In this document: positions 1 to 64,000 of the stretch, piece by piece
Position numbering within the stretch: position 1 is the first letter of the stretch
Layout of the letters: each line of letters opens with the position of its first letter
Sequence record: MN508614.1
DNA from: Escherichia phage ES12
Length of the DNA: 64,000 nt
Strand: one strand, 5' to 3'
Notes under the pieces: generated by a model
What the model was told of the DNA's origin: nothing
Seen by the model: only the letters and a program-made list of their open reading frames with translations
Database searches by the model: none
Program-made: the position numbers and the translations under genes

Positions 1-113
<113 letters not shown>

Positions 114-154
114 TAAATATTATAAACTAATTAAAGCCCAGATTAGGAGAAATC

Positions 155-3295
<3,141 letters not shown>

Positions 3296-3323
3296 TATTA
3301 AAGCATATTAAAGAGGATTAAAA

Positions 3324-5303
3324 ATGACTTTATTATCTCCGGGCATTGAGCTCAAAGAAACTACGGTTCAAAGCACCGTGGTTAATAACTCTACTGGTAC
3401 AGCAGCTTTGGCCGGTAAATTCCAGTGGGGTCCTGCTTTTCAGATTAAACAGGTTACAAATGAAGTAGATTTAGTTAATACTTTTGGTCAACCAACCGCT
3501 GAAACTGCTGACTATTTTATGTCTGCGATGAATTTCTTGCAGTACGGAAATGACTTACGAGTAGTTCGTGCTGTTGATAGAGATACCGCTAAAAACTCAT
3601 CTCCGATTGCCGGTAATATTGAATACACTATTTCTACCCCAGGTAGTAACTACGCGGTTGGAGATAAAATCACGGTTAAGTATGTTTCAGATGATATTGA
3701 AACTGAAGGTAAAATTACCGAAGTAGACGCAGATGGAAAAATTAAGAAAATTAATATTCCTACTGCAAAAATTATCGCTAAAGCGAAAGAAGTCGGTGAA
3801 TATCCAGCACTAGGTTCTAACTGGACTGCCGAAATTTCTTCGTCTTCCTCTGGTTTAGCTGCAGTAATAACTCTTGGAAAAATTATTACTGATTCTGGTA
3901 TTTTATTAGCTGAAATTGAAAATGCTGAAGCTGCTATGACAGCGGTTGACTTTCAAGCAAATCTCGAAAAATACGGAATTCCAGGAGTAGTAGCGCTTTA
4001 TCCAGGCGAGTTGGGCGATAAAATTGAAATTGAAATCGTATCTAAAGCTGACTATGCAAAAGGAGCTTCTGCATTACTCCCAATTTATCCAGGTGGTGGT
4101 ACTCGTGCATCTACTGCCAAAGCAGTGTTTGGATATGGACCACAAACTGATTCACAGTACGCTATTATAGTTCGTCGTAATGATGCTATTGTTCAAAGCG
4201 TTGTTCTTTCAACTAAGCGTGGTGAAAAAGATATTTACGATAGTAACATCTATATCGATGACTTTTTCGCAAAAGGTGGTTCAGAATATATTTTTGCAAC
4301 TGCACAAAACTGGCCAGAAGGCTTCTCTGGAATTTTAACTCTGTCTGGTGGATTATCATCAAATGCTGAAGTAACAGCAGGAGATTTGATGGAAGCTTGG
4401 GACTTCTTTGCTGACCGCGAATCTGTTGACGTTCAACTGTTTATTGCGGGTTCTTGTGCCGGTGAATCTTTAGAAACAGCATCTACTGTCCAAAAACACG
4501 TCGTTTCAATTGGGGATGCTCGTCAAGATTGCTTAGTATTGTGCTCACCACCACGTGAAACTGTAGTTGGAATTCCTGTAACTCGTGCTGTTGATAACTT
4601 AGTCAATTGGAGAACTGCAGCAGGTTCATACACTGATAATAACTTTAATATCAGTTCAACCTATGCAGCAATCGATGGCAACTACAAATATCAGTATGAC
4701 AAATATAATGATGTGAATCGTTGGGTTCCATTAGCAGCTGATATTGCTGGTTTATGCGCAAGAACTGATAACGTATCTCAGACTTGGATGTCTCCAGCTG
4801 GTTATAATCGTGGCCAGATTCTTAACGTTATTAAACTTGCTATTGAAACTCGCCAGGCTCAGCGCGACCGTTTATACCAAGAAGCTATCAACCCGGTAAC
4901 TGGTACAGGCGGTGATGGTTACGTATTGTATGGTGATAAAACAGCTACTTCTGTTCCTTCTCCATTTGATCGTATTAACGTTCGTCGTCTGTTTAATATG
5001 TTGAAAACGAATATCGGACGTAGTTCAAAATATCGTTTGTTCGAATTAAACAATGCGTTTACTCGTTCATCATTCCGCACAGAAACTGCCCAGTACTTAC
5101 AGGGAATTAAAGCTCTCGGTGGAATTTATGAATATCGTGTAGTTTGCGATACAACAAATAACACTCCGTCAGTAATTGATAGAAATGAGTTTGTTGCAAC
5201 ATTCTACATCCAACCGGCTAGAAGCATTAACTACATTACCTTAAACTTCGTAGCAACTGCTACTGGTGCAGACTTCGATGAGTTAACTGGTCTTGCAGGT
5301 TAA
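3324..5303 (+). CDS. 18: contractile tail sheath protein (gp18)
   Basis: 659 aa, N-terminus MTLLSPGIELKETTVQ; late promoter TATAAATA upstream. Confidence 0.95.
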   Translation: MTLLSPGIELKETTVQSTVVNNSTGTAALAGKFQWGPAFQIKQVTNEVDLVNTFGQPTAETADYFMSAMNFLQYGNDLRVVRAVDRDTAKNSSPIAGNIEYTISTPGSNYAVGDKITVKYVSDDIETEGKITEVDADGKIKKINIPTAKIIAKAKEVGEYPALGSNWTAEISSSSSGLAAVITLGKIITDSGILLAEIENAEAAMTAVDFQANLEKYGIPGVVALYPGELGDKIEIEIVSKADYAKGASALLPIYPGGGTRASTAKAVFGYGPQTDSQYAIIVRRNDAIVQSVVLSTKRGEKDIYDSNIYIDDFFAKGGSEYIFATAQNWPEGFSGILTLSGGLSSNAEVTAGDLMEAWDFFADRESVDVQLFIAGSCAGESLETASTVQKHVVSIGDARQDCLVLCSPPRETVVGIPVTRAVDNLVNWRTAAGSYTDNNFNISSTYAAIDGNYKYQYDKYNDVNRWVPLAADIAGLCARTDNVSQTWMSPAGYNRGQILNVIKLAIETRQAQRDRLYQEAINPVTGTGGDGYVLYGDKTATSVPSPFDRINVRRLFNMLKTNIGRSSKYRLFELNNAFTRSSFRTETAQYLQGIKALGGIYEYRVVCDTTNNTPSVIDRNEFVATFYIQPARSINYITLNFVATATGADFDELTGLAG

Positions 5304-5319
5304 TACGGTGCATTCTAAA

Positions 5320-5337
5320 GGCCTGTTTCGGCAGGCC
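5320..5337 (+). terminator. hairpin after gene 18
   Basis: GGCCTG-TTTCGG-CAGGCC stem-loop; no T-run, so attenuator or processing site rather than strong terminator. Confidence 0.35.
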
Positions 5338-5338
5338 A

Positions 5339-5346
5339 TATAAATA
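5339..5346 (+). promoter_or_regulatory. late promoter TATAAATA (distal, gene 19)
   Basis: Exact TATAAATA after the post-gene-18 hairpin. Confidence 0.5.
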
Positions 5347-5397
5347 CACTATATCCTTAATTCTTTAATTCTATATGCCCTAGGTTAAACATAGGGA

Positions 5398-5405
5398 TAT
5401 AAATA
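5398..5405 (+). promoter_or_regulatory. late promoter TATAAATA (proximal, gene 19)
   Basis: Exact TATAAATA 14 nt before the gene 19 ATG. Confidence 0.65.
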
Positions 5406-5419
5406 CTACAGAGGCTAAT

Positions 5420-5911
5420 ATGTTTGTAGATGATGTAACACGAGCGTTTGAATCTGGTGATTTTGCTCGACCTAACTTATTCCAAGTAGAAATTTCTTAT
5501 CTTGGACAAAATTTTACGTTTCAATGTAAAGCCACTGCTTTACCAGCTGGTATTGTAGAAAAAATTCCAGTCGGTTTTATGAACCGTAAAATTAACGTAG
5601 CAGGCGATCGTACATTCGATGACTGGACTGTTACAGTAATGAACGATGAGGCACATGATGCTCGTCAGAAGTTTGTTGATTGGCAAAGCATTGCTGCTGG
5701 GCAAGGGAACGAAATTACTGGTGGAAAACCAGCAGAGTATAAAAAGAGCGCTGTTGTTCGCCAATATGCTCGTGACGCTAAAACTGTAACAAAAGAAGTT
5801 GAAATTAAAGGCCTGTGGCCTACTAACGTGGGTGAACTTCAATTAGATTGGGATTCAAACAATGAAATCCAAACCTTTGAAGTAACTCTCGCTCTCGATT
5901 ATTGGGAATAA
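5420..5911 (+). CDS. 19: tail tube protein (gp19)
   Basis: 163 aa, follows sheath gene; two TATAAATA motifs upstream. Confidence 0.93.
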   Translation: MFVDDVTRAFESGDFARPNLFQVEISYLGQNFTFQCKATALPAGIVEKIPVGFMNRKINVAGDRTFDDWTVTVMNDEAHDARQKFVDWQSIAAGQGNEITGGKPAEYKKSAVVRQYARDAKTVTKEVEIKGLWPTNVGELQLDWDSNNEIQTFEVTLALDYWE

Positions 5912-5918
5912 AATGAAT

Positions 5919-5932
5919 GGGGAGAAATCCCC
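5919..5932 (+). terminator. hairpin after gene 19
   Basis: GGGGA-GAAA-TCCCC stem-loop, no T-run. Confidence 0.3.
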
Positions 5933-5943
5933 ATCCTGCTTAA

Positions 5944-7568
<1,625 letters not shown>

Positions 7569-7569
<1 letters not shown>

Positions 7570-7814
7570 TGGAAGGTTTAATTGAAGCTATTAAATCAAA
7601 CGACCTCGTAGCCGCTCGTAAATTATTTGCTGAAGCCATGGCTGCAAGAACGATTGATTTAATTAAAGAAGAAAAAATCGCTATCGCTCGTAATTTCTTA
7701 ATCGAAGGTGAAGAACCTGAAGACGAGGATGAAGATGAAGATGATGACGAAGATAGCGATGATAAAGACGACAAAAAAGACAAAGACTCTGACGAAGACG
7801 AGGATGATGAATAA
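7569..7814 (+). CDS. 67: prohead core protein gp67 with poly-acidic C-terminus
   Basis: 80 aa, C-terminal [18 protein letters not shown] tract typical of T4 gp67. Confidence 0.85.
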
Positions 7815-8239
7815 TGCTTCTGATCCCTGAAACTCATGAATTAGTTCTCGAGAATGTCGAAGCACTTATTCCTGAAGCACAGGGTCGCTTTGACGAATTG
7901 TCTTCTGCTTTAAATAAAGACGATATAAATACAATTGTCGAGAATATGCTTGATGATGAAACTGATTTAGCGGTTGCATTAGCTTCTATTAATGAAAATA
8001 TGCCGTTAAATGAATTCATCGTTAAACATGTTTCCGCTCGTGGTGAAATTACTCGCACTAAAGACCGCAAAACGCGTGAACGTAATGCATTTCAAACCAC
8101 TGGGCTGTCTAAAGCAAAACGTAGACAAATTGCTCGTAAAGCTACCAAAACGAAGATTGCCAATCCAGCAGGTCAATCTCGTGCTCAGCGTAAGCGTAAA
8201 AAAGCTCTTAAACGCCGTAAAGCATTAGGATTAAGCTAA
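7814..8239 (+). CDS. 68: prohead core protein gp68
   Basis: 141 aa, basic C-terminus, position between 67 and 21. Confidence 0.8.
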
Positions 8240-8877
8240 TGAATGAACCCCAATTACTAATTGAAACTTGGGGTCAACCTGGCGAAATTATTGATGGCGT
8301 ACCAATGCTTGAATCTCATGATGGAAAAGACTTAGGTTTAAAACCGGGTTTATACATCGAAGGAATATTCATGCAAGCGGAAGTCGTCAATAGAAATAAA
8401 CGTCTTTATCCAAAACGTATATTAGAAAAAGCGGTAAAAGACTATATTAATGAGCAAGTTTTAACTAAACAAGCTCTCGGAGAATTAAATCATCCTCCAC
8501 GCGCTAATGTTGACCCGATGCAAGCCGCTATCATTATAGAAGATATGTGGTGGAAAGGAAATGACGTATACGGACGAGCTCGTGTTATTGAAGGTGACCA
8601 TGGTCCTGGAGATAAATTAGCAGCTAATATTCGTGCCGGATGGATTCCAGGAGTTTCTTCTCGTGGATTAGGTTCATTGACTGACACAAATAAAGGTTAT
8701 CGTATCGTAAATGAAGGATTCAAATTAACTGTAGGTGTTGATGCAGTATGGGGTCCAAGTGCTCCAGATGCATGGGTAACTCCTAAGGAAATTACCGAAT
8801 CACAGACGGCGGAAGCCGATACAAGTGCCGATGACGCCTATATGGCTCTCGCAGAGGCCATGAAAAAAGCGTTATAA
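8239..8877 (+). CDS. 21: prohead core protein and maturation protease (gp21)
   Basis: 212 aa, recognised as T4 gp21; synteny. Confidence 0.92.
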   Translation: MNEPQLLIETWGQPGEIIDGVPMLESHDGKDLGLKPGLYIEGIFMQAEVVNRNKRLYPKRILEKAVKDYINEQVLTKQALGELNHPPRANVDPMQAAIIIEDMWWKGNDVYGRARVIEGDHGPGDKLAANIRAGWIPGVSSRGLGSLTDTNKGYRIVNEGFKLTVGVDAVWGPSAPDAWVTPKEITESQTAEADTSADDAYMALAEAMKKAL

Positions 8878-8880
8878 ATA
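8873..8880 (+). promoter_or_regulatory. late promoter TATAAATA (gene 22)
   Basis: Exact TATAAATA overlapping gene 21 stop. Confidence 0.65.
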
Positions 8881-8907
8881 TTATTATCTAAACAACAGGA
8901 CTACAAA

Positions 8908-9717
8908 ATGCTTAAAGAACAACTGATTGCTGAAGCGCAAAAAATTGATGCTTCCGTTGCTCTTGATAGTATTTTCGAATCAGTTAATATTTCTCCGGAA
9001 GCAAAAGAAACTTTCGGCACTGTATTCGAAGCTACCGTCAAGCAGCATGCCGTTAAATTAGCTGAATCTCATATCGCTAAAATTGCTGAAAAAGCAGAAG
9101 AAGAAGTAGAAAAAAATAAAGAAGAAGCCGAAGAAAAAGCTGAGAAGAAAATCGCTGAGCAAGCTTCTAAATTCATCGACCATCTTGCGAAAGAATGGCT
9201 CGCCGAAAATAAATTAGCAGTTGATAAAGGCATCAAAGCCGAACTGTTTGAATCCATGCTTGGTGGATTAAAAGAGCTCTTTGTTGAACACAACGTTGTT
9301 GTTCCAGAAGAATCAGTTGATGTTGTAGCTGAAATGGAAGAAGAGCTGCAAGAACATAAAGAAGAATCAGCTCGTCTGTTCGAAGAACTCAATATGCGCG
9401 ACGCATATATCAATTATGTGCAGCGTGAAGTGGCATTGAGCGAAAGTACTAAAGATCTGACTGAGTCTCAAAAAGAAAAAGTCTCTGCTCTGGTCGAAGG
9501 TATGGATTATTCAGATGCATTCTCAAGTAAATTGAGTGCCATCGTAGAAATGGTGAAGAAGTCTAATAAAGATGAAAGCACTATTACTGAGAGTATAAAT
9601 ACTCCTGATACTGAAGCAGCCGGACTGAATTTCGTCACTGAAGCTGTAGAAGATAAAACTGCACCTGGTGCAGAAGATATTGTAAGTGTATATGCGAAAG
9701 TCGCATCTCGTTTCTAA
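8908..9717 (+). CDS. 22: prohead core scaffolding protein (gp22)
   Basis: 269 aa, highly charged Glu/Lys-rich coiled-coil-like sequence; TATAAATA upstream. Confidence 0.9.
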   Translation: MLKEQLIAEAQKIDASVALDSIFESVNISPEAKETFGTVFEATVKQHAVKLAESHIAKIAEKAEEEVEKNKEEAEEKAEKKIAEQASKFIDHLAKEWLAENKLAVDKGIKAELFESMLGGLKELFVEHNVVVPEESVDVVAEMEEELQEHKEESARLFEELNMRDAYINYVQREVALSESTKDLTESQKEKVSALVEGMDYSDAFSSKLSAIVEMVKKSNKDESTITESINTPDTEAAGLNFVTEAVEDKTAPGAEDIVSVYAKVASRF

Positions 9718-9735
9718 TTTTAAAGGTTAACACAA

Positions 9736-11301
9736 ATGACTATCAAAACTAAAGCTGAACTTTTGAACAAATGGAAGCCATTACTGGAAGGTGAAGGTTT
9801 ACCGGAAATTGCTAATAGCAAACAAGCGATTATCGCTAAAATCTTTGAAAACCAGGAAAAAGATTTCCAGACAGCTCCAGAGTACAAAGACGAAAAAATC
9901 GCCCAGGCATTTGGTTCTTTCTTAACAGAAGCTGAAATCGGTGGTGACCACGGTTACAACGCTACTAACATCGCTGCTGGTCAGACTTCTGGCGCAGTAA
10001 CTCAGATTGGCCCAGCTGTTATGGGTATGGTACGTCGTGCTATTCCTAACCTGATTGCTTTCGATATTTGTGGTGTTCAGCCGATGAACAGCCCGACTGG
10101 CCAGGTATTCGCACTGCGCGCAGTATATGGTAAAGACCCAATCGCTTCCGGTGCTAAAGAAGCATTCCACCCAATGTATGGTCCAGATGCAATGTTCTCT
10201 GGTCAGGGTGCTGCTAAGAAATTCCCAGCTCTGGCTGCTAATACTACTACAGTTGTAGGTGACATCTATTCTCACTTCTTCCAGGAAACTGGCACTGTAT
10301 ATCTGCAAGCTTCTGCTGTCGTAACACTTGATTCTAGTGCGACTGATGCTGCTAAATTAGATGCCGAAGTTAAGAAACAAATGGAAGCTGGTGCACTTGT
10401 AGAAATCGCTGAAGGCATGGCAACTTCTATCGCTGAACTTCAGGAAGGTTTCAATGGTTCTACCGATAACCCATGGAATGAAATGGGCTTCCGTATCGAT
10501 AAACAAGTTATCGAAGCTAAATCTCGTCAGCTGAAAGCTGCTTACTCTATCGAATTAGCACAAGACCTCCGCGCTGTTCACGGTATGGATGCTGATGCTG
10601 AACTGTCTGGTATTCTGGCTACAGAAATTATGCTGGAAATCAACCGTGAAGTTGTTGATTGGATTAACTACTCAGCTCAGGTTGGTAAATCTGGTATGAC
10701 CCTGACTCCGGGTTCTAAAGCTGGTGTATTTGACTTCCAGGACCCAATCGATATTCGTGGTGCTCGCTGGGCAGGTGAATCCTTTAAAGCTCTGTTGTTC
10801 CAGATTGACAAAGAAGCAGTTGAAATTGCTCGTCAGACTGGTCGTGGTGAAGGTAATTTCATTATCGCTTCCCGTAACGTAGTTAACGTTCTGGCTTCAG
10901 TTGATACCGGCATTTCTTATGCTGCACAGGGTCTGGCTACTGGCTTTAACACCGATACTACCAAGTCAGTATTTGCTGGTGTTCTGGGTGGTAAATACCG
11001 TGTATATATCGACCAGTATGCTAAACAGGATTATTTCACTGTAGGTTATAAAGGTCCGAACGAAATGGATGCTGGTATTTACTACGCTCCATATGTAGCT
11101 CTGACTCCACTGCGTGGTTCTGATCCGAAGAACTTCCAACCAGTAATGGGATTCAAAACTCGTTACGGTATCGGTATCAACCCATTTGCAGAATCCGCTG
11201 CTCAGGCTCCGGCTTCTCGCATTCAGAGTGGTATGCCTTCTATCCTGAACAGCCTTGGTAAGAACGCTTACTTCCGCCGTGTATATGTTAAAGGTATCTA
11301 A
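9736..11301 (+). CDS. 23: major capsid protein (gp23)
   Basis: 521 aa, N-terminus MTIKTKAELLNKWKPLLEGEGLPEIANSKQ recognised as T4 gp23; hairpin terminator downstream. Confidence 0.97.
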   Translation: MTIKTKAELLNKWKPLLEGEGLPEIANSKQAIIAKIFENQEKDFQTAPEYKDEKIAQAFGSFLTEAEIGGDHGYNATNIAAGQTSGAVTQIGPAVMGMVRRAIPNLIAFDICGVQPMNSPTGQVFALRAVYGKDPIASGAKEAFHPMYGPDAMFSGQGAAKKFPALAANTTTVVGDIYSHFFQETGTVYLQASAVVTLDSSATDAAKLDAEVKKQMEAGALVEIAEGMATSIAELQEGFNGSTDNPWNEMGFRIDKQVIEAKSRQLKAAYSIELAQDLRAVHGMDADAELSGILATEIMLEINREVVDWINYSAQVGKSGMTLTPGSKAGVFDFQDPIDIRGARWAGESFKALLFQIDKEAVEIARQTGRGEGNFIIASRNVVNVLASVDTGISYAAQGLATGFNTDTTKSVFAGVLGGKYRVYIDQYAKQDYFTVGYKGPNEMDAGIYYAPYVALTPLRGSDPKNFQPVMGFKTRYGIGINPFAESAAQAPASRIQSGMPSILNSLGKNAYFRRVYVKGI

Positions 11302-11314
11302 TCTTTGACGATTT

Positions 11315-11345
11315 AAGGGACCTTCGGGTCCCTTTAGTTGTTTTT
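11315..11345 (+). terminator. rho-independent terminator after gene 23
   Basis: AAGGGACC-TTCG-GGTCCCTT hairpin followed by TAGTTGTTTTT. Confidence 0.8.
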
Positions 11346-11349
11346 ATGG

Positions 11350-11357
11350 TATAAATA
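11350..11357 (+). promoter_or_regulatory. late promoter TATAAATA (gene 24)
   Basis: Exact TATAAATA after gene 23 terminator. Confidence 0.7.
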
Positions 11358-11384
11358 AATCATATAAACCAAAAGGAAAGCGCA

Positions 11385-12668
11385 ATGGCTAAAATCAACG
11401 AACTTCTGCGCGAATCAACCACAACGAATAGCAACTCAATCGGTCGCCCAAATCTCGTTGCTTTGACTCGCGCTACCACTAAATTAATATATTCTGACAT
11501 TGTAGCAACGCAAAGAACTAATCAACCTGTTGCTGCTTTTTATGGTATCAAATACCTTAACCCAGATAACGAATTTACATTTAAAACTGGTGCTACTTAC
11601 GCTGGCGAAGCTGGATACGTAGACCGAGAACAAATCACAGAATTAACAGAAGAGTCTAAATTAACTCTCAATAAAGGCGATTTATTCAAATATAATAATA
11701 TCGTTTATAAAGTATTAGAAGATACACCATTTGCTGATATTGAAGAAAGCGATTTAGAATTGGCTCTTCAGATTGCAATTGTTCTTTTAAAGGTTCGTCT
11801 ATTTTCTGACGCAGCGTCAACAAGCAAATTTGAAAGCTCTGATAGTGAAATTGCGGATGCTAGATTCCAGATTAATAAATGGCAAACCGCAGTTAAATCT
11901 CGCAAACTTAAAACTGGTATCACAGTTGAATTAGCACAAGATTTAGAAGCAAATGGATTCGATGCTCCTAATTTCTTGGAAGATTTGCTTGCAACTGAAA
12001 TGGCAGATGAAATCAATAAAGATATTCTGCAGTCTTTGATTACAGTGTCAAAACGCTATAAAGTTACAGGAATTACTGATACTGGATTCATCGATTTGAG
12101 TTATGCATCTGCTCCTGAAGCTGGTCGTTCATTATACCGAATGGTATGTGAAATGGTTTCGCATATCCAAAAAGAATCAACTTATACAGCAACGTTCTGT
12201 GTTGCTTCTGCTCGTGCCGCTGCGATTCTTGCTGCATCAGGTTGGTTAAAACATAAACCAGAAGATGACAAATATCTTTCACAAAATGCCTACGGGTTCT
12301 TAGCTAATGGTTTACCGCTTTATTGCGATACTAACAGCCCATTAGATTATGTAATCGTTGGCGTAGTAGAAAATATCGGTGAAAAAGAAATTGTTGGATC
12401 AATTTTCTATGCTCCGTATACAGAAGGTCTTGACTTAGATGACCCTGAACATGTAGGTGCATTTAAAGTTGTTGTTGATCCAGAAAGCTTACAACCGTCT
12501 ATCGGTTTATTAGTTAGATATGCTTTATCAGCAAATCCTTATACCGTAGCAAAAGATGAAAAAGAAGCAAGAATAATTGACGGTGGAGACATGGATAAAA
12601 TGGCGGGTCGTTCAGATTTGTCTGTTTTATTAGGTGTTAAATTACCAAAAATTATTATTGATGAATAA
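11385..12668 (+). CDS. 24: capsid vertex protein (gp24)
   Basis: 427 aa, gp23 paralog at vertex; TATAAATA at 11350-11357. Confidence 0.95.
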   Translation: MAKINELLRESTTTNSNSIGRPNLVALTRATTKLIYSDIVATQRTNQPVAAFYGIKYLNPDNEFTFKTGATYAGEAGYVDREQITELTEESKLTLNKGDLFKYNNIVYKVLEDTPFADIEESDLELALQIAIVLLKVRLFSDAASTSKFESSDSEIADARFQINKWQTAVKSRKLKTGITVELAQDLEANGFDAPNFLEDLLATEMADEINKDILQSLITVSKRYKVTGITDTGFIDLSYASAPEAGRSLYRMVCEMVSHIQKESTYTATFCVASARAAAILAASGWLKHKPEDDKYLSQNAYGFLANGLPLYCDTNSPLDYVIVGVVENIGEKEIVGSIFYAPYTEGLDLDDPEHVGAFKVVVDPESLQPSIGLLVRYALSANPYTVAKDEKEARIIDGGDMDKMAGRSDLSVLLGVKLPKIIIDE

Positions 12669-12671
12669 AAC

Positions 12672-12697
12672 AAAGGGACCGAAAGGTCCCTTTTTAT
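12672..12697. terminator. bidirectional terminator between gene 24 and rnlB
   Basis: AAAGGGACC-GAAA-GGTCCCTTTTT; T/A runs on both sides between convergent genes. Confidence 0.8.
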
Positions 12698-13705
12698 TTA
12701 GCTCACCAACTCAATCCAAGCTGGACGAAGTACATCTTGTACCATTTTAACTAATTCCTTTTTAATCAAAGAAGGATTATCTGCTTGAGTTAGAGTAATA
12801 CCTTCACGAGAAGTTTCTTCCAAAATATCTTGAACAGTTAGCCCCATCACCTTTCCAAAATCCTTTGGACCAATTTCGCCAATTTTAGAAATAACGTTAT
12901 TTACGCGGTTTAGTGTAACGTAACAAGCTAAAATTCCAACCAATTTGTTATCAGCTTCTGATAGCTCAACTTTAGCTTTAATAGGCTTATCAGACTTTTT
13001 CTTTTCACTAAATTTAGAGTTCTTGCATTTAATCGCTACACGAGCACCGTTTGGCAGCCATTTAGGGAAACAAGGCTTCAGAACATAACCTTCTGCAGTA
13101 TTATCACCAATAACATTAGCATCAAATACACAATTATTTGCTTCGACAAGGTCTTCCGATGCCGTAACGTTATAAGCGGCTAAGACGGAATCAAGGTCGT
13201 TTGGAATCATGATAAGAGCATCAAATGTTCCACGTCCAAGCATTGGTGCCATTTTAAAACCAAACGTATTACAGAAATCTTGCATTTCGTAATCACTCAT
13301 GTAATAAGTATCACCGCTTTCCGTGTTTATGATGATATCGAATACATAGAAATCTTTTTCACCGTAGTCAACACCTTTCTGAATTCCACCACCAGCGAAT
13401 TCACCAAAGACTTGATATGTCACCGGCACTGAAGTTGAAATACTGTCCATGACTTCTTGAACGCCTTTAATAGCTTTATCATACTTTTTGAGTACTATTT
13501 CATAGCCATAAAAATCTTCTACTGGAAGAATAGGGCCAGTACGTTTAGCGCAAGTTACTTTATCACGCTCAATAATCAATGAGAAATTTGTACCATGAAT
13601 CTTTTCACGAGCTACCCACTCCCCACCAGTCAATCCCAAGCTATAAAGTTTTTCAATAAATTTAGAGTTATAATGATTTTCAAGACTGCTATACTTTTTA
13701 AACAT
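12698..13705 (-). CDS. rnlB: RNA ligase 2 (Rnl2)
   Basis: 335 aa; nucleotidyltransferase motif I KIHGTN; N- and C-termini recognised as T4 Rnl2. Confidence 0.9.
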
Positions 13706-13714
13706 AATTAATCC

Positions 13715-13993
13715 TCAAAATGTAATTTCTAACCAATCACCATCACGCTGATCACTATTAACTTTAAAGCTGAATCCTTCTTTTCTCAGCCAATCACCAA
13801 TTTCTTCAGTAATCAATTTATCGCGAGCAGTACAATAATAACTAAAATATGTTTTACCTTGTTCAGCTGCTTTATTAGCAAGTTCTGAAAAATCTTTAAT
13901 AAAACACTCTAACTTAAACTGTTTACTTTTTAATGCTTTTTCGCGTAATTGATTAGCAAAAGATTCATTTTCATAAAGATCATACTGTTCCAT
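13715..13993 (-). CDS. hypothetical protein (T4 24.2 position)
   Basis: 92 aa ORF in operon downstream of hoc; synteny only. Confidence 0.6.
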   Translation of the reverse strand: MEQYDLYENESFANQLREKALKSKQFKLECFIKDFSELANKAAEQGKTYFSYYCTARDKLITEEIGDWLRKEGFSFKVNSDQRDGDWLEITF

Positions 13994-14195
13994 TTTTCAC
14001 CTTTTTATTGATATGTCTTTTTCTATAGACAACTTTTTCTCGAGTTTCAAATTTATTCTTAGCAGTCATAGCTCGAGCCCATAATACAGCAACTTCTTTT
14101 GCCTGTAAGTTTAATTCACGAGCAATTTCAATGAATGACTTTCCAGACTCATGAAGAGTAAACACCACAACCTCAGTTCTCATAATCAATCTCAT
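13980..14195 (-). CDS. hypothetical small protein (T4 24.3 position), possible HTH
   Basis: 71 aa ORF; segment GKSFIEIARELNLQAKEV resembles a helix-turn-helix. Confidence 0.55.
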   Translation of the reverse strand: MRLIMRTEVVVFTLHESGKSFIEIARELNLQAKEVAVLWARAMTAKNKFETREKVVYRKRHINKKVKNGTV

Positions 14196-14247
14196 GTTAT
14201 CGAGTTGTTGCCATTATATACATCATTTTCTGATTGTGTTTTGTGTG

Positions 14248-14280
14248 CTTTCAAAATGAAGAAAGGGGCCGAAGCCCCTT
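14248..14280 (-). terminator. terminator-like hairpin after hoc
   Basis: Minus strand AAGGGGCTTCGGCCCCTTTCTTCATTTTG. Confidence 0.6.
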
Positions 14281-14284
14281 ATGA

Positions 14285-15421
14285 TTATGGATAGGTATAG
14301 ATGATACCAGTTTCTAAAGCAGTTTTATGAATGATGTATCCATTACGTGATTCTTGGACATCAACTTCTGGATAGTCTTTCATCATCTTCTGAAGAGTGT
14401 AACGATGCAGGTAGTATTTACTATCTGGGTCTTCAGTTTTCCAATCTTTACCTTCTTCAGTCATTTTTTGAATTTCATCCATAACCCACCAACCGCACCA
14501 GATGTAAGCTGAGCTACGGTGTGGAAGAGGATGAACATAAGGTAATTCACCTTCTGGTTCTGGAGCAACTTTATCAGTTACCTGAACTTGACCTTCTGCC
14601 GTAATAGTTTTGCTATCATAATCAGCAGCAGTAACAGTTGCAGTAACTTCAATAGTTTGACTTCCAATAGATGAGGTATCAACGGTGTATACATTAGTTG
14701 ACCCTTCTACAGGAGAAGAATCTTTCTTCCATGAATACTCAATTTGCGCTTCTTCTGGAGCATCAGTGACATTAGCGGTAAATGTAGCCGAAGCATCTTG
14801 CTGCACGTTAATAGAAGGAGGAGTCAATGTAACCTGTGGATTCATTGTCTTCTTATTAACCGTTAATGATACTTCATTGGAAGTAACTTCCTTTTCATTG
14901 TAATTTTCTGCAGTTACTTGCGCTACACATTTAATTCTTTTTACTCCACTTGTAGTTGGAGTATAGTTAAATGTAGAGTTAGTTTCTCCACCAATTTGAG
15001 AATCATCTACATACCACTTATATGTAGCAGACGCTCCATCAGGTTGAGAAGCTAAGGCAGCGGTAAATTGAACTGGAGTTCCAATTACTCCAGCTGAAGG
15101 ACTATTAGGAGTTACTGTTATTGTAGTAGTCTGTGTCTTATTTTGAACTGTGATAGTTGTCGTAGCTTCTGCTGTTTCAGGTTCAGATTCAGATTCTGGA
15201 ACTGTATTTGTTGCAACGACTTTAATAGTCTTTTGACCGGCAGGTCCTTTTAGTACATAACTAAAAGTTGCTTCAGCTCCATCCTGTGGAACATTATCTA
15301 CACTCCAAGCATAGGTAATAGTTCCACCTTCAGTTTGACCACTGGGTGCAGCAGTAAACTGCTTGGTTTCATCAATAACTCCTGTTGGGGTTTTAGGAGT
15401 TATATCAACTGTAAAAGTCAT
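14285..15421 (-). CDS. hoc: Hoc, highly immunogenic outer capsid protein (Ig-like domains)
   Basis: 378 aa; repeated Ig-like segments; conserved capsid-binding C-terminus WCGWWVMDEIQKM recognised as T4 Hoc. Confidence 0.92.
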   Translation of the reverse strand: MTFTVDITPKTPTGVIDETKQFTAAPSGQTEGGTITYAWSVDNVPQDGAEATFSYVLKGPAGQKTIKVVATNTVPESESEPETAEATTTITVQNKTQTTTITVTPNSPSAGVIGTPVQFTAALASQPDGASATYKWYVDDSQIGGETNSTFNYTPTTSGVKRIKCVAQVTAENYNEKEVTSNEVSLTVNKKTMNPQVTLTPPSINVQQDASATFTANVTDAPEEAQIEYSWKKDSSPVEGSTNVYTVDTSSIGSQTIEVTATVTAADYDSKTITAEGQVQVTDKVAPEPEGELPYVHPLPHRSSAYIWCGWWVMDEIQKMTEEGKDWKTEDPDSKYYLHRYTLQKMMKDYPEVDVQESRNGYIIHKTALETGIIYTYP

Positions 15422-15430
15422 AAGTTATCC

Positions 15431-16111
15431 TTATTTTAATGTTACGAAAGAAGAATTACGTGTTTCACGAATTAGAACTGATCCGTCACGATTAATGTAG
15501 TAAATTAAGCTAAATAAAGTTTGGTGTGCCGACGCATGTTCAAAACTAGTTGGGTGAGATTTCCAATCTGGGGTTTCAGCAATCCATTGATAAATCCACC
15601 AAGGAACAGTGCAGAATCCTGGATTTTTTCCAATCAGCTGAAGATTCGGGCTAAAGTTTTCCGGAAGAGTAAATACAGACGGCTTTTCAGATTCAATAAT
15701 CTTATCTACAGCTTGTTCAAACTTTTCTTCAACAAAAGGAGTGTCTTCAATCAAAACATCAGTATTTTCAGGAATTTTATCCGTTTCTACCACTTCAATT
15801 TTAATATCAGATTTAACTGGAGAATCAATCAGAAGTGCTGCTTCTGGATTAACTTCTTCATCGTCATATTTTAATCCCTCTGCAGCATCAGCAGCATCAA
15901 TTAAGTCTTTAATAGATAACCCATCAGTCTCTGGCATAGGTTCACTAGCGAGCTTCTGGAGGGCTTCTTCAATATCAACAACGATATTATCAAAAGATTT
16001 GTTCTTTTTGACCTTTATACCAAACTGCTCAGCATATTCAGCTAATTTAGCTTTAGCTTCTTTATTATCATCAAGAGCCTTTAACTCTGCAATATAATCT
16101 TTATCTATCAT
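15431..16111 (-). CDS. inh: Inh-like protein (inhibitor of prohead protease), acidic
   Basis: 226 aa acidic ORF immediately upstream of hoc; T4 synteny. Confidence 0.7.
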   Translation of the reverse strand: MIDKDYIAELKALDDNKEAKAKLAEYAEQFGIKVKKNKSFDNIVVDIEEALQKLASEPMPETDGLSIKDLIDAADAAEGLKYDDEEVNPEAALLIDSPVKSDIKIEVVETDKIPENTDVLIEDTPFVEEKFEQAVDKIIESEKPSVFTLPENFSPNLQLIGKNPGFCTVPWWIYQWIAETPDWKSHPTSFEHASAHQTLFSLIYYINRDGSVLIRETRNSSFVTLK

Positions 16112-16124
16112 AATATTTCCTCAG

Positions 16125-16132
16125 TATAAATA
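16125..16132 (+). promoter_or_regulatory. late promoter TATAAATA (segE)
   Basis: Exact TATAAATA 28 nt upstream of the segE ATG. Confidence 0.5.
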
Positions 16133-16160
16133 TAGATATATTTATTACTCGGAAAATAGT

Positions 16161-16778
16161 ATGTACCACTTTGTATATGAAACAACAAATCTAATAAATG
16201 GTAAAAAGTATATAGGAAAACACTCTACTGATGACTTGAATGATGGTTACCTTGGTTCCGGTAAGGCAATTCAGCAGGCTATAAAGAAATATGGTGAAAA
16301 CAATTTCTCTAGAACAATACTAAAAGAGTTTAAAACTTCCGAAGAAGCGTACATGTATGAAGAAGAAATTATAACTCCTGAAATAATAAAAAGCAAAAAT
16401 TATTATAATATGAAACCCGGTGGAATTGGTGGAATTGTTATGACTACAGAGGTTATAGCAAAGATGAAAGAATCTTCCGCTAAGAGATTTGAAAACTCAC
16501 CGGGCACGGTATTAGGTACAACTTGTTACACTAATGGAACTAAAAATATTTTTATTAAACCTGGAGAACTTGTTCCAGAAGGATTTGTAAAAGGGATGGT
16601 TCATCCTAATAGAAAGTCCAGAAAAGGATGTAAAGTCAAACCGACTACCACAGGAACTTTTTGGGTCAATAATGGTGCAATAAATAAATTAATACAGCCA
16701 GACGGTATTATTCCCGACGGATTTATTAAAGGTCGTCTCATGAAAAGAGATTCTAAAGGCAAATTTAGTAAGGCATAA
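16161..16778 (+). mobile_element. segE: freestanding GIY-YIG homing endonuclease (SegE-like)
   Basis: 205 aa; GIY-YIG motifs (GKKYIGKH ... YYNMKPGG); lies between inh and uvsW on the opposite strand, as T4 segE. Confidence 0.85.
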
Positions 16779-16780
16779 TT

Positions 16781-18289
16781 ATGGATATTAAAGTACATTT
16801 TCACGACTTCAGTCATGTACGCATCGATTGTGAAGAGAGCACGTTCCACGAATTAAGAGATTTCTTTTCGTTTGAGGCCGATGGATATAGATTTAACCCT
16901 CGCTTCAGATATGGCAACTGGGATGGACGAATTCGTCTTTTAGATTATAATCGCCTTCTTCCATTCGGTTTAGTCGGGCAAATTAAAAAGTTCTGTGATA
17001 ACTTTGGCTATAAAGCCTGGATTGACCCACAAATTAACGAAAAAGAAGAATTATCAAGAAAAGATTTTGATGAATGGCTTTCTAAATTAGAAATCTATTC
17101 AGGAAATAAAAGAATTGAACCACACTGGTATCAAAAAGATGCAGTGTTCGAAGGATTAGTTAATCGTCGTAGAATTCTTAATCTTCCAACATCCGCTGGT
17201 AAATCTTTAATTCAGGCTCTGCTCGCTCGGTATTATTTGGAAAATTACGAAGGTAAAATTCTTATCATTGTTCCAACAACTGCTCTAACAACTCAGATGG
17301 CTGATGACTTCGTTGACTATCGTTTATTCAGTCATGCAATGATAAAGAAAATTGGTGGCGGAGCATCAAAAGATGATAAATATAAAAATGATGCACCAGT
17401 CGTTGTTGGTACATGGCAAACTGTAGTTAAACAACCAAAAGAATGGTTCTCACAGTTTGGAATGATGATGAATGATGAATGTCATCTTGCTACAGGAAAA
17501 AGTATTTCATCTATCATATCAGGTTTAAATAACTGCATGTTCAAATTTGGTCTATCTGGTTCATTACGTGATGGCAAAGCCAATATCATGCAGTATGTTG
17601 GAATGTTTGGTGAAATATTTAAGCCAGTAACGACTTCTAAGTTAATGGAAGATGGACAAGTAACTGAGCTAAAAATTAATAGTATTTTTCTTCGCTATCC
17701 CGATGAGTTCACTACTAAATTAAAGGGAAAAACTTATCAAGAAGAAATAAAAATTATTACGGGGCTTAGTAAAAGAAATAAATGGATCGCTAAATTAGCT
17801 ATTAAGCTTGCGCAAAAAGATGAAAACGCTTTTGTCATGTTTAAACATGTATCACATGGTAAAGCTATTTTCGATTTAATTAAAAATGAATACGATAAAG
17901 TTTATTACGTATCAGGGGAAGTTGATACCGAAACCCGCAATATAATGAAAACCTTAGCTGAAAATGGTAAAGGAATAATTATAGTAGCTAGTTATGGTGT
18001 ATTTTCTACTGGTATTTCAGTTAAAAATCTGCATCACGTTGTTTTAGCGCACGGTGTTAAATCAAAAATCATTGTATTACAAACAATCGGTCGTGTATTA
18101 CGTAAGCATGGTTCTAAGACAATAGCAACAGTCTGGGACCTCATAGATGATTGTGGTGTTAAGCCAAAATCTGCTAATACGAAAAAGAAATATGTTCATT
18201 TGAACTATCTTTTAAAACACGGCATTGATCGTATTCAGCGCTACGCAGATGAAAAATTTAATTACGTAATGAAAACAGTTAATTTATAA
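16781..18289 (+). CDS. uvsW: UvsW RNA-DNA and DNA-DNA helicase
   Basis: 502 aa; Walker A PTSAGKS and DECH box visible. Confidence 0.95.
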   Translation: MDIKVHFHDFSHVRIDCEESTFHELRDFFSFEADGYRFNPRFRYGNWDGRIRLLDYNRLLPFGLVGQIKKFCDNFGYKAWIDPQINEKEELSRKDFDEWLSKLEIYSGNKRIEPHWYQKDAVFEGLVNRRRILNLPTSAGKSLIQALLARYYLENYEGKILIIVPTTALTTQMADDFVDYRLFSHAMIKKIGGGASKDDKYKNDAPVVVGTWQTVVKQPKEWFSQFGMMMNDECHLATGKSISSIISGLNNCMFKFGLSGSLRDGKANIMQYVGMFGEIFKPVTTSKLMEDGQVTELKINSIFLRYPDEFTTKLKGKTYQEEIKIITGLSKRNKWIAKLAIKLAQKDENAFVMFKHVSHGKAIFDLIKNEYDKVYYVSGEVDTETRNIMKTLAENGKGIIIVASYGVFSTGISVKNLHHVVLAHGVKSKIIVLQTIGRVLRKHGSKTIATVWDLIDDCGVKPKSANTKKKYVHLNYLLKHGIDRIQRYADEKFNYVMKTVNL

Positions 18290-18303
18290 GGGCTTCGGCC
18301 CTT
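18289..18303 (+). terminator. hairpin after uvsW
   Basis: AGGGC-TTCG-GCCCT, weak T tract, immediately before uvsW.1 RBS. Confidence 0.4.
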
Positions 18304-18545
18304 TGGAGAAAAAGATGTTACTAGAATTTAAACAATTTCTTTATGAAGCTTCTATTGATGAATTTATGGGTAAAATTGCCTCTTGTCAAACATTAGAAGG
18401 TTTAGAAGAGCTTGAAGCTTATTATAAGAAAAGAGTTAAAGAAACTGAATTAAAAGATACTGATGACATCTCAGTCAGAGATGCTTTGGCAGGAAAAAGA
18501 GCTGAATTAGAAGATTCAGACGATGAAGTAGAAGAAAGCTTTTAA
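18303..18545 (+). CDS. uvsW.1: UvsW.1 small acidic protein
   Basis: 80 aa ORF with RBS GGAGAAAAAG directly after uvsW. Confidence 0.7.
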   Translation: MEKKMLLEFKQFLYEASIDEFMGKIASCQTLEGLEELEAYYKKRVKETELKDTDDISVRDALAGKRAELEDSDDEVEESF

Positions 18546-18600
18546 ATTAAAAAAGGCCCAACCAAAAAGGAAGGGCCAAAACTATAGACTAAAGGTCACA

Positions 18601-18768
18601 CTATAGCAAAAGTTGCGTTTCATTTAATTGTTCTTCCGAACTTTCTGAAACTGGTAGTTCTTTAATGTAATTATAGCAAGGCCCAGGATGTACAGGACCT
18701 TTGTCTGTTTCAACAACCAATGCAGAATCGATTGGAGTTTTACAGACAACACAAATCTTATCTGACAT
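18601..18768 (-). CDS. small Cys-containing protein (about 55 aa), possible zinc ribbon (T4 uvsY.-2 position)
   Basis: Hand-translated ORF MSDKICVVCKTPIDSALVVETDKGPVHPGPCYNY... with strong RBS GAGGAGACAATC before ATG; below the 60-aa track cutoff. Confidence 0.4.
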   Translation of the reverse strand: MSDKICVVCKTPIDSALVVETDKGPVHPGPCYNYIKELPVSESSEEQLNETQLLL

Positions 18769-18793
18769 GATTGTCTCCTCTGAATTATATATC

Positions 18794-18801
18794 TATTTAT
18801 A
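18794..18801 (-). promoter_or_regulatory. late promoter TATAAATA (small ORF 18601-18768)
   Basis: Minus-strand TATAAATA upstream of RBS GAGGAGACA. Confidence 0.45.
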
Positions 18802-19021
18802 CAACTCTCATATGCATATCAATGCCCATATCTTTAGAATAAAAATATTCATCAAGATATCCGGCAAATTTTCCTTTAATATAAAGAACATCTTCACCGC
18901 ACGGGTGGTCGGCCAGGATACGAATATCCTGACGCTTAAGATTATGCTTTTTCATTAAGAATTGAATTTCCGTTTCAAATTCTTCTTCATAATTAAAAGC
19001 ATCATCAATGTTATATCTCAT
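18797..19021 (-). CDS. hypothetical protein (T4 uvsY.-1 position)
   Basis: 74 aa ORF, start overlaps uvsY stop. Confidence 0.6.
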   Translation of the reverse strand: MRYNIDDAFNYEEEFETEIQFLMKKHNLKRQDIRILADHPCGEDVLYIKGKFAGYLDEYFYSKDMGIDMHMRVV

Positions 19022-19434
19022 TATTTTCCAGCCTCAAATGCCCGCATGTCTTGAATATGCTTAATAGCAAATCCGCGTGATTTGATAGCATCAAGAGCTC
19101 CGCTACAGAAATCTAATAAAATTCCCCAATATTGTAATGAAGTATCAACCTTTAAAACATCCTTATCAGCTGATAGAACTGTTTTCATTTCTGATTTCTC
19201 GTAACGATCCATACTAAATTCATCACCATCTCCTCGTCCCGAGTAGTAGTCTAATTTAGCTTTAAGAGCAACTTTTTTCTGTGCTTCAATTCTAAGCATT
19301 TCCTTTTTAATACTTGAATGCTTATTAAGCCATTTACTATATAACATCACATTATTAGCTGCTTCATACTGTAATTTAGTCGAATCTATAAACACATCTT
19401 TCTTCAATTCTTCTTGAAGATCTTCTAATCTCAT
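19021..19434 (-). CDS. uvsY: UvsY recombination mediator
   Basis: 137 aa, N-terminus MRLEDLQEELKKDVFIDSTKL recognised as T4 UvsY; MotA-type middle promoter upstream. Confidence 0.93.
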   Translation of the reverse strand: MRLEDLQEELKKDVFIDSTKLQYEAANNVMLYSKWLNKHSSIKKEMLRIEAQKKVALKAKLDYYSGRGDGDEFSMDRYEKSEMKTVLSADKDVLKVDTSLQYWGILLDFCSGALDAIKSRGFAIKHIQDMRAFEAGK

Positions 19435-19469
19435 ATTGTTCTCTATTCAATTGTTATTGGATGGACTTA

Positions 19470-19505
19470 GATTCATTATACCACGTTTATACGTGAAGCA
19501 TTATA
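19470..19505 (-). promoter_or_regulatory. MotA-dependent middle promoter (uvsY)
   Basis: Minus-strand MotA box ATAATGCTTCA, 13-nt spacer, then TATAAT. Confidence 0.5.
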
Positions 19506-19899
19506 CTCTATTACTGGAAGCCAGTTGTAGTTTTATCTGCTCAATATCATCAGGGTTATCGATGACTGAAAAGCGTATTTCTACTATCAGAGTATAATCA
19601 TCATAAACTGGTATCACATTAACTGCTAATTTATCAATACGTGGCTCATAGTTTCTTACTGCGCTTTCGATATTGCGCTCAACTGTGTCAGCAGTAAGAG
19701 GAGTCATATTTTCAAAAAGCTGGTCTGATAAATCACATCCAAATTCAGGGTCAAACGGTCTTGAACCTTTTCTTGTTGTAATAATTCCCAAAAGACTGTT
19801 TTTAATTGACCTTAATCCAAGCGATCTGGAAACATCTTTGTTCCAATCCATTTTCATTTCTGGGTCAATGTCAGAATAAAGCTTATTAATATTTGCCAT
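19501..19899 (-). CDS. 25: baseplate wedge protein gp25 (sheath initiator)
   Basis: 132 aa, recognised as T4 gp25. Confidence 0.93.
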   Translation of the reverse strand: MANINKLYSDIDPEMKMDWNKDVSRSLGLRSIKNSLLGIITTRKGSRPFDPEFGCDLSDQLFENMTPLTADTVERNIESAVRNYEPRIDKLAVNVIPVYDDYTLIVEIRFSVIDNPDDIEQIKLQLASSNRV

Positions 19900-20525
19900 T
19901 ATAGTAACTCAAAGAACTCTTTGAGGCCTCTTATTACATGAGCATGGGTTTTTCCACACTCTGGACACTTAATTGGAACAGCCAAATAAACGGTAGGTTT
20001 TAAAAGCATATCTTTTATAGCTACAATATCTGACTCTGTGATGATAGAATATAAATCTTCTAGTTCCTTTTCATTTAAGTCTTCAACTGGAATGCTTTCC
20101 CCGTTAGCATGAATCGTTTCTATGCATGATACTATCATGTGGGCTATATTTTTATCATCAAAAATTTTAGGGTATTGGAATTTAATTTTAATGTCACCCA
20201 GTGTATACCAGAGGTCTTCTGGTGCATCTATTTGTGTATGTAATAGATTTATATGGGTTGGTATTTCAGTTCCACAGGTGCACTTCCAAGAGTTTTCGTG
20301 ATTAACTTCACCAAGAGAATGCGCCCATAAATGAATCAACAATAGTTCTGATTCTTGGCGATTTAAATCTTTTGCATTTGTGCAGTCTTTGATTAGCTTT
20401 TTAACAATTACTTCTACAGAACCATTATTTTTGGCAGTAATAAGTTCTAGATATTCTTTAAGAGTAAATGCGCGACAGTTGATTATTTTAGAACCAACTC
20501 TCACATCAAATTTGTATTCATACAT
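19899..20525 (-). CDS. 26: baseplate hub protein gp26
   Basis: 208 aa; synteny 26-25 divergent from 51. Confidence 0.88.
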
Positions 20526-20552
20526 ATTTAGCTCCTTTATTTATCATATTTA

Positions 20553-20560
20553 TAAATAGA
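20553..20560 (+). promoter_or_regulatory. late promoter TATAAATA (gene 51)
   Basis: Exact TATAAATA in the 26/51 divergent intergenic region. Confidence 0.7.
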
Positions 20561-20575
20561 ATAAAAGGAGCATCT

Positions 20576-21325
20576 ATGGCAAACATTATTCGTTGTAAAT
20601 TACCAGATGGTGTTCATCGTTTTAAACCATTTACGGTAGAAGATTATCGAGATTTTTTGTTAGTTCGAAACGATATAGAGCATCGGTCACCACAAGAACA
20701 AAAAGAAATAATTACTGATTTAATTGATGATTATTTTGGAGACTATCCGAAGACTTGGCAACCATTTATATTTTTGCAGGTATTTGTAGGGTCAATAGGT
20801 AAAACTAAAGTACCGGTCACATTTGTATGTCCAAAATGTAAAAAAGAAAAGACAGTTCCATTTGAAATATACCAAAAAGAATTAAAGGAACCTGTTTTTG
20901 ATGTAGCTAATGTTAAAATTAAATTAAAGTTTCCTTCTGAGTTTTATGAAAATAAAGCAAAGATGATTACTGAAAATATTCATTCTGTCCAAGTAGATGA
21001 AATATGGTATGATTGGAAGGAAATTAGCGAGTCCAGTCAAATAGAACTTGTTGACGCCATCGAGATAGAAACATTAGAAAAAATTCTCGATGCAATGAAT
21101 CCTATTAATTTAACTCTACATATGTCATGCTGTAATAAGTATGTAAAAAAATACACTGATATAGTAGATGTGTTTAAGCTATTAGTTAATCCAGATGAGA
21201 TATTTACTTTTTATCAAATTAATCACACGCTTGTAAAAAGTAATTATAGCTTAAATTCAATAATGAAAATGATTCCTGCTGAGCGCGGATTCGTATTAAA
21301 ACTGATTGAGAAGGATAAACAATAA
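20576..21325 (+). CDS. 51: baseplate hub assembly protein gp51
   Basis: 249 aa; TATAAATA at 20553-20560. Confidence 0.88.
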
Positions 21326-22497
21326 TGAGTATGTTGCAACGCCCCGGATATCCAAATCTCAGCGTTAAATTATTTGAGAGTTATGACGCTTGGAGTAATA
21401 ATAGATTTGTTGAATTAGCTGCTACTATTACCACATTAACTATGCGGGATTCTCTTTATGGTCGAAATGAAGGAATGCTACAATTTTATGATTCTAAAAA
21501 TATCCATACAAAAATGGATGGAAATGAAATAATTCAGATTTCTGTAGCTAATGCAAACGATATTAATAATGTTAAAACAAGAATTTATGGATGTAAGCAT
21601 TTTTCTGTATCTGTAGATTCAAAAGGTGATAACATCATTGCTATTGAATTGGGAACTATTCATTCTATAGAAAATCTTAAATTTGGTAGACCATTTTTCC
21701 CTGATGCCGGTGAATCTATAAAGGAAATGCTTGGCGTAATTTATCAAGATCGTACATTATTAACTCCAGCGATAAATGCTATTAATGCTTATGTTCCTGA
21801 TATTCCATGGACTAGCACATTTGAAAACTATTTGTCATATGTAAGAGAAGTTGCTCTAGCGGTAGGAAGCGATAAGTTCGTATTTGTATGGCAAGACATC
21901 ATGGGAGTTAACATGATGGACTATGATATGATGATAAATCAAGAACCATATCCAATGATTGTAGGTGAGCCAACTTTAATAGGTCAATTCGTCCAAGAAT
22001 TGAAATATCCATTAGCATATGATTTTGTTTGGTTGACTAAATCAAACCCGCATAAACGTGATCCAATGAAAAATGCTACTATCTATGCTCATTCATTTTT
22101 AGATTCTTCATTACCAATGATTACTACAGGAAAGGGTGAAAACTCTATTGTAGTGTCAAGGTCAGGTGCTTATTCTGAAATGACTTATAGAAATGGATAT
22201 GAAGAAGCTATTCGTCTTCAGACTATGGCGCAATATGACGGCTATGCTAAATGTTCTACTGTCGGTAATTTTAACTTGACTCCTGGCGTTAAAATTATTT
22301 TTAATGATAGTAAAAACCAATTTAAAACAGAATTTTACGTTGATGAAGTTATTCACGAATTATCAAATAATAATTCCGTAACTCATCTATATATGTTCAC
22401 TAATGCAACGAAACTGGAAACAATCGACCCAGTTAAGGTTAAAAATGAATTTAAAACTGATACTACCACTGAAGAAAGTAGTTCTTCCGATAAGTAA
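21325..22497 (+). CDS. 27: baseplate hub protein gp27
   Basis: 390 aa; synteny 51-27-28-29. Confidence 0.9.
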
Positions 22498-22978
22498 TAA
22501 AGAAGTTTCTATTCCTAAGATGGGTCTTAAACATTATAACATTTTAAAAGATGTTAAAGGTCCTGATGAAAATTTAAAGCTTCTTATTGATTCTATTTGT
22601 CCAAATTTATCACCGGCAGAAGTTGATTTCGTTTCCATTCATTTATTGGAATTTAATGGAAAGATTAAATCTCGTAAAGAAATAGATGGTTATACTTATG
22701 ACATTAATGATGTTTATGTGTGCCAAAGATTAGAATTTCAATACCAAGGAAATACATTTTATTTTAGACCTCCTGGAAAATTTGAACAATTTTTAACGGT
22801 GAGCGATATGTTATCCAAATGCTTGCTTAAGGTCAATGATGAAGTTAAAGAAATTAATTTTCTTGAGATGCCAGCATTCGTTTTAAAATGGGCAAATGAT
22901 ATTTTTACAACTTTAGCAATTCCTGGCCCTAATGGTCCAATAACCGGAATTGGCAATATTATTGGATTATTTGAATGA
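22445..22978 (+). CDS. 28: baseplate hub distal protein gp28
   Basis: Track ORF 22403-22978; start placed at internal Met (MNLKLILPL) to give 177 aa as in T4; alternative start near 22520. Confidence 0.75.
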
Positions 22979-24747
22979 AAAAGCCACAAGAAATGCAAAC
23001 GATGCGTAGAAAAGTTATTTCAGATAATAAACCAACACAGGAAGCGGCTAAATCCGCTTCTAACACTTTATCTGGACTTAACGATATATCTACGAAATTG
23101 GATGATGCTCAAGCTGCTTCTGAATTAATTGCTCAAACTGTTGAAGAAAAATCGAATGAAATAATTGGAGCAATTGACAATGTAGAAAGCGCAGTGAGTG
23201 ATACTACTGCTGGTTCTGAGTTAATTGCTGAAACTGTCGAAATTGGCAATAATATTAATAAAGAAATCGGTGAATCGCTCGGAAGTAAATTAGATAAATT
23301 AACGAGTTTACTCGAGCAAAAAATCCAGACAGCCGGAATTCAACAAACAGGAACTAGTTTAGCTACGGTTGAAAGCGCTATTCCTGTTAAAGTTGTTGAG
23401 GACGATACAGCTGAATCCGTGGGTCCTTTATTACCAGCTCCTGAAGCAGTTAATAATGATCCTGATGCTGATTTTTTCCCTACCCCTCAGCCAGTTGAAC
23501 CTAAACAAGAATCGCCAGAAGAAAAACAGAAAAAAGAAGCATTTAACTTAAAATTATCTCAAGCTTTAGATAAATTAACAAAGACTGTTGATTTTGGATT
23601 TAAGAAATCTATTTCAATTAGTGATAAAATATCAAGCATGTTATTTAAGTATACCGTTAGTGCTGCTATTGAAGCTGCTAAAATGACTGCAATGATATTG
23701 GCTGTTGTTGTTGGAATAGATCTGTTGATGGTTCACTTCAAATATTGGTCAGATAAATTTTCGCAGGCATGGGATTTGTTTAGTACAAACTTTACCAAAT
23801 TCTCTAGCGAAACCGGAACGTGGGGTCCTTTATTACAGAGCATCTTTGGTTCTATTGATAAAATTAAGAAGCTGTGGGAAGCTGGAGACTGGGGCGGATT
23901 GACAGTAGCTATTGTCGAAGGACTTGGAAAGGTTCTTTTTAATTTAGGAGAGCTTATTCAACTTGGAATGGCTAAATTATCTGCGGCAATTCTTCGAGTT
24001 ATTCCTGGTATGAAGGATACTGCTGATGAAGTAGAAGGAAGAGCACTAGAAAATTTCCAAAATACTACAAATGCTTCTCTTAGCAAAGAAGACCAAGAAA
24101 AAGTTGCAAATTATCAATATAAAAGAATGAATGACGATCTTGGTCCAATAGCAAAAGGGCTAGACAAAATTGCGAACTGGAAAACTCGTGCATCTAACTG
24201 GATTCGTGGTGTTGATAATAAAGAAGCACTAACGACTGATGAAGAGAGAGCAGAGGAAGAAGAAAAATTAAAGCAACTTTCTCCGGAGGAAGCTAAAATT
24301 GCTTTAATGAAAGCTAATGAAGCTCGTGCTGCTATGAATCGTTTTGATGAATACGCTAATTCAGCTGATATGAGTAAAGACTCAACGGTTAAATCAGTTG
24401 AAGCTGCCTATGAAGACCTTAAAAAACGAATGGATGACCCGGATTTAAATAATTCACCGGCAGTTAAAAAAGAACTTGCTGCTAGATTTTCTAAAATTGA
24501 TGCTACTTATCAAGAGCTCAAGAAAAATCAGCCTAATGCCAAACCTCAAACTTCTGCTAAATCGCCAGAAGCAAAACAAGTCCAGGTAATAGAAAAGAAC
24601 AAAGCACAGCAAGCTCCTATTCAACAAGCATCTCCTTCAATCAATAATACTAATAATGTTATTAAGAAAAATACTGTCGTTCATAATATGACACCCGTAA
24701 CGAGCACGACTGCTCCTGGTGTATTTGATGCGACTGGAGTTAATTAA
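22975..24747 (+). CDS. 29: baseplate hub / tail length determinator gp29
   Basis: 590 aa, same length as T4 gp29. Confidence 0.9.
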   Translation: MKKPQEMQTMRRKVISDNKPTQEAAKSASNTLSGLNDISTKLDDAQAASELIAQTVEEKSNEIIGAIDNVESAVSDTTAGSELIAETVEIGNNINKEIGESLGSKLDKLTSLLEQKIQTAGIQQTGTSLATVESAIPVKVVEDDTAESVGPLLPAPEAVNNDPDADFFPTPQPVEPKQESPEEKQKKEAFNLKLSQALDKLTKTVDFGFKKSISISDKISSMLFKYTVSAAIEAAKMTAMILAVVVGIDLLMVHFKYWSDKFSQAWDLFSTNFTKFSSETGTWGPLLQSIFGSIDKIKKLWEAGDWGGLTVAIVEGLGKVLFNLGELIQLGMAKLSAAILRVIPGMKDTADEVEGRALENFQNTTNASLSKEDQEKVANYQYKRMNDDLGPIAKGLDKIANWKTRASNWIRGVDNKEALTTDEERAEEEEKLKQLSPEEAKIALMKANEARAAMNRFDEYANSADMSKDSTVKSVEAAYEDLKKRMDDPDLNNSPAVKKELAARFSKIDATYQELKKNQPNAKPQTSAKSPEAKQVQVIEKNKAQQAPIQQASPSINNTNNVIKKNTVVHNMTPVTSTTAPGVFDATGVN

Positions 24748-24755
24748 GGAATAAT

Positions 24756-25850
24756 ATGGCAATTGTTAAAGAAATAACTGCTGATTTAATTAAAAAGTCC
24801 GGTGAGAAAATTTCAGCCGGACAGAGTACTAAATCAGAAGTAGCAACTAAAACATACACTGCCCAGTTTCCAACTGGGCGTGCTAGTGGTAATGACACTA
24901 CAGGGGACTTCCAGGTAACAGATCTATATAAGAATGGATTATTATTTACTGCATACAATATGTCATCTAGGGATTCTGGAAGTCTTAGAACGATGAGATC
25001 TAACTACTCTTCTTCATCTTCGAGTATTTTACGTACAGCCAGAAACACTATCAGTAATACAGTATCAAAACTATCAAATGGACTAATATCAGATAATAAT
25101 TCAGGAACAATAAGTAAAGTTCCTGTTGCAAATATTCTTTTACCTAGATCTAAATCTGACGTCGATACGTCATCACATAGATTTAATGATGTTCAAGATA
25201 GTCTTATTACAAAAGGTGGAGGTACTGCTACTGGTGTGCTAAGCAATATGGCTTCAACCGCAGTATTTGGAGCGCTGGAAAGTATAACACAAGGTATAAT
25301 GGCTGATAATAATGAACAGATTTATACGACAGCCAGAAGCATGTACGGCGGTGCTGAAAATAGAACTAAAGTGTTCACTTGGGATTTGACTCCGCGCTCA
25401 ACAGAAGATTTAATGGCTATTATTAATATCTATCAGTATTTTAACTATTTTTCTTACGGTGAAACTGGTAAATCTCAATATGCTGCTGAAATAAAAGGAT
25501 ATTTAGATGAGTGGTACCGTTCTACTTTTATTGAGCCGTTAACTCCAGAAGATGCAGTTAAAAATAAGACGTTATTTGAGAAAATGACATCGAGTTTAAC
25601 TAACGTTCTTGTAGTTTCAAACCCGACAATTTGGATGGTGAAAAACTTTGGTGCAACATCTAAGTTTGATGGAAAAACGGAAATATTCGGTCCATGTCAA
25701 ATCCAGAGTATCAGATTTGACAAAACACCTAATGGTAACTTTAACGGATTAGCTATTGCTCCAAACCTCCCTAGTACATTTACTCTCGAGATTACTATGA
25801 GAGAAATTATCACGTTAAACCGTGCTTCTTTATATGCGGGGACTTTTTAA
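24756..25850 (+). CDS. 48: baseplate tail tube cap gp48
   Basis: 364 aa, same length as T4 gp48. Confidence 0.9.
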   Translation: MAIVKEITADLIKKSGEKISAGQSTKSEVATKTYTAQFPTGRASGNDTTGDFQVTDLYKNGLLFTAYNMSSRDSGSLRTMRSNYSSSSSSILRTARNTISNTVSKLSNGLISDNNSGTISKVPVANILLPRSKSDVDTSSHRFNDVQDSLITKGGGTATGVLSNMASTAVFGALESITQGIMADNNEQIYTTARSMYGGAENRTKVFTWDLTPRSTEDLMAIINIYQYFNYFSYGETGKSQYAAEIKGYLDEWYRSTFIEPLTPEDAVKNKTLFEKMTSSLTNVLVVSNPTIWMVKNFGATSKFDGKTEIFGPCQIQSIRFDKTPNGNFNGLAIAPNLPSTFTLEITMREIITLNRASLYAGTF

Positions 25851-26815
25851 TGTATTCTTTAGAGGAATTTAATAATCAAGCAATAAACGCAGATTTCCAA
25901 CGTAATAATATGTTTAGCTGCGTTTTTGCTACAACTCCATCAACTAAAAGCTCTTCGTTGATAAGTTCAATTAGCAACTTTTCTTATAATAACTTGGGCC
26001 TAAATTCAGATTGGTTAGGATTAACTCAAGGCGATATTAATCAGGGAATTACTACGCTAATTACAGCTGGCACACAAAAACTGATAAGAAAATCAGGAGT
26101 TAGTAAATATCTTATTGGTGCCATGAGTCAACGTACAGTTCAAAGTTTATTAGGCTCATTTACAGTTGGTACATATTTAATTGACTTCTTTAACGTGGCA
26201 TATAACTCATCTGGATTGATGATATACTCTGTAAAAATGCCAGAGAATAGATTATCCTATGAAACTGACTGGAACTATAATTCTCCTAATATTCGTATAA
26301 CTGGGAGAGAATTAGACCCTTTGGTTATTTCATTCAGAATGGATTCAGAAGCTTGTAACTATCGTGCAATGCAAGACTGGGTTAACGCTGTTCAAGACCC
26401 AGTAACTGGATTGCGTGCTTTGCCGCAAGATGTCGAGGCTGATATTCAGGTTAATCTTCATTCTCGCAATGGATTACCACATACTGCGGTGATGTTCACT
26501 GGATGCATTCCAGTGTCCGTAAGCGCTCCTGAGTTATCATATGATGGAGATAACCAAATAACTACATTTGATGTTACTTTTGCGTATAGAGTCATGCAGG
26601 CTGGAGCAGTTGATAGACAAGCTGCGCTTGAATGGCTTGAATCTGCTGCTATAAATGGTATTCAAAGCGTTCTCGGAAATAGTGGAGGTGTTACTGGACT
26701 ATCTAATTCGCTTTCACGACTCAGTAGATTAGGGGGAACTGCAGGAAGCATTTCAAACATTAATACTATGACAGGAATTGTCAATTCGCAAAGTAAAATA
26801 TTAGGAGCAATATAA
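25850..26815 (+). CDS. 54: baseplate tail tube initiator gp54
   Basis: 321 aa; bidirectional hairpin terminator downstream. Confidence 0.9.
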   Translation: MYSLEEFNNQAINADFQRNNMFSCVFATTPSTKSSSLISSISNFSYNNLGLNSDWLGLTQGDINQGITTLITAGTQKLIRKSGVSKYLIGAMSQRTVQSLLGSFTVGTYLIDFFNVAYNSSGLMIYSVKMPENRLSYETDWNYNSPNIRITGRELDPLVISFRMDSEACNYRAMQDWVNAVQDPVTGLRALPQDVEADIQVNLHSRNGLPHTAVMFTGCIPVSVSAPELSYDGDNQITTFDVTFAYRVMQAGAVDRQAALEWLESAAINGIQSVLGNSGGVTGLSNSLSRLSRLGGTAGSISNINTMTGIVNSQSKILGAI

Positions 26816-26818
26816 CAA

Positions 26819-26848
26819 TGGGGACCTTTCGGTCCCCATATTTTTATT
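26819..26848. terminator. bidirectional terminator between gene 54 and alt.-3-like gene
   Basis: TGGGGACC-TTTC-GGTCCCCA followed by TATTTTTATTT. Confidence 0.8.
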
Positions 26849-27134
26849 TACGGAATGAAATGAAAGCAGCAACTGAAGCAACTAAACTGTCTTCAATATA
26901 AACTTCAATTTTTACCGGAGCTTCTGACTCAAATTTACCTGTTACTACACCCTGAAAAATACTTTCAGTCTGTTCTGGCTTTGAAAAATTTTCAGAAGGA
27001 AAAATTCCGAACTTTTTATCTGTTCCAAAAATTTTGATAAATTCATCGTAAACTGCTTCATTAAAAGCATTATCAGCAGGAATAACGCCTTCAACTACAA
27101 GTTCTTGACCTAAAAAGCGCAAAGAAGATTTCAT
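26844..27134 (-). CDS. hypothetical protein (T4 alt.-3 position)
   Basis: 96 aa ORF preceded by an early-promoter-like module and RBS GAGGAAC. Confidence 0.6.
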   Translation of the reverse strand: MKSSLRFLGQELVVEGVIPADNAFNEAVYDEFIKIFGTDKKFGIFPSENFSKPEQTESIFQGVVTGKFESEAPVKIEVYIEDSLVASVAAFISFRK

Positions 27135-27142
27135 TTTGTGTT

Positions 27143-27195
27143 CCTCATGTTATGTCAGTAAGACTACTATAACACAACACGAGGGACTTGTAAAC
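27143..27195 (-). promoter_or_regulatory. early promoter plus leader module (GTTTAC-N18-TATAGT), copy A, upstream of alt.-3-like gene
   Basis: Minus-strand GTTTACAAGTCCCTCGTGTTGTGTTATAGT followed by leader and RBS; 52-nt match to 43101-43153. Confidence 0.65.
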
Positions 27196-29252
27196 TACAT
27201 CTTGAACTTTTTAGACATTCCGTTGATGTTAACCAAAGAAGCTAAGATTTGAGAAACTTCATTTTCCTCTTCTTTTGATTCTTCTACAAGGAATTGATTA
27301 AATCCAGCCATTGGACGAACTTCACCAGTTTCCATTAGATGGTCTCCATCATATACTGATTCTTCTAATTGTTCAGAAGGAGGAACGATTGTACCTTCGA
27401 TTAGATACTTGTTATAAGCAGTTTCTTTCATAAAGTACGTACTTACTTTATTAATCTTCAGTAAAATTCCACGTGGTAGAATAACTTCAGCTTCTGATGG
27501 AAATCCTGATAAATGACCTGGAACGATAACTTTGATTCGCTCAGCTCCTTTAATTACCATACCCACGCTAGTTTCAGCATCTTCATTAGCATATGTAGAA
27601 TGACTACCCATATGCATCAAATCTTCTGCATCAACGGAACCTTCTCCTTCGCCAGAAAATACTGCGCCAGAATCATCTAGAGCCATATAGTTTTTACCAT
27701 GCTCACCGAAGATATTTGGTTTAAGCGATGTGGATACGAAGTTCTTGAAATAGAACATTTTGTTTTCAATGTTATGACGCAAAGTTTTAAAGGTAACTTC
27801 TTGTCCACGATAAAGCGTAGTTCCTGGAGGAAGAACTGAACCTTTAGCGAATGCAGAATCCAACGTCTCGATGTGCTTAATAGCTCGTTCCATATATTCT
27901 TCACGGGTAGAATCTGGTTTACCCAAAAGGAACGAGTTCATTTCAACATATGAATCTGCACAATAATCTTCAATTACATCAGACTCAGCCTGAGTTAATC
28001 CTTTTGGAGTTACTTCGGTGCTTGCGTATTCATATGCCTGAGCAGCAGATTCATTAATCAATTTATAAATGCCATTCATGACAAATTGAATAATAGCTAC
28101 CTTTTCGTCTGGTGTGGCTTTAGAACCTTTAACCAAATCATTGATAATTTTCTTAATAACATCAAAGCTATTAGAAATATTAATATCAGCGAGATCGCTT
28201 AAAATTTTATCAGTCTTATAATCAAAGAATTCTTTATTCTTTAAATATTCTTGAGAACCTTGATATGTTATATCGCTCTGTAACTTGATAGATGGATCAC
28301 GTAAACGTGCATGGGCTAATGCAATATGATTTCGGAAGCTTTCGAGTTCATAATCACTAGATTTAAAACGAGAAGCGCTTCTCATACCGCCTATAGCTCC
28401 TTTGCTGAAGTTTGAACCAATTTGAATAACGCCAGAGTTCATTGGTCCTTCTGCTTTATACACCGGAACTTTAGATTCAAACTCTTGATATTTCTTAGCA
28501 GCGAAGCTATCACCCTGAAGTGAAGCATCAACAGTAGAATATTGAGCTTGTGCTGCTAATCGACGACTAATTTTAGTTTTCTGAATAACAGCTTGGTCCG
28601 TGCGCTTATCATTTTCTAAAGCAATAGAAGCAGCAACAGCAACAGCTTTAGGAACAGCATTTCCTGTTTTAACGTCTACATAAACATCACCGACCTTTGA
28701 TTCAACTTTTGTGAATAACTCAGTTGAAATAGGAGGTACACCTGTAATGTCTTCTAAATTGGCATTTTTACGGTAAACCATAATATATGCATATTTCTTA
28801 TCATAGTCCCAGATTTCCTTTAAAAGAACATATCGACCTGCTCCTTTAGTACGTACTAAACGGTCAGCAATAACTTGCATTTGACGAGCTGCGCCATTTG
28901 TTTTACTTTTTATTACGCGGAATAGGCATGCGTCGATTTTATACTGTTTCATTGTTTGAAGAGCAGTATCAAAAACGGCATTAATGACACCAATTGGATT
29001 TCCACCCAAGTTTTTAAGCTTAACTAATGATAGTTTCTCATTAACACCTATCATTACGATATGCATCATTTTATCGCCTGGCTTAACGTTTTTATTCGTA
29101 TCACCACCAGAGGTATATGTACAAAATCTAAATCCAGGAAGCACGCTTTCTTCGCCGGCTTGAATAGCAAAAATTTGTGGTATTTTATGCTTAGGATTTA
29201 AGTTAACAACCGGCGCCGAAGCGCCGTCAAATAATTCTGTAATAAGTTCCAT
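27195..29252 (-). CDS. Alt-like ADP-ribosyltransferase paralog (putative second capsid-packaged ART)
   Basis: 685 aa; N-terminal about 230 aa and C-terminal ART domain align with the adjacent Alt (MELITELFD..., TLYRGQ, FVSTSL, EAEVILPRG); central region divergent. Confidence 0.85.
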   Translation of the reverse strand: MELITELFDGASAPVVNLNPKHKIPQIFAIQAGEESVLPGFRFCTYTSGGDTNKNVKPGDKMMHIVMIGVNEKLSLVKLKNLGGNPIGVINAVFDTALQTMKQYKIDACLFRVIKSKTNGAARQMQVIADRLVRTKGAGRYVLLKEIWDYDKKYAYIMVYRKNANLEDITGVPPISTELFTKVESKVGDVYVDVKTGNAVPKAVAVAASIALENDKRTDQAVIQKTKISRRLAAQAQYSTVDASLQGDSFAAKKYQEFESKVPVYKAEGPMNSGVIQIGSNFSKGAIGGMRSASRFKSSDYELESFRNHIALAHARLRDPSIKLQSDITYQGSQEYLKNKEFFDYKTDKILSDLADINISNSFDVIKKIINDLVKGSKATPDEKVAIIQFVMNGIYKLINESAAQAYEYASTEVTPKGLTQAESDVIEDYCADSYVEMNSFLLGKPDSTREEYMERAIKHIETLDSAFAKGSVLPPGTTLYRGQEVTFKTLRHNIENKMFYFKNFVSTSLKPNIFGEHGKNYMALDDSGAVFSGEGEGSVDAEDLMHMGSHSTYANEDAETSVGMVIKGAERIKVIVPGHLSGFPSEAEVILPRGILLKINKVSTYFMKETAYNKYLIEGTIVPPSEQLEESVYDGDHLMETGEVRPMAGFNQFLVEESKEEENEVSQILASLVNINGMSKKFKM

Positions 29253-29255
29253 GAT

Positions 29256-31313
29256 TTATCCTTGAACGAACTTGTAAGGCATGTTTGCAATATCTATACA
29301 AGACGCAATAATTCCAAGAGATGATTCTACTTTCTGTTTAACGTTTGATGAAACAAATGATGCAAAGTCAACTCTGTCTTCTATTTCAATATCACCTGTC
29401 ATTGCAACTACTTCGCCGGTTTCCATTAGACGGTCACCGTCATAAATTACCGATTCGGTGAGTTCTTCTGTGGTCATAACTTCAGCTTGAATAAGCTTGT
29501 TGTTAGTTTTAACTGTTCCATCATTGTAAGATGCATCGGTTATTTTATTAACTTTGACCATTAATCCACGTGGCAAAATGACTTCCATTTCATTTGAAGG
29601 TGCTAAACTTCCACCTGGTAAAACAACATTGACTTTATCAGCCCCAGTAATAACCCATCCAATTCCAACTAAATTATCGCTAGAATTTACTAGTCCTTCA
29701 TCAGTTTTATCAATAGAAACACTTAAACGCTTTTCGTCTGGTAAAACACCCACAGATGAATCAGTCATCCAGGTACCAAAAATGTTTGGATATAATGATG
29801 TTGACACAAAATTTCTAAAATAAAAAACTCGATTTTTTACCAGTGCTTCATATATTGAAGGTAACATTCGTTGTGAACGATACAAAGTAATACCTTTTGG
29901 TAATCGTTCACCATTTTTAAAGGCAGAATCTAAATTATCAATAGCTTTTTCTATATCAGATGCTGTCAAAATACTTGTACGCTCATCTGGATTATATAAT
30001 CCCAAAAGAGCGTTATTTATGTCTACATATCCTGAACTTACGTATTCACGAATTCCACGTTTTTGTGCCGGTGTGTATTTAGATGAATCTTTATTTTCGA
30101 CTATAGGATGTAGTGACCATCCAGCGGTAAGAGCATATCCACGCAATTCTCTTCGAATAATCTTTGTTTTTATTGCATTCCAAGAATTTTGTACTAACTC
30201 ATTCGCAGCATCTTGATTTAAATGCGAATGCTTGTTAATGTTTCTTTCTAACCAAGCACCTTTATATTTTTCTAAAGTATCATCAACTATAGAAGCAATA
30301 GTTTCTAAAGTTTTTATTGAAGTAATAGATTCTTTTCGTAATCTTTCTAAAGCTTTATTTTTTATTTCTGCATTAACATCAGATTCTTTATCTTCAGGAA
30401 TTATAGAAGCTTCTCTGAATGCCATTCCAGCTGTAACACTACTAAGAGCATTCTCTAATGCAAATCCTGAAGTAGAAATAACAGTTAATTCATTAGCGTC
30501 AGAAATTAAAGGAGCGTCAGCAGGTTTATTTAATTCTGCTGCTGAAGCCTCAAATTTTTGAAACATCGGCGTTTCAAATCTAGAAGATTCCAATGATTGA
30601 CTTTGCGCAATTGCTCTACGGGAAATTTTAACTTTAACGATTACAGCTTGGTCAGAACGTTTATCATTTTCTTGCGCAATAGATGCTGCAATTGCCTCAT
30701 TTTTAGTTACTTGAGCTCCAGTATCTTTATTGATATAAACATCACCGACCTTCGATTCAACTTTAGTAAAGAGCTCAGTACTAATTTCCGGAACTCCCGG
30801 AATGTCTTCTAGTGATACATTTTTGCGATGTATAAGAATATATGCATACTTTTTATCGTAATCCCAGAGTTCCTTAAGAAGGACGTATCTGCCACCTGAA
30901 CGACTACGGATAAGTCTATCAGCAATAACTTGAATTTGTCGAGCTTGACCAGCGGTTTTAGACTTAAGAATACGAAGCATACAGGCATCAATTTTATACT
31001 GACGCATTGTTTGCATCGCAACAGTAAAAACTGAATTGATATAATTAATTGGGCTTGGACCAAGACCTTTTAATTTAGCAATTGAACCTTTAGCAGTTAA
31101 TGTAAAAGGAACAATATGCATCATTTTATCGCCCATCTTTAAATCGCGATTAGTATCACCTCCAGATGTATAGGTACATAAACGAAAGCCTGGTTGTTCA
31201 ATTGCATCATCAACATGAACTGAAAAAATTTGCGGTATTTTCTTCTTTGGATTTAAGTTTGTAATCGGAAGAGTAGTATCTTCGTCAAATAATTCTGTAA
31301 TAAGTTCCATCAT
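29256..31313 (-). CDS. alt: Alt ADP-ribosyltransferase (packaged, modifies host RNA polymerase)
   Basis: 685 aa; recognised as T4 Alt (MELITELFDEDTTLPITNL...; LYRSQ / STSL / EMEVILPRG motifs); late promoter TATAAATA upstream; true start may be the second Met (31310). Confidence 0.93.
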   Translation of the reverse strand: MMELITELFDEDTTLPITNLNPKKKIPQIFSVHVDDAIEQPGFRLCTYTSGGDTNRDLKMGDKMMHIVPFTLTAKGSIAKLKGLGPSPINYINSVFTVAMQTMRQYKIDACMLRILKSKTAGQARQIQVIADRLIRSRSGGRYVLLKELWDYDKKYAYILIHRKNVSLEDIPGVPEISTELFTKVESKVGDVYINKDTGAQVTKNEAIAASIAQENDKRSDQAVIVKVKISRRAIAQSQSLESSRFETPMFQKFEASAAELNKPADAPLISDANELTVISTSGFALENALSSVTAGMAFREASIIPEDKESDVNAEIKNKALERLRKESITSIKTLETIASIVDDTLEKYKGAWLERNINKHSHLNQDAANELVQNSWNAIKTKIIRRELRGYALTAGWSLHPIVENKDSSKYTPAQKRGIREYVSSGYVDINNALLGLYNPDERTSILTASDIEKAIDNLDSAFKNGERLPKGITLYRSQRMLPSIYEALVKNRVFYFRNFVSTSLYPNIFGTWMTDSSVGVLPDEKRLSVSIDKTDEGLVNSSDNLVGIGWVITGADKVNVVLPGGSLAPSNEMEVILPRGLMVKVNKITDASYNDGTVKTNNKLIQAEVMTTEELTESVIYDGDRLMETGEVVAMTGDIEIEDRVDFASFVSSNVKQKVESSLGIIASCIDIANMPYKFVQG

Positions 31314-31333
31314 AGCCTCTCTAGTGTTTATTC

Positions 31334-31341
31334 TATTTATA
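31334..31341 (-). promoter_or_regulatory. late promoter TATAAATA (alt)
   Basis: Minus-strand TATAAATA between hairpin and alt start; consistent with late expression of a packaged protein. Confidence 0.65.
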
Positions 31342-31346
31342 AAATT

Positions 31347-31364
31347 AAAGGCCCGAAGGCCTTT
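31347..31364 (-). terminator. hairpin between alt.1-like ORF and alt late promoter
   Basis: AAAGGCC-CGAA-GGCCTTT perfect 7-bp stem. Confidence 0.55.
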
Positions 31365-31551
31365 AGTAATCTAGTGGTAAGAGAGTACGATATATTTCAA
31401 ACTTTGGTCCTTTTTCATAGGCATCAAATGTTTCTGTAAATTTATTATAAGCGTATGCATCTACAAATTCGAGAATGACTTGTGATACAGAAGTAGAAAC
31501 ATCTCCACCTTCTTTTTGAGCAATGACAATTGTTTCTAAGTAAGCTTTCAT
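31363..31551 (-). CDS. hypothetical protein (T4 alt.1 position)
   Basis: 62 aa ORF between ligase and alt; synteny only. Confidence 0.5.
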   Translation of the reverse strand: MKAYLETIVIAQKEGGDVSTSVSQVILEFVDAYAYNKFTETFDAYEKGPKFEIYRTLLPLDY

Positions 31552-33011
31552 AAACCAGTTACCTCATGAAAATCACCAAATACATCCTCGAATGTATTAG
31601 CTTTAGTTTTATCTTCACGTAAACGAATCGCAATCGGAAGAAATAATTTAACGTAATCAGTGCGGCCATCAGATTTTAACCAACCGTTGCATTCGCACTC
31701 TAGAATTTTTCCAATATAATAATTTTGGTTTTCCATAATGCGAGTACGGTCAAGTTCATGTGATTTTACGCCGGCTTTGTCTTTTAAGCCTGAACCAGCA
31801 TTTACCTTAATTTTTCCACACTCTGACTCAAGAATAAATCCACCTGCTTTAGTAGGGTCTTTACGGTGAGGATAAATTCCTACAATTTTTAAATCAACAT
31901 CAATTACTTCTTTAAATTTATAGAGATTTTTTGAACGAGCATTTTCCCATAATCCATCGATATTTTTGAGAATAATACCTTCAAGACCTTGGTCAATATA
32001 CTTTTTATAAATTACCTTAGCTTCATCTAGGTTATTTACTACCTGGTTTTCAATTAAAATTACTTTATCATATCCCGATGTCATTTGTTCTAGTTTAGAA
32101 AAACGTACATCATATTTTAAACGAAACGCTGGAAGACCGTATATTTCTACCAACGGGACATAATCCCAGACCTGAAACTTCATACATTGAGCTTCTTTTT
32201 CAGAAATGGTTCCTTTTAAGGATTTATTGGCGATTCCATTAGAAGTAGTACGAGATTCCGCTACTTCGGCGAATTCTTTGGCTTTACTAATTTCAGGATA
32301 AGCATCAAAAAGAAAATCTAGGCCTTCTGGTTCCTTTTTAACTTGCTCATGGTATACCAATTCGCCATCAATTAACACACCTTCTGGATGAATCTGGCGG
32401 GCTTCAGCAGTCATTTTGATTAACTCTTCCTTAAGAAGATCTAATCCTAGATATTCATTACCAGCTCGTGATAAAAGACGAACATCATCTAATTCATCGC
32501 CTCGGACTTCAGCAAAACACCGAGCTCCATCTGCTTTTAACTGCGCAAAGGCTGGAAACTTGATATTCTTATTAATGCCTTTTTCATCATAAGAACTTGC
32601 AAGCATTTGAGGTTGTTCAGGAATTAAACCTGGCCAAACTTTATTTGCAATAGATACTGAAGCACCGCATTCAAGGTCTCGCATCATAACTCGACGCAAA
32701 ACTTCAACATCATCCTTTTTACCATCAGTGATATATCCAGTTAATTCCTCAATTGCAGCATTTCCAGTCAATTTCCGAGTAGCTAACGTGAATTCAATGA
32801 AGTCAAGCATATCGGTAATAGTCAGCATTCCAAAACTCTGGGTAGCAATACCCGGTTTAGGCCATTTCTTGATATAATACTGTAACCCACGAGAATAAGT
32901 CAGACGATATACTCGTTTAAGCAATTCATTATCTTTATTCTTTTCAAGAATTGCTTGCTTCTGCTTAGTTGAACCAATAGATGCTATTTCGTTCAGAATT
33001 TTAAGAATCAT
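31548..33011 (-). CDS. 30: ATP-dependent DNA ligase (gp30)
   Basis: 487 aa; adenylation motif KADGAR; recognised as T4 DNA ligase. Confidence 0.95.
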   Translation of the reverse strand: MILKILNEIASIGSTKQKQAILEKNKDNELLKRVYRLTYSRGLQYYIKKWPKPGIATQSFGMLTITDMLDFIEFTLATRKLTGNAAIEELTGYITDGKKDDVEVLRRVMMRDLECGASVSIANKVWPGLIPEQPQMLASSYDEKGINKNIKFPAFAQLKADGARCFAEVRGDELDDVRLLSRAGNEYLGLDLLKEELIKMTAEARQIHPEGVLIDGELVYHEQVKKEPEGLDFLFDAYPEISKAKEFAEVAESRTTSNGIANKSLKGTISEKEAQCMKFQVWDYVPLVEIYGLPAFRLKYDVRFSKLEQMTSGYDKVILIENQVVNNLDEAKVIYKKYIDQGLEGIILKNIDGLWENARSKNLYKFKEVIDVDLKIVGIYPHRKDPTKAGGFILESECGKIKVNAGSGLKDKAGVKSHELDRTRIMENQNYYIGKILECECNGWLKSDGRTDYVKLFLPIAIRLREDKTKANTFEDVFGDFHEVTGL

Positions 33012-33277
33012 TGTTCATCCTTTAGAGTTTGGTTTACAGCTCTATTATAAATCAATTCATCATTAAGCTCAGTCAAAGACCTGTGGTACGTGGTTCTAAC
33101 TTTATTTCCTTGCATCCAGTGCTTGACGTAAATGAAACCTTGCTCTACACATTTTTTAAAAATTCGTTCGTCTTTTTGAGCTCGGAATTCTGGATTGCAT
33201 CTAAAAAATTGATTTACGTGACCGTAATCACGTGTAGTATTACCTTCATTTTCATAAATAGTGTGAACAACAAACAT
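33008..33277 (-). CDS. hypothetical protein (30.1 position)
   Basis: 89 aa ORF, translationally coupled to ligase. Confidence 0.55.
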   Translation of the reverse strand: MFVVHTIYENEGNTTRDYGHVNQFFRCNPEFRAQKDERIFKKCVEQGFIYVKHWMQGNKVRTTYHRSLTELNDELIYNRAVNQTLKDEQ

Positions 33278-34140
33278 TAGAATGCTCCTTGGAAAATATT
33301 ATCACCACTAGTAAATCTATTAAAATATCCTGCATCACCAGGCTTAGTATAACTCCACGTATGGAATGGATTCATATGATACGGGTGTGTATAATATGGA
33401 TTATATGGATGTGTATAATATGGATTATACGGATTAAATCCAGGAGTTCTCCAGGTAGTGTTCCAACGAAAAGAATCGTTTTTAACCATCTTCTCAATTA
33501 CATCTTTTATAGCTTTTTCACTATCAAAACTTTCTTTATTTTCCTTCGGTGAAAAAAGCTTATTTTCTACATCATTCCATGTATAAACTCGCTGCGCAGT
33601 TTTTGGAATATTGTCACGCTCTCCTCGAGCCATCCAATAAACAGGAACATTTAATATTTCACTCGCATGATCGCAGTGGTGGGCGAGATCGTCAATATAA
33701 CAAATTACATTATATTTCTCTTTTGCCTTTTTGAATAACTCTTCTTTTGAAGAATCATGACCACACATCATTACTTCTGAGAAGGCACCAGGAAAAAGAG
33801 CATTCAAATTAAATTGACGATTCAGCAGAGCGTCAATAGAATCACCCAATGCTGTAACAGCTACAAAATTATAATCTTCTTTTAGTTTGTTAATTACGCA
33901 CAGGGCATCTTTATATGGAGACAGGTAACGAATAAAATCTGATCGATTGTATTTTTCAATTAGCTTGACACCAAGTTCTTCATCACAATTAAAGAGTTTA
34001 CCCGGAGAAATAAATTTCTCATCTTGGATCATTTTTAAAATATGTTCTAACGGAAGATTATATTTCTGAGCAAAATAAGGAAGACCTGATTGCCAGCTTA
34101 AACATACTCCATCAATATCAGTTAAAATAGTAGGCTTCAT
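33277..34140 (-). CDS. HAD-superfamily hydrolase-like protein with Pro/Tyr-rich C-terminal repeat (30.2 position)
   Basis: 287 aa; N-terminal DIDGV motif typical of HAD phosphatases/nucleotidases; C-terminal NPYNPYYTHPYNPYYTHPY repeat. Confidence 0.7.
   Translation of the reverse strand: MKPTILTDIDGVCLSWQSGLPYFAQKYNLPLEHILKMIQDEKFISPGKLFNCDEELGVKLIEKYNRSDFIRYLSPYKDALCVINKLKEDYNFVAVTALGDSIDALLNRQFNLNALFPGAFSEVMMCGHDSSKEELFKKAKEKYNVICYIDDLAHHCDHASEILNVPVYWMARGERDNIPKTAQRVYTWNDVENKLFSPKENKESFDSEKAIKDVIEKMVKNDSFRWNTTWRTPGFNPYNPYYTHPYNPYYTHPYHMNPFHTWSYTKPGDAGYFNRFTSGDNIFQGAF
33383..33430. repeat. 24-bp direct tandem repeat (2 copies), coding
   Basis: GTGTGTATAATATGGATTATA duplicated; encodes YNPYYTHP-YNPYYTHP in the C-terminus of the HAD-like protein. 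Confidence 0.7.
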
Positions 34141-34601
34141 AGAGAGTCTCTTAATAGGTTTAACACATCAATAAATTCAGCTTCGGTTAGTATTGTATCA
34201 TCTTTTGTTAGACCACTAGCCATGCTGTGCTTCAAAACTTTTCCTTTCGAGGCTTGTAATGCATCGCGAAAGCCCCTGTTTTGGAACGCTGCTTCAAAAT
34301 ATGCATTTGTGTATAATTCTTTCCACGCTGGAGAGTATCTTGAAAACGGAACTCCAAGCCAGAAGAGGGTCCCACGGTCCTGAGCTCTAGCATAAGACCT
34401 TCCAGCTTGTTGGGCGGCAAGCCCGGATAACCCAAATATACGACGTTGCTGTTCAATATTTTTCACCTTACACCCTTGGAGGAATCCTTCGAGACCTCCA
34501 AATTGGATACCATCCATAACAAAAGGCCATTGGGCGAAATTACTTAATGCGCATGATGGCCATCTAAAATTGCTTCTAATCTCTAACTCAGACATTTTCA
34601 A
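34137..34601 (-). CDS. NADAR / YbiA-like domain protein (30.3 position)
   Basis: 154 aa; LSNFAQWPFVMDGIQFGGLEGFLQGCK matches the NADAR (DUF1768) signature SNFa.WP...DG..F...E..fQ..K. Confidence 0.7.
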   Translation of the reverse strand: MKMSELEIRSNFRWPSCALSNFAQWPFVMDGIQFGGLEGFLQGCKVKNIEQQRRIFGLSGLAAQQAGRSYARAQDRGTLFWLGVPFSRYSPAWKELYTNAYFEAAFQNRGFRDALQASKGKVLKHSMASGLTKDDTILTEAEFIDVLNLLRDSL

Positions 34602-34794
34602 TACTTATAATTTCAACATCAGCCCAATGACCATAGCAAGGAAGACGAAATTCAACTGGCCAGTTAGGGTCCTTTTCTAATATAATAGACTTAACTTGTG
34701 GTTCTTCGTGTTCATCAGTATATGGATTTTTATCTGTTACTTTATATGTGACCTTAATGTACTGAATTCCAAAAATCTTATTAATTATATTCAT
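34588..34794 (-). CDS. hypothetical protein
   Basis: 68 aa ORF in tightly packed operon. Confidence 0.5.
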   Translation of the reverse strand: MNIINKIFGIQYIKVTYKVTDKNPYTDEHEEPQVKSIILEKDPNWPVEFRLPCYGHWADVEIISIENV

Positions 34795-34988
34795 ACTAAT
34801 TCCTTTAATCCGTAGATAGGAGATAATTCATCACCCATACGAAGGTCTTCATTTCCATCTACCCAGGAAACAATATAAGCCTCTTTTATTTGAATACCAC
34901 TCCATTTAAATGGAGGTAGAACCTTAGAAATTAATCCAGGTATACCAACTCCCTTTAATTCAACAGTTTGACCTAAAAAGAATTTCAT
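34791..34988 (-). CDS. hypothetical protein
   Basis: 65 aa ORF, start overlaps previous stop. Confidence 0.5.
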   Translation of the reverse strand: MKFFLGQTVELKGVGIPGLISKVLPPFKWSGIQIKEAYIVSWVDGNEDLRMGDELSPIYGLKELV

Positions 34989-35326
34989 TAAAACCTCATC
35001 TGAAAACCGTGCGATTTAACATTACCGCCATTAATATCAGAACTATTAATTTCACGTGCAATTGAGGGATCAATGTCAATTTCGCGATTGAGTTTAGTGA
35101 TAGCTAAAGTATCGCGCCCATTTACAGTACGGAACTCTAAAGGGCAGACTACATTAACGTAGTTTTTAATCGATTCACTGGTAGGTTGCAAATGTGCAGG
35201 AAGGTCTTTAGGCGCCTTTGAGAAAACTACTTCGCAGAAGTTTTTACGGGTATCAAAATAAGTAGTCATAAACATAACATTTTCCTCAGTAAGGGGCCAA
35301 AGCCCCTCATTTATTTTAAATATCAA
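34988..35326 (-). CDS. hypothetical protein
   Basis: 112 aa ORF; real start may be the internal Met near 35275, after a hairpin and RBS GAGGAAAA. Confidence 0.55.
   Translation of the reverse strand: MIFKINEGLWPLTEENVMFMTTYFDTRKNFCEVVFSKAPKDLPAHLQPTSESIKNYVNVVCPLEFRTVNGRDTLAITKLNREIDIDPSIAREINSSDINGGNVKSHGFQMRF
35290..35309 (-). terminator. intra-operon hairpin
   Basis: Minus strand GAGGGGC-TTTG-GCCCCTT directly after an ORF stop and before RBS GAGGAAAA. Confidence 0.45.
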
Positions 35327-35681
35327 ATTCGTTAAGAACTACATCAAAGATTGCTTCAAGATGCTCAGGTTTAGCTCTGTTACTCAGAATATGACGAATC
35401 CAAGTTTTAACCAAAAGCTTGCGATTAACGCCATTCCAGCAAGGATGAGTCCCTAAATCGCGTTCACGGAAATCATCATCCAGAGCGATTTTAAAGTTGG
35501 AACCTTCCATCGTGATTGAAACCGTGATACCGTTTTCAAATCGCATATAAACGTAATTAGGAGTCATATACTGCTCAATTTCGCATACTGATCCATTTTG
35601 ATGTTTCCAAAGGCAAATAGTATCAATAGAACCTGCAATACCATTAGAAACATATTTACGTTCAAAGTTGATGTAGTTCAT
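35316..35681 (-). CDS. hypothetical protein
   Basis: 121 aa ORF downstream of an early-type promoter. Confidence 0.6.
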   Translation of the reverse strand: MNYINFERKYVSNGIAGSIDTICLWKHQNGSVCEIEQYMTPNYVYMRFENGITVSITMEGSNFKIALDDDFRERDLGTHPCWNGVNRKLLVKTWIRHILSNRAKPEHLEAIFDVVLNEFDI

Positions 35682-35718
35682 TTTTATTCTCCAAGATGTT
35701 TAATTGCGGTACAGGTAT

Positions 35719-35747
35719 ATAATATCATATCCTGTACCAAAGTAAAC
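35719..35747 (-). promoter_or_regulatory. early promoter (GTTTAC-N17-TATTAT) with flanking 8-bp inverted repeat
   Basis: Minus-strand GTTTACTTTGGTACAGGATATGATATTAT; GGTACAGG ... CCTGTACC inverted repeat brackets the -10. Confidence 0.55.
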
Positions 35748-35749
35748 AA

Positions 35750-36082
35750 TTATTTTACTACTTTCCAATGCTGCATGTCAAGTTTACCAACTTTTTTCAT
35801 CTTCTCAATTAAGCGTTCGGCACGTTGGCGAGCTGTAACATAATACCATTCACCTAATTCATTTTGTTCAATTTTTCCAACGATTACTGTATTCAATTCA
35901 TAAATCCAACCAGTAAAGAAATTATGAACTTGAATTGTAAAGGTGAAATCTGTTCCCATACCTTCTGTTGTTTCTACTTCAATAATATCACCTTCAACTG
36001 CCATTAAGAACCACATAGTTTCATCATATTTACCATTGAAGCATTTAGTTTTAACTGCAGCGTTCAGATTAATCGTTTTCAT
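35750..36082 (-). CDS. hypothetical protein
   Basis: 110 aa ORF. Confidence 0.6.
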   Translation of the reverse strand: MKTINLNAAVKTKCFNGKYDETMWFLMAVEGDIIEVETTEGMGTDFTFTIQVHNFFTGWIYELNTVIVGKIEQNELGEWYYVTARQRAERLIEKMKKVGKLDMQHWKVVK

Positions 36083-36193
36083 TTTATTCTCCTTTGTTTG
36101 TGTAAGATAATACTATCACAAAGGAACCATACTGTAAACAACTTTATGCAATCTTTGGAAAATGAAAAAAGGACTCCCGAAGGAGTCCTCAAC

Positions 36194-36370
36194 TTATGCT
36201 TTCTGCTTACCAAAACGAGAAGCATCATCTCGAAGAACCGCACGTGCTCGGCGCATGATCTTCTCAACAGTTTGATTGATACGAGAGTTCGACCCACGCT
36301 TGTAGCCAGCGCGTTTAGAATCACCAACTTTCTTTTCAACTGCTTTCTTTGCTTTAGCTTGTTTTGCCAT
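36194..36370 (-). CDS. small highly basic protein (about 58 aa)
   Basis: MAKQAKAKKAVEKKVGDSKRAGYKRG... with RBS AAAGAGA; track ORF 36194-36412 extends upstream of the likely start; start coordinate approximate. Confidence 0.5.
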   Translation of the reverse strand: MAKQAKAKKAVEKKVGDSKRAGYKRGSNSRINQTVEKIMRRARAVLRDDASRFGKQKA

Positions 36371-36768
36371 TATAAATTCTCTTTTAAATGAAAATGCAGG
36401 ACTTATTGGCATTGCCTGCGCAAGCCCTCAAGGGGAACATAAGTTTTTTGATATTTAACGACCAGGATAACCATAAACCCGTCATCATACCTTATAGCTC
36501 TTATCTGTTGCACACCGTTAGCTTAAAGGTTCCGGGTTCGATTTCTCGAGGATAAGATATATACTGATGGATATATAGGCCTTGAGGCGTACTCCCGATT
36601 GGCCATCACCTCGGGGTAGCATGCACTTGCCGCTATAAGAATAACATTCAAGAGGTACACCGTAAAACTGCCGGGGTCTTAAAACTATAATGATTCGCAA
36701 ATCATTAATCAGACAGTTCGACGGCTCCTCGTTTTAACTTCACACTAAGGCAGTGACTCTCCAATAAA

Positions 36769-37017
36769 TTACTTCAGTGTTACCACAAAGTGACGAACTG
36801 CTTTTCGTGCAGCAGAAGCCAGAGGCTTAGCATATTTAAGTTCATCTTTTTCCTGAAGCTCAGCAGCTAATGCAGTTTGAGCAGGATTCAGATGTTTGAA
36901 ATAACGCAGGATTTCAAGAGCTTCGGCTTCAACATCAATAGATGCGCCATAGTTTTCGTGACCATTATTCCATGCGTTTCGTTGCAGTTCAAGAGCGTGT
37001 TGTAATTGTTTAATCAT
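36769..37017 (-). CDS. rIII: rIII lysis inhibition accessory protein
   Basis: 82 aa, recognised as T4 rIII; late promoter motif upstream. Confidence 0.88.
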   Translation of the reverse strand: MIKQLQHALELQRNAWNNGHENYGASIDVEAEALEILRYFKHLNPAQTALAAELQEKDELKYAKPLASAARKAVRHFVVTLK

Positions 37018-37156
37018 TTAAAAATTCTCGTTAGAGATTAAAACTCGGTAGTCACGTTCTTCTGAATTTCATCTTCTTTCGACAGATCTCTCAGTTGTAG
37101 ACTACCACATAGAATTGTTCGGTTAACTTATTATTCCGACACCCAATTCATATTAT

Positions 37157-37164
37157 TATTTATA
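37157..37164 (-). promoter_or_regulatory. late promoter TATAAATA (rIII)
   Basis: Minus-strand TATAAATA just downstream of gene 31 stop. Confidence 0.55.
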
Positions 37165-37500
37165 TCACTTATAAAGACACGGAATAGCTTTATAGTGACA
37201 GGTAACGAATTTTTGTTTAATTTCTTTTGGCTGCTTAAGACCCAGAGCTACAAAAGGGTGTGGAACGTTTCGAATTTGACCAACTGGAAGAGAAGTCAAA
37301 TCACCAACTTCGCAGAAACCTTCAGGAACATCAGGACCGACAGAGTGAACTACACACAGTTCAGGAACTTCACCTTGAACACGTTTACCGATAATAAGTC
37401 CTGATTCTGTAACTTCTTCATCACCGGCTTGTGCGGGTTCAGAAACTAAAATAACATATTCACCGACAGCACGAATTGGTAGCTGTTGTACTTCAGACAT
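37165..37500 (-). CDS. 31: co-chaperonin gp31 (GroES analogue)
   Basis: 111 aa, recognised as T4 gp31; MotA-box middle promoter upstream. Confidence 0.93.
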
Positions 37501-37524
37501 CGTTTTTCCTTTTTGTTAACAGAT

Positions 37525-37560
37525 GAATTAATAATAACAAATAATTCTTAAAGCATTTAT
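37525..37560 (-). promoter_or_regulatory. MotA-dependent middle promoter (gene 31)
   Basis: Minus-strand AAATGCTTTAAG MotA box followed by TATTAT. Confidence 0.45.
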
Positions 37561-37865
37561 TTACCAATAAATTGGAGCAAATGCTCAACTTTCATACCAT
37601 TAACGGAAATCAATTTGTCAATAGAAAAACCTCGCCATGCACCAAGTTCAACATCAAATACTGGAATCATATCAGTAGATTCTTTCCGAGTAGATTCAGT
37701 CAATTTACCAGTTTGCATGGTTGGCATAAAGTCAGCATCGCGAGTACCTTTCATAACACGAATAGTACCATCAGACTTTTCAAAAACTACGTTTGAAACA
37801 CCCATGGACAATTTAGTTTTCAAAATTTCACGAATTGCTACTTTTTGTTCAGTCGTCAGTTTCAT
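37557..37865 (-). CDS. hypothetical protein (31.1 position)
   Basis: 102 aa ORF. Confidence 0.6.
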   Translation of the reverse strand: MKLTTEQKVAIREILKTKLSMGVSNVVFEKSDGTIRVMKGTRDADFMPTMQTGKLTESTRKESTDMIPVFDVELGAWRGFSIDKLISVNGMKVEHLLQFIGK

Positions 37866-38102
37866 TTATTTACCTATTACAGTTTTAATATGAGTTGTTC
37901 CACGTTCTTTAAGAGTGGAAAGTAATTTTTGGCATTTTTCTAAATCAGATTTCCAACTATGTGGTCTATCAATACAAACCCAGTTTGACTTATAATACTG
38001 CTTCCATTTAGAGAAAAAATACTTCTTATACTCTACAGCAAATGAAATGTTCTCGTTGGAATAAGAACTAATTGCTGTGAGCTGTACCAAACGAAATTTC
38101 AT
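37866..38102 (-). CDS. hypothetical protein (31.2 position)
   Basis: 78 aa ORF. Confidence 0.55.
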   Translation of the reverse strand: MKFRLVQLTAISSYSNENISFAVEYKKYFFSKWKQYYKSNWVCIDRPHSWKSDLEKCQKLLSTLKERGTTHIKTVIGK

Positions 38103-38683
38103 TATTCACCACAGAATTCGTTGATATTTTCCCAGTTTAACTTATTTAAGTTTTTCTTAGGAACATTAAACACTTCAATACCTGCATTTCGCAGAATATC
38201 ATCCCAACCAGGTTTATTTTTATCGTATGTTTCACAATAAACCAGCTTTTTAATTCCAGATTGAGCTATTGCTTTTGCACAATCTGGGCAAGGAGAAAGT
38301 GTTACATACATAGTAGCACCTTCAATTGAAGAACCGTTTCGTGCAGCAAACAAAATCGCATTTAGTTCAGCATGAATTTCATTTTTAGACGACCATTCAG
38401 AGTGCGCGCTACGATGTTCTTTCGCCAATACAAAACGATCAGTTGAACCAAACGATACACATTCAGGCTTATGACCTTGAATGATAGTATGTTTAGGCTT
38501 ATTCAGCAACCAACCTTGCTCAGCAGCATAATCACAGCAGTTCACACCACCTGCAGGTGAACCATTATATCCAGTAGAAATAATACGTCCATTCTTTTCA
38601 ATTACTGCTCCTACTTTCCAGGAGCAACATTTTGATTCTTGTGATACTAAATATGCAATTTGAAGCACTGTACTCGCTTTCAT
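38102..38683 (-). CDS. cd: dCMP deaminase
   Basis: 193 aa; zinc-binding motifs HAELNA and PCPDC. Confidence 0.93.
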   Translation of the reverse strand: MKASTVLQIAYLVSQESKCCSWKVGAVIEKNGRIISTGYNGSPAGGVNCCDYAAEQGWLLNKPKHTIIQGHKPECVSFGSTDRFVLAKEHRSAHSEWSSKNEIHAELNAILFAARNGSSIEGATMYVTLSPCPDCAKAIAQSGIKKLVYCETYDKNKPGWDDILRNAGIEVFNVPKKNLNKLNWENINEFCGE

Positions 38684-39018
38684 TTCATAATCACCAGATA
38701 AGCAGATTTAGCAGTTTCAACACGATAAATTTCGTGACGAAGTTTAGTTATACTTTTAATAACAGAACTAATTATATTCTGCCCATCTTTAAAGCGGTTT
38801 TTCTTATCAATAAAAATTGCGCCAACCATCTTTTTGTGAAGCTCAACTGGATACTTCGTCACAATAATAGCATCATACACAGAAGGATGAATACTATTCA
38901 CTAGAGTGTCATTCATTAAAGTTATTCTAATGAACTGTGCTGTTTCAGAGTCAAGCGCTCTATGATCGCCAGTATCATTTTCAAGACAATTATCAATTAT
39001 ATCAGTTAAATTCATCAT
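38680..39018 (-). CDS. hypothetical protein (cd.1 position)
   Basis: 112 aa ORF. Confidence 0.55.
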   Translation of the reverse strand: MMNLTDIIDNCLENDTGDHRALDSETAQFIRITLMNDTLVNSIHPSVYDAIIVTKYPVELHKKMVGAIFIDKKNRFKDGQNIISSVIKSITKLRHEIYRVETAKSAYLVIMK

Positions 39019-39251
39019 AGTACGCCATACACCCTTTGTGCTTCAACTAATCCATCAAAATCCAGTTTAAGATGCGATATTTGATCGCCATCACCTGGAT
39101 TCACAATTACTAATACTGAACGAGGAGTTTCGGTAATAACACGAACCGACGTTTCAGGAAATCGTTCAGAAACCTTATTTACCAATTCTTGAGCAAATAG
39201 TTTAACTTTTTCTTGGAATTCTTTAACAGTAATTGGTTTTTCGCTTAGCAT
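39015..39251 (-). CDS. hypothetical protein (cd.2 position)
   Basis: 78 aa ORF. Confidence 0.55.
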   Translation of the reverse strand: MLSEKPITVKEFQEKVKLFAQELVNKVSERFPETSVRVITETPRSVLVIVNPGDGDQISHLKLDFDGLVEAQRVYGVL

Positions 39252-39772
39252 GTTGATCCTAGCTCCTTACTTTCAACATTTTTAACTAATTTGACAGAAA
39301 CTAATTCAGCATCTTGGGTAATCATTACCGGACCTTCTTCATGCTCTTCAAGATATTCTAGAGCTTTCTTTTTAGCTTCTTCCTTCGTATCAGTTTGAGC
39401 ATAGATATAGAACATACAACCAGTAATACCTACTACTTTCCACTTAATTTCTTTATCAGTTTTAATTTCAAATTTACTTACAGAATCATCTTTTTGAACT
39501 TCTTCGAAAAAAGAATATTCTAACATATAAGCAATTGAAAATAACGGGCTAACTTTATAGGATTCACCCATTACATCAACAGCTTTATACCAACAATCAT
39601 CAATTTCACGTTTAATGCTAATAACATTTTTCGCAGGATCTATTTTTACTTTAAATGAATTTTCCCCAATAAACTGGGCAATTCGTTTATTAGCCCCGCA
39701 AGTTTCATTAAAAATATCTTTATATCCAGCTTTAAAGCGATAAACCTTATCTTCTTCAAACCATTCGCTCAT
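39245..39772 (-). CDS. hypothetical protein (cd.3 position)
   Basis: 175 aa ORF. Confidence 0.6.
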   Translation of the reverse strand: MSEWFEEDKVYRFKAGYKDIFNETCGANKRIAQFIGENSFKVKIDPAKNVISIKREIDDCWYKAVDVMGESYKVSPLFSIAYMLEYSFFEEVQKDDSVSKFEIKTDKEIKWKVVGITGCMFYIYAQTDTKEEAKKKALEYLEEHEEGPVMITQDAELVSVKLVKNVESKELGSTC

Positions 39773-39834
39773 TTCAATTTCCTCATTTGTTTTGGTAGAG
39801 CTATAATATCACAACTCTACCGTAAAGTAAACTA

Positions 39835-40140
39835 TTAAATTGCTTTGAATTCTGATGTCTGTGATTCAAAACGAATGTCGCCTTTGATAACTAGCTCAGC
39901 ATCAAGACCAAATACAACAATGATATGCGCGGAACCTGGATACAACGTAATGGCAATAGAATCCACCTGGTCTGGAAGCAAAGCGTTCAATACATGAGTC
40001 ACTTGAGCGTGGATTCGAAGTTCAGCTGCATTATCAAGCTTTTCAAACATGTTATTAGCGATAATTTGGCTAAACACTACTTCTACGATTTTAGAGTAAG
40101 TCGGAAACATATTTACCTCACATAATTTTCTTCGAGCCAA
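39835..40140 (-). CDS. hypothetical protein (cd.4 position)
   Basis: 101 aa ORF. Confidence 0.5.
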   Translation of the reverse strand: MARRKLCEVNMFPTYSKIVEVVFSQIIANNMFEKLDNAAELRIHAQVTHVLNALLPDQVDSIAITLYPGSAHIIVVFGLDAELVIKGDIRFESQTSEFKAI

Positions 40141-40305
40141 TCAATAACATCCAAAGCGTTATCAAAAGTTGCGCCATCTACTTTGTCTTCTGTTTCATAA
40201 TCAAGAACATCTAGGCCTACTCTTCCGTCAACAATAGGCCATAGACAAAATAGATATTTCTTTTCTTTTTCAATTTTATCACAAAGACGATAAATCTTTT
40301 CTAGG

Positions 40306-40313
<8 letters not shown>
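40113..40313 (-). CDS. hypothetical protein (cd.5 position)
   Basis: 66 aa ORF. Confidence 0.5.
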
Positions 40314-41721
<1,408 letters not shown>

Positions 41722-41725
<4 letters not shown>

Positions 41726-41952
41726 TTATTTTTCTCAACTAATGATTGAATATAATCATGCAGGTCTTTAGATGCTTTACCCCACTTATTTTGATATTCA
41801 TTTTTGAGATTAGCACGGGATTGAGCTAATAAAACATCATTAGTTGGAGGTAAAGATTCTAACCGCTGAATCTGGCGTCCATAAATCATTGCAGCCATCT
41901 CGGATTCATAAATCAATCCTTTGAGATGTTCAAATTGATGCCATGAAATCAT
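41722..41952 (-). CDS. hypothetical protein
   Basis: 76 aa ORF. Confidence 0.5.
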
Positions 41953-42248
41953 TTACATTTATCCTCTTTTAACTCTTGACGATAATAACATATCATAGTT
42001 TTTTGGTCATGTACATATCGTTTTACATCATTAAGCCAAATACGAAATTCCTGGGAATCTTCAAATGGCATACCGACCCAAGCTTTACCATCAATAACTT
42101 TAACTTGCCAAGATAGTTTAGCTTCATCATATGACTTTATCTGTACAGGCCAATTAGGATGAACTGTTTCTTTCTTTACTTCTAGAGGCTTTGTCGAACA
42201 ACCAGCTAGAAGACCGATAGATAATATTACTGCTGATAGTCTAATCAT
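41949..42248 (-). CDS. outer-membrane spanin (o-spanin lipoprotein, Rz1 equivalent)
   Basis: 99 aa; signal peptide with lipobox LLAGCS; directly downstream of the i-spanin-like gene. Confidence 0.7.
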   Translation of the reverse strand: MIRLSAVILSIGLLAGCSTKPLEVKKETVHPNWPVQIKSYDEAKLSWQVKVIDGKAWVGMPFEDSQEFRIWLNDVKRYVHDQKTMICYYRQELKEDKCK

Positions 42249-42598
42249 TTAGAAAGGTCCTGGATGTCTTCTGCGAACTTGTTGAAGGAGTTGTTGATTT
42301 GTTTTTCAACCAATCCTGGCTTACGAGCCACCACATCCGCCTTCTTTGCATCTTTGCGCAGTTTTTCATTTTCACGCTCAATAGCAGCAATCGCCTCACG
42401 ATTTTTATTATTCATCGCATCAATATAATTATACTGAATTCGCAAATTATTTAATGCTAAGGCGTTTTCATTGGCCGTTTTTGTAATTTCTACAACAGAC
42501 GTTTCTAATCTTTCAATTTTATTTTTTAAAATTAAAGAAGTTCCGCCTAATGCAATTACAATTAATAGCAAACCTGCTGTCGTATTACTTAATTGCAT
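42245..42598 (-). CDS. inner-membrane spanin (i-spanin, Rz equivalent)
   Basis: 117 aa; N-terminal TM helix GLLLIVIALGGTSLIL followed by charged coiled-coil region. Confidence 0.7.
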   Translation of the reverse strand: MQLSNTTAGLLLIVIALGGTSLILKNKIERLETSVVEITKTANENALALNNLRIQYNYIDAMNNKNREAIAAIERENEKLRKDAKKADVVARKPGLVEKQINNSFNKFAEDIQDLSK

Positions 42599-43095
42599 AA
42601 AGTTTTAATAACCTCTATAATATCGTCTTGAGAAAGACCGTTAATTAAAATATGATGTTCAGCCGGAGATTTAGAAATTTTAAAGCATGCCTCAACATCT
42701 TCTGCCATATCCGATGCGCTACGATTTGGATTACTAATTCCAAGACGATGTTTTCCCGTTAAAGGATTAACGATGATATAGCATTTACAGCTATTGATAT
42801 GAACATTAGGTTGAGTCTGATTAATAAACACTTCACAATCATACTTAGCGAGTTGATTTTCTAAAAAGACTTTCATCTCCTCAACCGCATCAGGAAGCAT
42901 ATCACGGGCTTGCTCAAGACGACGATTTCGATATTCTTTAATGGTCGTTTTCCGCTTGACTTGCTTAGCTAAATCTTTCTTAAGATCGGTGATATATCCA
43001 ACTCGACGATTTCCTTTGAATACAAAAATCCCATCTGTAGTATCACCGTATGCTTCAACGACCATTTCAGTAGTAATGAGCTGCAAATCCATCAT
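42589..43095 (-). CDS. alc: Alc, inhibitor of host transcription on cytosine DNA
   Basis: 168 aa ORF at the T4 alc position, upstream of spanins and downstream of rnlA; preceded by early-promoter module. Confidence 0.75.
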   Translation of the reverse strand: MMDLQLITTEMVVEAYGDTTDGIFVFKGNRRVGYITDLKKDLAKQVKRKTTIKEYRNRRLEQARDMLPDAVEEMKVFLENQLAKYDCEVFINQTQPNVHINSCKCYIIVNPLTGKHRLGISNPNRSASDMAEDVEACFKISKSPAEHHILINGLSQDDIIEVIKTLCN

Positions 43096-43100
43096 AAAGT

Positions 43101-43153
43101 CCTCATGTTATGTCAGTAAGACTACTGTAACACAACACGAGGGACTTGTAAAC
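43101..43153 (-). promoter_or_regulatory. early promoter plus leader module, copy B, upstream of alc
   Basis: Same 52-nt sequence with one mismatch (-10 TTACAGT). Confidence 0.65.
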
Positions 43154-43156
43154 AGC

Positions 43157-44744
<1,588 letters not shown>

Positions 44745-44771
44745 AATAAAATGGGCCTTGCGGCCCACTCC

Positions 44772-45950
44772 TTAAAAGTATTTTTTAAAACTCATCATAA
44801 CTTTATCATCAACATCATTATCAATCTGTGCAACAAGATAAGATGACAGTTCTACTTCTTGTGGCGCTGATTGAACATTATCAGAATTAAGATATTCACG
44901 AATCCAAGGATATGGATGTTTAACCGGAGCATCGGTAATTGGGCATGGAAGACCACACTGTTTCATACGAGATACAGTTAAGTAATCAATAAAGCTCCAC
45001 ATGCTATTTGTATTTAATCCAGGAACATCGCCATCTTTAAATAAATGAACTGCCCAATCTTTTTCTTGGCGGTTAACTTCCATGAAAATATCAACTGCTT
45101 CTTGCTCGCACTCTTGAGCAATTTTAACCCATTCATCGCCATCAGTGCCAAGTTGAAGTTGACGAATAATATATTGGGTGCCTTTAAGGTGAAGCTGCTC
45201 ATCACGAGCAATGAACTTCATAATCTTGGCATTACCTTCCATGATTTCCATGTTCTTATGGAAGTTAAAGGTACATGCGAAAGATACATAAAAACGAATA
45301 GCTTCTAAGGCATTAATAACGTGCAAACAGAGGTAAAGAGATTTCATTAACTCACGCTTCCAATATGTCTCATGCTCAATAGCATCTTCAATAACGTCTT
45401 CGTCTGCATTAATTTCTTTTTGGTATTCGATATCAGCTTTAGCGTTTTCCCAATAACGAGTTTTAATCAGAACATCATCATAATAACGTCCAATGGATTC
45501 AGCACGTTTCATAATAGCTTCATCTAATACAATCTCATCAAATACCTTTGACGGATCAGTATAAAGATTTCGCATGATATGAGTGTATGAACGACTGTGA
45601 ATAGTTTCACTAAAAGTCCATGTAGCAACCCATGTATCAAGGCTTGGGTCTGAAATTAATGACATAAGTACAGCAGACGGCGCACGACCCTGAATGCTAT
45701 CCAAAAGTGATTGATACTTCAAGTTGTTAGTAAAAATATTTTGCTGATACTGAGGAAGCTTATTAAACTGTGCAGCATCCATCATTAAGTTTACTTCTTC
45801 CGGGCGCCAGAAAAATGATAAGGACTTTTCTGTAAGTTCTTCAAATACTCGATGCCGTTGAATATCATAACGCGCAATACCAAGACCTGAACCAAAAAAC
45901 ATAGGTTCTTTTAAAACATCAACTGGATTTGTATTAAAAACTGTGCTCAT
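44772..45950 (-). CDS. nrdB: ribonucleotide reductase small subunit NrdB, uninterrupted
   Basis: 392 aa continuous ORF; no intron interruption seen. Confidence 0.93.
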   Translation of the reverse strand: MSTVFNTNPVDVLKEPMFFGSGLGIARYDIQRHRVFEELTEKSLSFFWRPEEVNLMMDAAQFNKLPQYQQNIFTNNLKYQSLLDSIQGRAPSAVLMSLISDPSLDTWVATWTFSETIHSRSYTHIMRNLYTDPSKVFDEIVLDEAIMKRAESIGRYYDDVLIKTRYWENAKADIEYQKEINADEDVIEDAIEHETYWKRELMKSLYLCLHVINALEAIRFYVSFACTFNFHKNMEIMEGNAKIMKFIARDEQLHLKGTQYIIRQLQLGTDGDEWVKIAQECEQEAVDIFMEVNRQEKDWAVHLFKDGDVPGLNTNSMWSFIDYLTVSRMKQCGLPCPITDAPVKHPYPWIREYLNSDNVQSAPQEVELSSYLVAQIDNDVDDKVMMSFKKYF

Positions 45951-46001
45951 AAATTTTCCGCTTAGTTAATAGTTGGTGACTCGTCCATGAGTCAAATTAT
46001 A

Positions 46002-48266
46002 TCATAATTTACAGGATGAACAATCTTCAGCTTTTGGAGTTTCTATTTCATAATCATCAGTACCAGAACCATCACGGGTATTATGATAATAGAAATTTTT
46101 AATGCCATAATACCATCCGTATAGCATGTCATCAATCATTATTGACATTGGAACCTTTCCTTTTGGAAAAATCTGCGGGTCATAGTATGTATTCGCTGAA
46201 GCTGATTGACATACCCATTTCAGCATAATAGCTACCTGCGTAAGATAAGGTTTATTACCTTTCTTAGCTAATTTCCATGTATAATCATAGAGGTCTATGT
46301 TATGCTCAATATTGGGCACGACTTGATTAAAGGAGCCCTCTTTTGATTCTTTAACAGAGACTGGTCCACGTGGAGGCTCGATACCGTTTGTACTGTTAGA
46401 AACTTGGGAAGATGACTCACATGGCATAAGTGCTGATAATGTGCTATTACGGATGCCAAAGAGCTTAAGGTCTTCCCGCAGCGACGACCAGTCACAAACG
46501 TATTTTGGAGCTGCGATTTGGTCAATCTTTTTATTGTACCAGTCGATAGGTAATTCGCCTCGAGACCAACGAGTGTCTGAATAATATTCGCAAGGTCCTT
46601 TTTCTTTGGCGAGCTTAATGGATGCTTTAATGAGCCCATACTGTAATCTCTCAAATAGTTCATGTGTTAAATCGTTAGCATCTTCATAAGAAGCAAAGTT
46701 ACTTGCCAGCCAAGCTGCATAGTTGGTAACACCTACACCGAGGTTACGGCGCTTTTTAGCTTTTTCTGCTTCAGGAACTGGATATCCTTGGTAATCCAAA
46801 AGATTATCAAGAGCACGAACTTGAACTTCTGCCAATTCATTAATTTTATCTTGGTCTTGCCAGTCAAAATTATCTAGTACGAATGCAGAGAGAGTACACA
46901 ATCCAATTTCAGCATCAGGACTATTCACATCATTTGTTGGAATAGCAATTTCACAACACAAGTTACTCTGACGAATAGGCGCCTTTTCACGAATAAACGG
47001 AGTATAGTTATTCGTATTATCAATGAACTGCACATAAATCCTTGCGGTTCCTGAACGTTCAGTCATGAGCAATTCAAATAGTTCACGGGCTTTAATACGC
47101 TTTTTACGAATATTAGGGTCTTTTTCTGCTGCTTCGTATAATTCACGGAAACGGTTTTGGTCTTTAAAATAAGAATAATAAAGCTCGCCACCCATTTCAT
47201 GTGGACTGAACAAAGTAATGTAATCGTTCTTTCCGAATCGTTCCATCATCAAATCATTCAGTTGAACACCATAATCCATATGACGAATGCGGTTTTCTTC
47301 TACGCCTTTGTTATTTTTCAAAACGAGAAGATTTTCAACTTCCAAATGCCAAATAGGATAATAAGCAGTAGCAGCGCCGCCACGAATTCCGCCCTGTGAG
47401 CATGATTTAACAGCAGTCTGAAAATGTTTCCAAAAAGGAATAACACCAGTATGACGCACTTCACCCATGCCAATCTTAGAACCTTCGGCACGAATCATAC
47501 CAACGTTAATACCAATTCCAGCACGTTTGGAGATATATTCAACAATTGAAGCAGAAGCCTTATTAATAGACTTTAATGAATCACCTGCCTCAATAACAAC
47601 GCATGAACTAAACTGCCGAGTTGGAGTACGGCAACCAGCCATAATAGGAGTTGGTAATGAAATCTGTCGAGTAGATACTGCTTCATAAAAACGAATAACA
47701 TGTTTTAATCTATCAACAGGTTCATCTTGATGCAATGCCATTCCAATAGTCATAAATGCAAACTGTGGAGTTTCATAAATTTGACCAGTGGTTTTATCTT
47801 TAACTAGATATTTTTCTTTTAATTGCATCGCCCCGGAATAAGTAAATTCCATATCCCGCTCGTGCTTAATTTTTGATTCTAAAAATGTAATTTCTTCTGC
47901 TGAATATTTTGACAATAATTCAGGGTCATATTTACCTTCATTTACACAGTAAGAAATATGGTCAATAAATGAACGTGGTTCATACTGCCCATAAACATGC
48001 TTACGAAGAGCAAACATTAAACAGCGTGCAGCTACATATTGATAATCAGGTTCTTCAACCGAAATAGAATTCGCAGCGGCCTTAATGACAATAGTCTGAA
48101 TATCATCAGTTGTCATTCCATCACGGAGATAAGATTTAATATTTTCATATAATTCATAAGGATCTACTGATGTTCCCTCAGCTGCCCAAGATAAAACTTT
48201 AATAATTTTTTGCGGGTCAAAGCTCTGAGAAACACCACTACTTTTGATAACATTAATTAATTGCAT
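46002..48266 (-). CDS. nrdA: ribonucleotide reductase large subunit NrdA
   Basis: 754 aa; active-site NLCCEI and C-terminal CSSC redox pair. Confidence 0.95.
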   Translation of the reverse strand: MQLINVIKSSGVSQSFDPQKIIKVLSWAAEGTSVDPYELYENIKSYLRDGMTTDDIQTIVIKAAANSISVEEPDYQYVAARCLMFALRKHVYGQYEPRSFIDHISYCVNEGKYDPELLSKYSAEEITFLESKIKHERDMEFTYSGAMQLKEKYLVKDKTTGQIYETPQFAFMTIGMALHQDEPVDRLKHVIRFYEAVSTRQISLPTPIMAGCRTPTRQFSSCVVIEAGDSLKSINKASASIVEYISKRAGIGINVGMIRAEGSKIGMGEVRHTGVIPFWKHFQTAVKSCSQGGIRGGAATAYYPIWHLEVENLLVLKNNKGVEENRIRHMDYGVQLNDLMMERFGKNDYITLFSPHEMGGELYYSYFKDQNRFRELYEAAEKDPNIRKKRIKARELFELLMTERSGTARIYVQFIDNTNNYTPFIREKAPIRQSNLCCEIAIPTNDVNSPDAEIGLCTLSAFVLDNFDWQDQDKINELAEVQVRALDNLLDYQGYPVPEAEKAKKRRNLGVGVTNYAAWLASNFASYEDANDLTHELFERLQYGLIKASIKLAKEKGPCEYYSDTRWSRGELPIDWYNKKIDQIAAPKYVCDWSSLREDLKLFGIRNSTLSALMPCESSSQVSNSTNGIEPPRGPVSVKESKEGSFNQVVPNIEHNIDLYDYTWKLAKKGNKPYLTQVAIMLKWVCQSASANTYYDPQIFPKGKVPMSIMIDDMLYGWYYGIKNFYYHNTRDGSGTDDYEIETPKAEDCSSCKL

Positions 48267-48583
48267 AAGTCCTCAACTTGAAAATCGTCTTTAAACAATC
48301 GGTTAACTATATGAGCTATTATATCACCATGACACGGCTTTGGTTTACATGTGCATCCTAGCCTCATTCCACGTAAAGGCTCTAAATGTGCTTTAGTTAT
48401 TTCTCTGGATTTAATTCGACGTATAAAATCTTTTTTGAATAATTCAATGGCAGCCTCCCGGCTGCCAGCATCTTTACCGACGTAATTTCCCCAAAATGTA
48501 CCACGGTGAATATTAACATCAAAGTCGGATTTGTATTTATTCACTACCCGACATAGACGGCCCGCGCGGTGATAATTCGGCAT
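48257..48583 (-). CDS. hypothetical protein (nrdA.1 position)
   Basis: 108 aa ORF. Confidence 0.6.
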
Positions 48584-48800
48584 ATTGTTTTTCCGTTAAA
48601 ACAGTAATATCGTAGTAACAGTCAGAAGAAGTTTTAACTGTGGAAATTTTATTATCAAAATACTCACGAGTCATTTTATGAGTATAATATTTTTTGCCAT
48701 AAATGATAATAGGCTGATTTGGTCCTGGAACTTCTAGCTCACTTGGATTAGGAAGTGTAAAAAGAACTACACCAGAAGTATCTTTAAATCGTAAAATCAT
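48537..48800 (-). CDS. hypothetical protein (nrdA.2 position)
   Basis: 87 aa ORF. Confidence 0.55.
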
Positions 48801-49657
48801 ATTGCCATTTTCCCTTTAATTGCTGGATGCGATTCATAATTTTCAAGGATAAAATCTTTCGGTTTCATGTATTCAGTTAACCAGTAAAGCTGTGTTTCGG
48901 TGTCACAATTTCCAAACTCTATAGGCCAATCAATTTTAAGTTCACATAGTTCTTTAGGCTCACGACGTAAAATTTCTTTACATTGCTCAGTATGATTCAT
49001 ATAGATGTGAGTATTACCACCAGAAAATATCAAATCTCCTGGGATAAGATTACACATCTTAGCCACAATATGCGTCAAGGCAGCGTACGAGGCAATGTTG
49101 AATGGCAATCCCAAGAAAACATCTACACTTCTTTGGTACCATTGTAAATCAAGATAACCATTACGCACATTAAACTGATAGAACATATGACAGGGCGGTA
49201 ATGCCATTTGATTGATTTCAGCTGGATTCCATGCTGAAACGATTTGACGTCGATCAGTTGGTAATTTTTTAATACGATCAATAGTTTCAACTAATTGATC
49301 CACACCGCCGAAATCACGCCATTGTTTACCGTATATAGGACCAAGTTCACCACTATGATATCCTAGGTCTTTAGCCTGGTTTTCATAGTTATCGTCCCAA
49401 ATAGTTTTACCTTGAATAAGACTACCATGTGTGCGAAGACGTAAATCATTAACATTGGTAGAACCGGAAATAAACCATAGAAGCTCAGCAATGCATGCAT
49501 TCCATGCAAGCTTCTTAGTTGTTACCGCAGGAAAACCTTTAGTTAAATCCCAACGTAATTTAGTACCGAACAAAGCAATTGTTCCTGTGCCTGTTCGGTC
49601 ATCGGTTTCATAGCCATTTTCAAAAATGTCTTTAATTAAATCTTGGTATTGTTTCAT
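48797..49657 (-). CDS. td: thymidylate synthase, uninterrupted
   Basis: 286 aa continuous ORF; catalytic Cys motif [10 protein letters not shown]; no intron. Confidence 0.95.
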
Positions 49658-49702
49658 TTAGTACCTTATATAAATTATAATACATTTTATGAAGCTAAAT
49701 AA

Positions 49703-50050
49703 TCAATACGGTTTAGCATCAAATTTTCTCTCAATTTCAGGCGTGAAATATAATTCTTTACCGCGTTTGGAAAAGCGACCAATAATATGATAATTATTCT
49801 CATCAAACGTGATATTACCAATATCCATAGCTTTCAACCAAATATCGATATTTCTATCCAGCTTTATGTCAAAATTCCAATACAGAGAACTATTACCGAA
49901 AATACTGCAAGCGGATTCAGTGAAACAACTGCTATAAATCTTGTCTTTAGGAACTACTAATTGATAGACACCTTTAATAAACTGAGGACCCTGCCACTTT
50001 GGCTGTTTCGTGTCTTTTTCTAATAGAATAGGGTAATAATTAAAATTCAT
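49703..50050 (-). CDS. hypothetical protein between frd and td (about 115 aa)
   Basis: Track ORF 49703-50062 uses a GTG start; first ATG gives MNFNYYPILLEKD...; no recognisable motif. Confidence 0.55.
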   Translation of the reverse strand: MNFNYYPILLEKDTKQPKWQGPQFIKGVYQLVVPKDKIYSSCFTESACSIFGNSSLYWNFDIKLDRNIDIWLKAMDIGNITFDENNYHIIGRFSKRGKELYFTPEIERKFDAKPY

Positions 50051-50070
50051 ATTTTCCGCCACGTGTTATT

Positions 50071-50900
<830 letters not shown>

Positions 50901-50910
50901 ATTATTTTCC

Positions 50911-51153
50911 TCAAACAGACTTTTTCACAATTTTCCAATCAGCTTTAAACTGATCAACATCAGAATGATAAATCCAGAATCCTGCGCTTTCTCCGTCTTC
51001 ATAAAGAGGACATCCATCACATTCATCTTCCCATCCCATGCCACGTAAAAGGTGTTCAGCTTTTTCAACAAGTTCAGAATCTTTACCGATGATATTAAAA
51101 TACCATTTACCTCTAACTTCTGAATCTTTGATGCTCTGGCGTTGTAATCTCAT
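50911..51153 (-). CDS. hypothetical protein (frd.2 position)
   Basis: 80 aa ORF downstream of an early promoter. Confidence 0.55.
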   Translation of the reverse strand: MRLQRQSIKDSEVRGKWYFNIIGKDSELVEKAEHLLRGMGWEDECDGCPLYEDGESAGFWIYHSDVDQFKADWKIVKKSV

Positions 51154-51262
51154 TTTATTCTCCTTAGCAAGCTTTAATCAAAAGATATAAACAGACCAAC
51201 ATAACTGCTGCCATAATATAAGGTGCGAACATTTTCTTTTCTCCATTAGTTTTGATAGGGTA

Positions 51263-51292
51263 ATAGTATCACACTACTACCCTTCTGTAAAC
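51263..51292 (-). promoter_or_regulatory. early promoter (GTTTAC-N18-TACTAT) upstream of frd.2-like gene
   Basis: Minus-strand GTTTACAGAAGGGTAGTAGTGTGATACTAT. Confidence 0.5.
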
Positions 51293-51657
51293 TACTTTTT
51301 GAAAGTTTTTCGCAAAAGTTCAATGATTTCATCTACATTGTTTTCGTCAACAATGCAGTGAATTTTTGTTACGCCAGAAACTTTGTCTTTGACTTCATCT
51401 TCTTCAGAAGTCGGTTCTTTATACTCACGAAAACAATGAAATTCGTCTTCACAAACGTTAAAGTAAAAATGCTTTCCATTTGCGCATTCAATGTGTTTTA
51501 TTACTCTAAATCCATCAACAAAGAAAGCTTCTTTAACTTCAAACCATCCGCCATTTTCTTGAATAATTTTAACTATTGCTGAATTAGAACGTGGGCGATA
51601 ATTAATAAATGTATCAATAAGTCTTGGAACAAGTTCATACTTTTTACCGATATACAT
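51292..51657 (-). CDS. hypothetical protein
   Basis: 121 aa ORF. Confidence 0.55.
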   Translation of the reverse strand: MYIGKKYELVPRLIDTFINYRPRSNSAIVKIIQENGGWFEVKEAFFVDGFRVIKHIECANGKHFYFNVCEDEFHCFREYKEPTSEEDEVKDKVSGVTKIHCIVDENNVDEIIELLRKTFKK

Positions 51658-51701
51658 TATGTTTTCCTCATTTTAACGGGGCTGTAATAGCCCCTTGATA
51701 A

Positions 51702-51992
51702 TTATTGTTCAATCAATCCCATGTAAAATTCTGCGTCTTCAGAATCCATACCATCACAATATTCATTAGCCATAAAGCGGGTGAGGTCTTCAAGAGGACC
51801 TTCAATAACGATTTGAATACTCCAAAACTTAGAATCTTGCACGCTTGTGATACTAAGTTCAGGATAACGATTACGAATAATTTCTTCGATATATTCAAAA
51901 TCAACGATGTCAATATCAACTTTAGCCATATTATTTTCCTCTTTAATCATCAGCAGTATTGCCGATAGTTGTATAGTACCATGGAAGGACAA
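51702..51992 (-). CDS. hypothetical protein
   Basis: 96 aa ORF (possible internal start MAKVDIDIV). Confidence 0.5.
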
Positions 51993-52073
51993 GGATGTAA
52001 ACCGTTTTGTGAAAAAATTTTTGAAATAAAAAGGGGACCTCTAGGGTCCCCAATTAATTAGTAATATAATCTA

Positions 52074-52979
52074 TTAAAGGTCATTCAAAAGGTCATCCAG
52101 GTCTGTGTCATCAGCACTAGATGAACTGCCAGAGCTTGAGCTCATAAAATCATCTTCAGTTTTTGTATTGAAGTCATCAACATTGAATGCATCCAAATCA
52201 TCAGCAACTTTATCAGCTTTCTTAGCAGCAGTTGCAGCAGCACCGCCCATCACAGCAGTTCCCATAACTTGACCGAATTTAGTGCTCAGTTCTTCAAACG
52301 ATTTGAATTTATCTTTAGAAGTCATTTCAGAAAGGTCAACCATTTGTTCGAACAGTTCTTTCTGGAAAGATTCATCGTCAATGTTTGGAATCGCAGATTG
52401 ATTCAGGAATTTAGATTCGTCGTAGTTACTAAATCCAGAAACCTGTTTAACTTTCAGTACAAAGTTAGCACCTTCCCACGGACAAGTTACATCAACCGGA
52501 GTTTCACCCATTTCAACATCAACCGCAATCATCGCGTTGATTTTATCCCAGATTTTCTTACCGAAACGATATTTAAATACTTTACCTTCATTTTCTGGAG
52601 CAGCTGGGTCTTTTACAACAAGAATATTAGCCCAGTAAGAAGTTTTACGTTTAACAAGACTGTACTCTTTATTGTCAGTGTTGTACAGATCATTTTTACT
52701 GATGTACTGACATACTGGACAAGAATCGTAATCACCATGGGTAGATGAACATGTTTCAATATACCATTTACCATTTTTCTTGAAACCGTGATTTACAAGA
52801 ATTGCGAATGGTGCTTGTTCATCATTTTTAGACGGAAGAAAACGAATTACTGCTTGACCGTTACCCGCATTATCGAGTTTCAGTTTCCACTCGCCTTTAT
52901 CTTCAGAAGAAAAACCTTTATTGCCATTCAGTTTAGCCATTTGTGCAGCAAGTTCAGCAGTAGATTTACGTTTAAACAT
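52074..52979 (-). CDS. 32: single-stranded DNA-binding protein gp32
   Basis: 301 aa, recognised as T4 gp32 ([36 protein letters not shown]...; acidic C-terminus). Confidence 0.97.
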
Positions 52980-53060
52980 TTTATTTCCTTTTTAATTTAA
53001 TTTAATTTAATTAACAGTTGGTGCTATGACACTTTACCTCATAGCTGGCATAATTCGCAA
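52980..53060 (-). promoter_or_regulatory. gene 32 translational operator (UUAAA repeats plus upstream pseudoknot-forming hairpin)
   Basis: Minus-strand RNA ...GCUAUGAGGUAAAGUGUCAUAGC...UUAAUUAAAUUAAAUUAAAUUAAAAAGGAAAUAAAAUG; matches the known T4 gp32 autoregulatory site architecture. Confidence 0.75.
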
Positions 53061-53671
53061 TACTCTGGGTCTTCGAGAGGTATCCAACCTGAGTTGAAAT
53101 ACTTTACCATCGATTTAGCAGTTGTATCAGTTATATTTATATTACCTTTAACTCTTCGCCATCCAGGAGTTTTACCGTACAGATTAGAGGATAATAATAA
53201 CACATAATTCTCGTAAGCAATATGAGATAATTTCCAAGACTCTATATTAGCTCGTGATGTTTTCCAAGGTCTAAAATCGTCACGGTTCATATAATTAGCC
53301 AATCTCATATGCTCTCTAACTTCCGGGTCTTTGGCTGGATGAGTTTCACCACTCACACCAAATCCACCACCAGCATATACCAGATTAAAATAGTCTGGAT
53401 TATCTCTGGCATTTACTTCAAGTTGGTATTTTCGTTCTGCTTCAATAACATCCAAGTCATCATCAATTTGAATTATTTTAACGCTCGGTTTTTGAAGCAT
53501 TAGCGCATTCAAAAATCTTTTTTGTTTACATGAGCTCCAGTATTCCTTTCCGGAAGAGTCATATATTATTCCATTCTCAAATGAGCAATTTAATTTACTA
53601 CCGATATAGTAGTATGGCGGAGTCTTATTTTTGACACGGTCTTCAAATGTAAACCAATATACTATATTCAT
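53039..53671 (-). mobile_element. segG: freestanding GIY-YIG-like homing endonuclease (SegG-like)
   Basis: 210 aa; N-terminal IVYWFTF ... YYYIGSK GIY-YIG-like motif; lies between 59 and 32 as T4 segG. Confidence 0.7.
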
Positions 53672-53672
53672 A

Positions 53673-54326
53673 TCAATACTTACAAGATTTCACAGTTTCA
53701 ATGAAAACACTTTTAGCTTTCTGTGAATCAATATTTAAAATTTTTCTATAAGCCTTTAACTTTATAGAATAATTATTCCAGACTAAATTATCAGTCTGTT
53801 CATCATGTTTATCAATTATATTTAAAAACGAATCAAGCAAGATAAACGTTTCAAACGAAATTATATTCGATTGAAGTAGTTTAAAAATATAACTTGATTG
53901 AACTTTTGGATTATACTCAAAGATTTCTTTAAAAGCAGAAACTTCAACTTTTTTACTAAAATAATAAATGTTGCGAATATCTTCTTCAAACTTAAATTTA
54001 ATTTGCTTTAAGCGTCCGATATATTCACGATAAAACACAAGTGCATCAGCGTCAGAGATGTCACCAATCCAAGCATCCTGGTTGGCAACCAAATTGCTTA
54101 TAAAGATTAAAGCAAGTTCCTTTAATTTATATTTTTCTGATAACTTCTGGAAAAAATACTTATCCCTTCGCTTTTGATAAGCGGCATCAGACACCCGCAT
54201 GCACCAATTATACTTAATAACATCATACTTTCCATTCATATGTTGTTTTATCATTAAGTATAATTTATAAACTGATTTACCATCAATGTATCTTTCACCA
54301 CCAGCAGGCATGCGGAGTTTAATCAT
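53673..54326 (-). CDS. 59: helicase loader gp59
   Basis: 217 aa, same length as T4 gp59. Confidence 0.93.
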   Translation of the reverse strand: MIKLRMPAGGERYIDGKSVYKLYLMIKQHMNGKYDVIKYNWCMRVSDAAYQKRRDKYFFQKLSEKYKLKELALIFISNLVANQDAWIGDISDADALVFYREYIGRLKQIKFKFEEDIRNIYYFSKKVEVSAFKEIFEYNPKVQSSYIFKLLQSNIISFETFILLDSFLNIIDKHDEQTDNLVWNNYSIKLKAYRKILNIDSQKAKSVFIETVKSCKY

Positions 54327-54661
54327 AGTAGAAAATCTAATGTATTAGTTTTTTCACAACGAACAACAGAAGGACGTAAAAGATTTTCGTCAATAGCTTC
54401 TGACTGAATTTTTTCAATTATACCCGAAGGAATAAATTTAGCAAATTGAGTTTCAGGAATAGAATTTTCTTCTAAGAATGCTGTTGTAGCTTCGAGATAA
54501 CTCATTCCAAACTCTTCTACCATTTTTTCAATAATAAATCCATTTTCTTGGCGGTCAAGAAGCTTTGCTATTTCATCCTTTTCTTTCTTAATTGAAAGTT
54601 CTTTTTCTGAAAGACCGGTCTCATCGACCGGACGAATATCATTTAGAGAAAACTGTGTCAT
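54323..54661 (-). CDS. 33: late transcription co-activator gp33
   Basis: Start at internal Met MTQFSLNDIRPV gives 112 aa as in T4. Confidence 0.85.
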   Translation of the reverse strand: MTQFSLNDIRPVDETGLSEKELSIKKEKDEIAKLLDRQENGFIIEKMVEEFGMSYLEATTAFLEENSIPETQFAKFIPSGIIEKIQSEAIDENLLRPSVVRCEKTNTLDFLL

Positions 54662-54908
54662 AAAGTTCAACTACCTCTTCAGTTTCAGCTTCAAACACAT
54701 CACGGTTATCTTTATGATACAAAGCTAATAGACGATTAAACATCTTACCATCAACGCCAAGTTCATCTTTGGCACGAATTCGAATATCTTTAATCAGTTC
54801 ATTATAACCGGAAATTTTCAGTTTATGGTCAGATGCTTCTTTAATAAATTTAGCCAAGTCTTCGCCATGGATAGCTTCATCAAATTCAACTATTTCTTTT
54901 TTAGCCAT
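54639..54908 (-). CDS. dsbA: DsbA dsDNA-binding protein
   Basis: 89 aa ORF between rnh and 33. Confidence 0.8.
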   Translation of the reverse strand: MAKKEIVEFDEAIHGEDLAKFIKEASDHKLKISGYNELIKDIRIRAKDELGVDGKMFNRLLALYHKDNRDVFEAETEEVVELYDTVFSK

Positions 54909-54916
54909 TATTCACC

Positions 54917-55834
54917 TCAAAATTCATTAATGCTATTAGTTAATTTAGAAAGACCTGCTTTTACAAAATATGAATAAATTTTGCCACGCGGTGGTAATTT
55001 ATATGAATTATAGTAATTCACAATGTTTGAAGCAATATTATCAGGAATATAATCAAAATCAATTAGAACTAAATTTTCTTTATAACGATTATATTCAGAT
55101 TCTGTGAGAAGCACCTTAGCTTGCTCACGGTCATTAGCAATAGCTTCAACGATTGAAGTTTTCATTGAAGGAGTCCGTTCACCTTCAACTCTGGTAAACC
55201 AAAAGTCAGAACGTACTTTAACTGAAGCAACGTTATCCTTTTTGTCACCCTTAAGAATTTTAGTCATACAATCAATTTCAGCAGAACCGCTTTTAATTTT
55301 AACCCATTTCTTGTGCATCGGTGACCATTGCTTAACATTTGGGTATTTGTGAAGTTGAGTAAAGTCACCATCCGATGAAATGATTAAAATCTTATGCCCT
55401 TCTAAAGAGAACTTTTTAACAAGAACAGCAATATGGTCATCTGCTTCATACTTATCAATATCCATAACGATGTATGGCATATAAGCTTTCAATTCATCTA
55501 TAACTTTATGACTGGATTCAAAATAACCTTCCCAGTCCCAAGTAGATTCTTCTCGTGCTTTTCCACGGTTTTTCTTATAATAATAAGCGAAATCACGACG
55601 CCAGTATCCAGATTTCGCGTTATCAATACACAGTACAATTTTAGTGTATCCAAGCGTTTTTGCTTTTTTGACATTAAACTTAATTGAGTTCAATATCAAA
55701 TGACGAACCATTGATAAATTAATTTTTTCTTTATCTGGGAAGTTTACCAGAGCAGTTGAAAGAGCAATTTGACTAAAGTCAATAAAGCAAATTCCTTCTT
55801 TGTAATCTTCATCCAGCATCATTTCTAAATCCAT
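54917..55834 (-). CDS. rnh: RNase H (5'-3' exonuclease, FEN family)
   Basis: Start at internal Met MDLEMMLDEDYKEG gives 305 aa; early promoter upstream. Confidence 0.93.
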   Translation of the reverse strand: MDLEMMLDEDYKEGICFIDFSQIALSTALVNFPDKEKINLSMVRHLILNSIKFNVKKAKTLGYTKIVLCIDNAKSGYWRRDFAYYYKKNRGKAREESTWDWEGYFESSHKVIDELKAYMPYIVMDIDKYEADDHIAVLVKKFSLEGHKILIISSDGDFTQLHKYPNVKQWSPMHKKWVKIKSGSAEIDCMTKILKGDKKDNVASVKVRSDFWFTRVEGERTPSMKTSIVEAIANDREQAKVLLTESEYNRYKENLVLIDFDYIPDNIASNIVNYYNSYKLPPRGKIYSYFVKAGLSKLTNSINEF

Positions 55835-55861
55835 ATGAACCTCGTTCAATTAGTGAGATTT

Positions 55862-55893
55862 CTATTATATACTATCTAAATCTTAAAGTAAAC
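55862..55893 (-). promoter_or_regulatory. early promoter (GTTTAC-N18-TATAAT) for rnh
   Basis: Minus-strand GTTTACTTTAAGATTTAGATAGTATATAAT upstream of rnh RBS. Confidence 0.6.
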
Positions 55894-55896
55894 AGG

Positions 55897-55904
55897 TATA
55901 AATA
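55897..55904 (+). promoter_or_regulatory. late promoter TATAAATA (gene 34)
   Basis: Exact TATAAATA in the rnh/34 divergent region. Confidence 0.7.
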
Positions 55905-55938
55905 CTTATTATTGAAAACACAATAGGAGCCCGGGAGA

Positions 55939-58900
55939 ATGGCCGAGATTAAAAGAAAGTTCAGAGCAGAAGATGGTCTGGACGCAGGTGGCGATAAAAT
56001 AATCAACGTAGCTTTAGCTGATCGTACCGTAGGAACTGACGGTGTTAACGTTGATTACTTAATTCAAGAAAACACAGTTCAGCAATATGATCCAACTCGT
56101 GGATATTTAAAAGATTTTGTAATCATTTATAATAATCGTTTTTGGGCAGCAACGGATAATATTCCAAAACCTGCTGGAAATTTTAATAGAATTCGTTGGA
56201 AAGCATTACGTACTGATGCCGTATATACAACCGTATCATCTGGACCATATCAATTAAAATCCGGAGAAGCAATTTCAGTAGATACATCAGTTGGCAATGA
56301 CATTGAGTTTACTTTACCACCTTCTCCGCTTGATGGAGAAACCGTAATAATTCAAGATATCGGTGGAAAACCTGGCATAAATCAGGTTAAAATAAATTCT
56401 TCAAATCAGAGTATTGTCAATTTTAGAGGTGAACAGGTACGTTCAGTTTTAATGACTCATCCAAAGTCACAGATGGTATTCATTTTTAATAATCGTTTGT
56501 GGCAAATGTATATTGCTGATTATAGCAGAGAAGCTGCGATTGTTACTCCATCGACTGCATATCAAGCACAATCTAATGATTTTATCGTACGTAGATTTAC
56601 TTCTGCCGCACCGATTAATGTTAAACTTCCAAGATTTGCCAATCATGGAGATATCATTAATTTCGTTGATTTAGATAAATTAAATCCACTTTATCATACA
56701 ATTGTCACGACATATGATGAAACAACTTCAGTACAAGAAGTTGGAACTCATTCCATTGAAGGCCGTACATCGATTGACGGTTTCTTGATGTTTGATGATA
56801 GTGAAAAATTATGGAGATTGTTTGACGGGGATAGTAAAGCACGTTTACGCATTATAACGACTAATTCAAACATTCGTCCAAATGAAGAAGTTATGGTATT
56901 TGGTGCGAATAATGGAACAACTCAAACGATTGAACTTCAGCTTCCAACTAATATTTCTGTTGGTGATACTGTTAAAATTTCCATGAATTACATGAGAAAA
57001 GGACAAACAGTTAAAATCAAAGCTGCCGGTGAAGATAAAATTGCTTCTTCAGTTCAATTGCTGCAATTCCCAAAACGCTCAGAATATCCACCTGAAGCTG
57101 AATGGGTGACTGTTCAAGAATTAGTTTTTAACGGTGAAACTAATTATGTTCCAGTTTTACAGCTTGCTTATATTGAAGATTCTGACGGAAAATACTGGGT
57201 AGTACAACAAAACGTTCCAACAGTTGAAAGAGTCGATTCTTTAAATAATTCTACTAGAGCAAGATTAGGCGTAATTGCTTTAGCTACACAAGCCCAAGCT
57301 AACGTCGATTTAGAAAATTCTCCACAAAAAGAATTAGCAATTACTCCAGAAACATTAGCTAACCGTACTGCTACAGAAACTCGTAGAGGTATCGCAAGAA
57401 TAGCAACTACTGCTCAAGTAAATCAGAACACTACATTCTCTTTTGCTGATGACCTTATCATCACTCCTAAAAAGCTGAATGAAAGAACTGCTACAGAAAC
57501 TCGTAGAGGTGTTGCTGAAATTGCTACGCAGCAGGAAACTAATACAGGTATCGATGATACTACAATCATCACTCCTAAAAAGCTTCAAGCTCGTCAAGGT
57601 TCTGAATCATTATCAGGTATTGTAACTTTTGTATCTACCGCAGGAGCTACCCCAGCTTCTAGTCGTGAATTAAATGGTACAAATGTTTACAATAAAAACA
57701 CTAATAATTTAGTTGTTTCGCCTAAAGCACTGGATCAGTATAAAGCTACTCCAACACAGCAAGGTGCAGTAATTTTAGCAGTTGAAAGTGAAGTAATTGC
57801 TGGACAAAGCCAAGAAGGATGGGCAAATGCGGTTGTAACGCCAGAAACGTTACATAAAAAGACATCAACTGATGGAAGAATTGGTTTAATTGAAATTGCT
57901 ACGCAAAGTGAAGTTAATACAGGAACTGATTATACTCGCGCAGTCACTCCTAAAACTTTAAATGACCGTAGAGCAACTGAAAGTTTAAGTGGTATAGCTG
58001 AAATTGCTACACAAGTTGAATTCGACGCAGGCGTCGACGATACTCGTATCTCTACACCATTAAAAATTAAAACTAGATTTAATAGTACTGATCGTACTTC
58101 TGTTGTTGCTCTATCTGGATTAGTTGAATCAGGAACTCTCTGGGACCATTATACCCTTAATATTCTTGAAGCAAATGAGACACAGCGTGGTACACTTCGT
58201 GTAGCTACACAAGTTGAAGCTGCTGCAGGAACATTAGATAATGTTTTAATAACTCCTAAAAAGCTTTTAGGTACTAAATCTACCGAATCGCAAGAAGGTG
58301 TTATTAAAGTTGCAACTCAGTCTGAAACCGTGACTGGAACGTCAGCAAATACTGCTGTATCTCCAAAAAATTTAAAATGGATTGTGCAGAGTGAACCTAC
58401 TTGGGCAGCTACTACTGCGATAAGAGGTTTTGTTAAAACCTCATCTGGTTCAATTACGTTCGTTGGTAATGATACAGCTGGTTCTACGCAGGACTTAGAA
58501 CTATATGAGAAAAATGGTTATGCAGTATCACCATATGAATTAAACCGTGTATTAGCAAATTATTTGCCGTTAAAAGCAAAAGCTGCTGACGCAAATTTAT
58601 TAGATGGTCTAGATTCATCTCAGTTCATTCGTAGGGATATTGCCCAGACAGTTAATGGTTCACTAACCTTAACCAAACAAACGAACCTGAGTGCCCCTCT
58701 TGTATCATCTAGTACTGCTACGTTTGGTGGATCAGTTTCAGCAAATAGTACATTAACTATTTCTAATACTGGAACGGCAACTCGTCTGATTTTTGAGAAA
58801 GGACCTCAAACTGGAACAAACCCAGCTCAAACGATGACAGTCAGAGTGTGGGGAAATCAATTTAGTGGGGAATCAGACACAACACGTTCTACCGTATTTG

Positions 58901-59808
58901 AAGTTAGTGATGAAACGTCTAGTCATTTTTATTCTCAGCGTAATAAAGCTGGAAATATAACATTTAATATCAACGGTACAGTAACACCGATAAATGTTAA
59001 TGCTTCAGGAACATTGAATGCAAATGGTGTAGCAACATTTGGTAATTCAGTCACTGCAACTGGTGAAATTATTTCTCGAAGCGCAAATGCTTTCCGTGCT
59101 ATTAGCGGAAATTATGGTTTCATTGTTCGCAATGACGGGTCAGTAACGAATTTTATGCTTACTGCATCGGGTGATCAGACTGGTGGATTTAATGGATTAC
59201 GTCCATTGTCCATTAATAATCAATCTGGGCAGGTCACAATTGGTGAAAGCTTGATCATTGCTAAAGGTGCTACTATAAATTCAGGTGGTTTAACTGTTAA
59301 CTCGAGAATTCGTTCTCAGGGTACTAAAACCTCTGATTTATATACCCGTGCGCCAACATCTGATACAGTAGGATTCTGGTCAATCGATATTAATGATTCA
59401 GCCACTTATAACCAGTTCCCGGGTTATTTTAAAATGGTTGAAAAAACTAATGAAGTGACTGGACTTCCATACTTAGAACGTGGTGAAGAAGTTAAATCTC
59501 CTGGTACATTGACTCAGTTTGGTAACACACTTGATTCACTTTACCAAGATTGGATTACTTATCCAACGACCCCAGAAGCACGTACCACTCGCTGGACACG
59601 TACATGGCAGAAAACCAAAAACTCTTGGTCAAGTTTTGTTCAGGTATTTGACGGAGGTAACCCTCCTCAACCTTCAGATATAGGAGCGATCCCATCTGAT
59701 AATGGAATAATAGGTAATCTTACTATTCGCGATTTCTTGCGAATTGGTAATGTTCGCATTATTCCTGACCCAGTGAATAAAACTGTTAAATTTGAGTGGA
59801 TTGAATAA
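55939..59808 (+). CDS. 34: long tail fibre proximal subunit gp34
   Basis: 1289 aa, same length as T4 gp34; internal repeats; TATAAATA at 55897-55904. Confidence 0.95.
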   Translation: MAEIKRKFRAEDGLDAGGDKIINVALADRTVGTDGVNVDYLIQENTVQQYDPTRGYLKDFVIIYNNRFWAATDNIPKPAGNFNRIRWKALRTDAVYTTVSSGPYQLKSGEAISVDTSVGNDIEFTLPPSPLDGETVIIQDIGGKPGINQVKINSSNQSIVNFRGEQVRSVLMTHPKSQMVFIFNNRLWQMYIADYSREAAIVTPSTAYQAQSNDFIVRRFTSAAPINVKLPRFANHGDIINFVDLDKLNPLYHTIVTTYDETTSVQEVGTHSIEGRTSIDGFLMFDDSEKLWRLFDGDSKARLRIITTNSNIRPNEEVMVFGANNGTTQTIELQLPTNISVGDTVKISMNYMRKGQTVKIKAAGEDKIASSVQLLQFPKRSEYPPEAEWVTVQELVFNGETNYVPVLQLAYIEDSDGKYWVVQQNVPTVERVDSLNNSTRARLGVIALATQAQANVDLENSPQKELAITPETLANRTATETRRGIARIATTAQVNQNTTFSFADDLIITPKKLNERTATETRRGVAEIATQQETNTGIDDTTIITPKKLQARQGSESLSGIVTFVSTAGATPASSRELNGTNVYNKNTNNLVVSPKALDQYKATPTQQGAVILAVESEVIAGQSQEGWANAVVTPETLHKKTSTDGRIGLIEIATQSEVNTGTDYTRAVTPKTLNDRRATESLSGIAEIATQVEFDAGVDDTRISTPLKIKTRFNSTDRTSVVALSGLVESGTLWDHYTLNILEANETQRGTLRVATQVEAAAGTLDNVLITPKKLLGTKSTESQEGVIKVATQSETVTGTSANTAVSPKNLKWIVQSEPTWAATTAIRGFVKTSSGSITFVGNDTAGSTQDLELYEKNGYAVSPYELNRVLANYLPLKAKAADANLLDGLDSSQFIRRDIAQTVNGSLTLTKQTNLSAPLVSSSTATFGGSVSANSTLTISNTGTATRLIFEKGPQTGTNPAQTMTVRVWGNQFSGESDTTRSTVFEVSDETSSHFYSQRNKAGNITFNINGTVTPINVNASGTLNANGVATFGNSVTATGEIISRSANAFRAISGNYGFIVRNDGSVTNFMLTASGDQTGGFNGLRPLSINNQSGQVTIGESLIIAKGATINSGGLTVNSRIRSQGTKTSDLYTRAPTSDTVGFWSIDINDSATYNQFPGYFKMVEKTNEVTGLPYLERGEEVKSPGTLTQFGNTLDSLYQDWITYPTTPEARTTRWTRTWQKTKNSWSSFVQVFDGGNPPQPSDIGAIPSDNGIIGNLTIRDFLRIGNVRIIPDPVNKTVKFEWIE
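57300..58350 (+). repeat. in-frame tandem peptide repeats within gene 34
   Basis: Repeated ...TESxxG(I/V)xxIATQxExxxGxDDTxxITPKKL... units; DNA repeat ACTGCTACAGAAACTCGTAGAGGT at about 57368 and 57488. Confidence 0.8.
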
Positions 59809-59816
59809 GAGGTATT

Positions 59817-60932
59817 ATGGAAAAATTTATGGCAGAGTTTGGACAAGGATATGTCCAAACGCCATTTTTATCGGAAAGCAATTCAGTAAGATATAAAATA
59901 AGCATAGCGGGTTCTTGCCCGCTTTCTACTGCGGGACCATATGTTAAATTTCAGGATAATCCCGTTGGAAATCAAACATTTAGTGCAGGTCTTCATTTAA
60001 GAGTTTTTGACCCTTCTACGGGAGCATTAGTTGATAGCAAGTCATATGCTTTTTCTGCTTCAAACAATACAACATCTGCCGCTTTTGTCAGTTTCATGAA
60101 TTCTTTGTCAAACAATAGACTTGTTGCTATATTAACTAGCGGAAAGGTTAATTTTCCTCCTGAAGTGGTATCTTGGTTAAGGGGAGCAGGAACTTCAGTT
60201 TTTCCATCAGATTCAGTATTGTCAAGATTTGACGTGTCATATGCTGCTTTTTATACTTCTTCTAAAAGAGCTATTGCATTAGAGCATGTTAAACTAAGTA
60301 ATAGAAAAAGCACAGATGATTATCAAACTATTTTAGATGTTGTATTTGATAGTTTAGAAGACGTCGGAGCTACAGGATTTCCTAAAAGAACATATGAAAG
60401 TGTAGAGCAATTCATGTCAGCAGTTGGTGGAACTAATAACGAAATTGCGCGATTGCCAACTTCAGCTGCTATAAGTAAACTTTCTGACTACAATTTAATT
60501 CCTGGTGATGTTCTTTATCTTAAAGCACAACTATATGCTGATGCTGATTTACTTGATCTTGGAACTACAAATATATCTATTCGTTTTTATGATGCATCAA
60601 ATGGATATATTTCCTCGACCCAAGCTGAGTTTACTGGGCAAGCTGGGTCTTGGGAATTAAAAGAAGATTATGTAGTTGTTCCTGAAAATGCAGTAGGATT
60701 TACGATATATGCACAAAGAACTGCCCAAGCAGGTCAAGGCGGCATGAGAAATTTAAGCTTTTCTGAAGTATCAAGAAATGGCGGCATTTCAAAACCTGCC
60801 GAATTTGGCGTCAACGGTATTCGCGTTAATTATGTCTGCGAATCGGCTTCACCTCCAGATATAATGGTACTTCCTACACAAGCCTCTTCTAAAACTGGCA
60901 AAGTGTTTGGGCAAGAATTTAGAGAAGTTTAA
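59817..60932 (+). CDS. 35: long tail fibre hinge protein gp35
   Basis: 371 aa; hairpin terminator downstream. Confidence 0.9.
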   Translation: MEKFMAEFGQGYVQTPFLSESNSVRYKISIAGSCPLSTAGPYVKFQDNPVGNQTFSAGLHLRVFDPSTGALVDSKSYAFSASNNTTSAAFVSFMNSLSNNRLVAILTSGKVNFPPEVVSWLRGAGTSVFPSDSVLSRFDVSYAAFYTSSKRAIALEHVKLSNRKSTDDYQTILDVVFDSLEDVGATGFPKRTYESVEQFMSAVGGTNNEIARLPTSAAISKLSDYNLIPGDVLYLKAQLYADADLLDLGTTNISIRFYDASNGYISSTQAEFTGQAGSWELKEDYVVVPENAVGFTIYAQRTAQAGQGGMRNLSFSEVSRNGGISKPAEFGVNGIRVNYVCESASPPDIMVLPTQASSKTGKVFGQEFREV

Positions 60933-60937
60933 ACTGA

Positions 60938-60964
60938 GGGAGCCTTCGGGTTCCCTTTTTCTTT
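60938..60964 (+). terminator. rho-independent terminator after gene 35
   Basis: GGGAGCC-TTCG-GGTTCCC followed by TTTTTCTTT. Confidence 0.8.
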
Positions 60965-60971
60965 ATAAATA
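60964..60971 (+). promoter_or_regulatory. late promoter TATAAATA (gene 36)
   Basis: Exact TATAAATA after gene 35 terminator. Confidence 0.7.
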
Positions 60972-60994
60972 ATATTAAAATAAAGGGGCATATA

Positions 60995-61645
60995 ATGGCT
61001 GATTTAAAAGTAGGTTCAACTGTAGGTGGATCTGTCATTTGGCATCAAGGAAATTTTCCATTGAATTCAGCCGGTGACGATGTACTCTACAAATCATTTA
61101 AAATATATTCAGAATATAATAAACCACAGGCAGCTGATAACGATTTCGTTTCTAAAGCTAATGGTGGTACTTACACCGGTCCAATTACTATTAATTACGG
61201 GGTAAATAGTTATCTTCAATTAAGTAATAATGAAACCCCCATTCGAATTCGTTCTGGTGGCGGTACCGGTAATACTCTTGTAGTTGGCGGCTCTTCCGGC
61301 GGTATTAGTTTTAGACCTGCAGGTAGTGAAATCACTACTGGACAAATTACTATTACACCAGAAGGTTTGACAACATTTACCAGGGCTGTAACGGCTCCAT
61401 CGGTAACTGTTACATCTACTCCTTCCGCAGCATCTGATGTTACTCGCAAAGATTATGTTGATGGAGCAATAAATACTGTTACAGCAAATGCAAACTCTAG
61501 GGTATTACGCTCTGGAGACACTATGACAGGAAATTTAACTGCGCCAAACCTTTTTTCACAGAATCCTGCATCTCAACCTTCACACGTTCCACGATTTGAC
61601 CAAATCGTAATTAAGGATTCTGTTCAAGATTTCGGCTATTATTAA
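60995..61645 (+). CDS. 36: long tail fibre distal small subunit gp36
   Basis: 216 aa; TATAAATA at 60964-60971. Confidence 0.9.
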
Positions 61646-61653
61646 GAGGACTT

Positions 61654-64000
61654 ATGGCTACTTTAAAACAAATACAATTTAAAAGAAGCAAAATTGCAGG
61701 TCAACGTCCTGCAGCTTCAGTATTAGCCGAAGGTGAATTGGCTATAAACTTAAAAGATAAAACAATTTTCACAAAAGATGACTCAGGTAGTGTTATAGAA
61801 TTAGGTTTAAAATATGGAGGAACTATAAATGGATCTTTAGAGGTTACAGAAAATATAACTGGAACTTTAATTGGAAATTCTAGTACAGCTACTAAATTGC
61901 AAACACCTAGGAAAATTAATGGTATATCTTTTGATGGATCAAAGGACATTACACTAACTCCATCTGATATAAATGTAAATAGTACAACGTTTATAAAAAA
62001 TAACGGCGAATTACCTGTTGATGCTAATTTAGATGAGTATGGGCCTGTTGAAGAATATCTTGGAGTTTGGTCGAAAGCAACTTCAACCAACGCTCAACCA
62101 GCAAATAAATTTCCAGAAGAAAATGCTGTAGGTGTTCTAGAAGTATTTGTGGCCGGTCAATTTGCTGGTACTCAGAGATATACAACTAGATACGGAAATG
62201 TTTATATTCGTTCCTTGACTGCTACATGGAACGGAGTAAACGGTCCGTGGAGTGCGTGGCGAAATATTCAATCTGGTACTCGTCCACTGTCAACAACGAT
62301 TGATCTTAATGATCTAGGAGGCGCTGAACACCTTGGTTTGTGGCGAAATAGTTCAAATTCCATTGCTACCTTTGACAGAAATTTCCCAGAAGAAGGATCG
62401 TCCGCTCAAGGACTTTTAGAAGTATATGAAGGTGGAAACTATTCTCGCACACAGAGATATACGACCAGATTTGGTGTTGTTTATACTCGTTGTCTTGCTG
62501 CTGCGTGGGATGCTTCTGCGCCTAAATGGGGACCTTGGCAACAAGTCGGTAATGTCACACCGGCGACTTTCTATGACGGAGATCTGAATGATTTTAAAAC
62601 TCCTGGGTTATATAATATTTTAGGCACTGATGCCGTTATTAACTGTCCTACCGGTGAAGGTTTGCCGACTGTTATTGTTGGTTTGCTGGAAGTTAAACAG
62701 CGTGCTTCTGGCGGTGCTATTTTCCAAAAATTTACTACTGCCGGAACGGGTGCAACTACCCGCGATCGTATTTTTGAGCGCGCATATACCGGCGGTGTTT
62801 GGGGTGCATGGAACGAAGTATATACATCTTATTCTCTGCCAATTACTTTGGGTATGGGTGGTATTAAAGCTCAATTAGCGGAGTTAGATTGGCAAACCTT
62901 TGATTTTGTCCCTGGTAGTATGTTTAGCGTTCCTTTGAATAAAATAAAGAACATGCCAGCAAATATGGATTGGGGGACGATTGATGGAAACTTGGTTATG
63001 TTTTCTGTCGGTCCTAGTGAACATACTAGCACAGGGCGCACTGTTCAGGTTTGGCGCGGTACTGTATCCCAGACAAACTACCGTTATTTTGTCGTTCGTG
63101 TATTCGGTAATTCAGGAAATAGAACTTGCACAGTTCGTCGTGTTGTTCTTGAAGATGGTCGCCACAAATGGACAGCGCAGCAAGATTTTAATGGCGCAGT
63201 TAACTTCGGTGCTGCAACCACGTTTAAATCAACTACAACTTTTAATACAGAAGTTAAATTTCGCGCATTGAATGCGTTCCGCCTGTATGGCGGAAAATTT
63301 GGTACATTTTTACGTAATGATGGAGAGAGTCTTTATATTCTTTCCACCGACGAAGATGATCAAGATGGAAACTTTAATACAAATAGACCTTTCCGTTATG
63401 AATTAAGAACTGGTGATGTTACTTTGGGTGGTGCTAGTGGTGCTAACGTTTTAAAATTAAAACGTGATTCTCTCACCGCATTTTTTGGCGGTGATATTAA
63501 CATTAAAGGCACGATGACTTTTGACGCCGGACGTTTAGGATCACGAGATTATTTTAAATTTAACCATTGGGGTGATAGTAATAATGCGCGTGATAATATC
63601 ATCCAGTTAGAAGACAGCAAAGGCGCTCATTTTTCCACTGAACGTACTTTAGCGACTGGTGCAATTAAGACTAAATTTTTTGGTGAAATTGAATCCGATG
63701 GTAAATTGGTTATTAAACGTCCGGGTGATTCTATTGTATTATCAACAACTGCTAGTAATTCTTTGCATATTCGCGGTGATATAGACGGGACTGGTAACTG
63801 GTATATTGGTAAAGGTGATGCTGATAATGGATTAGCGTTCTATAGTTATGCTACTAATGCTGGTGTATACATTACAAACGCAGGAGATATCTCGCTAAGT
63901 CCAAAGGGTGCCGAAATGGCTCAGGTCAATAACGTTCGATTATATGTTCATGGTGAACGTTGGACCGCTAGTCAACCAGGTGATTGGGGTAGTCAGTGGC
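61654..64000 (+). CDS. 37: long tail fibre distal large subunit gp37, 5' partial (runs off window end)
   Basis: Hand-translated open frame from ATG 61654 with RBS AAGAGGA; N-terminus [39 protein letters not shown]; no stop before window end; absent from the ORF track because it is unterminated. Confidence 0.85.

Follow-up and report, generated by a model that had tools for sequence, protein, structure and literature searches.

What does a T4-like phage do with a second full-length Alt gene? The question is raised by the window analyzed here, a 64,000-nucleotide stretch of a T4-like Tequatrovirus, where two adjacent ORFs of 685 aa each lie on the minus strand at 27195-29252 and 29256-31313, with the coordinates, strand and lengths that an initial annotation had given them. 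The ORF at 29256..31313 (alt) is 98% identical to T4 Alt, as had been recognized, and matches PF03496 (ADPrib_exo_Tox; 120.9 bits, above the curated cut-off of 23.4, E 5.6e-35) and PHROG 802 (E 2e-262). The start used in T4 Alt corresponds to the second ATG (31310); counted from there, the alt product of the window is 684 aa long. The ORF at 27195..29252 (alt2) matches PF03496 over residues 416-620 (71.6 bits, cut-off 23.4, E 7.2e-20) and PHROG 802 over residues 1-685 (E 5.2e-255), the latter indicating full-length membership of the Alt family. In a BLASTP alignment the two proteins are 41% identical over their full length with an E-value of 5e-161, and the similarity is therefore beyond chance. 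The two ORFs are paralogs, as first claimed, and are predicted to encode two full-length Alt-family ADP-ribosyltransferases (ARTs). The earlier description of alt2 as the upstream copy and alt as the downstream one fits plus-strand coordinates only: by transcription, the T4-type alt is the 5' gene and alt2 the 3' gene. The pair occupies a slot on the late-transcribed strand between gene 30 (ligase)/alt.1 on one side and alt.-3/gene 54 on the other, and the surrounding gene order matches that of T4, T2, JS98, and SP18.

The novelty implied for the tandem pair does not hold. The same pair is already annotated in T2 and SH7, and in JS98 and SP18 under the names alta and altb; in many RefSeq records it appears as "Alt-like RNA polymerase ADP-ribosyltransferase (x2)," and alt duplications had been noted by Nolan et al. 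(2006; PMC1524935). The copies of T2 (gp211, T2_202), FL33, and SH7 are 97-99% identical to alt2 of the window and lie at the matching position; JS98 altb is a more distant ortholog, with about 50% identity. A literature search found no experimental characterization of the second Alt copies of T2, JS98, SP18, or the RefSeq records. Hundreds of genomes already carry an annotation for this functionally uncharacterized gene.

At the alt2 position T4 carries nothing but two small ORFs, alt.-1 and alt.-2 (NP_049810, NP_049809), as the initial annotation had tentatively stated. T4 DNA is close to alt2 at codons 1 to about 113 and at the last 6 codons, differing over the first 345 nt by 12 substitutions and a single 1-nt gap. 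Compared with alt2, T4 shows a deletion of 1,699 bp between two copies of the 8-nt direct repeat TAAAAAGT, which occurs exactly twice within alt2; alignment with T4 places one copy (28905..28912, minus strand) at the left end of the deletion and the other (27206..27213, minus strand) at its right end. A second lesion, the loss of one A from an A-run at gene position 160, causes a frameshift, so that with the deletion only two short ORFs (61 and 67 aa) are left. Two PHROG profiles derived from alt.-1/alt.-2-like fragments, 23015 and 15247, match Alt2 residues 1-56 and 62-117. The T4 GenBank note traces alt.-1/alt.-2 to an old duplication of the initial portion of alt; the alignments show them to be the stump of a full-length paralog, with alt2 as the ancestral full-length form. 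The T4-type deletion junction occurs in 91 phage records, T4 included. Matches to alt2 at 80% identity or more occur in about 400 phage records, T2 among them, and the sampled match rows, all but one, align in one piece with 100% coverage; in phage Elenatom the gene is split into two ORFs. alt2 is present in most sequenced Tequatroviruses, and JS98-type phages have orthologs (altb). Among the window phage, T2, FL33, and SH7, its dN/dS is 0.04-0.06 at a dS of 0.14-0.23, and below 0.09 in each region, centre included, which shows strong purifying selection at the codon level.

The ART catalytic domain of Alt2 covers aa 419-625 (27378..27998, minus strand). The R/S-T-S/E-x-E signature claimed for both ORFs is intact and codon-verified, reading LYRGQ/FVSTSL/SEAEVILP in Alt2 and LYRSQ/FVSTSL/NEMEVILP in Alt. 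On the minus strand, the catalytic codons of alt2 encode R482 (27807-27809), S507-T-S509 (27726-27734), and E587-A-E589 (27486-27494), and those of alt encode R478 (29877-29879), STS (29796-29804), and EME (29583-29591). R482, S507, S509, E587, and E589 are invariant in 16 diverse family members, and a PDB profile search recovers C3, CPILE-a, Certhrax, and Vis, in alignments that pair the R and ExE segments. Alt2 scores above the PF03496 threshold and has the three motifs in the correct order; both the ART fold (as predicted) and the catalytic residues (as invariant columns) are found in ORF 27195-29252, and its active site is shown by the translated codons to be complete. The E-x-E motif denotes arginine specificity, as established for the R-S-E clade, and from this motif we infer that Alt2 is specific for arginine. 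C3 exoenzymes, Vis, the A components of VIP2/iota-type binary toxins, and Certhrax have the same PF03496 fold and motif, but are secreted bacterial toxins with other delivery modules, whereas Alt2 carries a phage-specific N-terminal domain. In contrast to C3/VIP2-type toxins, Alt2 also has a disordered, variable insertion of about 40 residues between STS and ExE (aa 517-555). The T4 proteins ModA and ModB are small and single-domain, without the N-terminal, central, and tail regions of Alt. Both are arginine-directed members of the R-S-E ART clade (PMC5512222) and early products, which do not enter the cell from the phage head (PMC5512222; PMC2988021).

T4 Alt has the same layout as Alt2 (N-terminal alpha/beta domain, helical centre, R-S-ExE ART domain, tail) and resembles it in overall length, MELITE N-terminus, genomic slot, and probably late transcription unit; it differs in its overall identity of 41%, in a central region of about 180 aa that is dissimilar in sequence, and in an ART domain that is only 36-38% identical. 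In Alt2 numbering, identity to Alt is 67% at 1-236, about 20% at 237-415, 38% at 416-625, 62% at 626-646, and 31% at 647-685. The N-terminal alpha/beta domain with its linker helices (aa 1-236; 28545..29252, minus strand; model pLDDT 65-87) aligns to that of Alt with an hhalign E of 1.6e-92, bearing out the shared segment of about 230 aa described earlier. Cleavage by gp21 in T4 head maturation follows the consensus (L/I)-x-E. The domain holds I-T-E|LFD at aa 4-6, which fits a T4 prohead-protease site, and in the N-terminus M-E-L-I-T-E|L the E6 of this candidate gp21 site is invariant in 16 of 16 sequences. It is proposed that aa 1-236 form a virion-incorporation module.

The central domain (aa 237-418; 27999..28544, minus strand) is predicted to be all-helical, with model helices at pLDDT 75-89. 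Profile-profile comparison by hhalign detects no similarity between the centres of Alt2 and Alt (probability 0.5%). Among 1.84 billion representative proteins the Alt2 centre has a single match, itself of the Alt2 family, and a centre-specific query finds it encoded in 445 phage records; by these searches the domain is specific to the Alt2/AltB lineage. Yet other central regions, dissimilar to one another, are present in SP18 alta and altb. The centres are unrelated, as the initial annotation put it, at the level of sequence, but probably not in architecture. Both are predicted to be all-helical with similar length and helix pattern, and Foldseek gives a full-length match to another family member, a third one that is just as divergent, because of which a common helical architecture is probable despite the lack of detectable sequence similarity. 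The two structure models are of moderate confidence (pLDDT 72 and 71, pTM 0.60 and 0.53) and were built on one shallow alignment mixing both paralogs.

The extreme C-termini had also been called unrelated, and here the comparison contradicts the claim. The tail of Alt2 (aa 626-685 plus stop; 27195..27377, minus strand), mostly disordered in the model, is homologous to that of Alt (hhalign probability 99.2%, E 7e-20, 47% identity over 58 columns). It contains a family-invariant Y-D-G-D...E-T/S-G-E motif (with L-M-E|TGE at aa 639-641) and a terminal K-F, the invariant columns being Y634, D635, G636, D637, E641, G643, E644, F651, F654, K682, and F683. SP18 alta is without this tail.

JS98 altb groups with Alt2, and alta with Alt, in three parts of the protein: centre, ART domain, and tail. 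Identity between altb and Alt2 is 46% in the centre, 57-58% in the ART domain, and 63% in the tail, vs. 9-14% (centre) and 36-37% (ART) between Alt2 and Alt in the same comparison. By this grouping Alt2/AltB is a separate orthologous lineage, paralogous to Alt, and the duplicates have been distinct since before the Tequatrovirus/Dhakavirus split. The reading of Alt2 as an allele or ortholog of T4 Alt was rejected: its centre and ART domain are closer to JS98 altb, and the centres of Alt2 and Alt are without similarity in hhalign. N-terminal domains, on the other hand, cluster by phage and not by orthology, with 65-67% identity between paralogs within a phage vs. 42-47% between genera. Between Alt alleles of the T4 type and the T2 type, identity is 98-100% in the N-terminal 240 aa and 92-100% in the C-terminal 85 aa or so, vs. 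18-55% in the centre, and in the natural chimeras P0003, P0005, and P0006 an Alt-type N-terminus is joined to an Alt2 body. Judged by these patterns, the N-terminal domain acts like a module particular to each phage and has been repeatedly homogenized between alt and alt2.

Our preferred reading, to which we give a probability of roughly 0.6, is that Alt2 is a second virion-packaged and injected arginine-specific ART with a target range different from that of Alt; its packaging and targets are what we infer. The alt-alt2 pair would form a late-transcribed two-gene unit for two paralogous Alt-family mono-ADP-ribosyltransferases, and Alt2 would be produced late, along with Alt. The Alt-like N-terminal domain, perhaps together with the conserved C-terminal tail, would carry Alt2 into the prohead scaffolding core, where the prohead protease would cut after I-T-E (residue 6), and the protein would enter a new cell by injection with the DNA. 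There it may ADP-ribosylate arginines of a host protein set unlike that of Alt, a difference that would be due to two parts of Alt2, the helical central domain of its lineage and the variable stretch inserted in its ART domain. T4 gpAlt is a component of the scaffolding core, at about 40 copies per head, that is trimmed at its N-terminus by gp21 and injected with DNA (PMC9958956; PMC2988021); the part removed is a small N-terminal peptide (PMC9958956). ADP-ribosylation of RNA polymerase alpha Arg265 ("alteration") is known for T4 Alt only (PMC2988021). The internal proteins IPI-IPIII of T4 follow the mechanism proposed for Alt2, with scaffolding-core entry, gp21 cleavage after (L/I)-x-E close to the N-terminus, and ejection with DNA (PMC9958956; PMC7697877), but are small, have a cleavable capsid-targeting sequence (CTS) of about 10 residues, of which no defined counterpart is documented for Alt or Alt2, and lack sequence similarity to Alt2. 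A literature search found no paper addressing the virion presence, processing, enzymatic activity, or distinct targets of Alt2, and no proteomic report for it. Like alt, alt2 would be an accessory gene, of which a natural deletion allele (T4 type) circulates; the 91 records with this allele, T4 included, do well without alt2, and any role of Alt2 is therefore conditional.

It is unlikely that Alt2 is instead a redundant copy of Alt that, once packaged and injected, modifies what Alt modifies (RNA polymerase alpha Arg265 and the same minor substrates), for dosage or as a backup. The two proteins do share an architecture, an E-x-E arginine-type motif, and probably one transcription unit; T4 is established to perform alteration without alt2 (reviewed in PMC2988021), and the deletion allele is common (91 records). 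However, the duplicates have been kept distinct since before the two genera split, with lineage-specific central domains and ART domains of only 36-38% identity. Moreover, Alt2 is 97-99% conserved among the four isolates compared, whereas Alt exists as 73%-identical alleles, and a dN/dS of 0.05 is not expected for a purely redundant alt2.

Quite unlikely, too, is an active but unpackaged Alt2 that works late in the producing cell, or whose N-terminal domain serves another purpose, so that the virion delivers Alt only. Against it stand an N-terminal domain 67% identical to that of packaged Alt, with I-T-E at 4-6 and an invariant E6 (16/16), the repeated homogenization of this domain between alt and alt2, and a C-terminal tail common to both proteins. 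Distant single-copy Alt-like proteins of the same layout are virion proteins, found by published mass spectrometry in virions of Morganella phage MP1 and the Klebsiella ValerieMcCarty phages, and alt2 itself lies in a late unit adjoining baseplate genes. That Alt2 is a decaying duplicate on its way to the T4 state, a pseudoenzyme or non-functional ORF, is close to refuted: T4 and 90 other records do hold a deleted, frameshifted remnant and Elenatom has a split gene, but alt2 is intact in about 400 records, its dN/dS is 0.04-0.06 with many synonymous changes, all its catalytic residues are invariant, and an ortholog is kept in another genus.

A T4-type late promoter, TATAAATA (31334..31341, minus strand), lies 21 nt upstream of the first alt ATG, is the sole exact copy that the minus strand has from 20547 to 37164, and is followed by an RBS-like GAGAGG. 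Just upstream of it, after alt.1, a consensus scan finds a terminator-like hairpin (31346..31365, minus strand; 8-bp stem, 4 G-C pairs, T-run). The alt2 ATG is 3 nt past the alt stop, with a Shine-Dalgarno AGGA within the end of alt, and no exact late-promoter or terminator consensus was found at the junction. From these motifs, alt and alt2 seem to share a transcript that begins at one late promoter, although a late-promoter-like TATAGATA with one mismatch, 39 nt upstream of alt2, counts against this. Directly 3' of the alt2 stop is a predicted sigma-70/T4-early-type promoter (27166..27194, minus strand; GTTTACA, 17 nt, TATAGT with TG; consensus scan 10/12, extended -10), which presumably drives the alt.-3 homolog (26844..27134, minus strand; 96 aa, DUF5498, PF17602 E 1.4e-64), found at the matching position in T4. 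Between alt.-3 and gene 54 lies a bidirectional terminator-like hairpin (26818..26839, both strands) with a 9-bp stem and 6 G-C pairs.

The two adjacent 685-aa ORFs on the minus strand of the window, alt2 (27195-29252) and alt (29256-31313), are paralogous Alt-type ADP-ribosyltransferase (ART) genes, as the initial annotation proposed. The proteins are 41% identical from end to end (BLASTP, E 5e-161), both contain PF03496 (ADPrib_exo_Tox; 71.6 bits for Alt2 and 120.9 bits for Alt, at a Pfam threshold of 23.4 bits) and both match PHROG 802 ("Alt-like RNA polymerase ADP-ribosyltransferase") over their whole length (Alt2 E 5e-255, Alt E 2e-262). The ART motifs quoted in that annotation (R, S-T-S and E-x-E) are present when the exact codons are translated. 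Its assignment of the 29256-31313 ORF to T4 Alt stands (98% identity over 684 aa), but its order of the copies does not: transcription runs through alt first and then alt2. The gene order is that of T4, with 29, 48 and 54 on the plus strand followed by alt.-3, alt2, alt, alt.1 and ligase on the minus strand, and the 4.8-kb region holding both genes matches that of the Tequatrovirus Escherichia phage ES26 (MN508618) at 100% identity. The start of alt (31310-31313) has two in-frame ATGs (MMELITE), as in phage SH7; the annotated start of T4 Alt corresponds to the second. An alt.1 homolog (62 aa, 31363-31551, minus strand) hits the 'Phage blade protein' family of Pfam (PF24647, E 1.9e-29).

On the minus strand, a terminator-like hairpin (31346-31365) lies 3' of alt.1, followed by TATAAATA (31334-31341), the sole exact late-promoter motif nearby. 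Directly upstream of alt2 there is no exact late-promoter motif, just the one-mismatch, late-promoter-like TATAGATA (29291-29298, minus strand), and alt2 starts 3 nt past the alt stop codon, with an AGGA within the end of alt. Judging from these motifs, alt and alt2 are likely co-transcribed late in infection. A strong early-type promoter (GTTTACA-17-TATAGT, 27166-27194, minus strand) begins inside the alt2 stop codon (ATGTAGTTTACA...) and presumably serves alt.-3 (DUF5498, 26844-27134, minus strand), which is followed by a bidirectional terminator; an early gene is nested right behind the late unit on the same strand.

The AlphaFold2 model of Alt2, built from a 16-sequence alignment (pLDDT 72, pTM 0.60), comprises an alpha/beta domain (aa 12-195), linker helices (200-240), an all-helical domain (250-415), an ART domain with a disordered insertion (420-625, insertion 517-555) and a disordered stretch (629-663) that leads to a final helix. 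Profile-profile comparison of the Alt2 and Alt lineages, in Alt2 numbering, finds homology in the N-terminal region (1-236; 67% identity, E 1.6e-92), the ART domain (419-625; 38% identity, E 4.6e-40) and the tail (626-685; probability 99.2%, 47% identity); in the centre (237-418) similarity is undetectable (probability 0.5%). The tail carries a family-invariant Y-D-G-D-x-x-x-E-(T/S)-G-E motif and a terminal K-F. Together with the profile homology, this motif makes the earlier description of the extreme C-termini as unrelated wrong. In precomputed annotation almost every full-length Alt or Alt2 protein has a second family, Pfam PF26846, which local Pfam scans did not report. Its only absences are in two fragments truncated at the N-terminus, so it may cover the N-terminal part. 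A 'split RNA polymerase ADP-ribosylase', its N-terminal and ART parts being separate proteins, occurs in several T4-like phages of Acinetobacter, Citrobacter and Aeromonas (BFVD matches), which suggests that delivery and effector parts are separable.

The central regions, which the initial annotation also called unrelated, are so at the level of sequence, but the models suggest a common helical architecture. A run of central helices close to that of Alt2 in number, length and position is predicted for Alt (pLDDT 71), the two models sharing one mixed alignment, and the centre is 160-182 residues long in all family members. The Alt2 model also fits globally to the independently predicted alta protein of phage SP18 (664 columns, TM 0.72/0.78), with centres only 17% identical. 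The global fit of the Alt model (pTM 0.53) to the same SP18 alta model is poor (TM 0.39/0.42), probably owing to differently oriented domains. From the helix pattern, the similar length and the Alt2/SP18 alta fit, we hold with moderate confidence that the centre has diverged fast while keeping a common architecture, and is not an unrelated insertion. There is no support for the centre being a module acquired from a different protein family: the Alt2 centre (aa 234-431) had a single match among 1.84 billion representative proteins (phmmer), itself an Alt2-family protein. Pfam gave no significant family for the isolated N-terminal and central regions, nor did NCBIfam for either full-length protein; a PDB search matched C3-type ARTs when run with the family profile, and nothing when run with the Alt2 sequence alone. 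Two independent sub-threshold similarities to CesA, a type III secretion filament chaperone (PF11439, E 0.025; PDB 1xou_B, E 0.24), fall on Alt2 aa ~335-384 (window ~28100-28250). These, and a sub-threshold centre match to Noc2 (Pfam E 0.12), were set aside as probable helical, coiled-coil or helical-hairpin noise. The SP18 pair (locus L007; alta 6883-8757, altb 4813-6873) adds two further centre types, 10-21% identical to all others, giving the Alt family at least five or six; SP18 alta (624 aa) is also without the conserved C-terminal tail.

At the position of alt2, T4 has two small ORFs, alt.-1 (61 aa) and alt.-2 (67 aa), as the initial annotation had it and as both the T4 annotation and DNA alignment bear out. 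T4 DNA matches the first ~340 nt and the last ~20 nt of alt2, and the interior is absent. The deletion, of 1,699 bp, is bounded by copies of TAAAAAGT (28905-28912 and 27206-27213), the only two in alt2. T4 also lacks one A of an A-run at gene position 160, and this frameshift splits the stump into alt.-1 and alt.-2. According to the T4 record, the two ORFs are an old duplication of the beginning of alt; the alignment makes 'remnant of a full-length paralog' the better description, and the T4 annotation could be corrected to that effect. A 101-nt probe spanning the T4 junction is covered to at least 80% by 91 phage records, among them T4 stocks as well as independently isolated phages (for example HY03, SG1, ACG-C40, RB55 and RB59).

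Full-length Alt2 is found in 402 records at 80% identity or more (tblastn), nearly all sampled rows being a single piece with 100% coverage. In phage Elenatom alt2 (L006, 2501-4544) appears as two overlapping ORFs (2501-4135 and 4122-4544), through either a frameshift or a sequencing error. The centre alone retrieves 445 records, 401 at 95% identity or more and 44, from JS98-like phages, at ~45%. T2, FL33 and SH7 also have the tandem pair annotated, and in JS98 (Dhakavirus) and SP18 (Gaprivervirus) it goes under the names alta/altb. With the same pair in so many phages and an existing annotation, the feature is common and not a discovery: alt2 is already known as a gene annotated in hundreds of genomes, its function unexplored. 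The literature searched held no experimental study of the paralog, only the genomic remark of Nolan et al. (2006), who list T4 alt.-1/alt.-2 and 44RR ORF187c/188c as alt duplications (PMC1524935). Added here are a precise account of how T4 alt.-1/alt.-2 arose and the ratio of intact to deleted alleles, roughly 4:1.

Among ES26, T2, FL33 and SH7, Alt2 proteins are 97-99% identical. Alt, by comparison, occurs in Tequatrovirus as two alleles that are 73% identical overall, a T4 type of 682-686 aa (window 29256-31313) and a T2 type of 697 aa (705-2798 in both the T2 locus, L003, and the FL33 locus, L004). Identity between the alleles is 98-100% in the N-terminal 240 aa and 92-100% in the C-terminal ~85 aa, but falls to 18-55% for the centre and 42-79% for the ART domain; they look like the outcome of recombinational cassette exchange between conserved flanks. 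Across genera, orthology decides the grouping of centre, ART domain and tail (Alt2 goes with JS98 altb, Alt with alta), whereas the N-terminal domain groups by phage (65-67% between paralogs versus 42-47% between genera). Three database proteins (P0003, P0005 and P0006 in the family alignment A2) are natural chimeras with an Alt-type N-terminus of about 45 to 200 aa on an Alt2-type body; they give direct evidence that the tandem paralogs have undergone gene conversion. In the first 30 codons, alt and alt2 of ES26 have 90% of third positions in common. These observations together show that the duplication is older than the genus split and that gene conversion has homogenised the N-terminal domain and/or this domain co-evolves with a partner specific to the phage. 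Strong constraint on Alt2 against allelic diversity of Alt, and conserved delivery ends around variable effector interiors, are the additions made here.

In T4, gpAlt is a component of the scaffolding core present at ~40 copies per head; a small N-terminal peptide is removed by gp21, the prohead protease. The protein accompanies the DNA into the cell, where it modifies Arg265 of RNA polymerase alpha and other proteins (PMC9958956; PMC2988021). Alt2 and Alt share an N-terminal domain, the MELITE N-terminus and a tail, and probably one transcript. On the best-supported reading, Alt2 would be packaged in the virion as a second ART beside Alt and injected to act as an arginine ART, its substrate range being set by its own central domain and the variable loop of the ART domain. 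The initial annotation was partly right in its interpretation, and its observation is real. alt2 is intact, conserved, catalytically complete and placed in a late unit; all further steps we infer. The near-invariance of Alt2 beside a polymorphic Alt points to a conserved host target. Redundancy of Alt2 with Alt appears unlikely. An enzyme that is active and not packaged is a shade less probable again; the virions of Morganella phage MP1 and of Klebsiella ValerieMcCarty phages contain distant Alt-like proteins. Decay of a duplicate is highly improbable and a pseudogene is rejected, both being contradicted by conservation and by dN/dS, which among ES26, T2, FL33 and SH7 is 0.04-0.06 (dS 0.14-0.23) and stays under 0.09 whichever of the four regions is taken; alt2 is a functional gene.

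A broader and bolder reading has a probability of roughly 0.35. It holds that most T-even phages inject two different ARTs, that T4 is a natural knockout of the second, that Alt2 would reach its own host targets through a lineage-specific helical domain (possibly proteins of translation, RNA metabolism or anti-phage defence, not RNA polymerase alpha), and that the Alt family would be a delivery scaffold with swapped effector cassettes. The scaffold would be the conserved, phage-matched N-terminal domain and C-terminal tail, and the cassette the centre and ART domain, much as recombination swaps effector cassettes in polymorphic toxins. Phage-injected ADP-ribosylation is known almost entirely from T4, a carrier of the deleted alt2. 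Should Alt2 prove to be packaged and active, the standard model, with a single injected ART (Alt) besides the two early enzymes ModA and ModB, would be incomplete for the majority of T-even phages; if the broader reading is true, presence or absence of Alt2 may help to explain why T4 and T2/T6-type phages differ in host takeover or in sensitivity to defence. T4 and the 90 other records with the deletion allele provide natural comparison strains.

The predicted disordered tail also contains a conserved L-M-E|T-G-E, within the family-invariant Y-D-G-D...E-T/S-G-E block (translated codons, minus strand: 27330-27338, Alt2 aa 639-641; 29421-29429, Alt aa 628-630). Since gp21 cleaves at (L/I)-x-E, this may be a second, C-terminal prohead-protease site, a weak proposal because some family members have F at position -2. 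Cuts after residue 6 and at L-M-E|T-G-E would give calculated products of 70.3 kDa (Alt2) and 69.4 kDa (Alt) from precursors of 75.9 kDa; mature Alt is described as several kDa smaller than its precursor.

Follow-up and report, generated by a model that had tools for sequence, protein, structure and literature searches.

A near-identical intergenic cassette upstream of alc and alt.-3 in T4-like phages combines a putative early promoter with a hairpin predicted to mask the ribosome-binding site

T4-type phages are known to carry promoter-early stem-loop (PeSL) cassettes, intergenic modules that join a σ70-type early promoter to a stable stem-loop (Arbiol et al., 2010, PMC2839356; Comeau et al., 2014, PMC4122927). 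The gating of translation by a promoter that lies inside a hairpin has been described for the T4 genes e (lysozyme), soc, 49 and I-TevI (Uzan and Miller, 2010, PMC3014915), and intergenic hairpins mask the ribosome-binding site (RBS) of the free-standing homing endonuclease genes mobE of phage Aeh1 and segB of T4 (PMC3014915). T4 early promoters, for their part, have UP, -35, TGn and -10 elements in common (PMC2988021). Here we describe a short intergenic repeat of Escherichia phage ES12 that has features of several of these systems, and ask how it compares with them.

We analysed a window of 64,000 nucleotides from ES12 (sequence record MN508614.1), a Tequatrovirus (T4-like phage) sequence. 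Over the stretch that was tested, a sequence search showed 100% identity to Escherichia phage ES26 and 95–99% identity to hundreds of T4-like phages. A repeat search of the window returned a 54-nt repeat at 27142-27195 and 43100-43153 in which 53 of 54 positions are identical, the sole mismatch being A at 27169 versus G at 43127. The original prediction, made from the letters of the sequence, had placed a near-identical pair at 27143-27195 and 43101-43153; the pair is real, has a single mismatch and is one base longer. It is the window's only long near-identical intergenic repeat. A search with the cassette sequence allowing three mismatches recovered exactly these two sites, and a cassette match was found in none of 100 dinucleotide-preserving shuffles. 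The minus strand of the window contains eight GTTTAC-type early-promoter cassettes, and when 54 nt of each were anchored at the -35 element, pairwise identities ranged from 0.30 to 0.72 (0.72 being the maximum among the other 27 pairs) versus 0.98 for the pair upstream of alc and alt.-3. The original prediction would have fallen had the identity been no higher than among other early promoters of the genome, and it survived this comparison. The repeat is a general property of the genus: T4 itself has both copies, with a single mismatch of its own that differs from that of ES12, and we found 997 cassette places in 499 Tequatrovirus records, that is, two per genome. Identical intergenic modules in T4-like genomes are thus not necessarily assembly errors. 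A pattern scan of IMG/VR for the two arms of the hairpin described below found only seven T4-like loci and two chance matches (L004, L006), a yield too small for population work, and a literature search with the cassette sequence returned unrelated papers only.

Both copies are on the minus strand and are matched by a covariance model. Copy 1 (27142-27195) fills the 60-nt gap between an intact Alt paralog, an ADP-ribosyltransferase of 685 aa (27195-29252, minus strand; Pfam), and alt.-3, the gene that it serves, which encodes a DUF5498 protein of 96 aa (26844-27134, minus strand; Pfam). Copy 1 overlaps the TAG that stops the Alt paralog (27195-27197) by one base, the G with which GTTTAC starts, and 7 nt separate its other end from the alt.-3 ATG. 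Copy 2 (43100-43153) fills the 61-nt gap between rnlA, encoding RNA ligase 1 (43157-44317, minus strand; Pfam T4 Rnl1), and alc (42589-43095, minus strand; Pfam ALC). It begins 3 nt past the rnlA stop codon (43157-43159) and ends 4–7 nt before the alc ATG. There are two adjacent ATGs in alc, of which the T4 annotation uses the second (43090-43092 in the window), and in phage REP3 the first is replaced by ATA. The names alt.-3 and alc, as originally assigned from the sequence, are correct by Pfam.

Several features of the surroundings deserve mention. Downstream of alt.-3, between the convergent genes 54 and alt.-3, lies a perfect 9-bp GC-rich palindrome, ATGGGGACC TTTC GGTCCCCAT (26818-26839), which is terminator-like on both strands; with such a bidirectional terminator at its end, alt.-3 would form a monocistronic early unit of about 350 nt. 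On the other side, two full-length 685-aa genes of Alt-type ADP-ribosyltransferases are arranged in tandem (27195-29252 and 29256-31313, minus strand). In T4, the second Alt-type gene is reduced to the fragments alt.-1 and alt.-2; the deletion spared the cassette, and the annotated T4 alt.-2 ORF extends into it. Direct repeats of another sort, 29–68 nt long and 66–79% identical (families D2 and D5), occur at 57340-58265 on the plus strand, where they are spaced in multiples of three and look internal to a coding region.

Read on the minus strand, the cassette has the form G-TTTACA-AGTCCCTCGTGTTGTGT-TATAGT-AGTCTTACTGACATAACAT-GAGGA. A scan for the σ70 consensus gave, for copy 1, the -35 element TTTACA (GTTTAC in T4 notation) at 27189-27194 and an extended -10 element, TGT plus TATAGT, at 27166-27174, and for copy 2, TTTACA at 43147-43152 and TGT plus TACAGT at 43124-43132 (all minus strand), in both cases with a spacer of 17 nt and a TG before the -10. 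The consensus score is 10/12 for copy 1 and 9/12 for copy 2, and the single mismatch between the copies is the third base of the -10. The original prediction had parsed it as GTTTAC, 18 nt and TTATAGT, which is how this site is written in T4 notation. The sequence also fits the T4 early consensus GTTTAC(N14)gtggTAttaT quoted in a depositor's annotation, and by this match both copies appear to carry an immediate-early promoter of σ70 type. Promoter geometry would put transcription start at 27159 in copy 1, the A of CTTAC, 7 nt past the -10, and at 43117 in copy 2 (both minus strand). A middle promoter was rejected by inspection, there being no TGCTT MotA box, and so was a late promoter, there being no TATAAATA. 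The T4 GenBank and RefSeq records have no promoter feature at either cassette, and our literature search found neither a genome-wide map of T4 start sites nor any start-site, toeprint or reporter data on the two cassettes.

At each copy, the RNA of the coding strand folds into a 14-bp hairpin of -22 to -29 kcal/mol (-23 and -28.6 kcal/mol with flanks), with z-scores of -3.8 and -5.8 and none of 200 shuffles folding as stably. In copy 1, the 5' arm CCTCGTGTTGTGTT (27171-27184) is made of promoter spacer plus one base of the -10, its first, and the 3' arm GACATAACATGAGG (27143-27156) includes the GAGG core of the SD sequence GAGGA (27142-27146). Folding placed the arms of copy 2 at 43129-43142 and 43101-43114, the latter again including the GAGG core of its SD sequence (43100-43104; all minus strand). 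In cassette coordinates, positions 12-25 pair with positions 40-53; positions 12-24 are promoter spacer, the -10 begins at 25 and the GAGG core takes up 50-53. The original prediction had described a promoter and an RBS, and had suggested that the transcribed leader is under selection because identity extends well beyond the promoter hexamers. The leader proposal fits what we found, since the spacer pairs with the SD region in a conserved hairpin, of which each forms one arm, and this accounts for the identity beyond the hexamers; the hairpin itself, the main explanatory feature, had been missed.

The -10 (positions 25-30) and the expected start (position 37, the A of CTTAC) fall in the loop region of the hairpin. 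As the 5' arm is at positions 12-25, any start downstream of the -10 leaves this arm out of the transcript, and without it the ribosome-binding site should be cheap to open. Indeed, the predicted cost of opening the ribosome-binding region is 3.7–4.8 kcal/mol in RNA from the cassette's own promoter versus 15.7–23.2 kcal/mol in read-through RNA. For alc, the predicted probability that the SD sequence is unpaired is 0.71 in the own-promoter RNA versus 0.025 in read-through RNA. The GAGG core is predicted to be unpaired with a probability of at most 0.025 in read-through RNA of both copies, and the trailing A of the SD sequence of copy 1 to be largely unpaired in such RNA (0.93). In the own-promoter RNA of alt.-3, the SD sequence is predicted to pair weakly with the coding region (unpaired probability 0.11), at an opening cost of only 3.2 kcal/mol.

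Alc homologs are widespread in Tevenvirinae, and we compared the rnlA-alc gaps of six annotated genomes and 38 IMG/VR loci. The architecture is kept in at least 10 Tevenvirinae lineages according to a common plan: an upstream stop codon, GTTTACA, a 5' arm of 9–14 nt directly after the -35, a loop with the -10, the SD sequence as 3' arm, 4–9 nt and ATG. This plan is found in Karamvirus, Jiaodavirus, Dhakavirus, Moonvirus and others, with Alc proteins 46–60% identical. The arms vary between lineages and match each other within each lineage, as in the pairs TCTCCATTTGG and CCAAATGGAGA, TCCTCATCAG and CTGATGAGGA, TCCTCATTTTGTTG and CAACAAAATGAGGA, CCTCTCGTTTTTG and CAAAAACGAGAGG, and TCTCCTCAT and ATGAGGAGA (5' arm and 3' arm, respectively). 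Both MAFFT and covariance-model alignments of the alc gaps left the arms of different lineages out of register, and counts of column covariation were therefore replaced by an energy test in which arms were swapped among 10 lineages. Cognate arms gave a mean of -18.8 kcal/mol versus -10.2 kcal/mol for non-cognate arms, and none of 100,000 permutations was as good, in a statistic that ignores kinship (the 5' arm of L048 is also that of Dhakavirus, and L032 is a close relative of L046). The paired strands thus covary across relatives at the alc locus.

Not all alc gaps follow the plan. In three lineages (L042, L056, L050) the hairpin encloses the -10 and stops just short of the SD sequence, and Mosigvirus and two other lineages have an alc gap with a small hairpin in the spacer only. 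Masking of the SD sequence is thus not universal at alc, and the hairpin may serve a different or a further function. In Gaprivervirus (L015, L033, L034, L060), a terminator and an ORF made of an alc fragment lie between rnlA and alc. The third copy in phage G28 (L070, NC_054916.1) was rejected as a transposed cassette; it stems from a 351-bp tandem duplication, at 27844-28248, that extends from the 3' end of rnlA through the cassette to about codon 47 of alc. With alc fragments in both G28 and Gaprivervirus, the rnlA-alc junction seems prone to duplication.

The reading we favour, with moderate confidence, is that the repeat represents two copies of a T4-type cassette in which an early promoter is nested within an SD-masking hairpin, copied from alc to alt.-3. 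According to this model, the promoter spacer would serve as the 5' arm of the RNA hairpin and the SD region as its 3' arm. Transcripts from the cassette's own promoter, starting at the predicted +1 in the loop, would lack the 5' arm and have an open ribosome-binding site, and read-through transcripts from rnlA or the Alt paralog would carry both arms and have the SD sequence locked in the 14-bp helix. Translation of alc and alt.-3 would then likely come essentially from their own early-promoter transcripts only, confining synthesis to the early period. The alc product is a factor that stops host transcription on cytosine DNA, and the timing of its synthesis therefore matters to the phage.

Published T4 expression data agree with an independent early promoter and uncoupled translation, in classes that are assigned at gene level with transcript isoforms pooled. 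In a motA amber infection, alc and alt.-3 go up 1.61-fold and 2.38-fold, like genes with early promoters, and rnlA goes down, to 0.68-fold (PMC6024815 Table S1). Likewise, in a time-resolved omics study alc and alt.-3 are classed as early RNA and early protein, rnlA as early RNA and late protein, and alt.-1/-2 as middle RNA (PMC9697503 supplement). From the counts in PMC6024815 Table S1, we computed that at 5 min the read density in T4 falls from ~21 reads/nt in rnlA to ~13 reads/nt in alc, despite the extra promoter between them.

This fall in RNA past rnlA is also what one would look for if the hairpin were mainly a transcription attenuator, a terminator or a 3'-end stabiliser of the upstream unit, with the SD sequence in its 3' arm by coincidence. 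Such a function is the strongest rival to the reading above, and although we think it unlikely, it has precedent, as one PeSL stem-loop cut read-through into lacZ as strongly as rrnB T1 (PMC2839356). It would also suit the hairpins that enclose the -10 without touching the SD sequence, as seen in most of the other cassettes of the window and in the three exceptional alc lineages named above. The RNA drop, however, is expected under masking as well, since RNA that is not translated lies open to Rho and to decay. In addition, a terminator scan found nothing at either copy, and neither stem is followed by a U-tract. In 10 lineages the 3' arm coincides exactly with the SD sequence, and the 5' arm is an anti-SD-like run of CCTC or CTCC, for which a pure terminator would have no need. 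Masking and attenuation can coexist.

To see how the cassette varies within Tequatrovirus, we drew a sample from about 15 genomes and recovered 11 distinct versions from both loci, all of which fold at -17 to -25 kcal/mol. The -35 and nearly the whole 3' arm are invariant among the 11 versions; the variable sites are in the 5' arm, at bases three and five of the -10 and in the loop. Across versions, pairing is kept in 99.4% of helix cells. One-sided changes that leave the pair intact were seen at four pairs (C-G>U.G, G.U>A-U, G.U>G-C and U.G>U-A), with wobble pairs that fit the RNA of the coding strand, and one terminal helix pair is lost in copy 1 of phage ZN18. We found no two-sided compensatory changes among the Tequatrovirus versions, and the corresponding shuffle control was not significant (366/500); variation within the genus is compatible with the masking model but does not decide in its favour.

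These data also bear on whether the identity of the copies merely reflects a recent duplication or ongoing gene conversion, with only the hexamers and the SD sequence being functional. In favour of this view, the two copies within a genome are identical at 48/54 to 54/54 positions, and a haplotype of two substitutions, TATAATAATC, is present at both loci, namely in both G28 copies, in copy 1 of ZN18 and in copy 2 of REP3, which hints at occasional exchange between the loci. Both copies are found in all 499 Tequatrovirus records, however, which makes the duplication old. The copies also diverge independently (48/54 identical in phiC600P9 and 50/54 in ZN18), with pairing kept in all helix substitutions but one, and at the alc locus covariation of the helix extends over several genera. 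Identity explained by duplication or conversion in this way is thus improbable, and strictly concerted evolution of the copies was rejected, as up to 6 of 54 positions differ within one genome. In the masking model, purifying selection acting on the -35, the helix and the SD sequence would be the main force that has kept the copies near-identical.

The original prediction had further offered a duplicated or recombined regulatory cassette, and this part is borne out by the comparison of the two gaps across genera. The alc-type cassette is ancestral between rnlA and alc in many genera. The alt.-3 gap is different in Gaprivervirus, Dhakavirus, Mosigvirus, Marfavirus and Karamvirus, five genera in which it has a GTTTACA promoter, a short hairpin within the spacer and a free SD sequence. 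The alt.-3 copy of Tequatrovirus is therefore the secondary one, and the cassette was probably copied from alc into the alt.-3 gap in the ancestor of the genus. The borders of the replaced segment match orthologous alt.-3 gaps, its left border being GTTTACAAG and its right border ACATGAGGAA.ACAAAATGAAATC, from which we infer a recombination between short shared end sequences, GTTTACAAG on the left and ACATGAGGA on the right, of the kind proposed for PeSL cassettes. In Mosigvirus, the ndd.1 leader (L002 1480-1545, L003 1480-1540) shares TATAGTAGTC.TACTGA..ACATGAGGAACACAAAATG with the Tequatrovirus alt.-3 leader, with a different stem (GTAGGA/TCCTAC) and before a different gene, which suggests that leader segments are common to several genera and loci. 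The Mosigvirus alc gap (L016, L047) has no SD-masking hairpin and resembles the spacer-hairpin type of alt.-3 gap (L021). This may reflect a replacement in the reverse direction, but the identity of 0.75–0.79 is not clearly above the background of 0.66–0.78, and we do not argue for homogenisation of alc and alt.-3 in Mosigvirus.

A nuclease or regulator site, given as an example in the original prediction, fared less well. If the shared leader were the binding or cleavage site of a phage protein, RegB endoribonuclease, RegA or another regulator could be considered; T4 RegB is known to cleave early mRNAs within SD sequences (PMC2988021), and its target GGAG is present in the 3' arm of several alc orthologs from other genera. 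The T4-type SD sequence is GAGGA, however, and with no GGAG in the T4-type leader a RegB site was rejected. We found no protein-binding motif in the cassette and no match to an Rfam family anywhere in the window, and across genera it is the match between the arms that has been kept, and not a sequence motif of the leader. Such a site is a still poorer candidate than duplication or conversion. Lastly, a chance resemblance among strong early promoters with an extended consensus has in its favour the elements that T4 early promoters have in common (PMC2988021) and the 0.65–0.72 reached by other pairs in the window, but it is already refuted by the identity of 0.98 and the absence of shuffle matches, and we give it practically no credence.

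We also looked at the other GTTTAC cassettes of the window. A cassette of unrelated sequence upstream of gene 30.8 (36080-36139, minus strand; L001 10252-10311 in T4) has the same plan as that at alc: GTTTAC, a spacer arm TTCCTTTGT that pairs with the SD sequence, ACAAAGGAG, and the -10 in the loop. Further GTTTAC early promoters on the minus strand have their -35 at 55892, 51291, 39831 (cd.2) and 35746, and those at 51291 and 39831, which are 72% identical, are the next most similar pair. In most of these other cassettes, the arms of an inverted repeat (GGTAGAG...CTCTACC; GGTACAGG...CCTGTACC) flank the -10 and the SD sequence is free.

A bolder proposal, to which we incline rather less than to its opposite, is that early promoters within SD-masking hairpins are a distinct, portable module for early-only translation in Tevenvirinae, with the internal promoter as the sole source of translatable alc, alt.-3 and 30.8 mRNA. 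If so, a single recombination step with a 54-nt cassette would move both the timing of transcription and a block to read-through translation, and such cassettes would be units of regulatory evolution, beyond being recombination hot spots or terminators. The masking model by itself would mean that T4 restricts the synthesis of Alc and Alt.-3 to the first minutes of infection without a repressor, extending a classic trick of T4 late genes to early genes by the layout of promoter and hairpin alone. The pair would also be a clean example of a whole regulatory module copied between unrelated genes, and on the practical side, the 54-nt cassette could be a compact part combining a strong promoter with insulation from upstream translation.

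How does the locus compare with the described systems? DNA ligase (gene 30) and the co-chaperonin (gene 31), which lie between the two copies, are essential in T4. This distinguishes the pair from typical PeSL arrangements, as the copies flank 16 kb including these genes and not a small ORFan module, and we found no mini-circle or indel associated with the two copies. In other respects the likeness is close. Like PeSLs (PMC2839356, PMC4122927), both copies are intergenic modules that run from an upstream stop codon to a downstream SD sequence and start codon, and both have a stable stem-loop overlapping the -10 box of a σ70-type early promoter, here recognized by sequence match. Relative to the T4/PST consensus TTTACW-N17-TAYWAT, copy 1 departs at G only and copy 2, with TACAGT, at two positions. 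Again like PeSLs, which recur within one genome and are implicated in exchange between loci, one cassette stands before two unrelated genes, in Tequatrovirus only, and the cassette appears to have moved without its flanking ORFs. The PeSL stem-loops, however, have been read as terminators or attenuators, and those of the T4/PST pair are placed just upstream of the promoter, whereas here the 3' arm is the SD sequence, no U-tract follows, and the arms covary with the SD sequence across genera. The searched text of the two PeSL papers makes no mention of alc or alt.-3.

The masking of an RBS by an intergenic hairpin in a gene co-transcribed with its upstream neighbour is shared with Aeh1 mobE and T4 segB (PMC3014915). 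There, however, the hairpin keeps endonuclease expression low, it has no early promoter core, and there is no sequence relationship to the cassette. The likeness to e, soc, 49 and I-TevI goes further (PMC3014915): the SD sequence is sequestered in a helix of long read-through transcripts, a promoter located within the 5' strand of that helix, or above it, yields transcripts that are free of the inhibitory arm and can be translated (both predicted for the cassette), and related phages keep the structure. The internal promoter of those genes is late (TATAAATA), and their gate holds translation back until late in infection, whereas the alc and alt.-3 cassettes have no such element and carry an early promoter of σ70 type, so that the predicted effect is early-only translation. 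By analogy, the cassette would be the mirror image of the e/soc/49/I-TevI gate, at most an early-promoter variant of that mechanism. The cassette is thus real and conserved, and belongs to a type of phage regulatory cassette that is already known, without being new in kind.

Follow-up and report, generated by a model that had tools for sequence, protein, structure and literature searches.

What does a NADAR-domain gene do in the genome of a T4-like phage, and does it work with the HAD-type gene beside it? The original prediction, drawn from motifs in Escherichia phage ES12 (MN508614.1), placed the two genes upstream of DNA ligase and two Alt-type ADP-ribosyltransferases (ARTs), and proposed an ADP-ribosylation control or anti-defence module, for example against DarT-type toxins. 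We followed it up in a stretch of 64,000 nucleotides of this genome (the window), and found that its main guess, an anti-DarT NADAR protein, is correct, yet already published. With a probability of about 0.9, the NADAR ORF is Tequatrovirus gene 30.3/adfN, encoding a DNA-guanine ADP-ribose glycohydrolase, and the neighbouring gene 30.2 encodes a capped HAD phosphohydrolase.

The locus and its transcription

The region was 100% identical in DNA to Escherichia phages ES26 and 132 and had matches in 693 T4-like records. Its genes were syntenic with those of T4 gene for gene from alt to cd, and the window belongs to the genome of a Tequatrovirus, a T4-like phage (Table 1). Both the NADAR and the HAD ORFs were present on the minus strand where they had been predicted. 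Ligase and two full-length Alt-type ARTs were likewise confirmed downstream of them; at the position of the second ART, the T4 annotation has only the remnants alt.-1 and alt.-2.

All of these genes had been assigned to one early transcription unit. This assignment stands for ligase because genes 30.4 to 30 overlap or abut: the stop of 30.4 overlaps the start of 30.3, the frames of 30.3 and 30.2 share an ATGA overlap, an arrangement typical of translational coupling, and 30.1 abuts 30.2 on one flank and ligase on the other. For the Alt genes it appears doubtful, as consensus scans and direct reading located a terminator-like hairpin (31365-31346) before alt, followed by the T4 late-promoter consensus TATAAATA at 31341-31334, both as consensus matches only. 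According to the T4 annotation, Alt is packaged in the virion.

Table 1. Features of the gene 30 region in the ES12 window, in the order of the minus strand.
Feature	Coordinates	Strand	Description	Basis
Gene 30.4	34588..34794	-	68 aa, function unassigned	phrog_2042, E 2.2e-35; T4 annotation
Gene 30.3 (adfN)	34137..34595	-	152-aa phage-type NADAR, predicted DNA guanine-ADP-ribose glycohydrolase	
30.3 stop/30.2 start	34137..34140	-	ATGA overlap	Direct reading: ...GACTCTCTATGAAGCCT...
Gene 30.2	33277..34140	-	287-aa HAD-superfamily protein	
Tandem repeat	33379..33434	.	24 nt, 2.3 copies, inside the 30.2 tail	Tandem Repeats Finder score 98, 90% matches
Gene 30.1	33008..33277	-	DUF3045	Pfam PF11243, E 2.9e-64
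Gene 30	31548..33011	-	ATP-dependent DNA ligase	ORF and T4 synteny
Hairpin and late-promoter consensus	31334..31365	-	Terminator-like; just upstream of alt	
alt	29256..31313	-	Alt ADP-ribosyltransferase, T4 Alt orthologue	98% identical to T4 Alt
Second Alt paralogue	27195..29252	-	Full length	41-42% identical to Alt along its whole length

Identity and fold of gp30.3

The NADAR ORF had been predicted to span 34137-34601. The ORF exists, but 34601 corresponds to an upstream TTG, and translation almost certainly begins at the ATG at 34595, the start annotated in T4; with this start, the published catalytic residues fall at E36 and K43. The NADAR signature was present as LSNFAQWPFVMDGIQFGGLEGFLQGCK, although it reads E..LQ..K and not the canonical E..FQ..K of YbiA. 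Alignment with T4 gp30.3 showed that 148 of 152 residues were identical (97%), with none of the four substitutions (I47V, F104I, R107K and M125I) at an invariant position. Moreover, the C-terminus was full length and the same as in T4 (...EAEFIDVLNLLRDSL).

We found that gp30.3 matched PF08010 (Phage_30_3) over positions 1-138 of the 138-position profile with 231 bits (E 4.8e-69), far above the curated cut-off of 36 bits. The Pfam check had been expected to reveal the NADAR family itself; PF08719, however, gave no match to gp30.3 at E<=1, and among its relatives was sub-threshold in 10 of 56 long representatives (best E 1.2e-6). NCBIfam and PADLOC returned zero matches for gp30.3 or gp30.2. 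Single-sequence searches of the two proteins against PDB sequences gave noise only, and the top matches of the profile searches were marginal but correct, the best for gp30.3 being YbiA with the LSNF...E..Q..K motif aligned. An AF2 model of gp30.3 (pLDDT 82.8), built from an input alignment without the T4 sequence, carried a helix at residues 138-151 at the C-terminus. When the model was compared with the PDB by Foldseek, it matched YbiA (2b3w), a G. lovleyi NADAR (8bat) and a P. nicotianae NADAR (8bau) with probabilities of 1.00, 0.99 and 0.97, the next match having 0.02; the TM-scores against the NADAR structures were moderate (0.54-0.58). The PF08010 match, together with Foldseek matches to NADARs only, bears out the proposal that this protein (154 aa from the TTG, 152 aa from the ATG) is a NADAR-fold enzyme, and its link to the NADAR superfamily rests on fold, profile, motif and literature.

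Six residues (E36, Q40, R86, H123, T134 and E140) were invariant in all 153 distinct domains of the gp30.3 family, and position 43 was K in 146 and R in 7. Thus both the catalytic Glu (E36) and the phosphate-binding Lys (K43) of the E..(F/L)Q..K motif are kept in gp30.3. H123 lies in the LKHS motif on the last strand. The original prediction had named the loss of catalytic Glu/Asp residues as evidence against a NADAR enzyme, which would be misleading here, since His123 replaces the third acid. A His in place of the Glu of YbiA or the Asp of DarG1 defines the phage NADAR family (PMC11125620), and as a hallmark of this active family it is no sign of decay.

Function of AdfN against DarTG1

The anti-DarT role has been shown experimentally for the T4 orthologue. 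T4 gp30.3, named AdfN, acts as a DNA glycohydrolase on guanine-ADP-ribose, and is both required and sufficient for countering DarTG1 (PMC11825919, Nat Commun 2025; PMC11125620, Toxins 2024). T4 and T2 without adfN form no plaques on DarTG1 hosts, RB69 is rescued by ectopic adfN, and the RB69 allele, 15 residues shorter at the C-terminal helix, is defective (PMC11825919). E36 and K43 mutants of AdfN were made in the same study, where purified wild-type AdfN, but not E36A, took ADP-ribose off DNA, and AdfN had no activity towards the thymidine-specific DarTG2 (PMC11825919). Hydrolysis of guanosine-ADP-ribose by gp30.3 in vitro was shown independently (PMC11125620). We infer the same activity for gp30.3 of ES12 from its near identity to the T4 protein and the retention of every key residue, and nothing suggests that it differs in function from T4 AdfN.

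Early in infection, gp30.3 would accordingly be expected to act as a stand-alone NADAR-fold enzyme that cuts the N-glycosidic bond joining ADP-ribose to guanine in DNA. It would in this way clear the marks that the DarT1 toxin of a host DarTG1 system sets on phage DNA, so that phage replication could proceed, and would in effect be an orphan antitoxin carried by the phage. No DarT1 toxin gene was found beside gp30.3, whose neighbours are 30.4 and 30.2, and the nearby ARTs are Alt, not DarT; with no cognate DarT adjoining, gp30.3 is an orphan, as published. The counter-defence gene against DarTG1 is thus intact in ES12, and knowing this helps to predict the host range, for instance when phage therapy is aimed at E. 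coli strains that carry DarTG1.

The alternative that the NADAR protein limits or reverses the marks of the phage's own Alt, ModA or ModB, instead of countering a host toxin, is very improbable. It draws on 56 of 80 related loci in which Alt genes follow the HAD gene at a distance of no more than about 2-3 kb, and on a remark by Iyer et al. (2022) that T4-like phages encode NADARs, as early genes, along with ARTs. However, the documented NADAR substrates are guanine- and cytidine-linked ADP-ribose in nucleic acids, both DNA and RNA (PMC11125620, PMC12945103), the phenotype of the T4 adfN deletion is the loss of plating on DarTG1 hosts, and alt stands behind the terminator-like hairpin with its own late-promoter consensus. 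The suggestion that NADAR controls the phage Alt enzymes was unsupported, and countering DarTG1 remains the preferred reading of gp30.3.

The simple picture of an enzyme that suffices by itself is incomplete, because AdfN-T4 fails to neutralise DarT1 in E. coli without phage infection, and its rescue of non-T-even phages is weak (PMC11825919, PMC11125620). Johannesman et al. state that AdfN-T4 probably depends on a further protein of T-even phages (PMC11825919).

The HAD-type protein gp30.2

The predicted DxDGV motif was found at the N-terminus of gp30.2, which reads MKPTILTDIDGVC, and Foldseek matches to known structures established that the neighbour of the NADAR protein has a HAD fold. The model showed a Rossmannoid HAD core with a helical C1 cap, inserted between motif I and strand 2 (core and cap together at about residues 1-200), followed by a disordered C-terminal tail rich in Tyr, Pro and Asn. 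The 24-nt repeat in the tail codes for a duplicated NPYYTHPY segment, by which the tail exceeds that of T4 by 10 aa; the difference shows as a gap in the alignment with T4. At the sequence level, the four catalytic HAD motifs are complete: D8-I-D10-G-V12 (I), T96 (II), K132 (III) and D150-D151 (IV). Among 41 relatives of gp30.2, D8, D10 and K132 were invariant and T96, D150 and D151 nearly so.

No curated HAD profile of Pfam or NCBIfam matched gp30.2, and in the 41 relatives PF00702 (10/41), NT5C (6/41) and HAD_2 (3/41) appeared below threshold. The match of gp30.2 itself to a subfamily, NT5C, was weak (E ~0.04). From its motifs and model, gp30.2 is probably a capped HAD phosphohydrolase with an intact Asp nucleophile motif, most similar to the 5'(3')-deoxyribonucleotidases. 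The cap suggests that its substrate is most likely a small nucleotide or sugar-phosphate, not a polymer end. A literature search for 'gp30.2' found no papers.

Neighbours of gp30.2 in phages and NADAR-HAD fusions in Bacteroidales

We counted the neighbours of gp30.2 in 80 IMG/VR loci carrying a homologue. Ligase followed the HAD gene in 75 of them, often abutting or overlapping it and usually less than 500 bases downstream, while a NADAR gene lay on the same strand at most 1.5 kb upstream in 37-38, across several Straboviridae lineages. The region around 30.2 in the window is also rich in genes of nucleotide metabolism, such as cd, which encodes dCMP deaminase. In many T4-like phages, 30.2 stands beside ligase with no NADAR near.

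These counts bear on two explanations. We give nearly even odds to the idea that gp30.2 is independent of AdfN and acts alongside DNA ligase in the metabolism of DNA or nucleotides, possibly as a 5'(3')-nucleotidase that tunes the dNMP pool or removes AMP, or possibly as a DNA-end 3'-phosphatase that readies nicks for ligation. Besides its neighbours, the NT5C-like features of gp30.2 agree with such a role. The DNA-end version meets two difficulties: C1 caps usually accompany small substrates, and T4 already has a 3'-phosphatase, PseT. Moreover, independence of the two proteins leaves unexplained the NADAR-NT5C fusion proteins that are abundant in Bacteroidales. In these, a gp30.3-type NADAR (His variant) is followed in one polypeptide by an NT5C-type HAD domain, in the gene order 30.3 then 30.2; PF06941 scored 55.7 and 39.5 bits in the fusions, both above the cut-off of 24.8. 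Among the best 120 clusters of a search with a fusion query, 120/120 carried PF08010 and PF06941, and 16 also KptA/Tpt1. The contigs behind these clusters belonged to Bacteroidaceae and Prevotellaceae and reached 495 kb; the genes beside the fusions included RNA ligase, HD/AAA_33 kinase, methyltransferase, ARH and PARG-like genes. The fused HAD domain could be aligned with the gp30.2 profile from motif I to strand 2 (hhalign probability 92%, E 6.8e-7). Since the gp30.2 HMM matched the fused domains weakly (best E 5.6e-4, in a small set), we do not call them orthologues.

The fusions in 30.3-30.2 order make gp30.2 a candidate for the T-even factor that AdfN reportedly needs. We consider it possible, though rather unlikely, that gp30.3 and gp30.2 form a two-enzyme module in which the HAD protein is this factor, required for full AdfN activity in vivo; gp30.2 could act on material that the NADAR sets free or is unable to process, such as breakdown products of ADP-ribose or ADP-ribosylated dGMP in the nucleotide pool, or could stabilise or localise AdfN. 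The ATGA overlap, the NADAR-HAD loci and the reported requirement of AdfN-T4 are all consistent with such a putative module. Other phosphatase folds (DSP-PTPase-like) adjoin NADARs in two further loci (L002 and L029), and guanine-specific ARTs also modify G mononucleotides (table in PMC12945103). On the other side, ligase and not NADAR is the most conserved neighbour of gp30.2 (75/80 versus 37/80 loci), 30.3 and 30.2 lie about 55 kb apart in some Straboviridae such as phiR1-RT, distant gp30.3-type NADARs of non-T4 phages mostly have no gp30.2 homologue within 5 kb, and adjacency among T4-like phages may be inherited synteny. In addition, AdfN by itself removes ADP-ribose from DNA in vitro, the fused HAD and gp30.2 are only distantly related, and the fusion is phylogenetically narrow, NT5C being present in 2 of 56 long family representatives (50% clustering), so that we rejected fusion as a general feature of the family. 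The NADAR-adjacent protein in L002 was also considered as a gp30.2 homologue and rejected (hhalign probability 0.2%); by sub-threshold scores it resembles a DSP-PTPase-type phosphatase.

In our analysis, the fusions and the overlapping 30.3/30.2 frames single out gp30.2 as a candidate partner of AdfN, which is a new lead. We found no description in the literature of a NADAR paired with a nucleotidase, HAD or KptA, although an earlier mention is possible (de Souza and Aravind 2012; 2015 review). The broader proposal, that a gp30.3-type NADAR and an NT5C-like HAD form a conserved two-step unit which clears nucleic acids or nucleotides of ADP-ribose, with gp30.2 as the missing T-even-specific partner of AdfN, is likewise possible, though rather unlikely. 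This unit would be split and translationally coupled in T4-like phages, and fused, sometimes with the ADP-ribosyl-transferring enzyme KptA/Tpt1, in repair islands of gut Bacteroidales. If true, it would explain why AdfN fails alone in uninfected E. coli and in T5 and Bas25 infections, add a second enzymatic step to DNA de-ADP-ribosylation, and tie phage counter-defence to a widespread, unstudied KptA-NADAR-phosphatase system of Bacteroidales.

Comparison with known systems

The uncharacterised Bacteroidales fusions share the His-variant NADAR, the HAD domain and their order with the phage genes, but have one polypeptide instead of two genes, a canonical NT5C HAD distant from gp30.2, and a setting on long Bacteroidaceae/Prevotellaceae contigs and not in a phage early region. 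With the deoxyribonucleotidases of the NT5C family PF06941 (mouse and human cdN/mdN 2jao, 2i7d and 1q92; S. epidermidis 3bwv), gp30.2 shares the HAD core, the helical cap, the motif I context DxDGVL..(W/F).SGL and the DD of motif IV. These were its top PDB profile match, with a Foldseek E of ~1e-8 and an rmsd among the lowest of the matches listed; sequence likeness is marginal (E 0.04) and below every Pfam threshold, and gp30.2 is extended at its C-terminus by about 90 residues, a large part of them disordered.

For gp30.3, E. coli YbiA (2b3w) was the best structural match (E 6.7e-5). The two have LSNF...DG...E..Q..K in common, but only about 20% identity, and YbiA has Glu at the position of His123; YbiA has a housekeeping role connected with riboflavin intermediates and with swarming (PMC11125620). 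The NADARs associated with DarG1/DarT1 (BC4488 family; 8bat) share the fold (Foldseek probability 0.99) and, according to the literature, guanine-ADP-ribose hydrolysis; gp30.3 lacks their N-terminal extension and has His instead of Asp as the third residue, and T4 gp30.3 cannot replace DarG1 in uninfected cells. T4 AdfN is the orthologue: it has the same length, the same position in the order 30.4-30.3-30.2-30.1-30, the same E36/K43/H123 and the same C-terminal helix, and ES12 gp30.3 differs from it by four conservative substitutions.

Gene layout of the region

The window is a T4-like (Tequatrovirus) genome. Region 33000-34800 shared 100% identity with Escherichia phages ES26 and 132; it matched 693 phage records, nearly all from T4-like phages of enterobacteria. 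From 38683 down to 27195, the minus strand follows the T4 order: cd, 31.2, 31.1, 31, rIII, 30.9-30.4, 30.3, 30.2, 30.1, 30 (DNA ligase), alt.1 and alt. The original prediction had named two adjacent ORFs, both of which are present at the coordinates given, and since the T4 gene order is copied here, they are genes 30.3 and 30.2. The listed 30.3 ORF opens with TTG, while the T4-annotated ATG lies two codons on and gives a product of 152 aa, in which the published mutated residues land on E36 and K43. The 30.3 stop overlaps the 30.2 start (ATGA), the 30.3 start is overlapped by the 30.4 stop, and the 30.2/30.1 and 30.1/30 junctions likewise overlap or abut, so that 30.4 to 30 form one tightly packed block. 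The out-of-frame ORF that the T4 annotation places inside gene 30.3 as 30.3' is open in the window phage as well.

Coordinates of features in the 30-alt region
Feature	Coordinates	Strand	Remark
Gene 30.3	34137-34601 as listed; ATG at 34595	-	T4 synteny
30.3'	34232-34456	-	74 aa, TTG start
Gene 30.2	33277-34140	-	T4 synteny
24-nt tandem repeat, 2.3 copies	33379-33434		within gene 30.2, tail-coding
GC-rich hairpin with T-run	31365-31346	-	terminator-like, between alt.1 and alt
Late-promoter consensus	31341-31334	-	TATAAATA
alt, full-length, upstream copy	29256-31313	-	98% identical to T4 Alt
Second full-length Alt ADP-ribosyltransferase, downstream copy	27195-29252	-	41-42% identical to upstream copy/T4 Alt

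The two ORFs had also been placed in one early transcription unit with the ligase and the Alt genes. The contiguity of 30.4 to 30 agrees with this for the ligase. The placement of the Alt genes is doubtful: about 20 nt ahead of the alt ATG stands the T4 late-promoter consensus, directly behind the hairpin. These elements (31334-31365), which are consensus matches, suggest that alt is transcribed separately and late, apart from the 30-region genes, and argue against simply grouping the Alt genes with the early unit of 30.3. In the T4 annotation, Alt is a capsid-packaged protein. At the second Alt position, T4 has only the remnants alt.-1 and alt.-2, whereas the window phage carries a full-length gene, forming a tandem pair.

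gp30.3 corresponds to AdfN

The product of gene 30.3 matched Pfam PF08010 (Phage_30_3) with 231 bits (E 4.8e-69) and was identical to T4 gp30.3 at 148/152 residues. Its AlphaFold model (pLDDT 82.8, pTM 0.81) recovered only the three solved NADAR structures from PDB, namely E. coli YbiA (2b3w, probability 1.00), the Geobacter lovleyi NADAR (8bat, 0.99) and the Phytophthora NADAR (8bau, 0.97), with the next match at 0.02. YbiA was also the top PDB sequence match of the family profile over the signature motif, at a marginal E of 0.058. Across 153 distinct gp30.3-family domains, E36, Q40, R86, H123, T134 and E140 were invariant and position 43 was K or R; the window protein carries all of these, with K43. 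The NADAR call thus held, but the motif, given as E..FQ..K in the original prediction, reads LSNFAQWPFVMDGIQFGGLEGFLQGCK, i.e. E..LQ..K. The phage NADAR family is defined by a His where YbiA has Glu and DarG1 Asp (PMC11125620; PMC11543638), and gp30.3 showed each testable defining feature of the family. By sequence and predicted structure, we identify gp30.3 as the known enzyme AdfN, belonging to the phage NADAR/AdfN family. Many family representatives are 250-560 aa long (e.g. P0243, P0245, P0246 and P0257), with N- or C-terminal extensions lacking any Pfam match; ASCH domains occurred in three and BspA-type LRR domains in three.

T4 30.3 was renamed adfN by Johannesman et al. (Nat Commun 2025, PMC11825919). 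T4 and T2 without adfN formed no plaques on DarTG1 hosts, and RB69, whose own allele is 15 residues short, was fully rescued by ectopic adfN. The need for catalysis was probed with variants altered at E36 and K43; purified wild-type AdfN, but not E36A, stripped ADP-ribose from DarT1-modified DNA, and the thymidine-specific DarTG2 was not countered (PMC11825919). The anti-DarT function proposed for the ORF is correct and was already published for T4 AdfN, and Iyer et al. 2022 (PMC9503650) had already remarked that, in T4-like phages, NADARs belong to the early genes and are encoded together with ADP-ribosyltransferases. The finding as first stated is therefore already known: the core of its interpretation was right, while the details of module and transcription were not established.

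gp30.2 is a HAD-type protein

The predicted HAD-type DxDG(V/T) N-terminus of gp30.2 was confirmed and reads MKPTILTDIDGVC. In 41 relatives, D8, D10 and K132 were invariant and T96 and D150-D151 nearly so, corresponding to HAD motifs I to IV. No curated profile matched gp30.2 above threshold; fold and motifs assign it to the HAD superfamily. The segment between motif I and the second core strand is predicted to fold into helices that make up a C1-type cap. In this superfamily, a cap usually accompanies small-molecule substrates, and gp30.2 may likewise act on one. The top PDB profile match was 2jao (E 0.041; common DGVL..(W/F).SGL), structures of NT5C ranked among the top Foldseek matches, and Pfam NT5C matched 6/41 relatives, all sub-threshold. 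Among subfamilies, gp30.2 thus appears nearest to the 5'(3')-deoxyribonucleotidases.

The protein is 90% identical to T4 gp30.2, with differences mostly in the Tyr/Pro/Asn-rich C-terminal tail, predicted to be disordered from ~228 onward. Residues ~200-287 vary in length and sequence among relatives, whose tail lengths differ widely; in the window, the tandem repeat lengthens the tail by 10 residues and duplicates NPYYTHPY relative to T4. A short GIEYL..(R/Q)PT motif, common to several relatives including T4, has diverged in the window phage. Our literature search found no papers mentioning gp30.2.

NADAR-NT5C fusions and the role of gp30.2

We weighed whether gp30.2 is a functional partner of the AdfN NADAR or independent of it, with a role alongside the ligase or in nucleotide metabolism. 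The 30.3 and 30.2 reading frames overlap, and 37-38 of 80 IMG/VR loci, among them distant Straboviridae (Acinetobacter phage KARL-1 and Klebsiella phage RCIP0002), had a gp30.3-type NADAR on the same strand no more than 1.5 kb upstream of the gp30.2 homologue. However, DNA ligase was the most conserved neighbour (75/80), often overlapping or abutting the HAD gene directly after it, followed by Alt (56/80), with the NADAR only third (37/80). Phage-database records of the two families are similar in number (1510 and 1439) and nearly equal in host-genus distribution, but in phiR1-RT the 30.3- and 30.2-type genes are ~55 kb apart, and 8/10 distant NADAR loci in other phages (L022-L031) had no gp30.2 homologue within 5 kb. 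IMG/VR contigs L028 and L029 encode single proteins in which a gp30.3-type NADAR precedes an above-threshold Pfam NT5C domain, the order of genes 30.3 and 30.2; the fused HAD domain aligned with the gp30.2 profile at 92% hhalign probability (E 6.8e-7), over 68 columns only. This fusion is narrow, with NT5C in only 2/56 long representatives at 50% clustering, and AdfN is active alone in vitro. Given this mixed evidence, we consider a partnership rather doubtful (roughly one chance in four), and an independent role somewhat more likely.

Using the L029 fusion protein as database query, we obtained 1831 relatives; in the best 120 clusters, where domains were read, PF08010 and PF06941 (NT5C) were present in all. 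Their source contigs, up to 495 kb long, are Bacteroidaceae and Prevotellaceae DNA, and 16 of the 120 clusters also carried an N-terminal KptA/Tpt1 domain. In the fusions, the NADAR domain retains E, K and H, and the HAD domain DMD, ST, K and DD; their genes adjoin RNA ligase, HD/AAA_33 kinase, methyltransferase, ARH and PARG-like genes.

The KptA/Tpt1 (PF01885)-NADAR-NT5C triple fusions are Bacteroidales proteins of 503-508 aa (L114/L115:7001-8512; P0176-P0231, 16 of 120 listed), with RNA ligase, HD/AAA_33 kinase and methyltransferase genes before and an ADP-ribosylglycohydrolase gene after. Moreover, gp30.3-type NADARs repeatedly adjoin nucleic-acid ligases in unrelated genomes (L023:4908-6756, L025:1426-5453, Bacteroidales L113-L115, CcrColossus L116 and phiR1-RT L119). 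In one case an ATP-dependent DNA ligase gene overlaps the NADAR stop; in another, an NAD-dependent ligase lies 1.6 kb off; and for CcrColossus, phiR1-RT and the Bacteroidales islands the ligases are RNA ligases. DSP-PTPase-type phosphatase genes, a second phosphatase fold accompanying the family, adjoin such NADARs at L002:615-1235 (sub-threshold) and L029:1533-2903 (above threshold).

What is new here is confined to the family of NADAR-NT5C (and KptA) fusions and to the neighbourhood counts, which make gp30.2 a testable candidate partner.

Comparison with DarTG

Because no DarT neighbour is present and PADLOC gave no match, gp30.3 is not a member of a DarTG system, but it is like the DarG1 antitoxin in its action.

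Follow-up and report, generated by a model that had tools for sequence, protein, structure and literature searches.

The td and nrdB genes lie on the minus strand of the window, by which is meant the whole stretch of DNA analysed (64,000 nucleotides), in a block of phage genes running from frd to denA. The genes and spacer of this block, with the basis for each assignment, are as follows.

50071..50655, minus strand: frd, dihydrofolate reductase, 194 aa (ORF listing, family match)
49703..50062, minus strand: extra ORF between frd and td, 119 aa from GTG or 115 aa from ATG (phrog_1928)
48797..49657, minus strand: td, thymidylate synthase, 286 aa, one continuous ORF (ORF listing and family profiles)
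48537..48800, minus strand: nrdA.2 homologue (DUF5496), 87 aa (ORF listing, T4 record, Pfam)
48257..48583, minus strand: nrdA.1 homologue (DUF4326), 108 aa (ORF listing, T4 record, Pfam)
46002..48266, minus strand: nrdA, class Ia ribonucleotide reductase (RNR) large subunit, 754 aa, uninterrupted (ORF listing, family match)
45951..46001, minus strand: nrdA-nrdB spacer, 51 nt, an empty site where T4 has mobE and nrdB.1 (about 700 nt)
44772..45950, minus strand: nrdB, class Ia RNR small subunit, 392 aa, uninterrupted ORF
44334..44768, minus strand: denA, endonuclease II, GIY-YIG (100% identical to T4 DenA)

Both td and nrdB were found as single ORFs, with coordinates and lengths exactly as the initial annotation of this DNA had given them. 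The td product matched Pfam PF00303 in a single stretch covering the entire profile (1-266 of 266; 320.8 bits against a cut-off of 24.3) and NCBIfam TIGR03284 over residues 2-286 (299.8 bits, cut-off 108.35). Its translation contains the PPCH motif, the conserved site of the thymidylate synthase catalytic cysteine, and the residues surrounding this motif are the same as in T4 Td. For the nrdB product, residues 3-388 were aligned with positions 4-374 of the 376-position NCBIfam profile NF006576 (class Ia RNR beta) at 482.7 bits (cut-off 346), and Pfam PF00268 was also matched in one stretch (126.8 bits). Neither a frameshift nor an unrecognized insertion was found in td or nrdB, as judged from the single-stretch family matches of both proteins and from their alignment with T4. 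Translated directly from continuous ORFs, the two genes need no RNA splicing. The extra ORF of 115 or 119 aa between frd and td, which had not been picked up in the initial annotation, is missing from T4, where frd and td overlap. It was considered as a hidden homing endonuclease and rejected, as it had no Pfam, NCBIfam or PDB match and matched only phrog_1928, a family of unknown function.

In the T4 record (NC_000866) the CDSs of td and nrdB are each split in two and contain I-TevI and I-TevIII respectively, as had been stated for T4 beforehand, with the refinement that I-TevIII is defective. Exon 1 of T4 td is 549 nt long and its intron 1017 nt; the T4 nrdB intron is 598 nt long and carries the I-TevIII relic. 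When the window was compared with T4 by BLAST, the alignment broke exactly at both T4 introns, with about 1021 and 600 extra bases in T4 against 4 and 2 unaligned bases in the window. Alignment of td and nrdB with the T4 exons placed the insertion sites between 49109 and 49108 in td and between 45275 and 45274 in nrdB, and showed no insertion at either site. The introns are absent from both genes, and the description of both as intron-minus alleles was confirmed.

The absence of the intron endonucleases was likewise upheld: no homologue of T4 I-TevI, I-TevIII, MobE or NrdB.1 was matched by tblastn (E<=1e-3) anywhere in the 64 kb, and T4 intron DNA gave only chance matches of no more than 28 nt in the window. 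An Rfam search at the gathering threshold returned nothing in the window, but the introns of T4 itself were also missed at this threshold, which makes that negative uninformative; an E-value threshold was used instead. In this search both T4 introns, serving as positive controls, were found as Intron_gpI (RF00028) at 40.3 and 35.7 bits, and the window gave no Intron_gpI match at E<=1 in 44300-50700 or at E<=0.05 over its full length. The sole GIY-YIG protein of the td-nrdB region is DenA, which is a host-DNA nuclease and not an intron endonuclease. Elsewhere in the window the homing endonuclease genes segE and segG are present. The initial annotation was silent on these two genes; the phage is therefore not free of homing endonucleases.

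The empty insertion sites and the endonuclease target regions that correspond to those of T4 and its relatives are the following.

49108..49109, minus strand: empty td intron site; 49109 is the last exon 1-equivalent base (A, where T4 has T) and 49108 the first exon 2-equivalent base
49096..49135, minus strand: equivalent of the I-TevI homing site, -27 to +13 (T4 alignment; site definition from PMC2988022 and PMC5009752)
45274..45275, minus strand: empty nrdB intron site, GCAT/GTACC (T4 exon alignment)
45288 and 45290, minus strand: I-TevIII cut positions -14 and -16, predicted by correspondence to PMC1865063
45820..45837, minus strand: nrdB nt 114-131, the polymorphic MobE-nick stretch (alignment; PMC2790892)

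Both homing target sites had been described as intact. This was borne out for nrdB, where 68 of the 70 bases from -40 to +30 are those of the T4 exon junction, the only differences being at -5 and -2; the comparison took as its standard the intron-deleted T4 nrdB substrate on which I-TevIII has been tested, around its cut sites and the insertion site, and cleavage is predicted from this sequence. For td the description does not hold literally, though the C and G of the CNNNG motif are kept. Here 11 of 40 bases differ from T4, every change is synonymous, positions -1 and +1 are among those changed, and four of the five bases adjoining the cleavage motif are different. The sequence CAAAG at 49135-49131 stands in for the CAACG of T4, with C-27 and G-23 retained and the spacing as in T4. 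The requirement of I-TevI, as given in PMC5009752, is for the C and G of 5'-CNNNG-3', at -27 and -23 relative to the insertion site. The same paper describes many CNNNG triplets as poor I-TevI substrates, naming only some of them, and together with PMC2988022 it describes the enzyme as tolerating multiple substitutions. A literature search for CAAAG with I-TevI and CNNNG found no data on I-TevI activity at CAAAG.

At the third empty position, the nrdA-nrdB spacer has the same sequence as in T2; the absence of nrdB.1 and mobE had not been mentioned in the initial annotation. MobE nicks T2 nrdB at the polymorphic stretch of nt 114-131 (PMC2790892). In the window this stretch is unlike those of both T2 and T4, and the neighbouring FFWRPEE block is kept.

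The window is essentially ES26 (MN508618.1, Tequatrovirus). The td-nrdB region is 100% identical to that phage over 7 kb, and the ES26 GenBank record and the window differ by one 288-nt repeat unit in hoc. The same gene order is seen in T2 (AP018813), namely frd, a small ORF, td (861 nt), nrdA.2, nrdA.1, nrdA, a 51-nt spacer, nrdB (1179 nt, 392 aa) and denA, and as in the window td and nrdB are uninterrupted and mobE is absent. In homing crosses of T-even phages, T2 has been the classical recipient without introns (PMC2790892). It differs from the window in td (79.5% identical), in nrdB (92.7% identical), in the MobE target stretch and at about ten positions of the I-TevI site. The T4 orthologues also occur in the same order: SegG, like DenA, shows 100% identity, identity is 94-98% for nrdA and the 3' part of nrdB, and no amino acid differs across either insertion site. 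T4 but not the window has the two introns, with I-TevI in that of td and the I-TevIII relic in that of nrdB, as well as nrdB.1, mobE and segD, and T4 NrdB has 388 aa compared with 392 aa in the window. The td and nrdB genes of the window are thus very probably ordinary, functional, intron-less alleles in Tequatrovirus, with empty sites at the T4 intron positions.

The td gene is a divergent allele, at the nucleotide level about 79% identical to each of T4 and T2, and it belongs to a minority class, identity of at least 95% being found in only about 103 of 674 records. A switch of identity to T4 at the insertion sites (84-86% for exon 1 and 94-98% for exon 2) was considered as a footprint of homing. 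This reading was rejected because, when the window was compared with T4 and T2 in sliding 100-nt segments, td divergence extended across nearly the whole gene, T4 and T2 sharing the other allele, and nrdB divergence fell into two patches, 45930-45731 and 45530-45340, neither of them related to the insertion site. Related alleles with introns were also compared. The td gene of phage e11/2 (vB_EcoM_112, KJ668714) differs from that of the window at 25 of 861 positions and contains an intron of 445 nt in which the I-TevI ORF is truncated; 10 of the 25 differences lie between -28 and +9, and all ten are T4-type bases (binomial P = 7e-8). In e11/2, unlike the window, frd and td overlap in the T4 fashion. 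Phage AV121 has a window-like exon 1 to about -50 and is T4-like from there on, with a full 1016-nt intron and I-TevI. The e11/2-type td junction recurs in U5 (AY262155), G8, ESh24 and others, U5 having an ES26-type td with an intron. Since the e11/2 td is of the window's type and carries an intron with a T4-like exon patch, this type of allele has been invaded in nature, and by analogy with these intron-bearing relatives the td site of the window would be susceptible to I-TevI. The patterns in e11/2 and AV121 could be due to ordinary recombination instead of cleavage of exactly this sequence. With its own-allele bases at all ten positions of the e11/2 patch from -28 to +9, the td allele of the window itself looks as though it has never been invaded.

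The substitutions in the td site might instead mark an I-TevI-resistant escape allele, in which synonymous changes were selected for blocking cleavage and the site is empty since it cannot be invaded. The number and position of the changes, all synonymous and affecting both -1 and +1 as well as four of the five bases beside the cleavage motif, are consistent with such selection, as are the many CNNNG triplets left uncleaved according to PMC5009752. Against the divergence of exon 1 alone, the 11 substitutions observed represent a marginal excess (6.5 expected, P=0.05); against the gene-wide divergence they are not enriched (8.4 expected, P=0.21), the whole of td being divergent from T4 and T2. 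Moreover, the critical bases C-27 and G-23 are retained, the same allele type is found with an intron in e11/2, U5, AV121 and others, and the tolerance of I-TevI for multiple substitutions, described in PMC2988022 and PMC5009752, also argues against resistance. An escape allele is therefore considered quite unlikely, and it is similarly doubtful that td would act as a partly resistant target slowing the spread of the td intron. If partial resistance were true, e11/2, U5 and AV121 would represent rare invasions in which the entire patch from -28 to +9 had to be converted.

It is also unlikely that the alleles are secondarily intron-less, ancestral introns having been precisely lost, for instance when an intron-less allele or the cDNA of a spliced RNA recombined with the ancestral gene. 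In the view given in PMC5009752, introns and homing endonuclease genes pass through cycles of gain, decay and loss, and some relatives have truncated td introns, about 260-445 nt long. In nrdB a T4-like history is possible, the exon 2 side being 97.6% identical to T4 and the flanks different at 2 of 70 bases; these flanks are so close to T4 that a site never invaded and one that had lost its intron look alike there. At td, loss by the spliced-RNA route would be expected to leave a donor-type patch, but the window has its own bases at all ten positions; had the td intron been lost through conversion by an intron-less phage, the site could not be told from one never invaded. That real introns were lost in assembly, or that the window is chimeric, is extremely improbable. 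The ES26 GenBank record is flagged UNVERIFIED, and the 288-nt repeat difference in hoc is of the kind that assembly can produce. However, the ES26 record matches the td-nrdB region at 100% identity, the same contiguous layout occurs in hundreds of phages sequenced independently, with 96-98% identity across the 7 kb, and the introns are unique sequence, unlike the repeats that assemblers collapse.

For ordinary intron-less alleles of this kind, we infer that both sites can be cleaved and can serve as targets for homing. If an intron-bearing phage infected the same cell, the expected I-TevI cut would fall at CAAAG, 23/25 nt upstream of the td site, and that of an intact RB3-type I-TevIII 14/16 nt upstream of the nrdB site. 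Repair of the double-strand break would then bring in a copy of the intron and, along with it, a short tract of the donor exon.

Among related phages, td was contiguous in 465 of 674 td-matching records (about 69% without the td intron), and the nrdB site was contiguous in 576 of 704 records (about 82% without the nrdB intron); near-full-length introns were found in 197 records for td and in 118 for nrdB. The statement that the missing introns distinguish this phage from T4 is accurate as a difference from T4, but the trait is not distinctive, as the intron-less state is that of the majority and T2 has the same layout. T4 is the outlier according to reviews (PMC2988022; PMC2993671, Table 5). 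The first evidence that introns are mobile came from T-even phages, some of which have the td and nrdB introns and others not (Pedersen-Lane and Belfort 1987; Quirk et al. 1989; cited in PMC2988022), and in later surveys T4 proved to be the exception. That the intron-less state is usual among T4 relatives has been known since the 1980s; the observation is correct but already known, and the genome is in GenBank. Its value for annotation is that td and nrdB need no joined CDS here, and phages of the ES26 type, with a td site that is 11 of 40 bases off T4, are possible natural recipients for homing experiments.

The interval from the nrdB stop to the td start lies on the minus strand. The genes below are from the ORF listing, and the empty insertion sites from alignment with T4.
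50071-50655, minus strand: frd, upstream of td
49703-50062, minus strand: ORF of 115/119 aa between frd and td
48797-49657, minus strand: td, 286 aa
49109/49108, minus strand: empty td insertion site
48537-48800, minus strand: nrdA.2
48257-48583, minus strand: nrdA.1
46002-48266, minus strand: nrdA, 754 aa
44772-45950, minus strand: nrdB, 392 aa
45275/45274, minus strand: empty nrdB insertion site
44334-44768, minus strand: denA, after nrdB

The td protein matched PF00303 in a single stretch (profile positions 1-266 of 266) and TIGR03284 with 299.8 bits, both above the curated cut-offs. The nrdB protein matched PF00268, also as a single stretch, and NF006576 above its curated cut-off (482.7 bits, residues 3-388). 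Neither translation nor these matches revealed a frameshift or a concealed insertion in either ORF. Together, these end-to-end matches confirmed that td and nrdB are each one continuous ORF, as the initial annotation had proposed.

In the T4 record both genes are annotated as two-piece coding sequences.
T4 td: exon 1 of 549 nt, intron of 1017 nt with I-TevI, exon 2 of 312 nt; junction ...CTTGGGT / CTACCG...
T4 nrdB: exon 1 of 664 nt, intron of 598 nt with a relic of I-TevIII, exon 2 of 503 nt; junction ...TTTGCGT / GTACC...

The BLAST alignment of the window with T4 was interrupted precisely at both T4 intron boundaries; the reading of both genes as intron-minus alleles is correct. T4 also carries nrdB.1 and mobE (~700 nt) between nrdA and nrdB, whereas the window has neither. 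Searches with T4 I-TevI, I-TevIII, MobE and NrdB.1 (tblastn) found no match in the 64 kb, in keeping with the proposed absence of intron endonucleases, and T4 intron DNA gave chance matches only. The intron-less phage T2 (AP018813) has exactly the layout of the window, down to the ORF that separates frd from td and the 51-nt nrdA-nrdB spacer, which is identical. In the window that ORF lies within 402 nt separating frd and td, whereas the two genes overlap in T4. T2, OMNI12 and AV121 have the ORF, T4 and e11/2 do not; its sole match was phrog_1928, a group of unknown function, with none in Pfam, NCBIfam or PDB.

The homing target sites had also been described as intact, which held for nrdB and was overstated for td. 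I-TevI has a recognition site of ~38 bp and makes its cuts 23/25 nt before the insertion site, in a CAACG motif whose C and G are critical (PMC2988022, PMC5009752). From -27 to +13 (upstream and downstream of the insertion site), 11 of 40 td positions differ from T4 (-24, -22 to -19, -1, +1, +3, +6, +9 and +12), so "intact" is not literally true of this site. All 11 are synonymous, leaving the 18-residue peptide the same as in T4, and the motif, CAAAG in the window (49135-49131), keeps its C and G. The last base of exon 1 is A in the window and T in T4. In group I introns, the U at the exon 1 end is one half of the conserved U-G pair that marks the 5' splice site. Because the window lacks this base, an intron inserted here would need donor exon bases, which would presumably arrive automatically with the td intron, since I-TevI cuts upstream of them. 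At nrdB, the stretch from -40 to +30 agrees with T4 in 68 of 70 bases, with mismatches only at -5 and -2. The I-TevIII of RB3 cuts 14/16 bp upstream of this insertion site (PMC1865063); by its sequence, the window has this site essentially intact. In T2 nrdB the MobE nick falls at nt 122-126, inside a polymorphic stretch (nt 114-131) adjoining the conserved FFWRPEE block (PMC2790892). FFWRPEE is retained in the window, but nt 114-131 are unlike those of both T2 and T4.

The window td is a distinct allele. It shares 79% nucleotide identity with T4 and with T2, against 96% between T4 and T2, and is at least 95% identical to td in only ~103 of the 674 phage records it matched. The difference covers nearly all of the gene and is strong in the C-terminal ~45 residues. 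It has the form of a gene-sized mosaic patch, with identity to T4/T2 of ~94-99% over the opening 100 nt of td and back at 92-100% just downstream. Substitutions in the I-TevI site were not enriched over the gene-wide rate (11 observed, 8.4 expected, P=0.21), with a marginal excess over exon 1 alone (P=0.05).

An empty td site could reflect either precise intron loss or a site never invaded, and relatives with window-type td that bear the intron speak to this choice. The td exons of e11/2, whose 445-nt intron holds a truncated I-TevI ORF, show 25 differences from the window in 861 positions; ten of these lie from -28 to +9 around the intron, all with T4-type bases (chance probability of such clustering, 7e-8). 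This patch looks like a short co-conversion tract beginning at the I-TevI cut site. The same junction type is common to U5, G8, ESh24 and others. AV121, with a full 1016-nt intron and I-TevI, has a window-like exon 1 until about -50 and is T4-like beyond. The window td carries no T4-type base at these patch positions, so its site looks never to have been invaded rather than left by precise intron loss; for nrdB, a site never invaded and precise loss cannot be told apart.

The intron-less state was implied to be distinctive; it is instead the majority condition and long known, in a genome already public, and does not set this phage apart. Of the 674 records matched by the window td, 465 covered at least 80% of it in one place and therefore have no full-length td intron there; the T4 td intron matched 260 records (near-complete in 197). 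A 180-nt query centred on the nrdB site matched 704, contiguously in 576 and otherwise breaking precisely at query base 91, the insertion site; the T4 nrdB intron matched 191 (near-complete in 118). Some 69% of relatives thus lack the td intron and ~82% the nrdB intron. Intron-less td and nrdB are already known in T4 relatives: the patchy occurrence of the introns in T-even phages was the first hint that introns are mobile, and in endonuclease content it is T4 that "remains the outlier" (PMC2988022). Among ~40 T4-related genomes, intron-encoded endonucleases occur only in T4, T6, RB3 and LZ2, with a possible relic in JSE (PMC2993671, Table 5).

The phage is not endonuclease-free. The window is syntenic with T4 95.2-156.7 kb and encodes two free-standing GIY-YIG homing endonucleases.
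16161-16778, plus strand: segE, 98.5% identical to T4 SegE
53039-53671, minus strand: segG, 100% identical to T4 SegG

T4 has 789 nt with segD between genes 23 and 24, whereas the window has 60 nt (near 11313-11372) and segD is missing. The 7 kb around td-nrdB are 100.0% identical to ES26 (MN508618.1, Tequatrovirus, Houston sewage) and share 96-98% identity with many other Tequatrovirus genomes. Positions 44000-64000 (including 51000-64000) are 100% identical to ES26, and 1-25000 are identical save one 288-nt repeat unit in hoc (14285-15421, minus strand). Hoc has 378 aa in the window and 474 aa in the ES26 record (flagged UNVERIFIED), where the extra Ig-like repeat is clean and in-frame; the discrepancy reflects either true variation in repeat number or the assembly. 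Two minus-strand ORFs, of 175 aa (39245-39772, between the cd.2 and cd.3 equivalents) and 106 aa (41405-41725, between pseT and pseT.1), lie in DNA missing in T4 and had no NCBIfam match. The alt region (27195-29252, minus strand) aligned poorly with T4, in patches of 68-69% with rearranged segments at ~27215-28904, which suggests that the alt/alt.-1/alt.-2 arrangement differs from that of T4.

At the Rfam gathering threshold the window gave nothing, and neither did the T4 control; as T4's own introns were missed, the window negative at that threshold is worthless. With an E-value threshold, Intron_gpI was recognised in both T4 introns (td, 40.3 bits, E=9e-8, at 10596-10826 of the T4 sequence searched; nrdB, 35.7 bits, E=2e-6, at 5509-5749). 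The equivalent stretch of the window had no Intron_gpI match at E<=1, and the entire window no Rfam match at E<=0.05. Both T4 scores fall below the Intron_gpI gathering score of 50, so default Rfam scans miss these classic ORF-containing introns. Intron screens of T4-like phages should allow for T4-type introns scoring below the gathering score.

Follow-up and report, generated by a model that had tools for sequence, protein, structure and literature searches.

The analyzed stretch (hereafter the window) comprises 64,000 nucleotides of Escherichia phage ES12 (MN508614.1). Its minus strand carries, in this order, gene 59, segG, gene 32, homologues of frd.3, frd.2, and frd.1, an ORF of 81 amino acids, frd, the ORF studied here (ORF-A), and td, followed by nrdA.2, nrdA.1, nrdA, and an uninterrupted nrdB (Table 1). 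According to the ORF list and the raw sequence, frd and td are separated by 413 bp (49658-50070), and this interval contains a single long ORF, ORF-A, which encodes 115 residues on the minus strand. The initial annotation had described ~410 bp with an ORF of ~115 residues between the two genes, and both the sizes and the quoted protein agreed with our result. The product begins with MNFNYYPILLEKDTKQPKWQGPQF; translation starts at an ATG at 50050, preceded by the plausible Shine-Dalgarno (SD) sequence GGCGGAAAAT, and stops at the TGA at 49703-49705. An in-frame GTG is also present upstream at 50062, and a start at this codon would give a protein of 119 residues.

The same annotation had stated that frd and td overlap in T4. 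This was correct: in the T4 genome (NC_000866), the end of the frd CDS, at 145109, and the start of the td CDS, at 145112, form a 4-nt ATGA overlap with no ORF between them, so that a homologue of ORF-A is absent from the T4 junction. The flanking genes and their orientation are the same in this textbook arrangement and in the window phage. In the latter, however, frd and td lie apart, and td has its own SD sequence and a candidate middle promoter upstream.

Table 1. Positions of the features discussed in the text (window coordinates unless a locus is named).
Feature	Position	Strand	Remarks
td (thymidylate synthase)	48797-49657	minus	286 aa, intronless/uninterrupted; downstream flank of ORF-A
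9-bp direct repeat TAAATGAAA, downstream copy	49652-49660	minus	spans td start codon
ORF-A-to-td spacer	49658-49702	minus	45 nt; almost invariant in A-type Tequatroviruses; td SD AAGG
Candidate MotA-box and -10 element GCTTCATAAAATGTATTATAATTT	49672-49695	minus	about 15 nt upstream of td start
ORF-A CDS	49703-50050	minus	115 codons and TGA stop; PHROG 1928; same protein as RB32ORF229c
frd-to-ORF-A spacer AATAACACGTGGCGGAAAAT	50051-50070	minus	20 nt; includes SD-like GGCGGA
9-bp direct repeat TAAATGAAA, upstream copy	50069-50077	minus	spans frd stop codon
frd (dihydrofolate reductase)	50071-50655	minus	194 aa; upstream flank of ORF-A
81-aa ORF	50655-50900	minus	between frd and frd.1; PHROG 3183 (unknown function), E value of 1e-42
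gene 32	52074-52979	minus	
segG	53039-53671	minus	210 aa, between gene 32 and gene 59; protein 100% identical to T4 SegG
ORF-C	L032:998-1204		207-nt ORF
ORF-C	L033:2698-2904		207-nt ORF
Outgroup counterpart of ORF-C	L026:4670-4879		69-aa ORF

ORF-A matched PHROG 1928 ("unknown function") with an E value of 1e-35, residues 4-111 aligning with positions 2-125 of the 126-position profile. At the protein level, tblastn detected it in 580 phage records with one copy per record, and 362 of these, among them T2, RB14, RB10, AR1, PP01, and phiD1, were at least 90% identical to ORF-A. About 360 Tequatrovirus records, T2, T6, RB14, and RB32 included, showed 93-100% identity. The protein was 98% identical to ORF229c of RB14/RB32 and to those of T2, AR1, RB10, and others, and the 1-kb frd-td region was 100% identical to those of ES26, WilhelmHis (Bas35), and UTI-E2. 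ORF-A was not found to be interrupted in relatives. Pairwise comparison of Tequatrovirus copies gave dN/dS values of 0.03-0.08 at dS values of 0.2-0.9, indicating strong purifying selection on the reading frame. A HMMER search run exhaustively against 1.84 billion cluster representatives retrieved only 41 clusters, which consist of single-domain proteins of 95-139 residues except for two short fragments (37 and 49 residues), and the family is restricted to T4-like phages. It is virtually certain that ORF-A is a real, conserved gene.

As an entity, ORF-A is already known as the GenBank hypothetical protein RB32ORF229c and as PHROG 1928, and the flanking repeat is also on record. The RB14 GenBank entry reads "RB32ORF229c hypothetical protein; flanked by 9 bp repeat"; both ORF and repeats had thus already been noticed when RB32/RB14 were annotated. 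ORF-A is a member of this family, from which no sequence difference separates it, and it occupies the location after frd and before td that characterizes the family. Literature searches by locus tags and PHROG id returned no paper on ORF-A, a search for a gene "absent in T4" returned nothing relevant to it, and a review of T4-related genomes does not discuss it. What is new here is the paralogy of ORF-A with a neighboring gene (ORF-B), the polymorphism of the frd-td slot with common breakpoints, the estimate of selection, and a confident OB-like model without solved relatives.

In at least nine further T4-like genera, frd is immediately followed by a homologue with 26-66% identity to ORF-A, and all 218 tblastn matches with <60% identity were in such genera. 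They include those of Kanagawavirus (Q7622 and PEi20), Jiaodavirus (PKO111), Marfavirus (PWKp16), Gelderlandvirus (S16), Moonvirus (Moon), Winklervirus (CBH8), and Kagamiyamavirus (EcS1), as well as ORF-A immediately downstream of frd in the Mosigvirus NHEP29. At every inspected locus, the homologue lay directly 3' of frd, usually overlapping the frd stop codon. Since ORF-A overlaps the stop and start codons of its neighbors in most genera, it is probably translationally coupled to them there. Even P0042, among the weakest matches (E value of 2e-6), carried the homologue between the genes for dihydrofolate reductase (DHFR) and thymidylate synthase (TS), adjoining gp59 and gp32. In most genera, a second ORF of 116-124 residues, ORF-B, follows ORF-A, and a third small ORF (ORF-C, see below) is often present as well. 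ORF-B is a paralogue of ORF-A (hhalign probability 99.4%, E value of 9e-22), and the S16 ORF-B also matches PHROG 1928 (E value of 5e-38). A profile search of the window and of 13 kb of T4 found no paralogue of ORF-A. Two uncultivated T4-like contigs showed the order frd-A-B-(69-aa ORF)-td and encoded ORF-A proteins 63-66% identical to that of the window. Compared with the closest outgroup (L026), identity was 63% for ORF-A, 46% for frd, 82% for td, and 64% for gp32. The divergence of ORF-A is thus within the range of its flanking genes, as vertical descent predicts.

The contents of the frd-td slot within Tequatrovirus were surveyed in 60 records drawn at even spacing from the 514 that match the T4 junction flanks; 57 of the 60 were classified by the span of the match. 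ORF-A occupied the slot in 40 of the 57 (about 70%), adding about 416 bp to the T4 junction, and this share agrees with the 362 records obtained by tblastn. A different ORF of 207 nt (ORF-C), adding about 206 bp, was present in 12 (about 21%), and the remaining 5 (about 9%) were empty and of the T4 type, with nothing added. T4, RB69, and about 30% of Tequatroviruses do without ORF-A. ORF-C is unrelated to ORF-A, encodes a basic protein of 68 residues (MSNKLKVKDVPNAMALF..., PHROG 9550), and overlaps frd at its stop (ATGA) and td at its start (TAATG). The 69-aa ORF located after ORF-A and ORF-B in the uncultivated outgroup L026 is 81% identical to ORF-C. Because ORF-C is orthologous to a member of the outgroup array, different Tequatroviruses keep different members of one ancestral array. 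Since slot content varies among close relatives, ORF-A is dispensable and, in that sense, accessory. The earlier description of ORF-A as an accessory gene thus stands as far as variable presence and dispensability are concerned, but not in regard to its origin, as ORF-A belongs to an old conserved locus of which T4 appears to be a deletion variant.

The state of td was also recorded. In the inspected C-type and empty-type phages (PYps35T, fPS-2, ECO07P3, FL18, and T4; L032-L036), td is split, with an exon 1 of 552 nt. A-type phages are mixed: td is intronless in the window and RB14, split in T6, and annotated as td-A in PST. Strict mutual exclusion of ORF-A and the td intron/I-TevI was considered and rejected, as T6 has both and PST (td-A) apparently does too. 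On this small sample, it is conceivable that the spread of the junction types is affected by co-conversion during homing of the td intron, which lies about 550 bp away.

The breakpoints of the junction variants were then compared. The ORF-A cassette is flanked by the two copies of the 9-bp repeat, which extend over TAAATGAAAYAAYAC as imperfect direct repeats with 13 of 15 positions identical. Removal of the 417 bp between the two copies from the window yields exactly the ATGA junction of T4, and a single copy is present at the empty site. The left breakpoint is the same in all variants, with GTATATAAATGA followed by AACAATACC in T4, GCAATAAA in the C type, ATTTTAAT in NHEP29, and AATAACACGTGGCGGAAAATATGAATTTT in the window, and the breakpoint motif TAAATGA(A) is common to all of them. 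The independent T4-type junctions of FL18, ECO07P3, and RB69 (Mosigvirus) also share this breakpoint.

The ends of frd and ORF-A were inspected as well. The C-terminus of Frd is set by a run of three or five A residues, a 2-nt difference between the window (50069-50079) and loci L028/L030 (1465-1480). Phages with the A3 run (the window phage, T4, and T6) have an Frd that terminates in VYK, at 194 residues in the window as in T4. With the A5 run of RB14 and ESh36, Frd gains 11 codons, ends in VYKNEI(T/P)RGGKYEF at 205 residues, and overlaps the ORF-A start by 11 nt. In the spacer between ORF-A and td, the candidate element GCTTCA-N12-TAATTT (or N10-TATAAT) fits the MotA-box and -10 pattern of T4 middle promoters. 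The pattern is enriched in the window, with 24 occurrences where 9.4 would be expected, and td may therefore have its own middle promoter in A-type phages. The junctions of T4, the C type, and NHEP29 lack the candidate. A sigma-70 and terminator scan of the frd-td interval revealed no convincing element and no terminator-like hairpin, and Rfam covariance models gave one sub-threshold match to an unrelated family in this interval (21.8 bits against a gathering score of 50).

We next turned to the protein, which is roughly 13 kDa and belongs to a mildly basic family (median pI 8.7). An AF2 model built from a 46-sequence alignment reached a pLDDT of 91.5 and a pTM of 0.85, with strands at residues 6-12, 27-34, 38-40, 48-50, and 62-64, a helix at 68-76, and strands at 80-82, 86-96, and 99-104. 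The predicted order strand-strand-strand-helix-strand-strand suggests an OB-like barrel topology in a single domain. Candidate structural counterparts are the OB-fold nucleic-acid-binding domains (RecO N-terminal domain, S1, Teb1/RPA-like, PriB/SSB, and HIN). W19, G91, K95, and G97 are invariant over both the A and B subfamilies, and Q16, G27, Y29, F93, and F102 are nearly so; residues conserved in both paralogues are aromatic, basic, or glycine, without a catalytic constellation of His, Cys, or acidic residues. The conservation of W19, Y29, F93, and K95 is at most suggestive of an oligonucleotide- or oligosaccharide-binding face of the OB type (beta-2/beta-3/L12/L45). Pfam searches with ORF-A and 10 homologues (an 11-member alignment) at E values up to 1 gave only noise, such as HlyIII at 0.04; an NCBIfam search with ORF-A gave nothing, and a PDB sequence-profile search with the family gave nothing below an E value of 0.01. 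Foldseek against BFVD returned only uncharacterized T4-like phage proteins, which are members of the family itself.

Taken together, ORF-A is probably a vertically conserved early-region gene of T4-like phages that belongs to an array subject to loss and encodes a binding protein. ORF-A lies within the prereplicative frd-td cluster; its product would be made together with DHFR and TS from one prereplicative transcription unit and would act as a non-enzymatic binder of nucleic acid, a nucleotide, or a partner protein; we put the chances that it is a non-catalytic binder at about even. The strong purifying selection indicates that ORF-A is useful in nature, and T4, which does without it, indicates that it is dispensable in the laboratory. 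A role tied specifically to the thymidylate/dNTP module is a rather doubtful further step. A more specific version is speculative and improbable: ORF-A and ORF-B could serve the T-even thymidylate/dNTP-synthesis machinery as dedicated OB-like subunits without catalytic activity. As such, they might tether DHFR to TS, a non-covalent equivalent of the DHFR-TS fusion in protists, or they might tether DHFR/TS to single-stranded DNA or gp32 at replication forks. If this is true, T4, the model behind the dNTP-synthetase-complex concept, would be a natural deletion mutant for ORF-A and ORF-B.

The strongest competing explanation, itself unlikely, is that ORF-A is an accessory host-takeover or anti-defense effector that sits in a plastic frd-td slot and has nothing to do with DHFR or TS function. 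It would then be a small early protein hitting a host factor or defense system, for example one acting on nucleotide pools. The slot content, which differs between close relatives (A, C, or nothing) in a manner typical for accessory genes, fits this explanation, as do the small, single-domain, phage-restricted protein, its dispensability in T4, and the possible lateral exchange of ORF-A between genera. Many anti-defense genes are sporadic and fast-evolving. The ORF-A family contrasts with this pattern, being unusually stable in position, conserved across at least ten genera, and under strong purifying selection, and it shows no similarity to any defense-related model or characterized protein. 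The initial annotation had pointed to defense or anti-defense cargo, for which we obtained no positive evidence: PADLOC, NCBIfam, Pfam, and PDB sequence and fold searches were all empty. No PADLOC family matched ORF-A, PADLOC covering defense systems rather than phage anti-defense proteins. As a host-directed effector, ORF-A would be one more early accessory gene among many. If the favored binding protein instead binds DHFR, TS, or replication proteins, it would be a new component of the dNTP-synthetase complex beyond the reach of T4 genetics.

With regard to the direction of change, the empty junction of T4 is very likely a secondary loss. The TAAATGA(A) breakpoint found in all variants is most simply explained by a secondary deletion in T4. 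Loss is also the most economical explanation because the ORF-A family is widely distributed phylogenetically, because both ORF-A and ORF-C are orthologous to the outgroup array, because ORF-A is the majority state within Tequatrovirus, and because the "repeat" is the stop/start overlap motif of consecutive genes. Most simply, the ancestral order would have been frd-A-B-(C)-td, an array of up to three small genes, from which gene-precise deletions or exchanges of cassettes at the repeated TAAATGA(A) would have removed different members in different lineages. The window phage would have retained ORF-A and other Tequatroviruses ORF-C, while T4 and RB69 would have retained neither, which would have created the frd/td ATGA overlap. 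The opposite polarity, in which T4 is ancestral and ORF-A was recently inserted with target duplication into overlapping frd and td from a related donor phage, is improbable. It would account for the imperfect repeats around the cassette (13/15) and the single copy at the empty site, and the upstream copy is missing in outgroups L026 and L027; mini-circle-mediated cassette movement is moreover documented in T4-type phages (PMC2839356). However, members of the ORF-A family lie at this one position in every genus examined, ORF-A is present in about 70% of Tequatroviruses, the other occupant of the slot, ORF-C, likewise has its orthologue in the outgroup array, and a repeat that is a common stop/start overlap motif pre-exists without insertion. 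The proposal that ORF-A was inserted into an otherwise strictly conserved operon was therefore not sustained, as the family follows frd across genera and diverges as its flanks do.

One observation that favors cassette movement comes from NHEP29 (PQ511150, L029), an RB69-like Mosigvirus whose Frd and Td are 97% and 98% identical to those of RB69. NHEP29 has ORF-A, flanked by TAAATGAA repeats, where the RB69 junction is empty, and its ORF-A is nearer the Tequatrovirus copy than its flanks are: against the window, dS was 0.62 for ORF-A (115 codons), 1.09 for td, and 2.0 for frd. These values give a modest hint that the cassette can move between lineages, including between genera. In T4-type phages, recombination at short repeats with circular intermediates has been documented for both loss and gain of small ORFs (PMC2839356). 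PeSL/mini-circle shuffling (Arbiol et al. 2010, PMC2839356; Comeau et al. 2014, PMC4122927) likewise leaves small non-essential ORFs present, absent, or replaced with single-gene precision, and in both that system and the frd-td slot short direct repeats bound ORFs that vary in close relatives. The PeSL system, however, is a promoter and stem-loop cassette, whereas the frd-td repeat is an 8-9-bp stop/start overlap motif (TAAATGAA). By analogy, excision of a circle and its reintegration would explain both the losses in T4 and RB69 and the possible gain in NHEP29.

In the records of two BASEL phages, WilhelmHis and TadeuszReichstein, the GenBank product name of ORF-A is "putative homing endonuclease", and seg and mob genes are typically found in such a setting, present in some phages and absent from others between two conserved genes. 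Indeed, T4 seg/mob genes such as segG and mobE of the same region resemble ORF-A in lying between conserved nucleotide-metabolism genes and in being variably present in T-even phages. Unlike them, ORF-A has no nuclease motif or fold, a deeply conserved position, and an adjoining paralogue. None of the 11 family members had a Pfam match to HNH, GIY-YIG, LAGLIDADG, or PD-(D/E)xK, confirming the earlier remark that ORF-A carries no GIY-YIG or HNH signature. In addition, the W, Y, F, K, and G conserved family-wide are no catalytic set, the predicted fold is OB-like rather than nuclease-like, and 115 residues are fewer than the 141-245 of the characterized T4 seg/mob enzymes of the region. The distribution is syntenic and deep, not sporadic: ten genera or more have the gene at this site, its identity rises and falls with that of the flanks, and lateral exchange is only weakly hinted at, in NHEP29. 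On motif, fold, and distribution, we rejected the identification of ORF-A as a free-standing homing endonuclease as highly improbable. The possibility that ORF-A is spurious and the spacer non-coding, for which nothing speaks beyond the lack of a known domain, is effectively refuted by the dN/dS of 0.03-0.08, protein conservation down to 26% identity with invariant columns, and the confident AF2 fold.

These results correct a T4-centered view of the locus: among T4-like phages, the textbook frd/td overlap is exceptional, and in most of them the two genes are separated by between one and three additional small genes. The ORF-A family is strongly constrained and always lies between two enzymes of the thymidylate cycle, and the locus provides a clean natural example of gene-precise cassette loss or exchange at start/stop repeats of 8-9 bp.

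Several further differences from T4 were observed around the slot. The minus-strand region at 44772-49657 lacks the mobile elements that T4 has there. Neither td (286 aa) nor nrdB (392 aa) is interrupted, so both genes lack an intron, and I-TevI and I-TevIII are missing; as the nrdA-nrdB gap is only about 50 nt, there is no mobE or nrdB.1. T4 SegG is a GIY-YIG homing endonuclease. The window phage carries T4's segG 3 kb away, yet has kept ORF-A and has no T4-type frd/td junction. In WilhelmHis, which is identical over the compared 1-kb frd-td stretch, the gap between gene 32 and gene 59 has no annotated gene. Upstream of frd, the 81-aa ORF had no match in Pfam, NCBIfam, or PADLOC; it corresponds to RB14ncORF233c and is also found in WilhelmHis, T6, and PYps35T, and at its position T4 has only a 71-bp gap.
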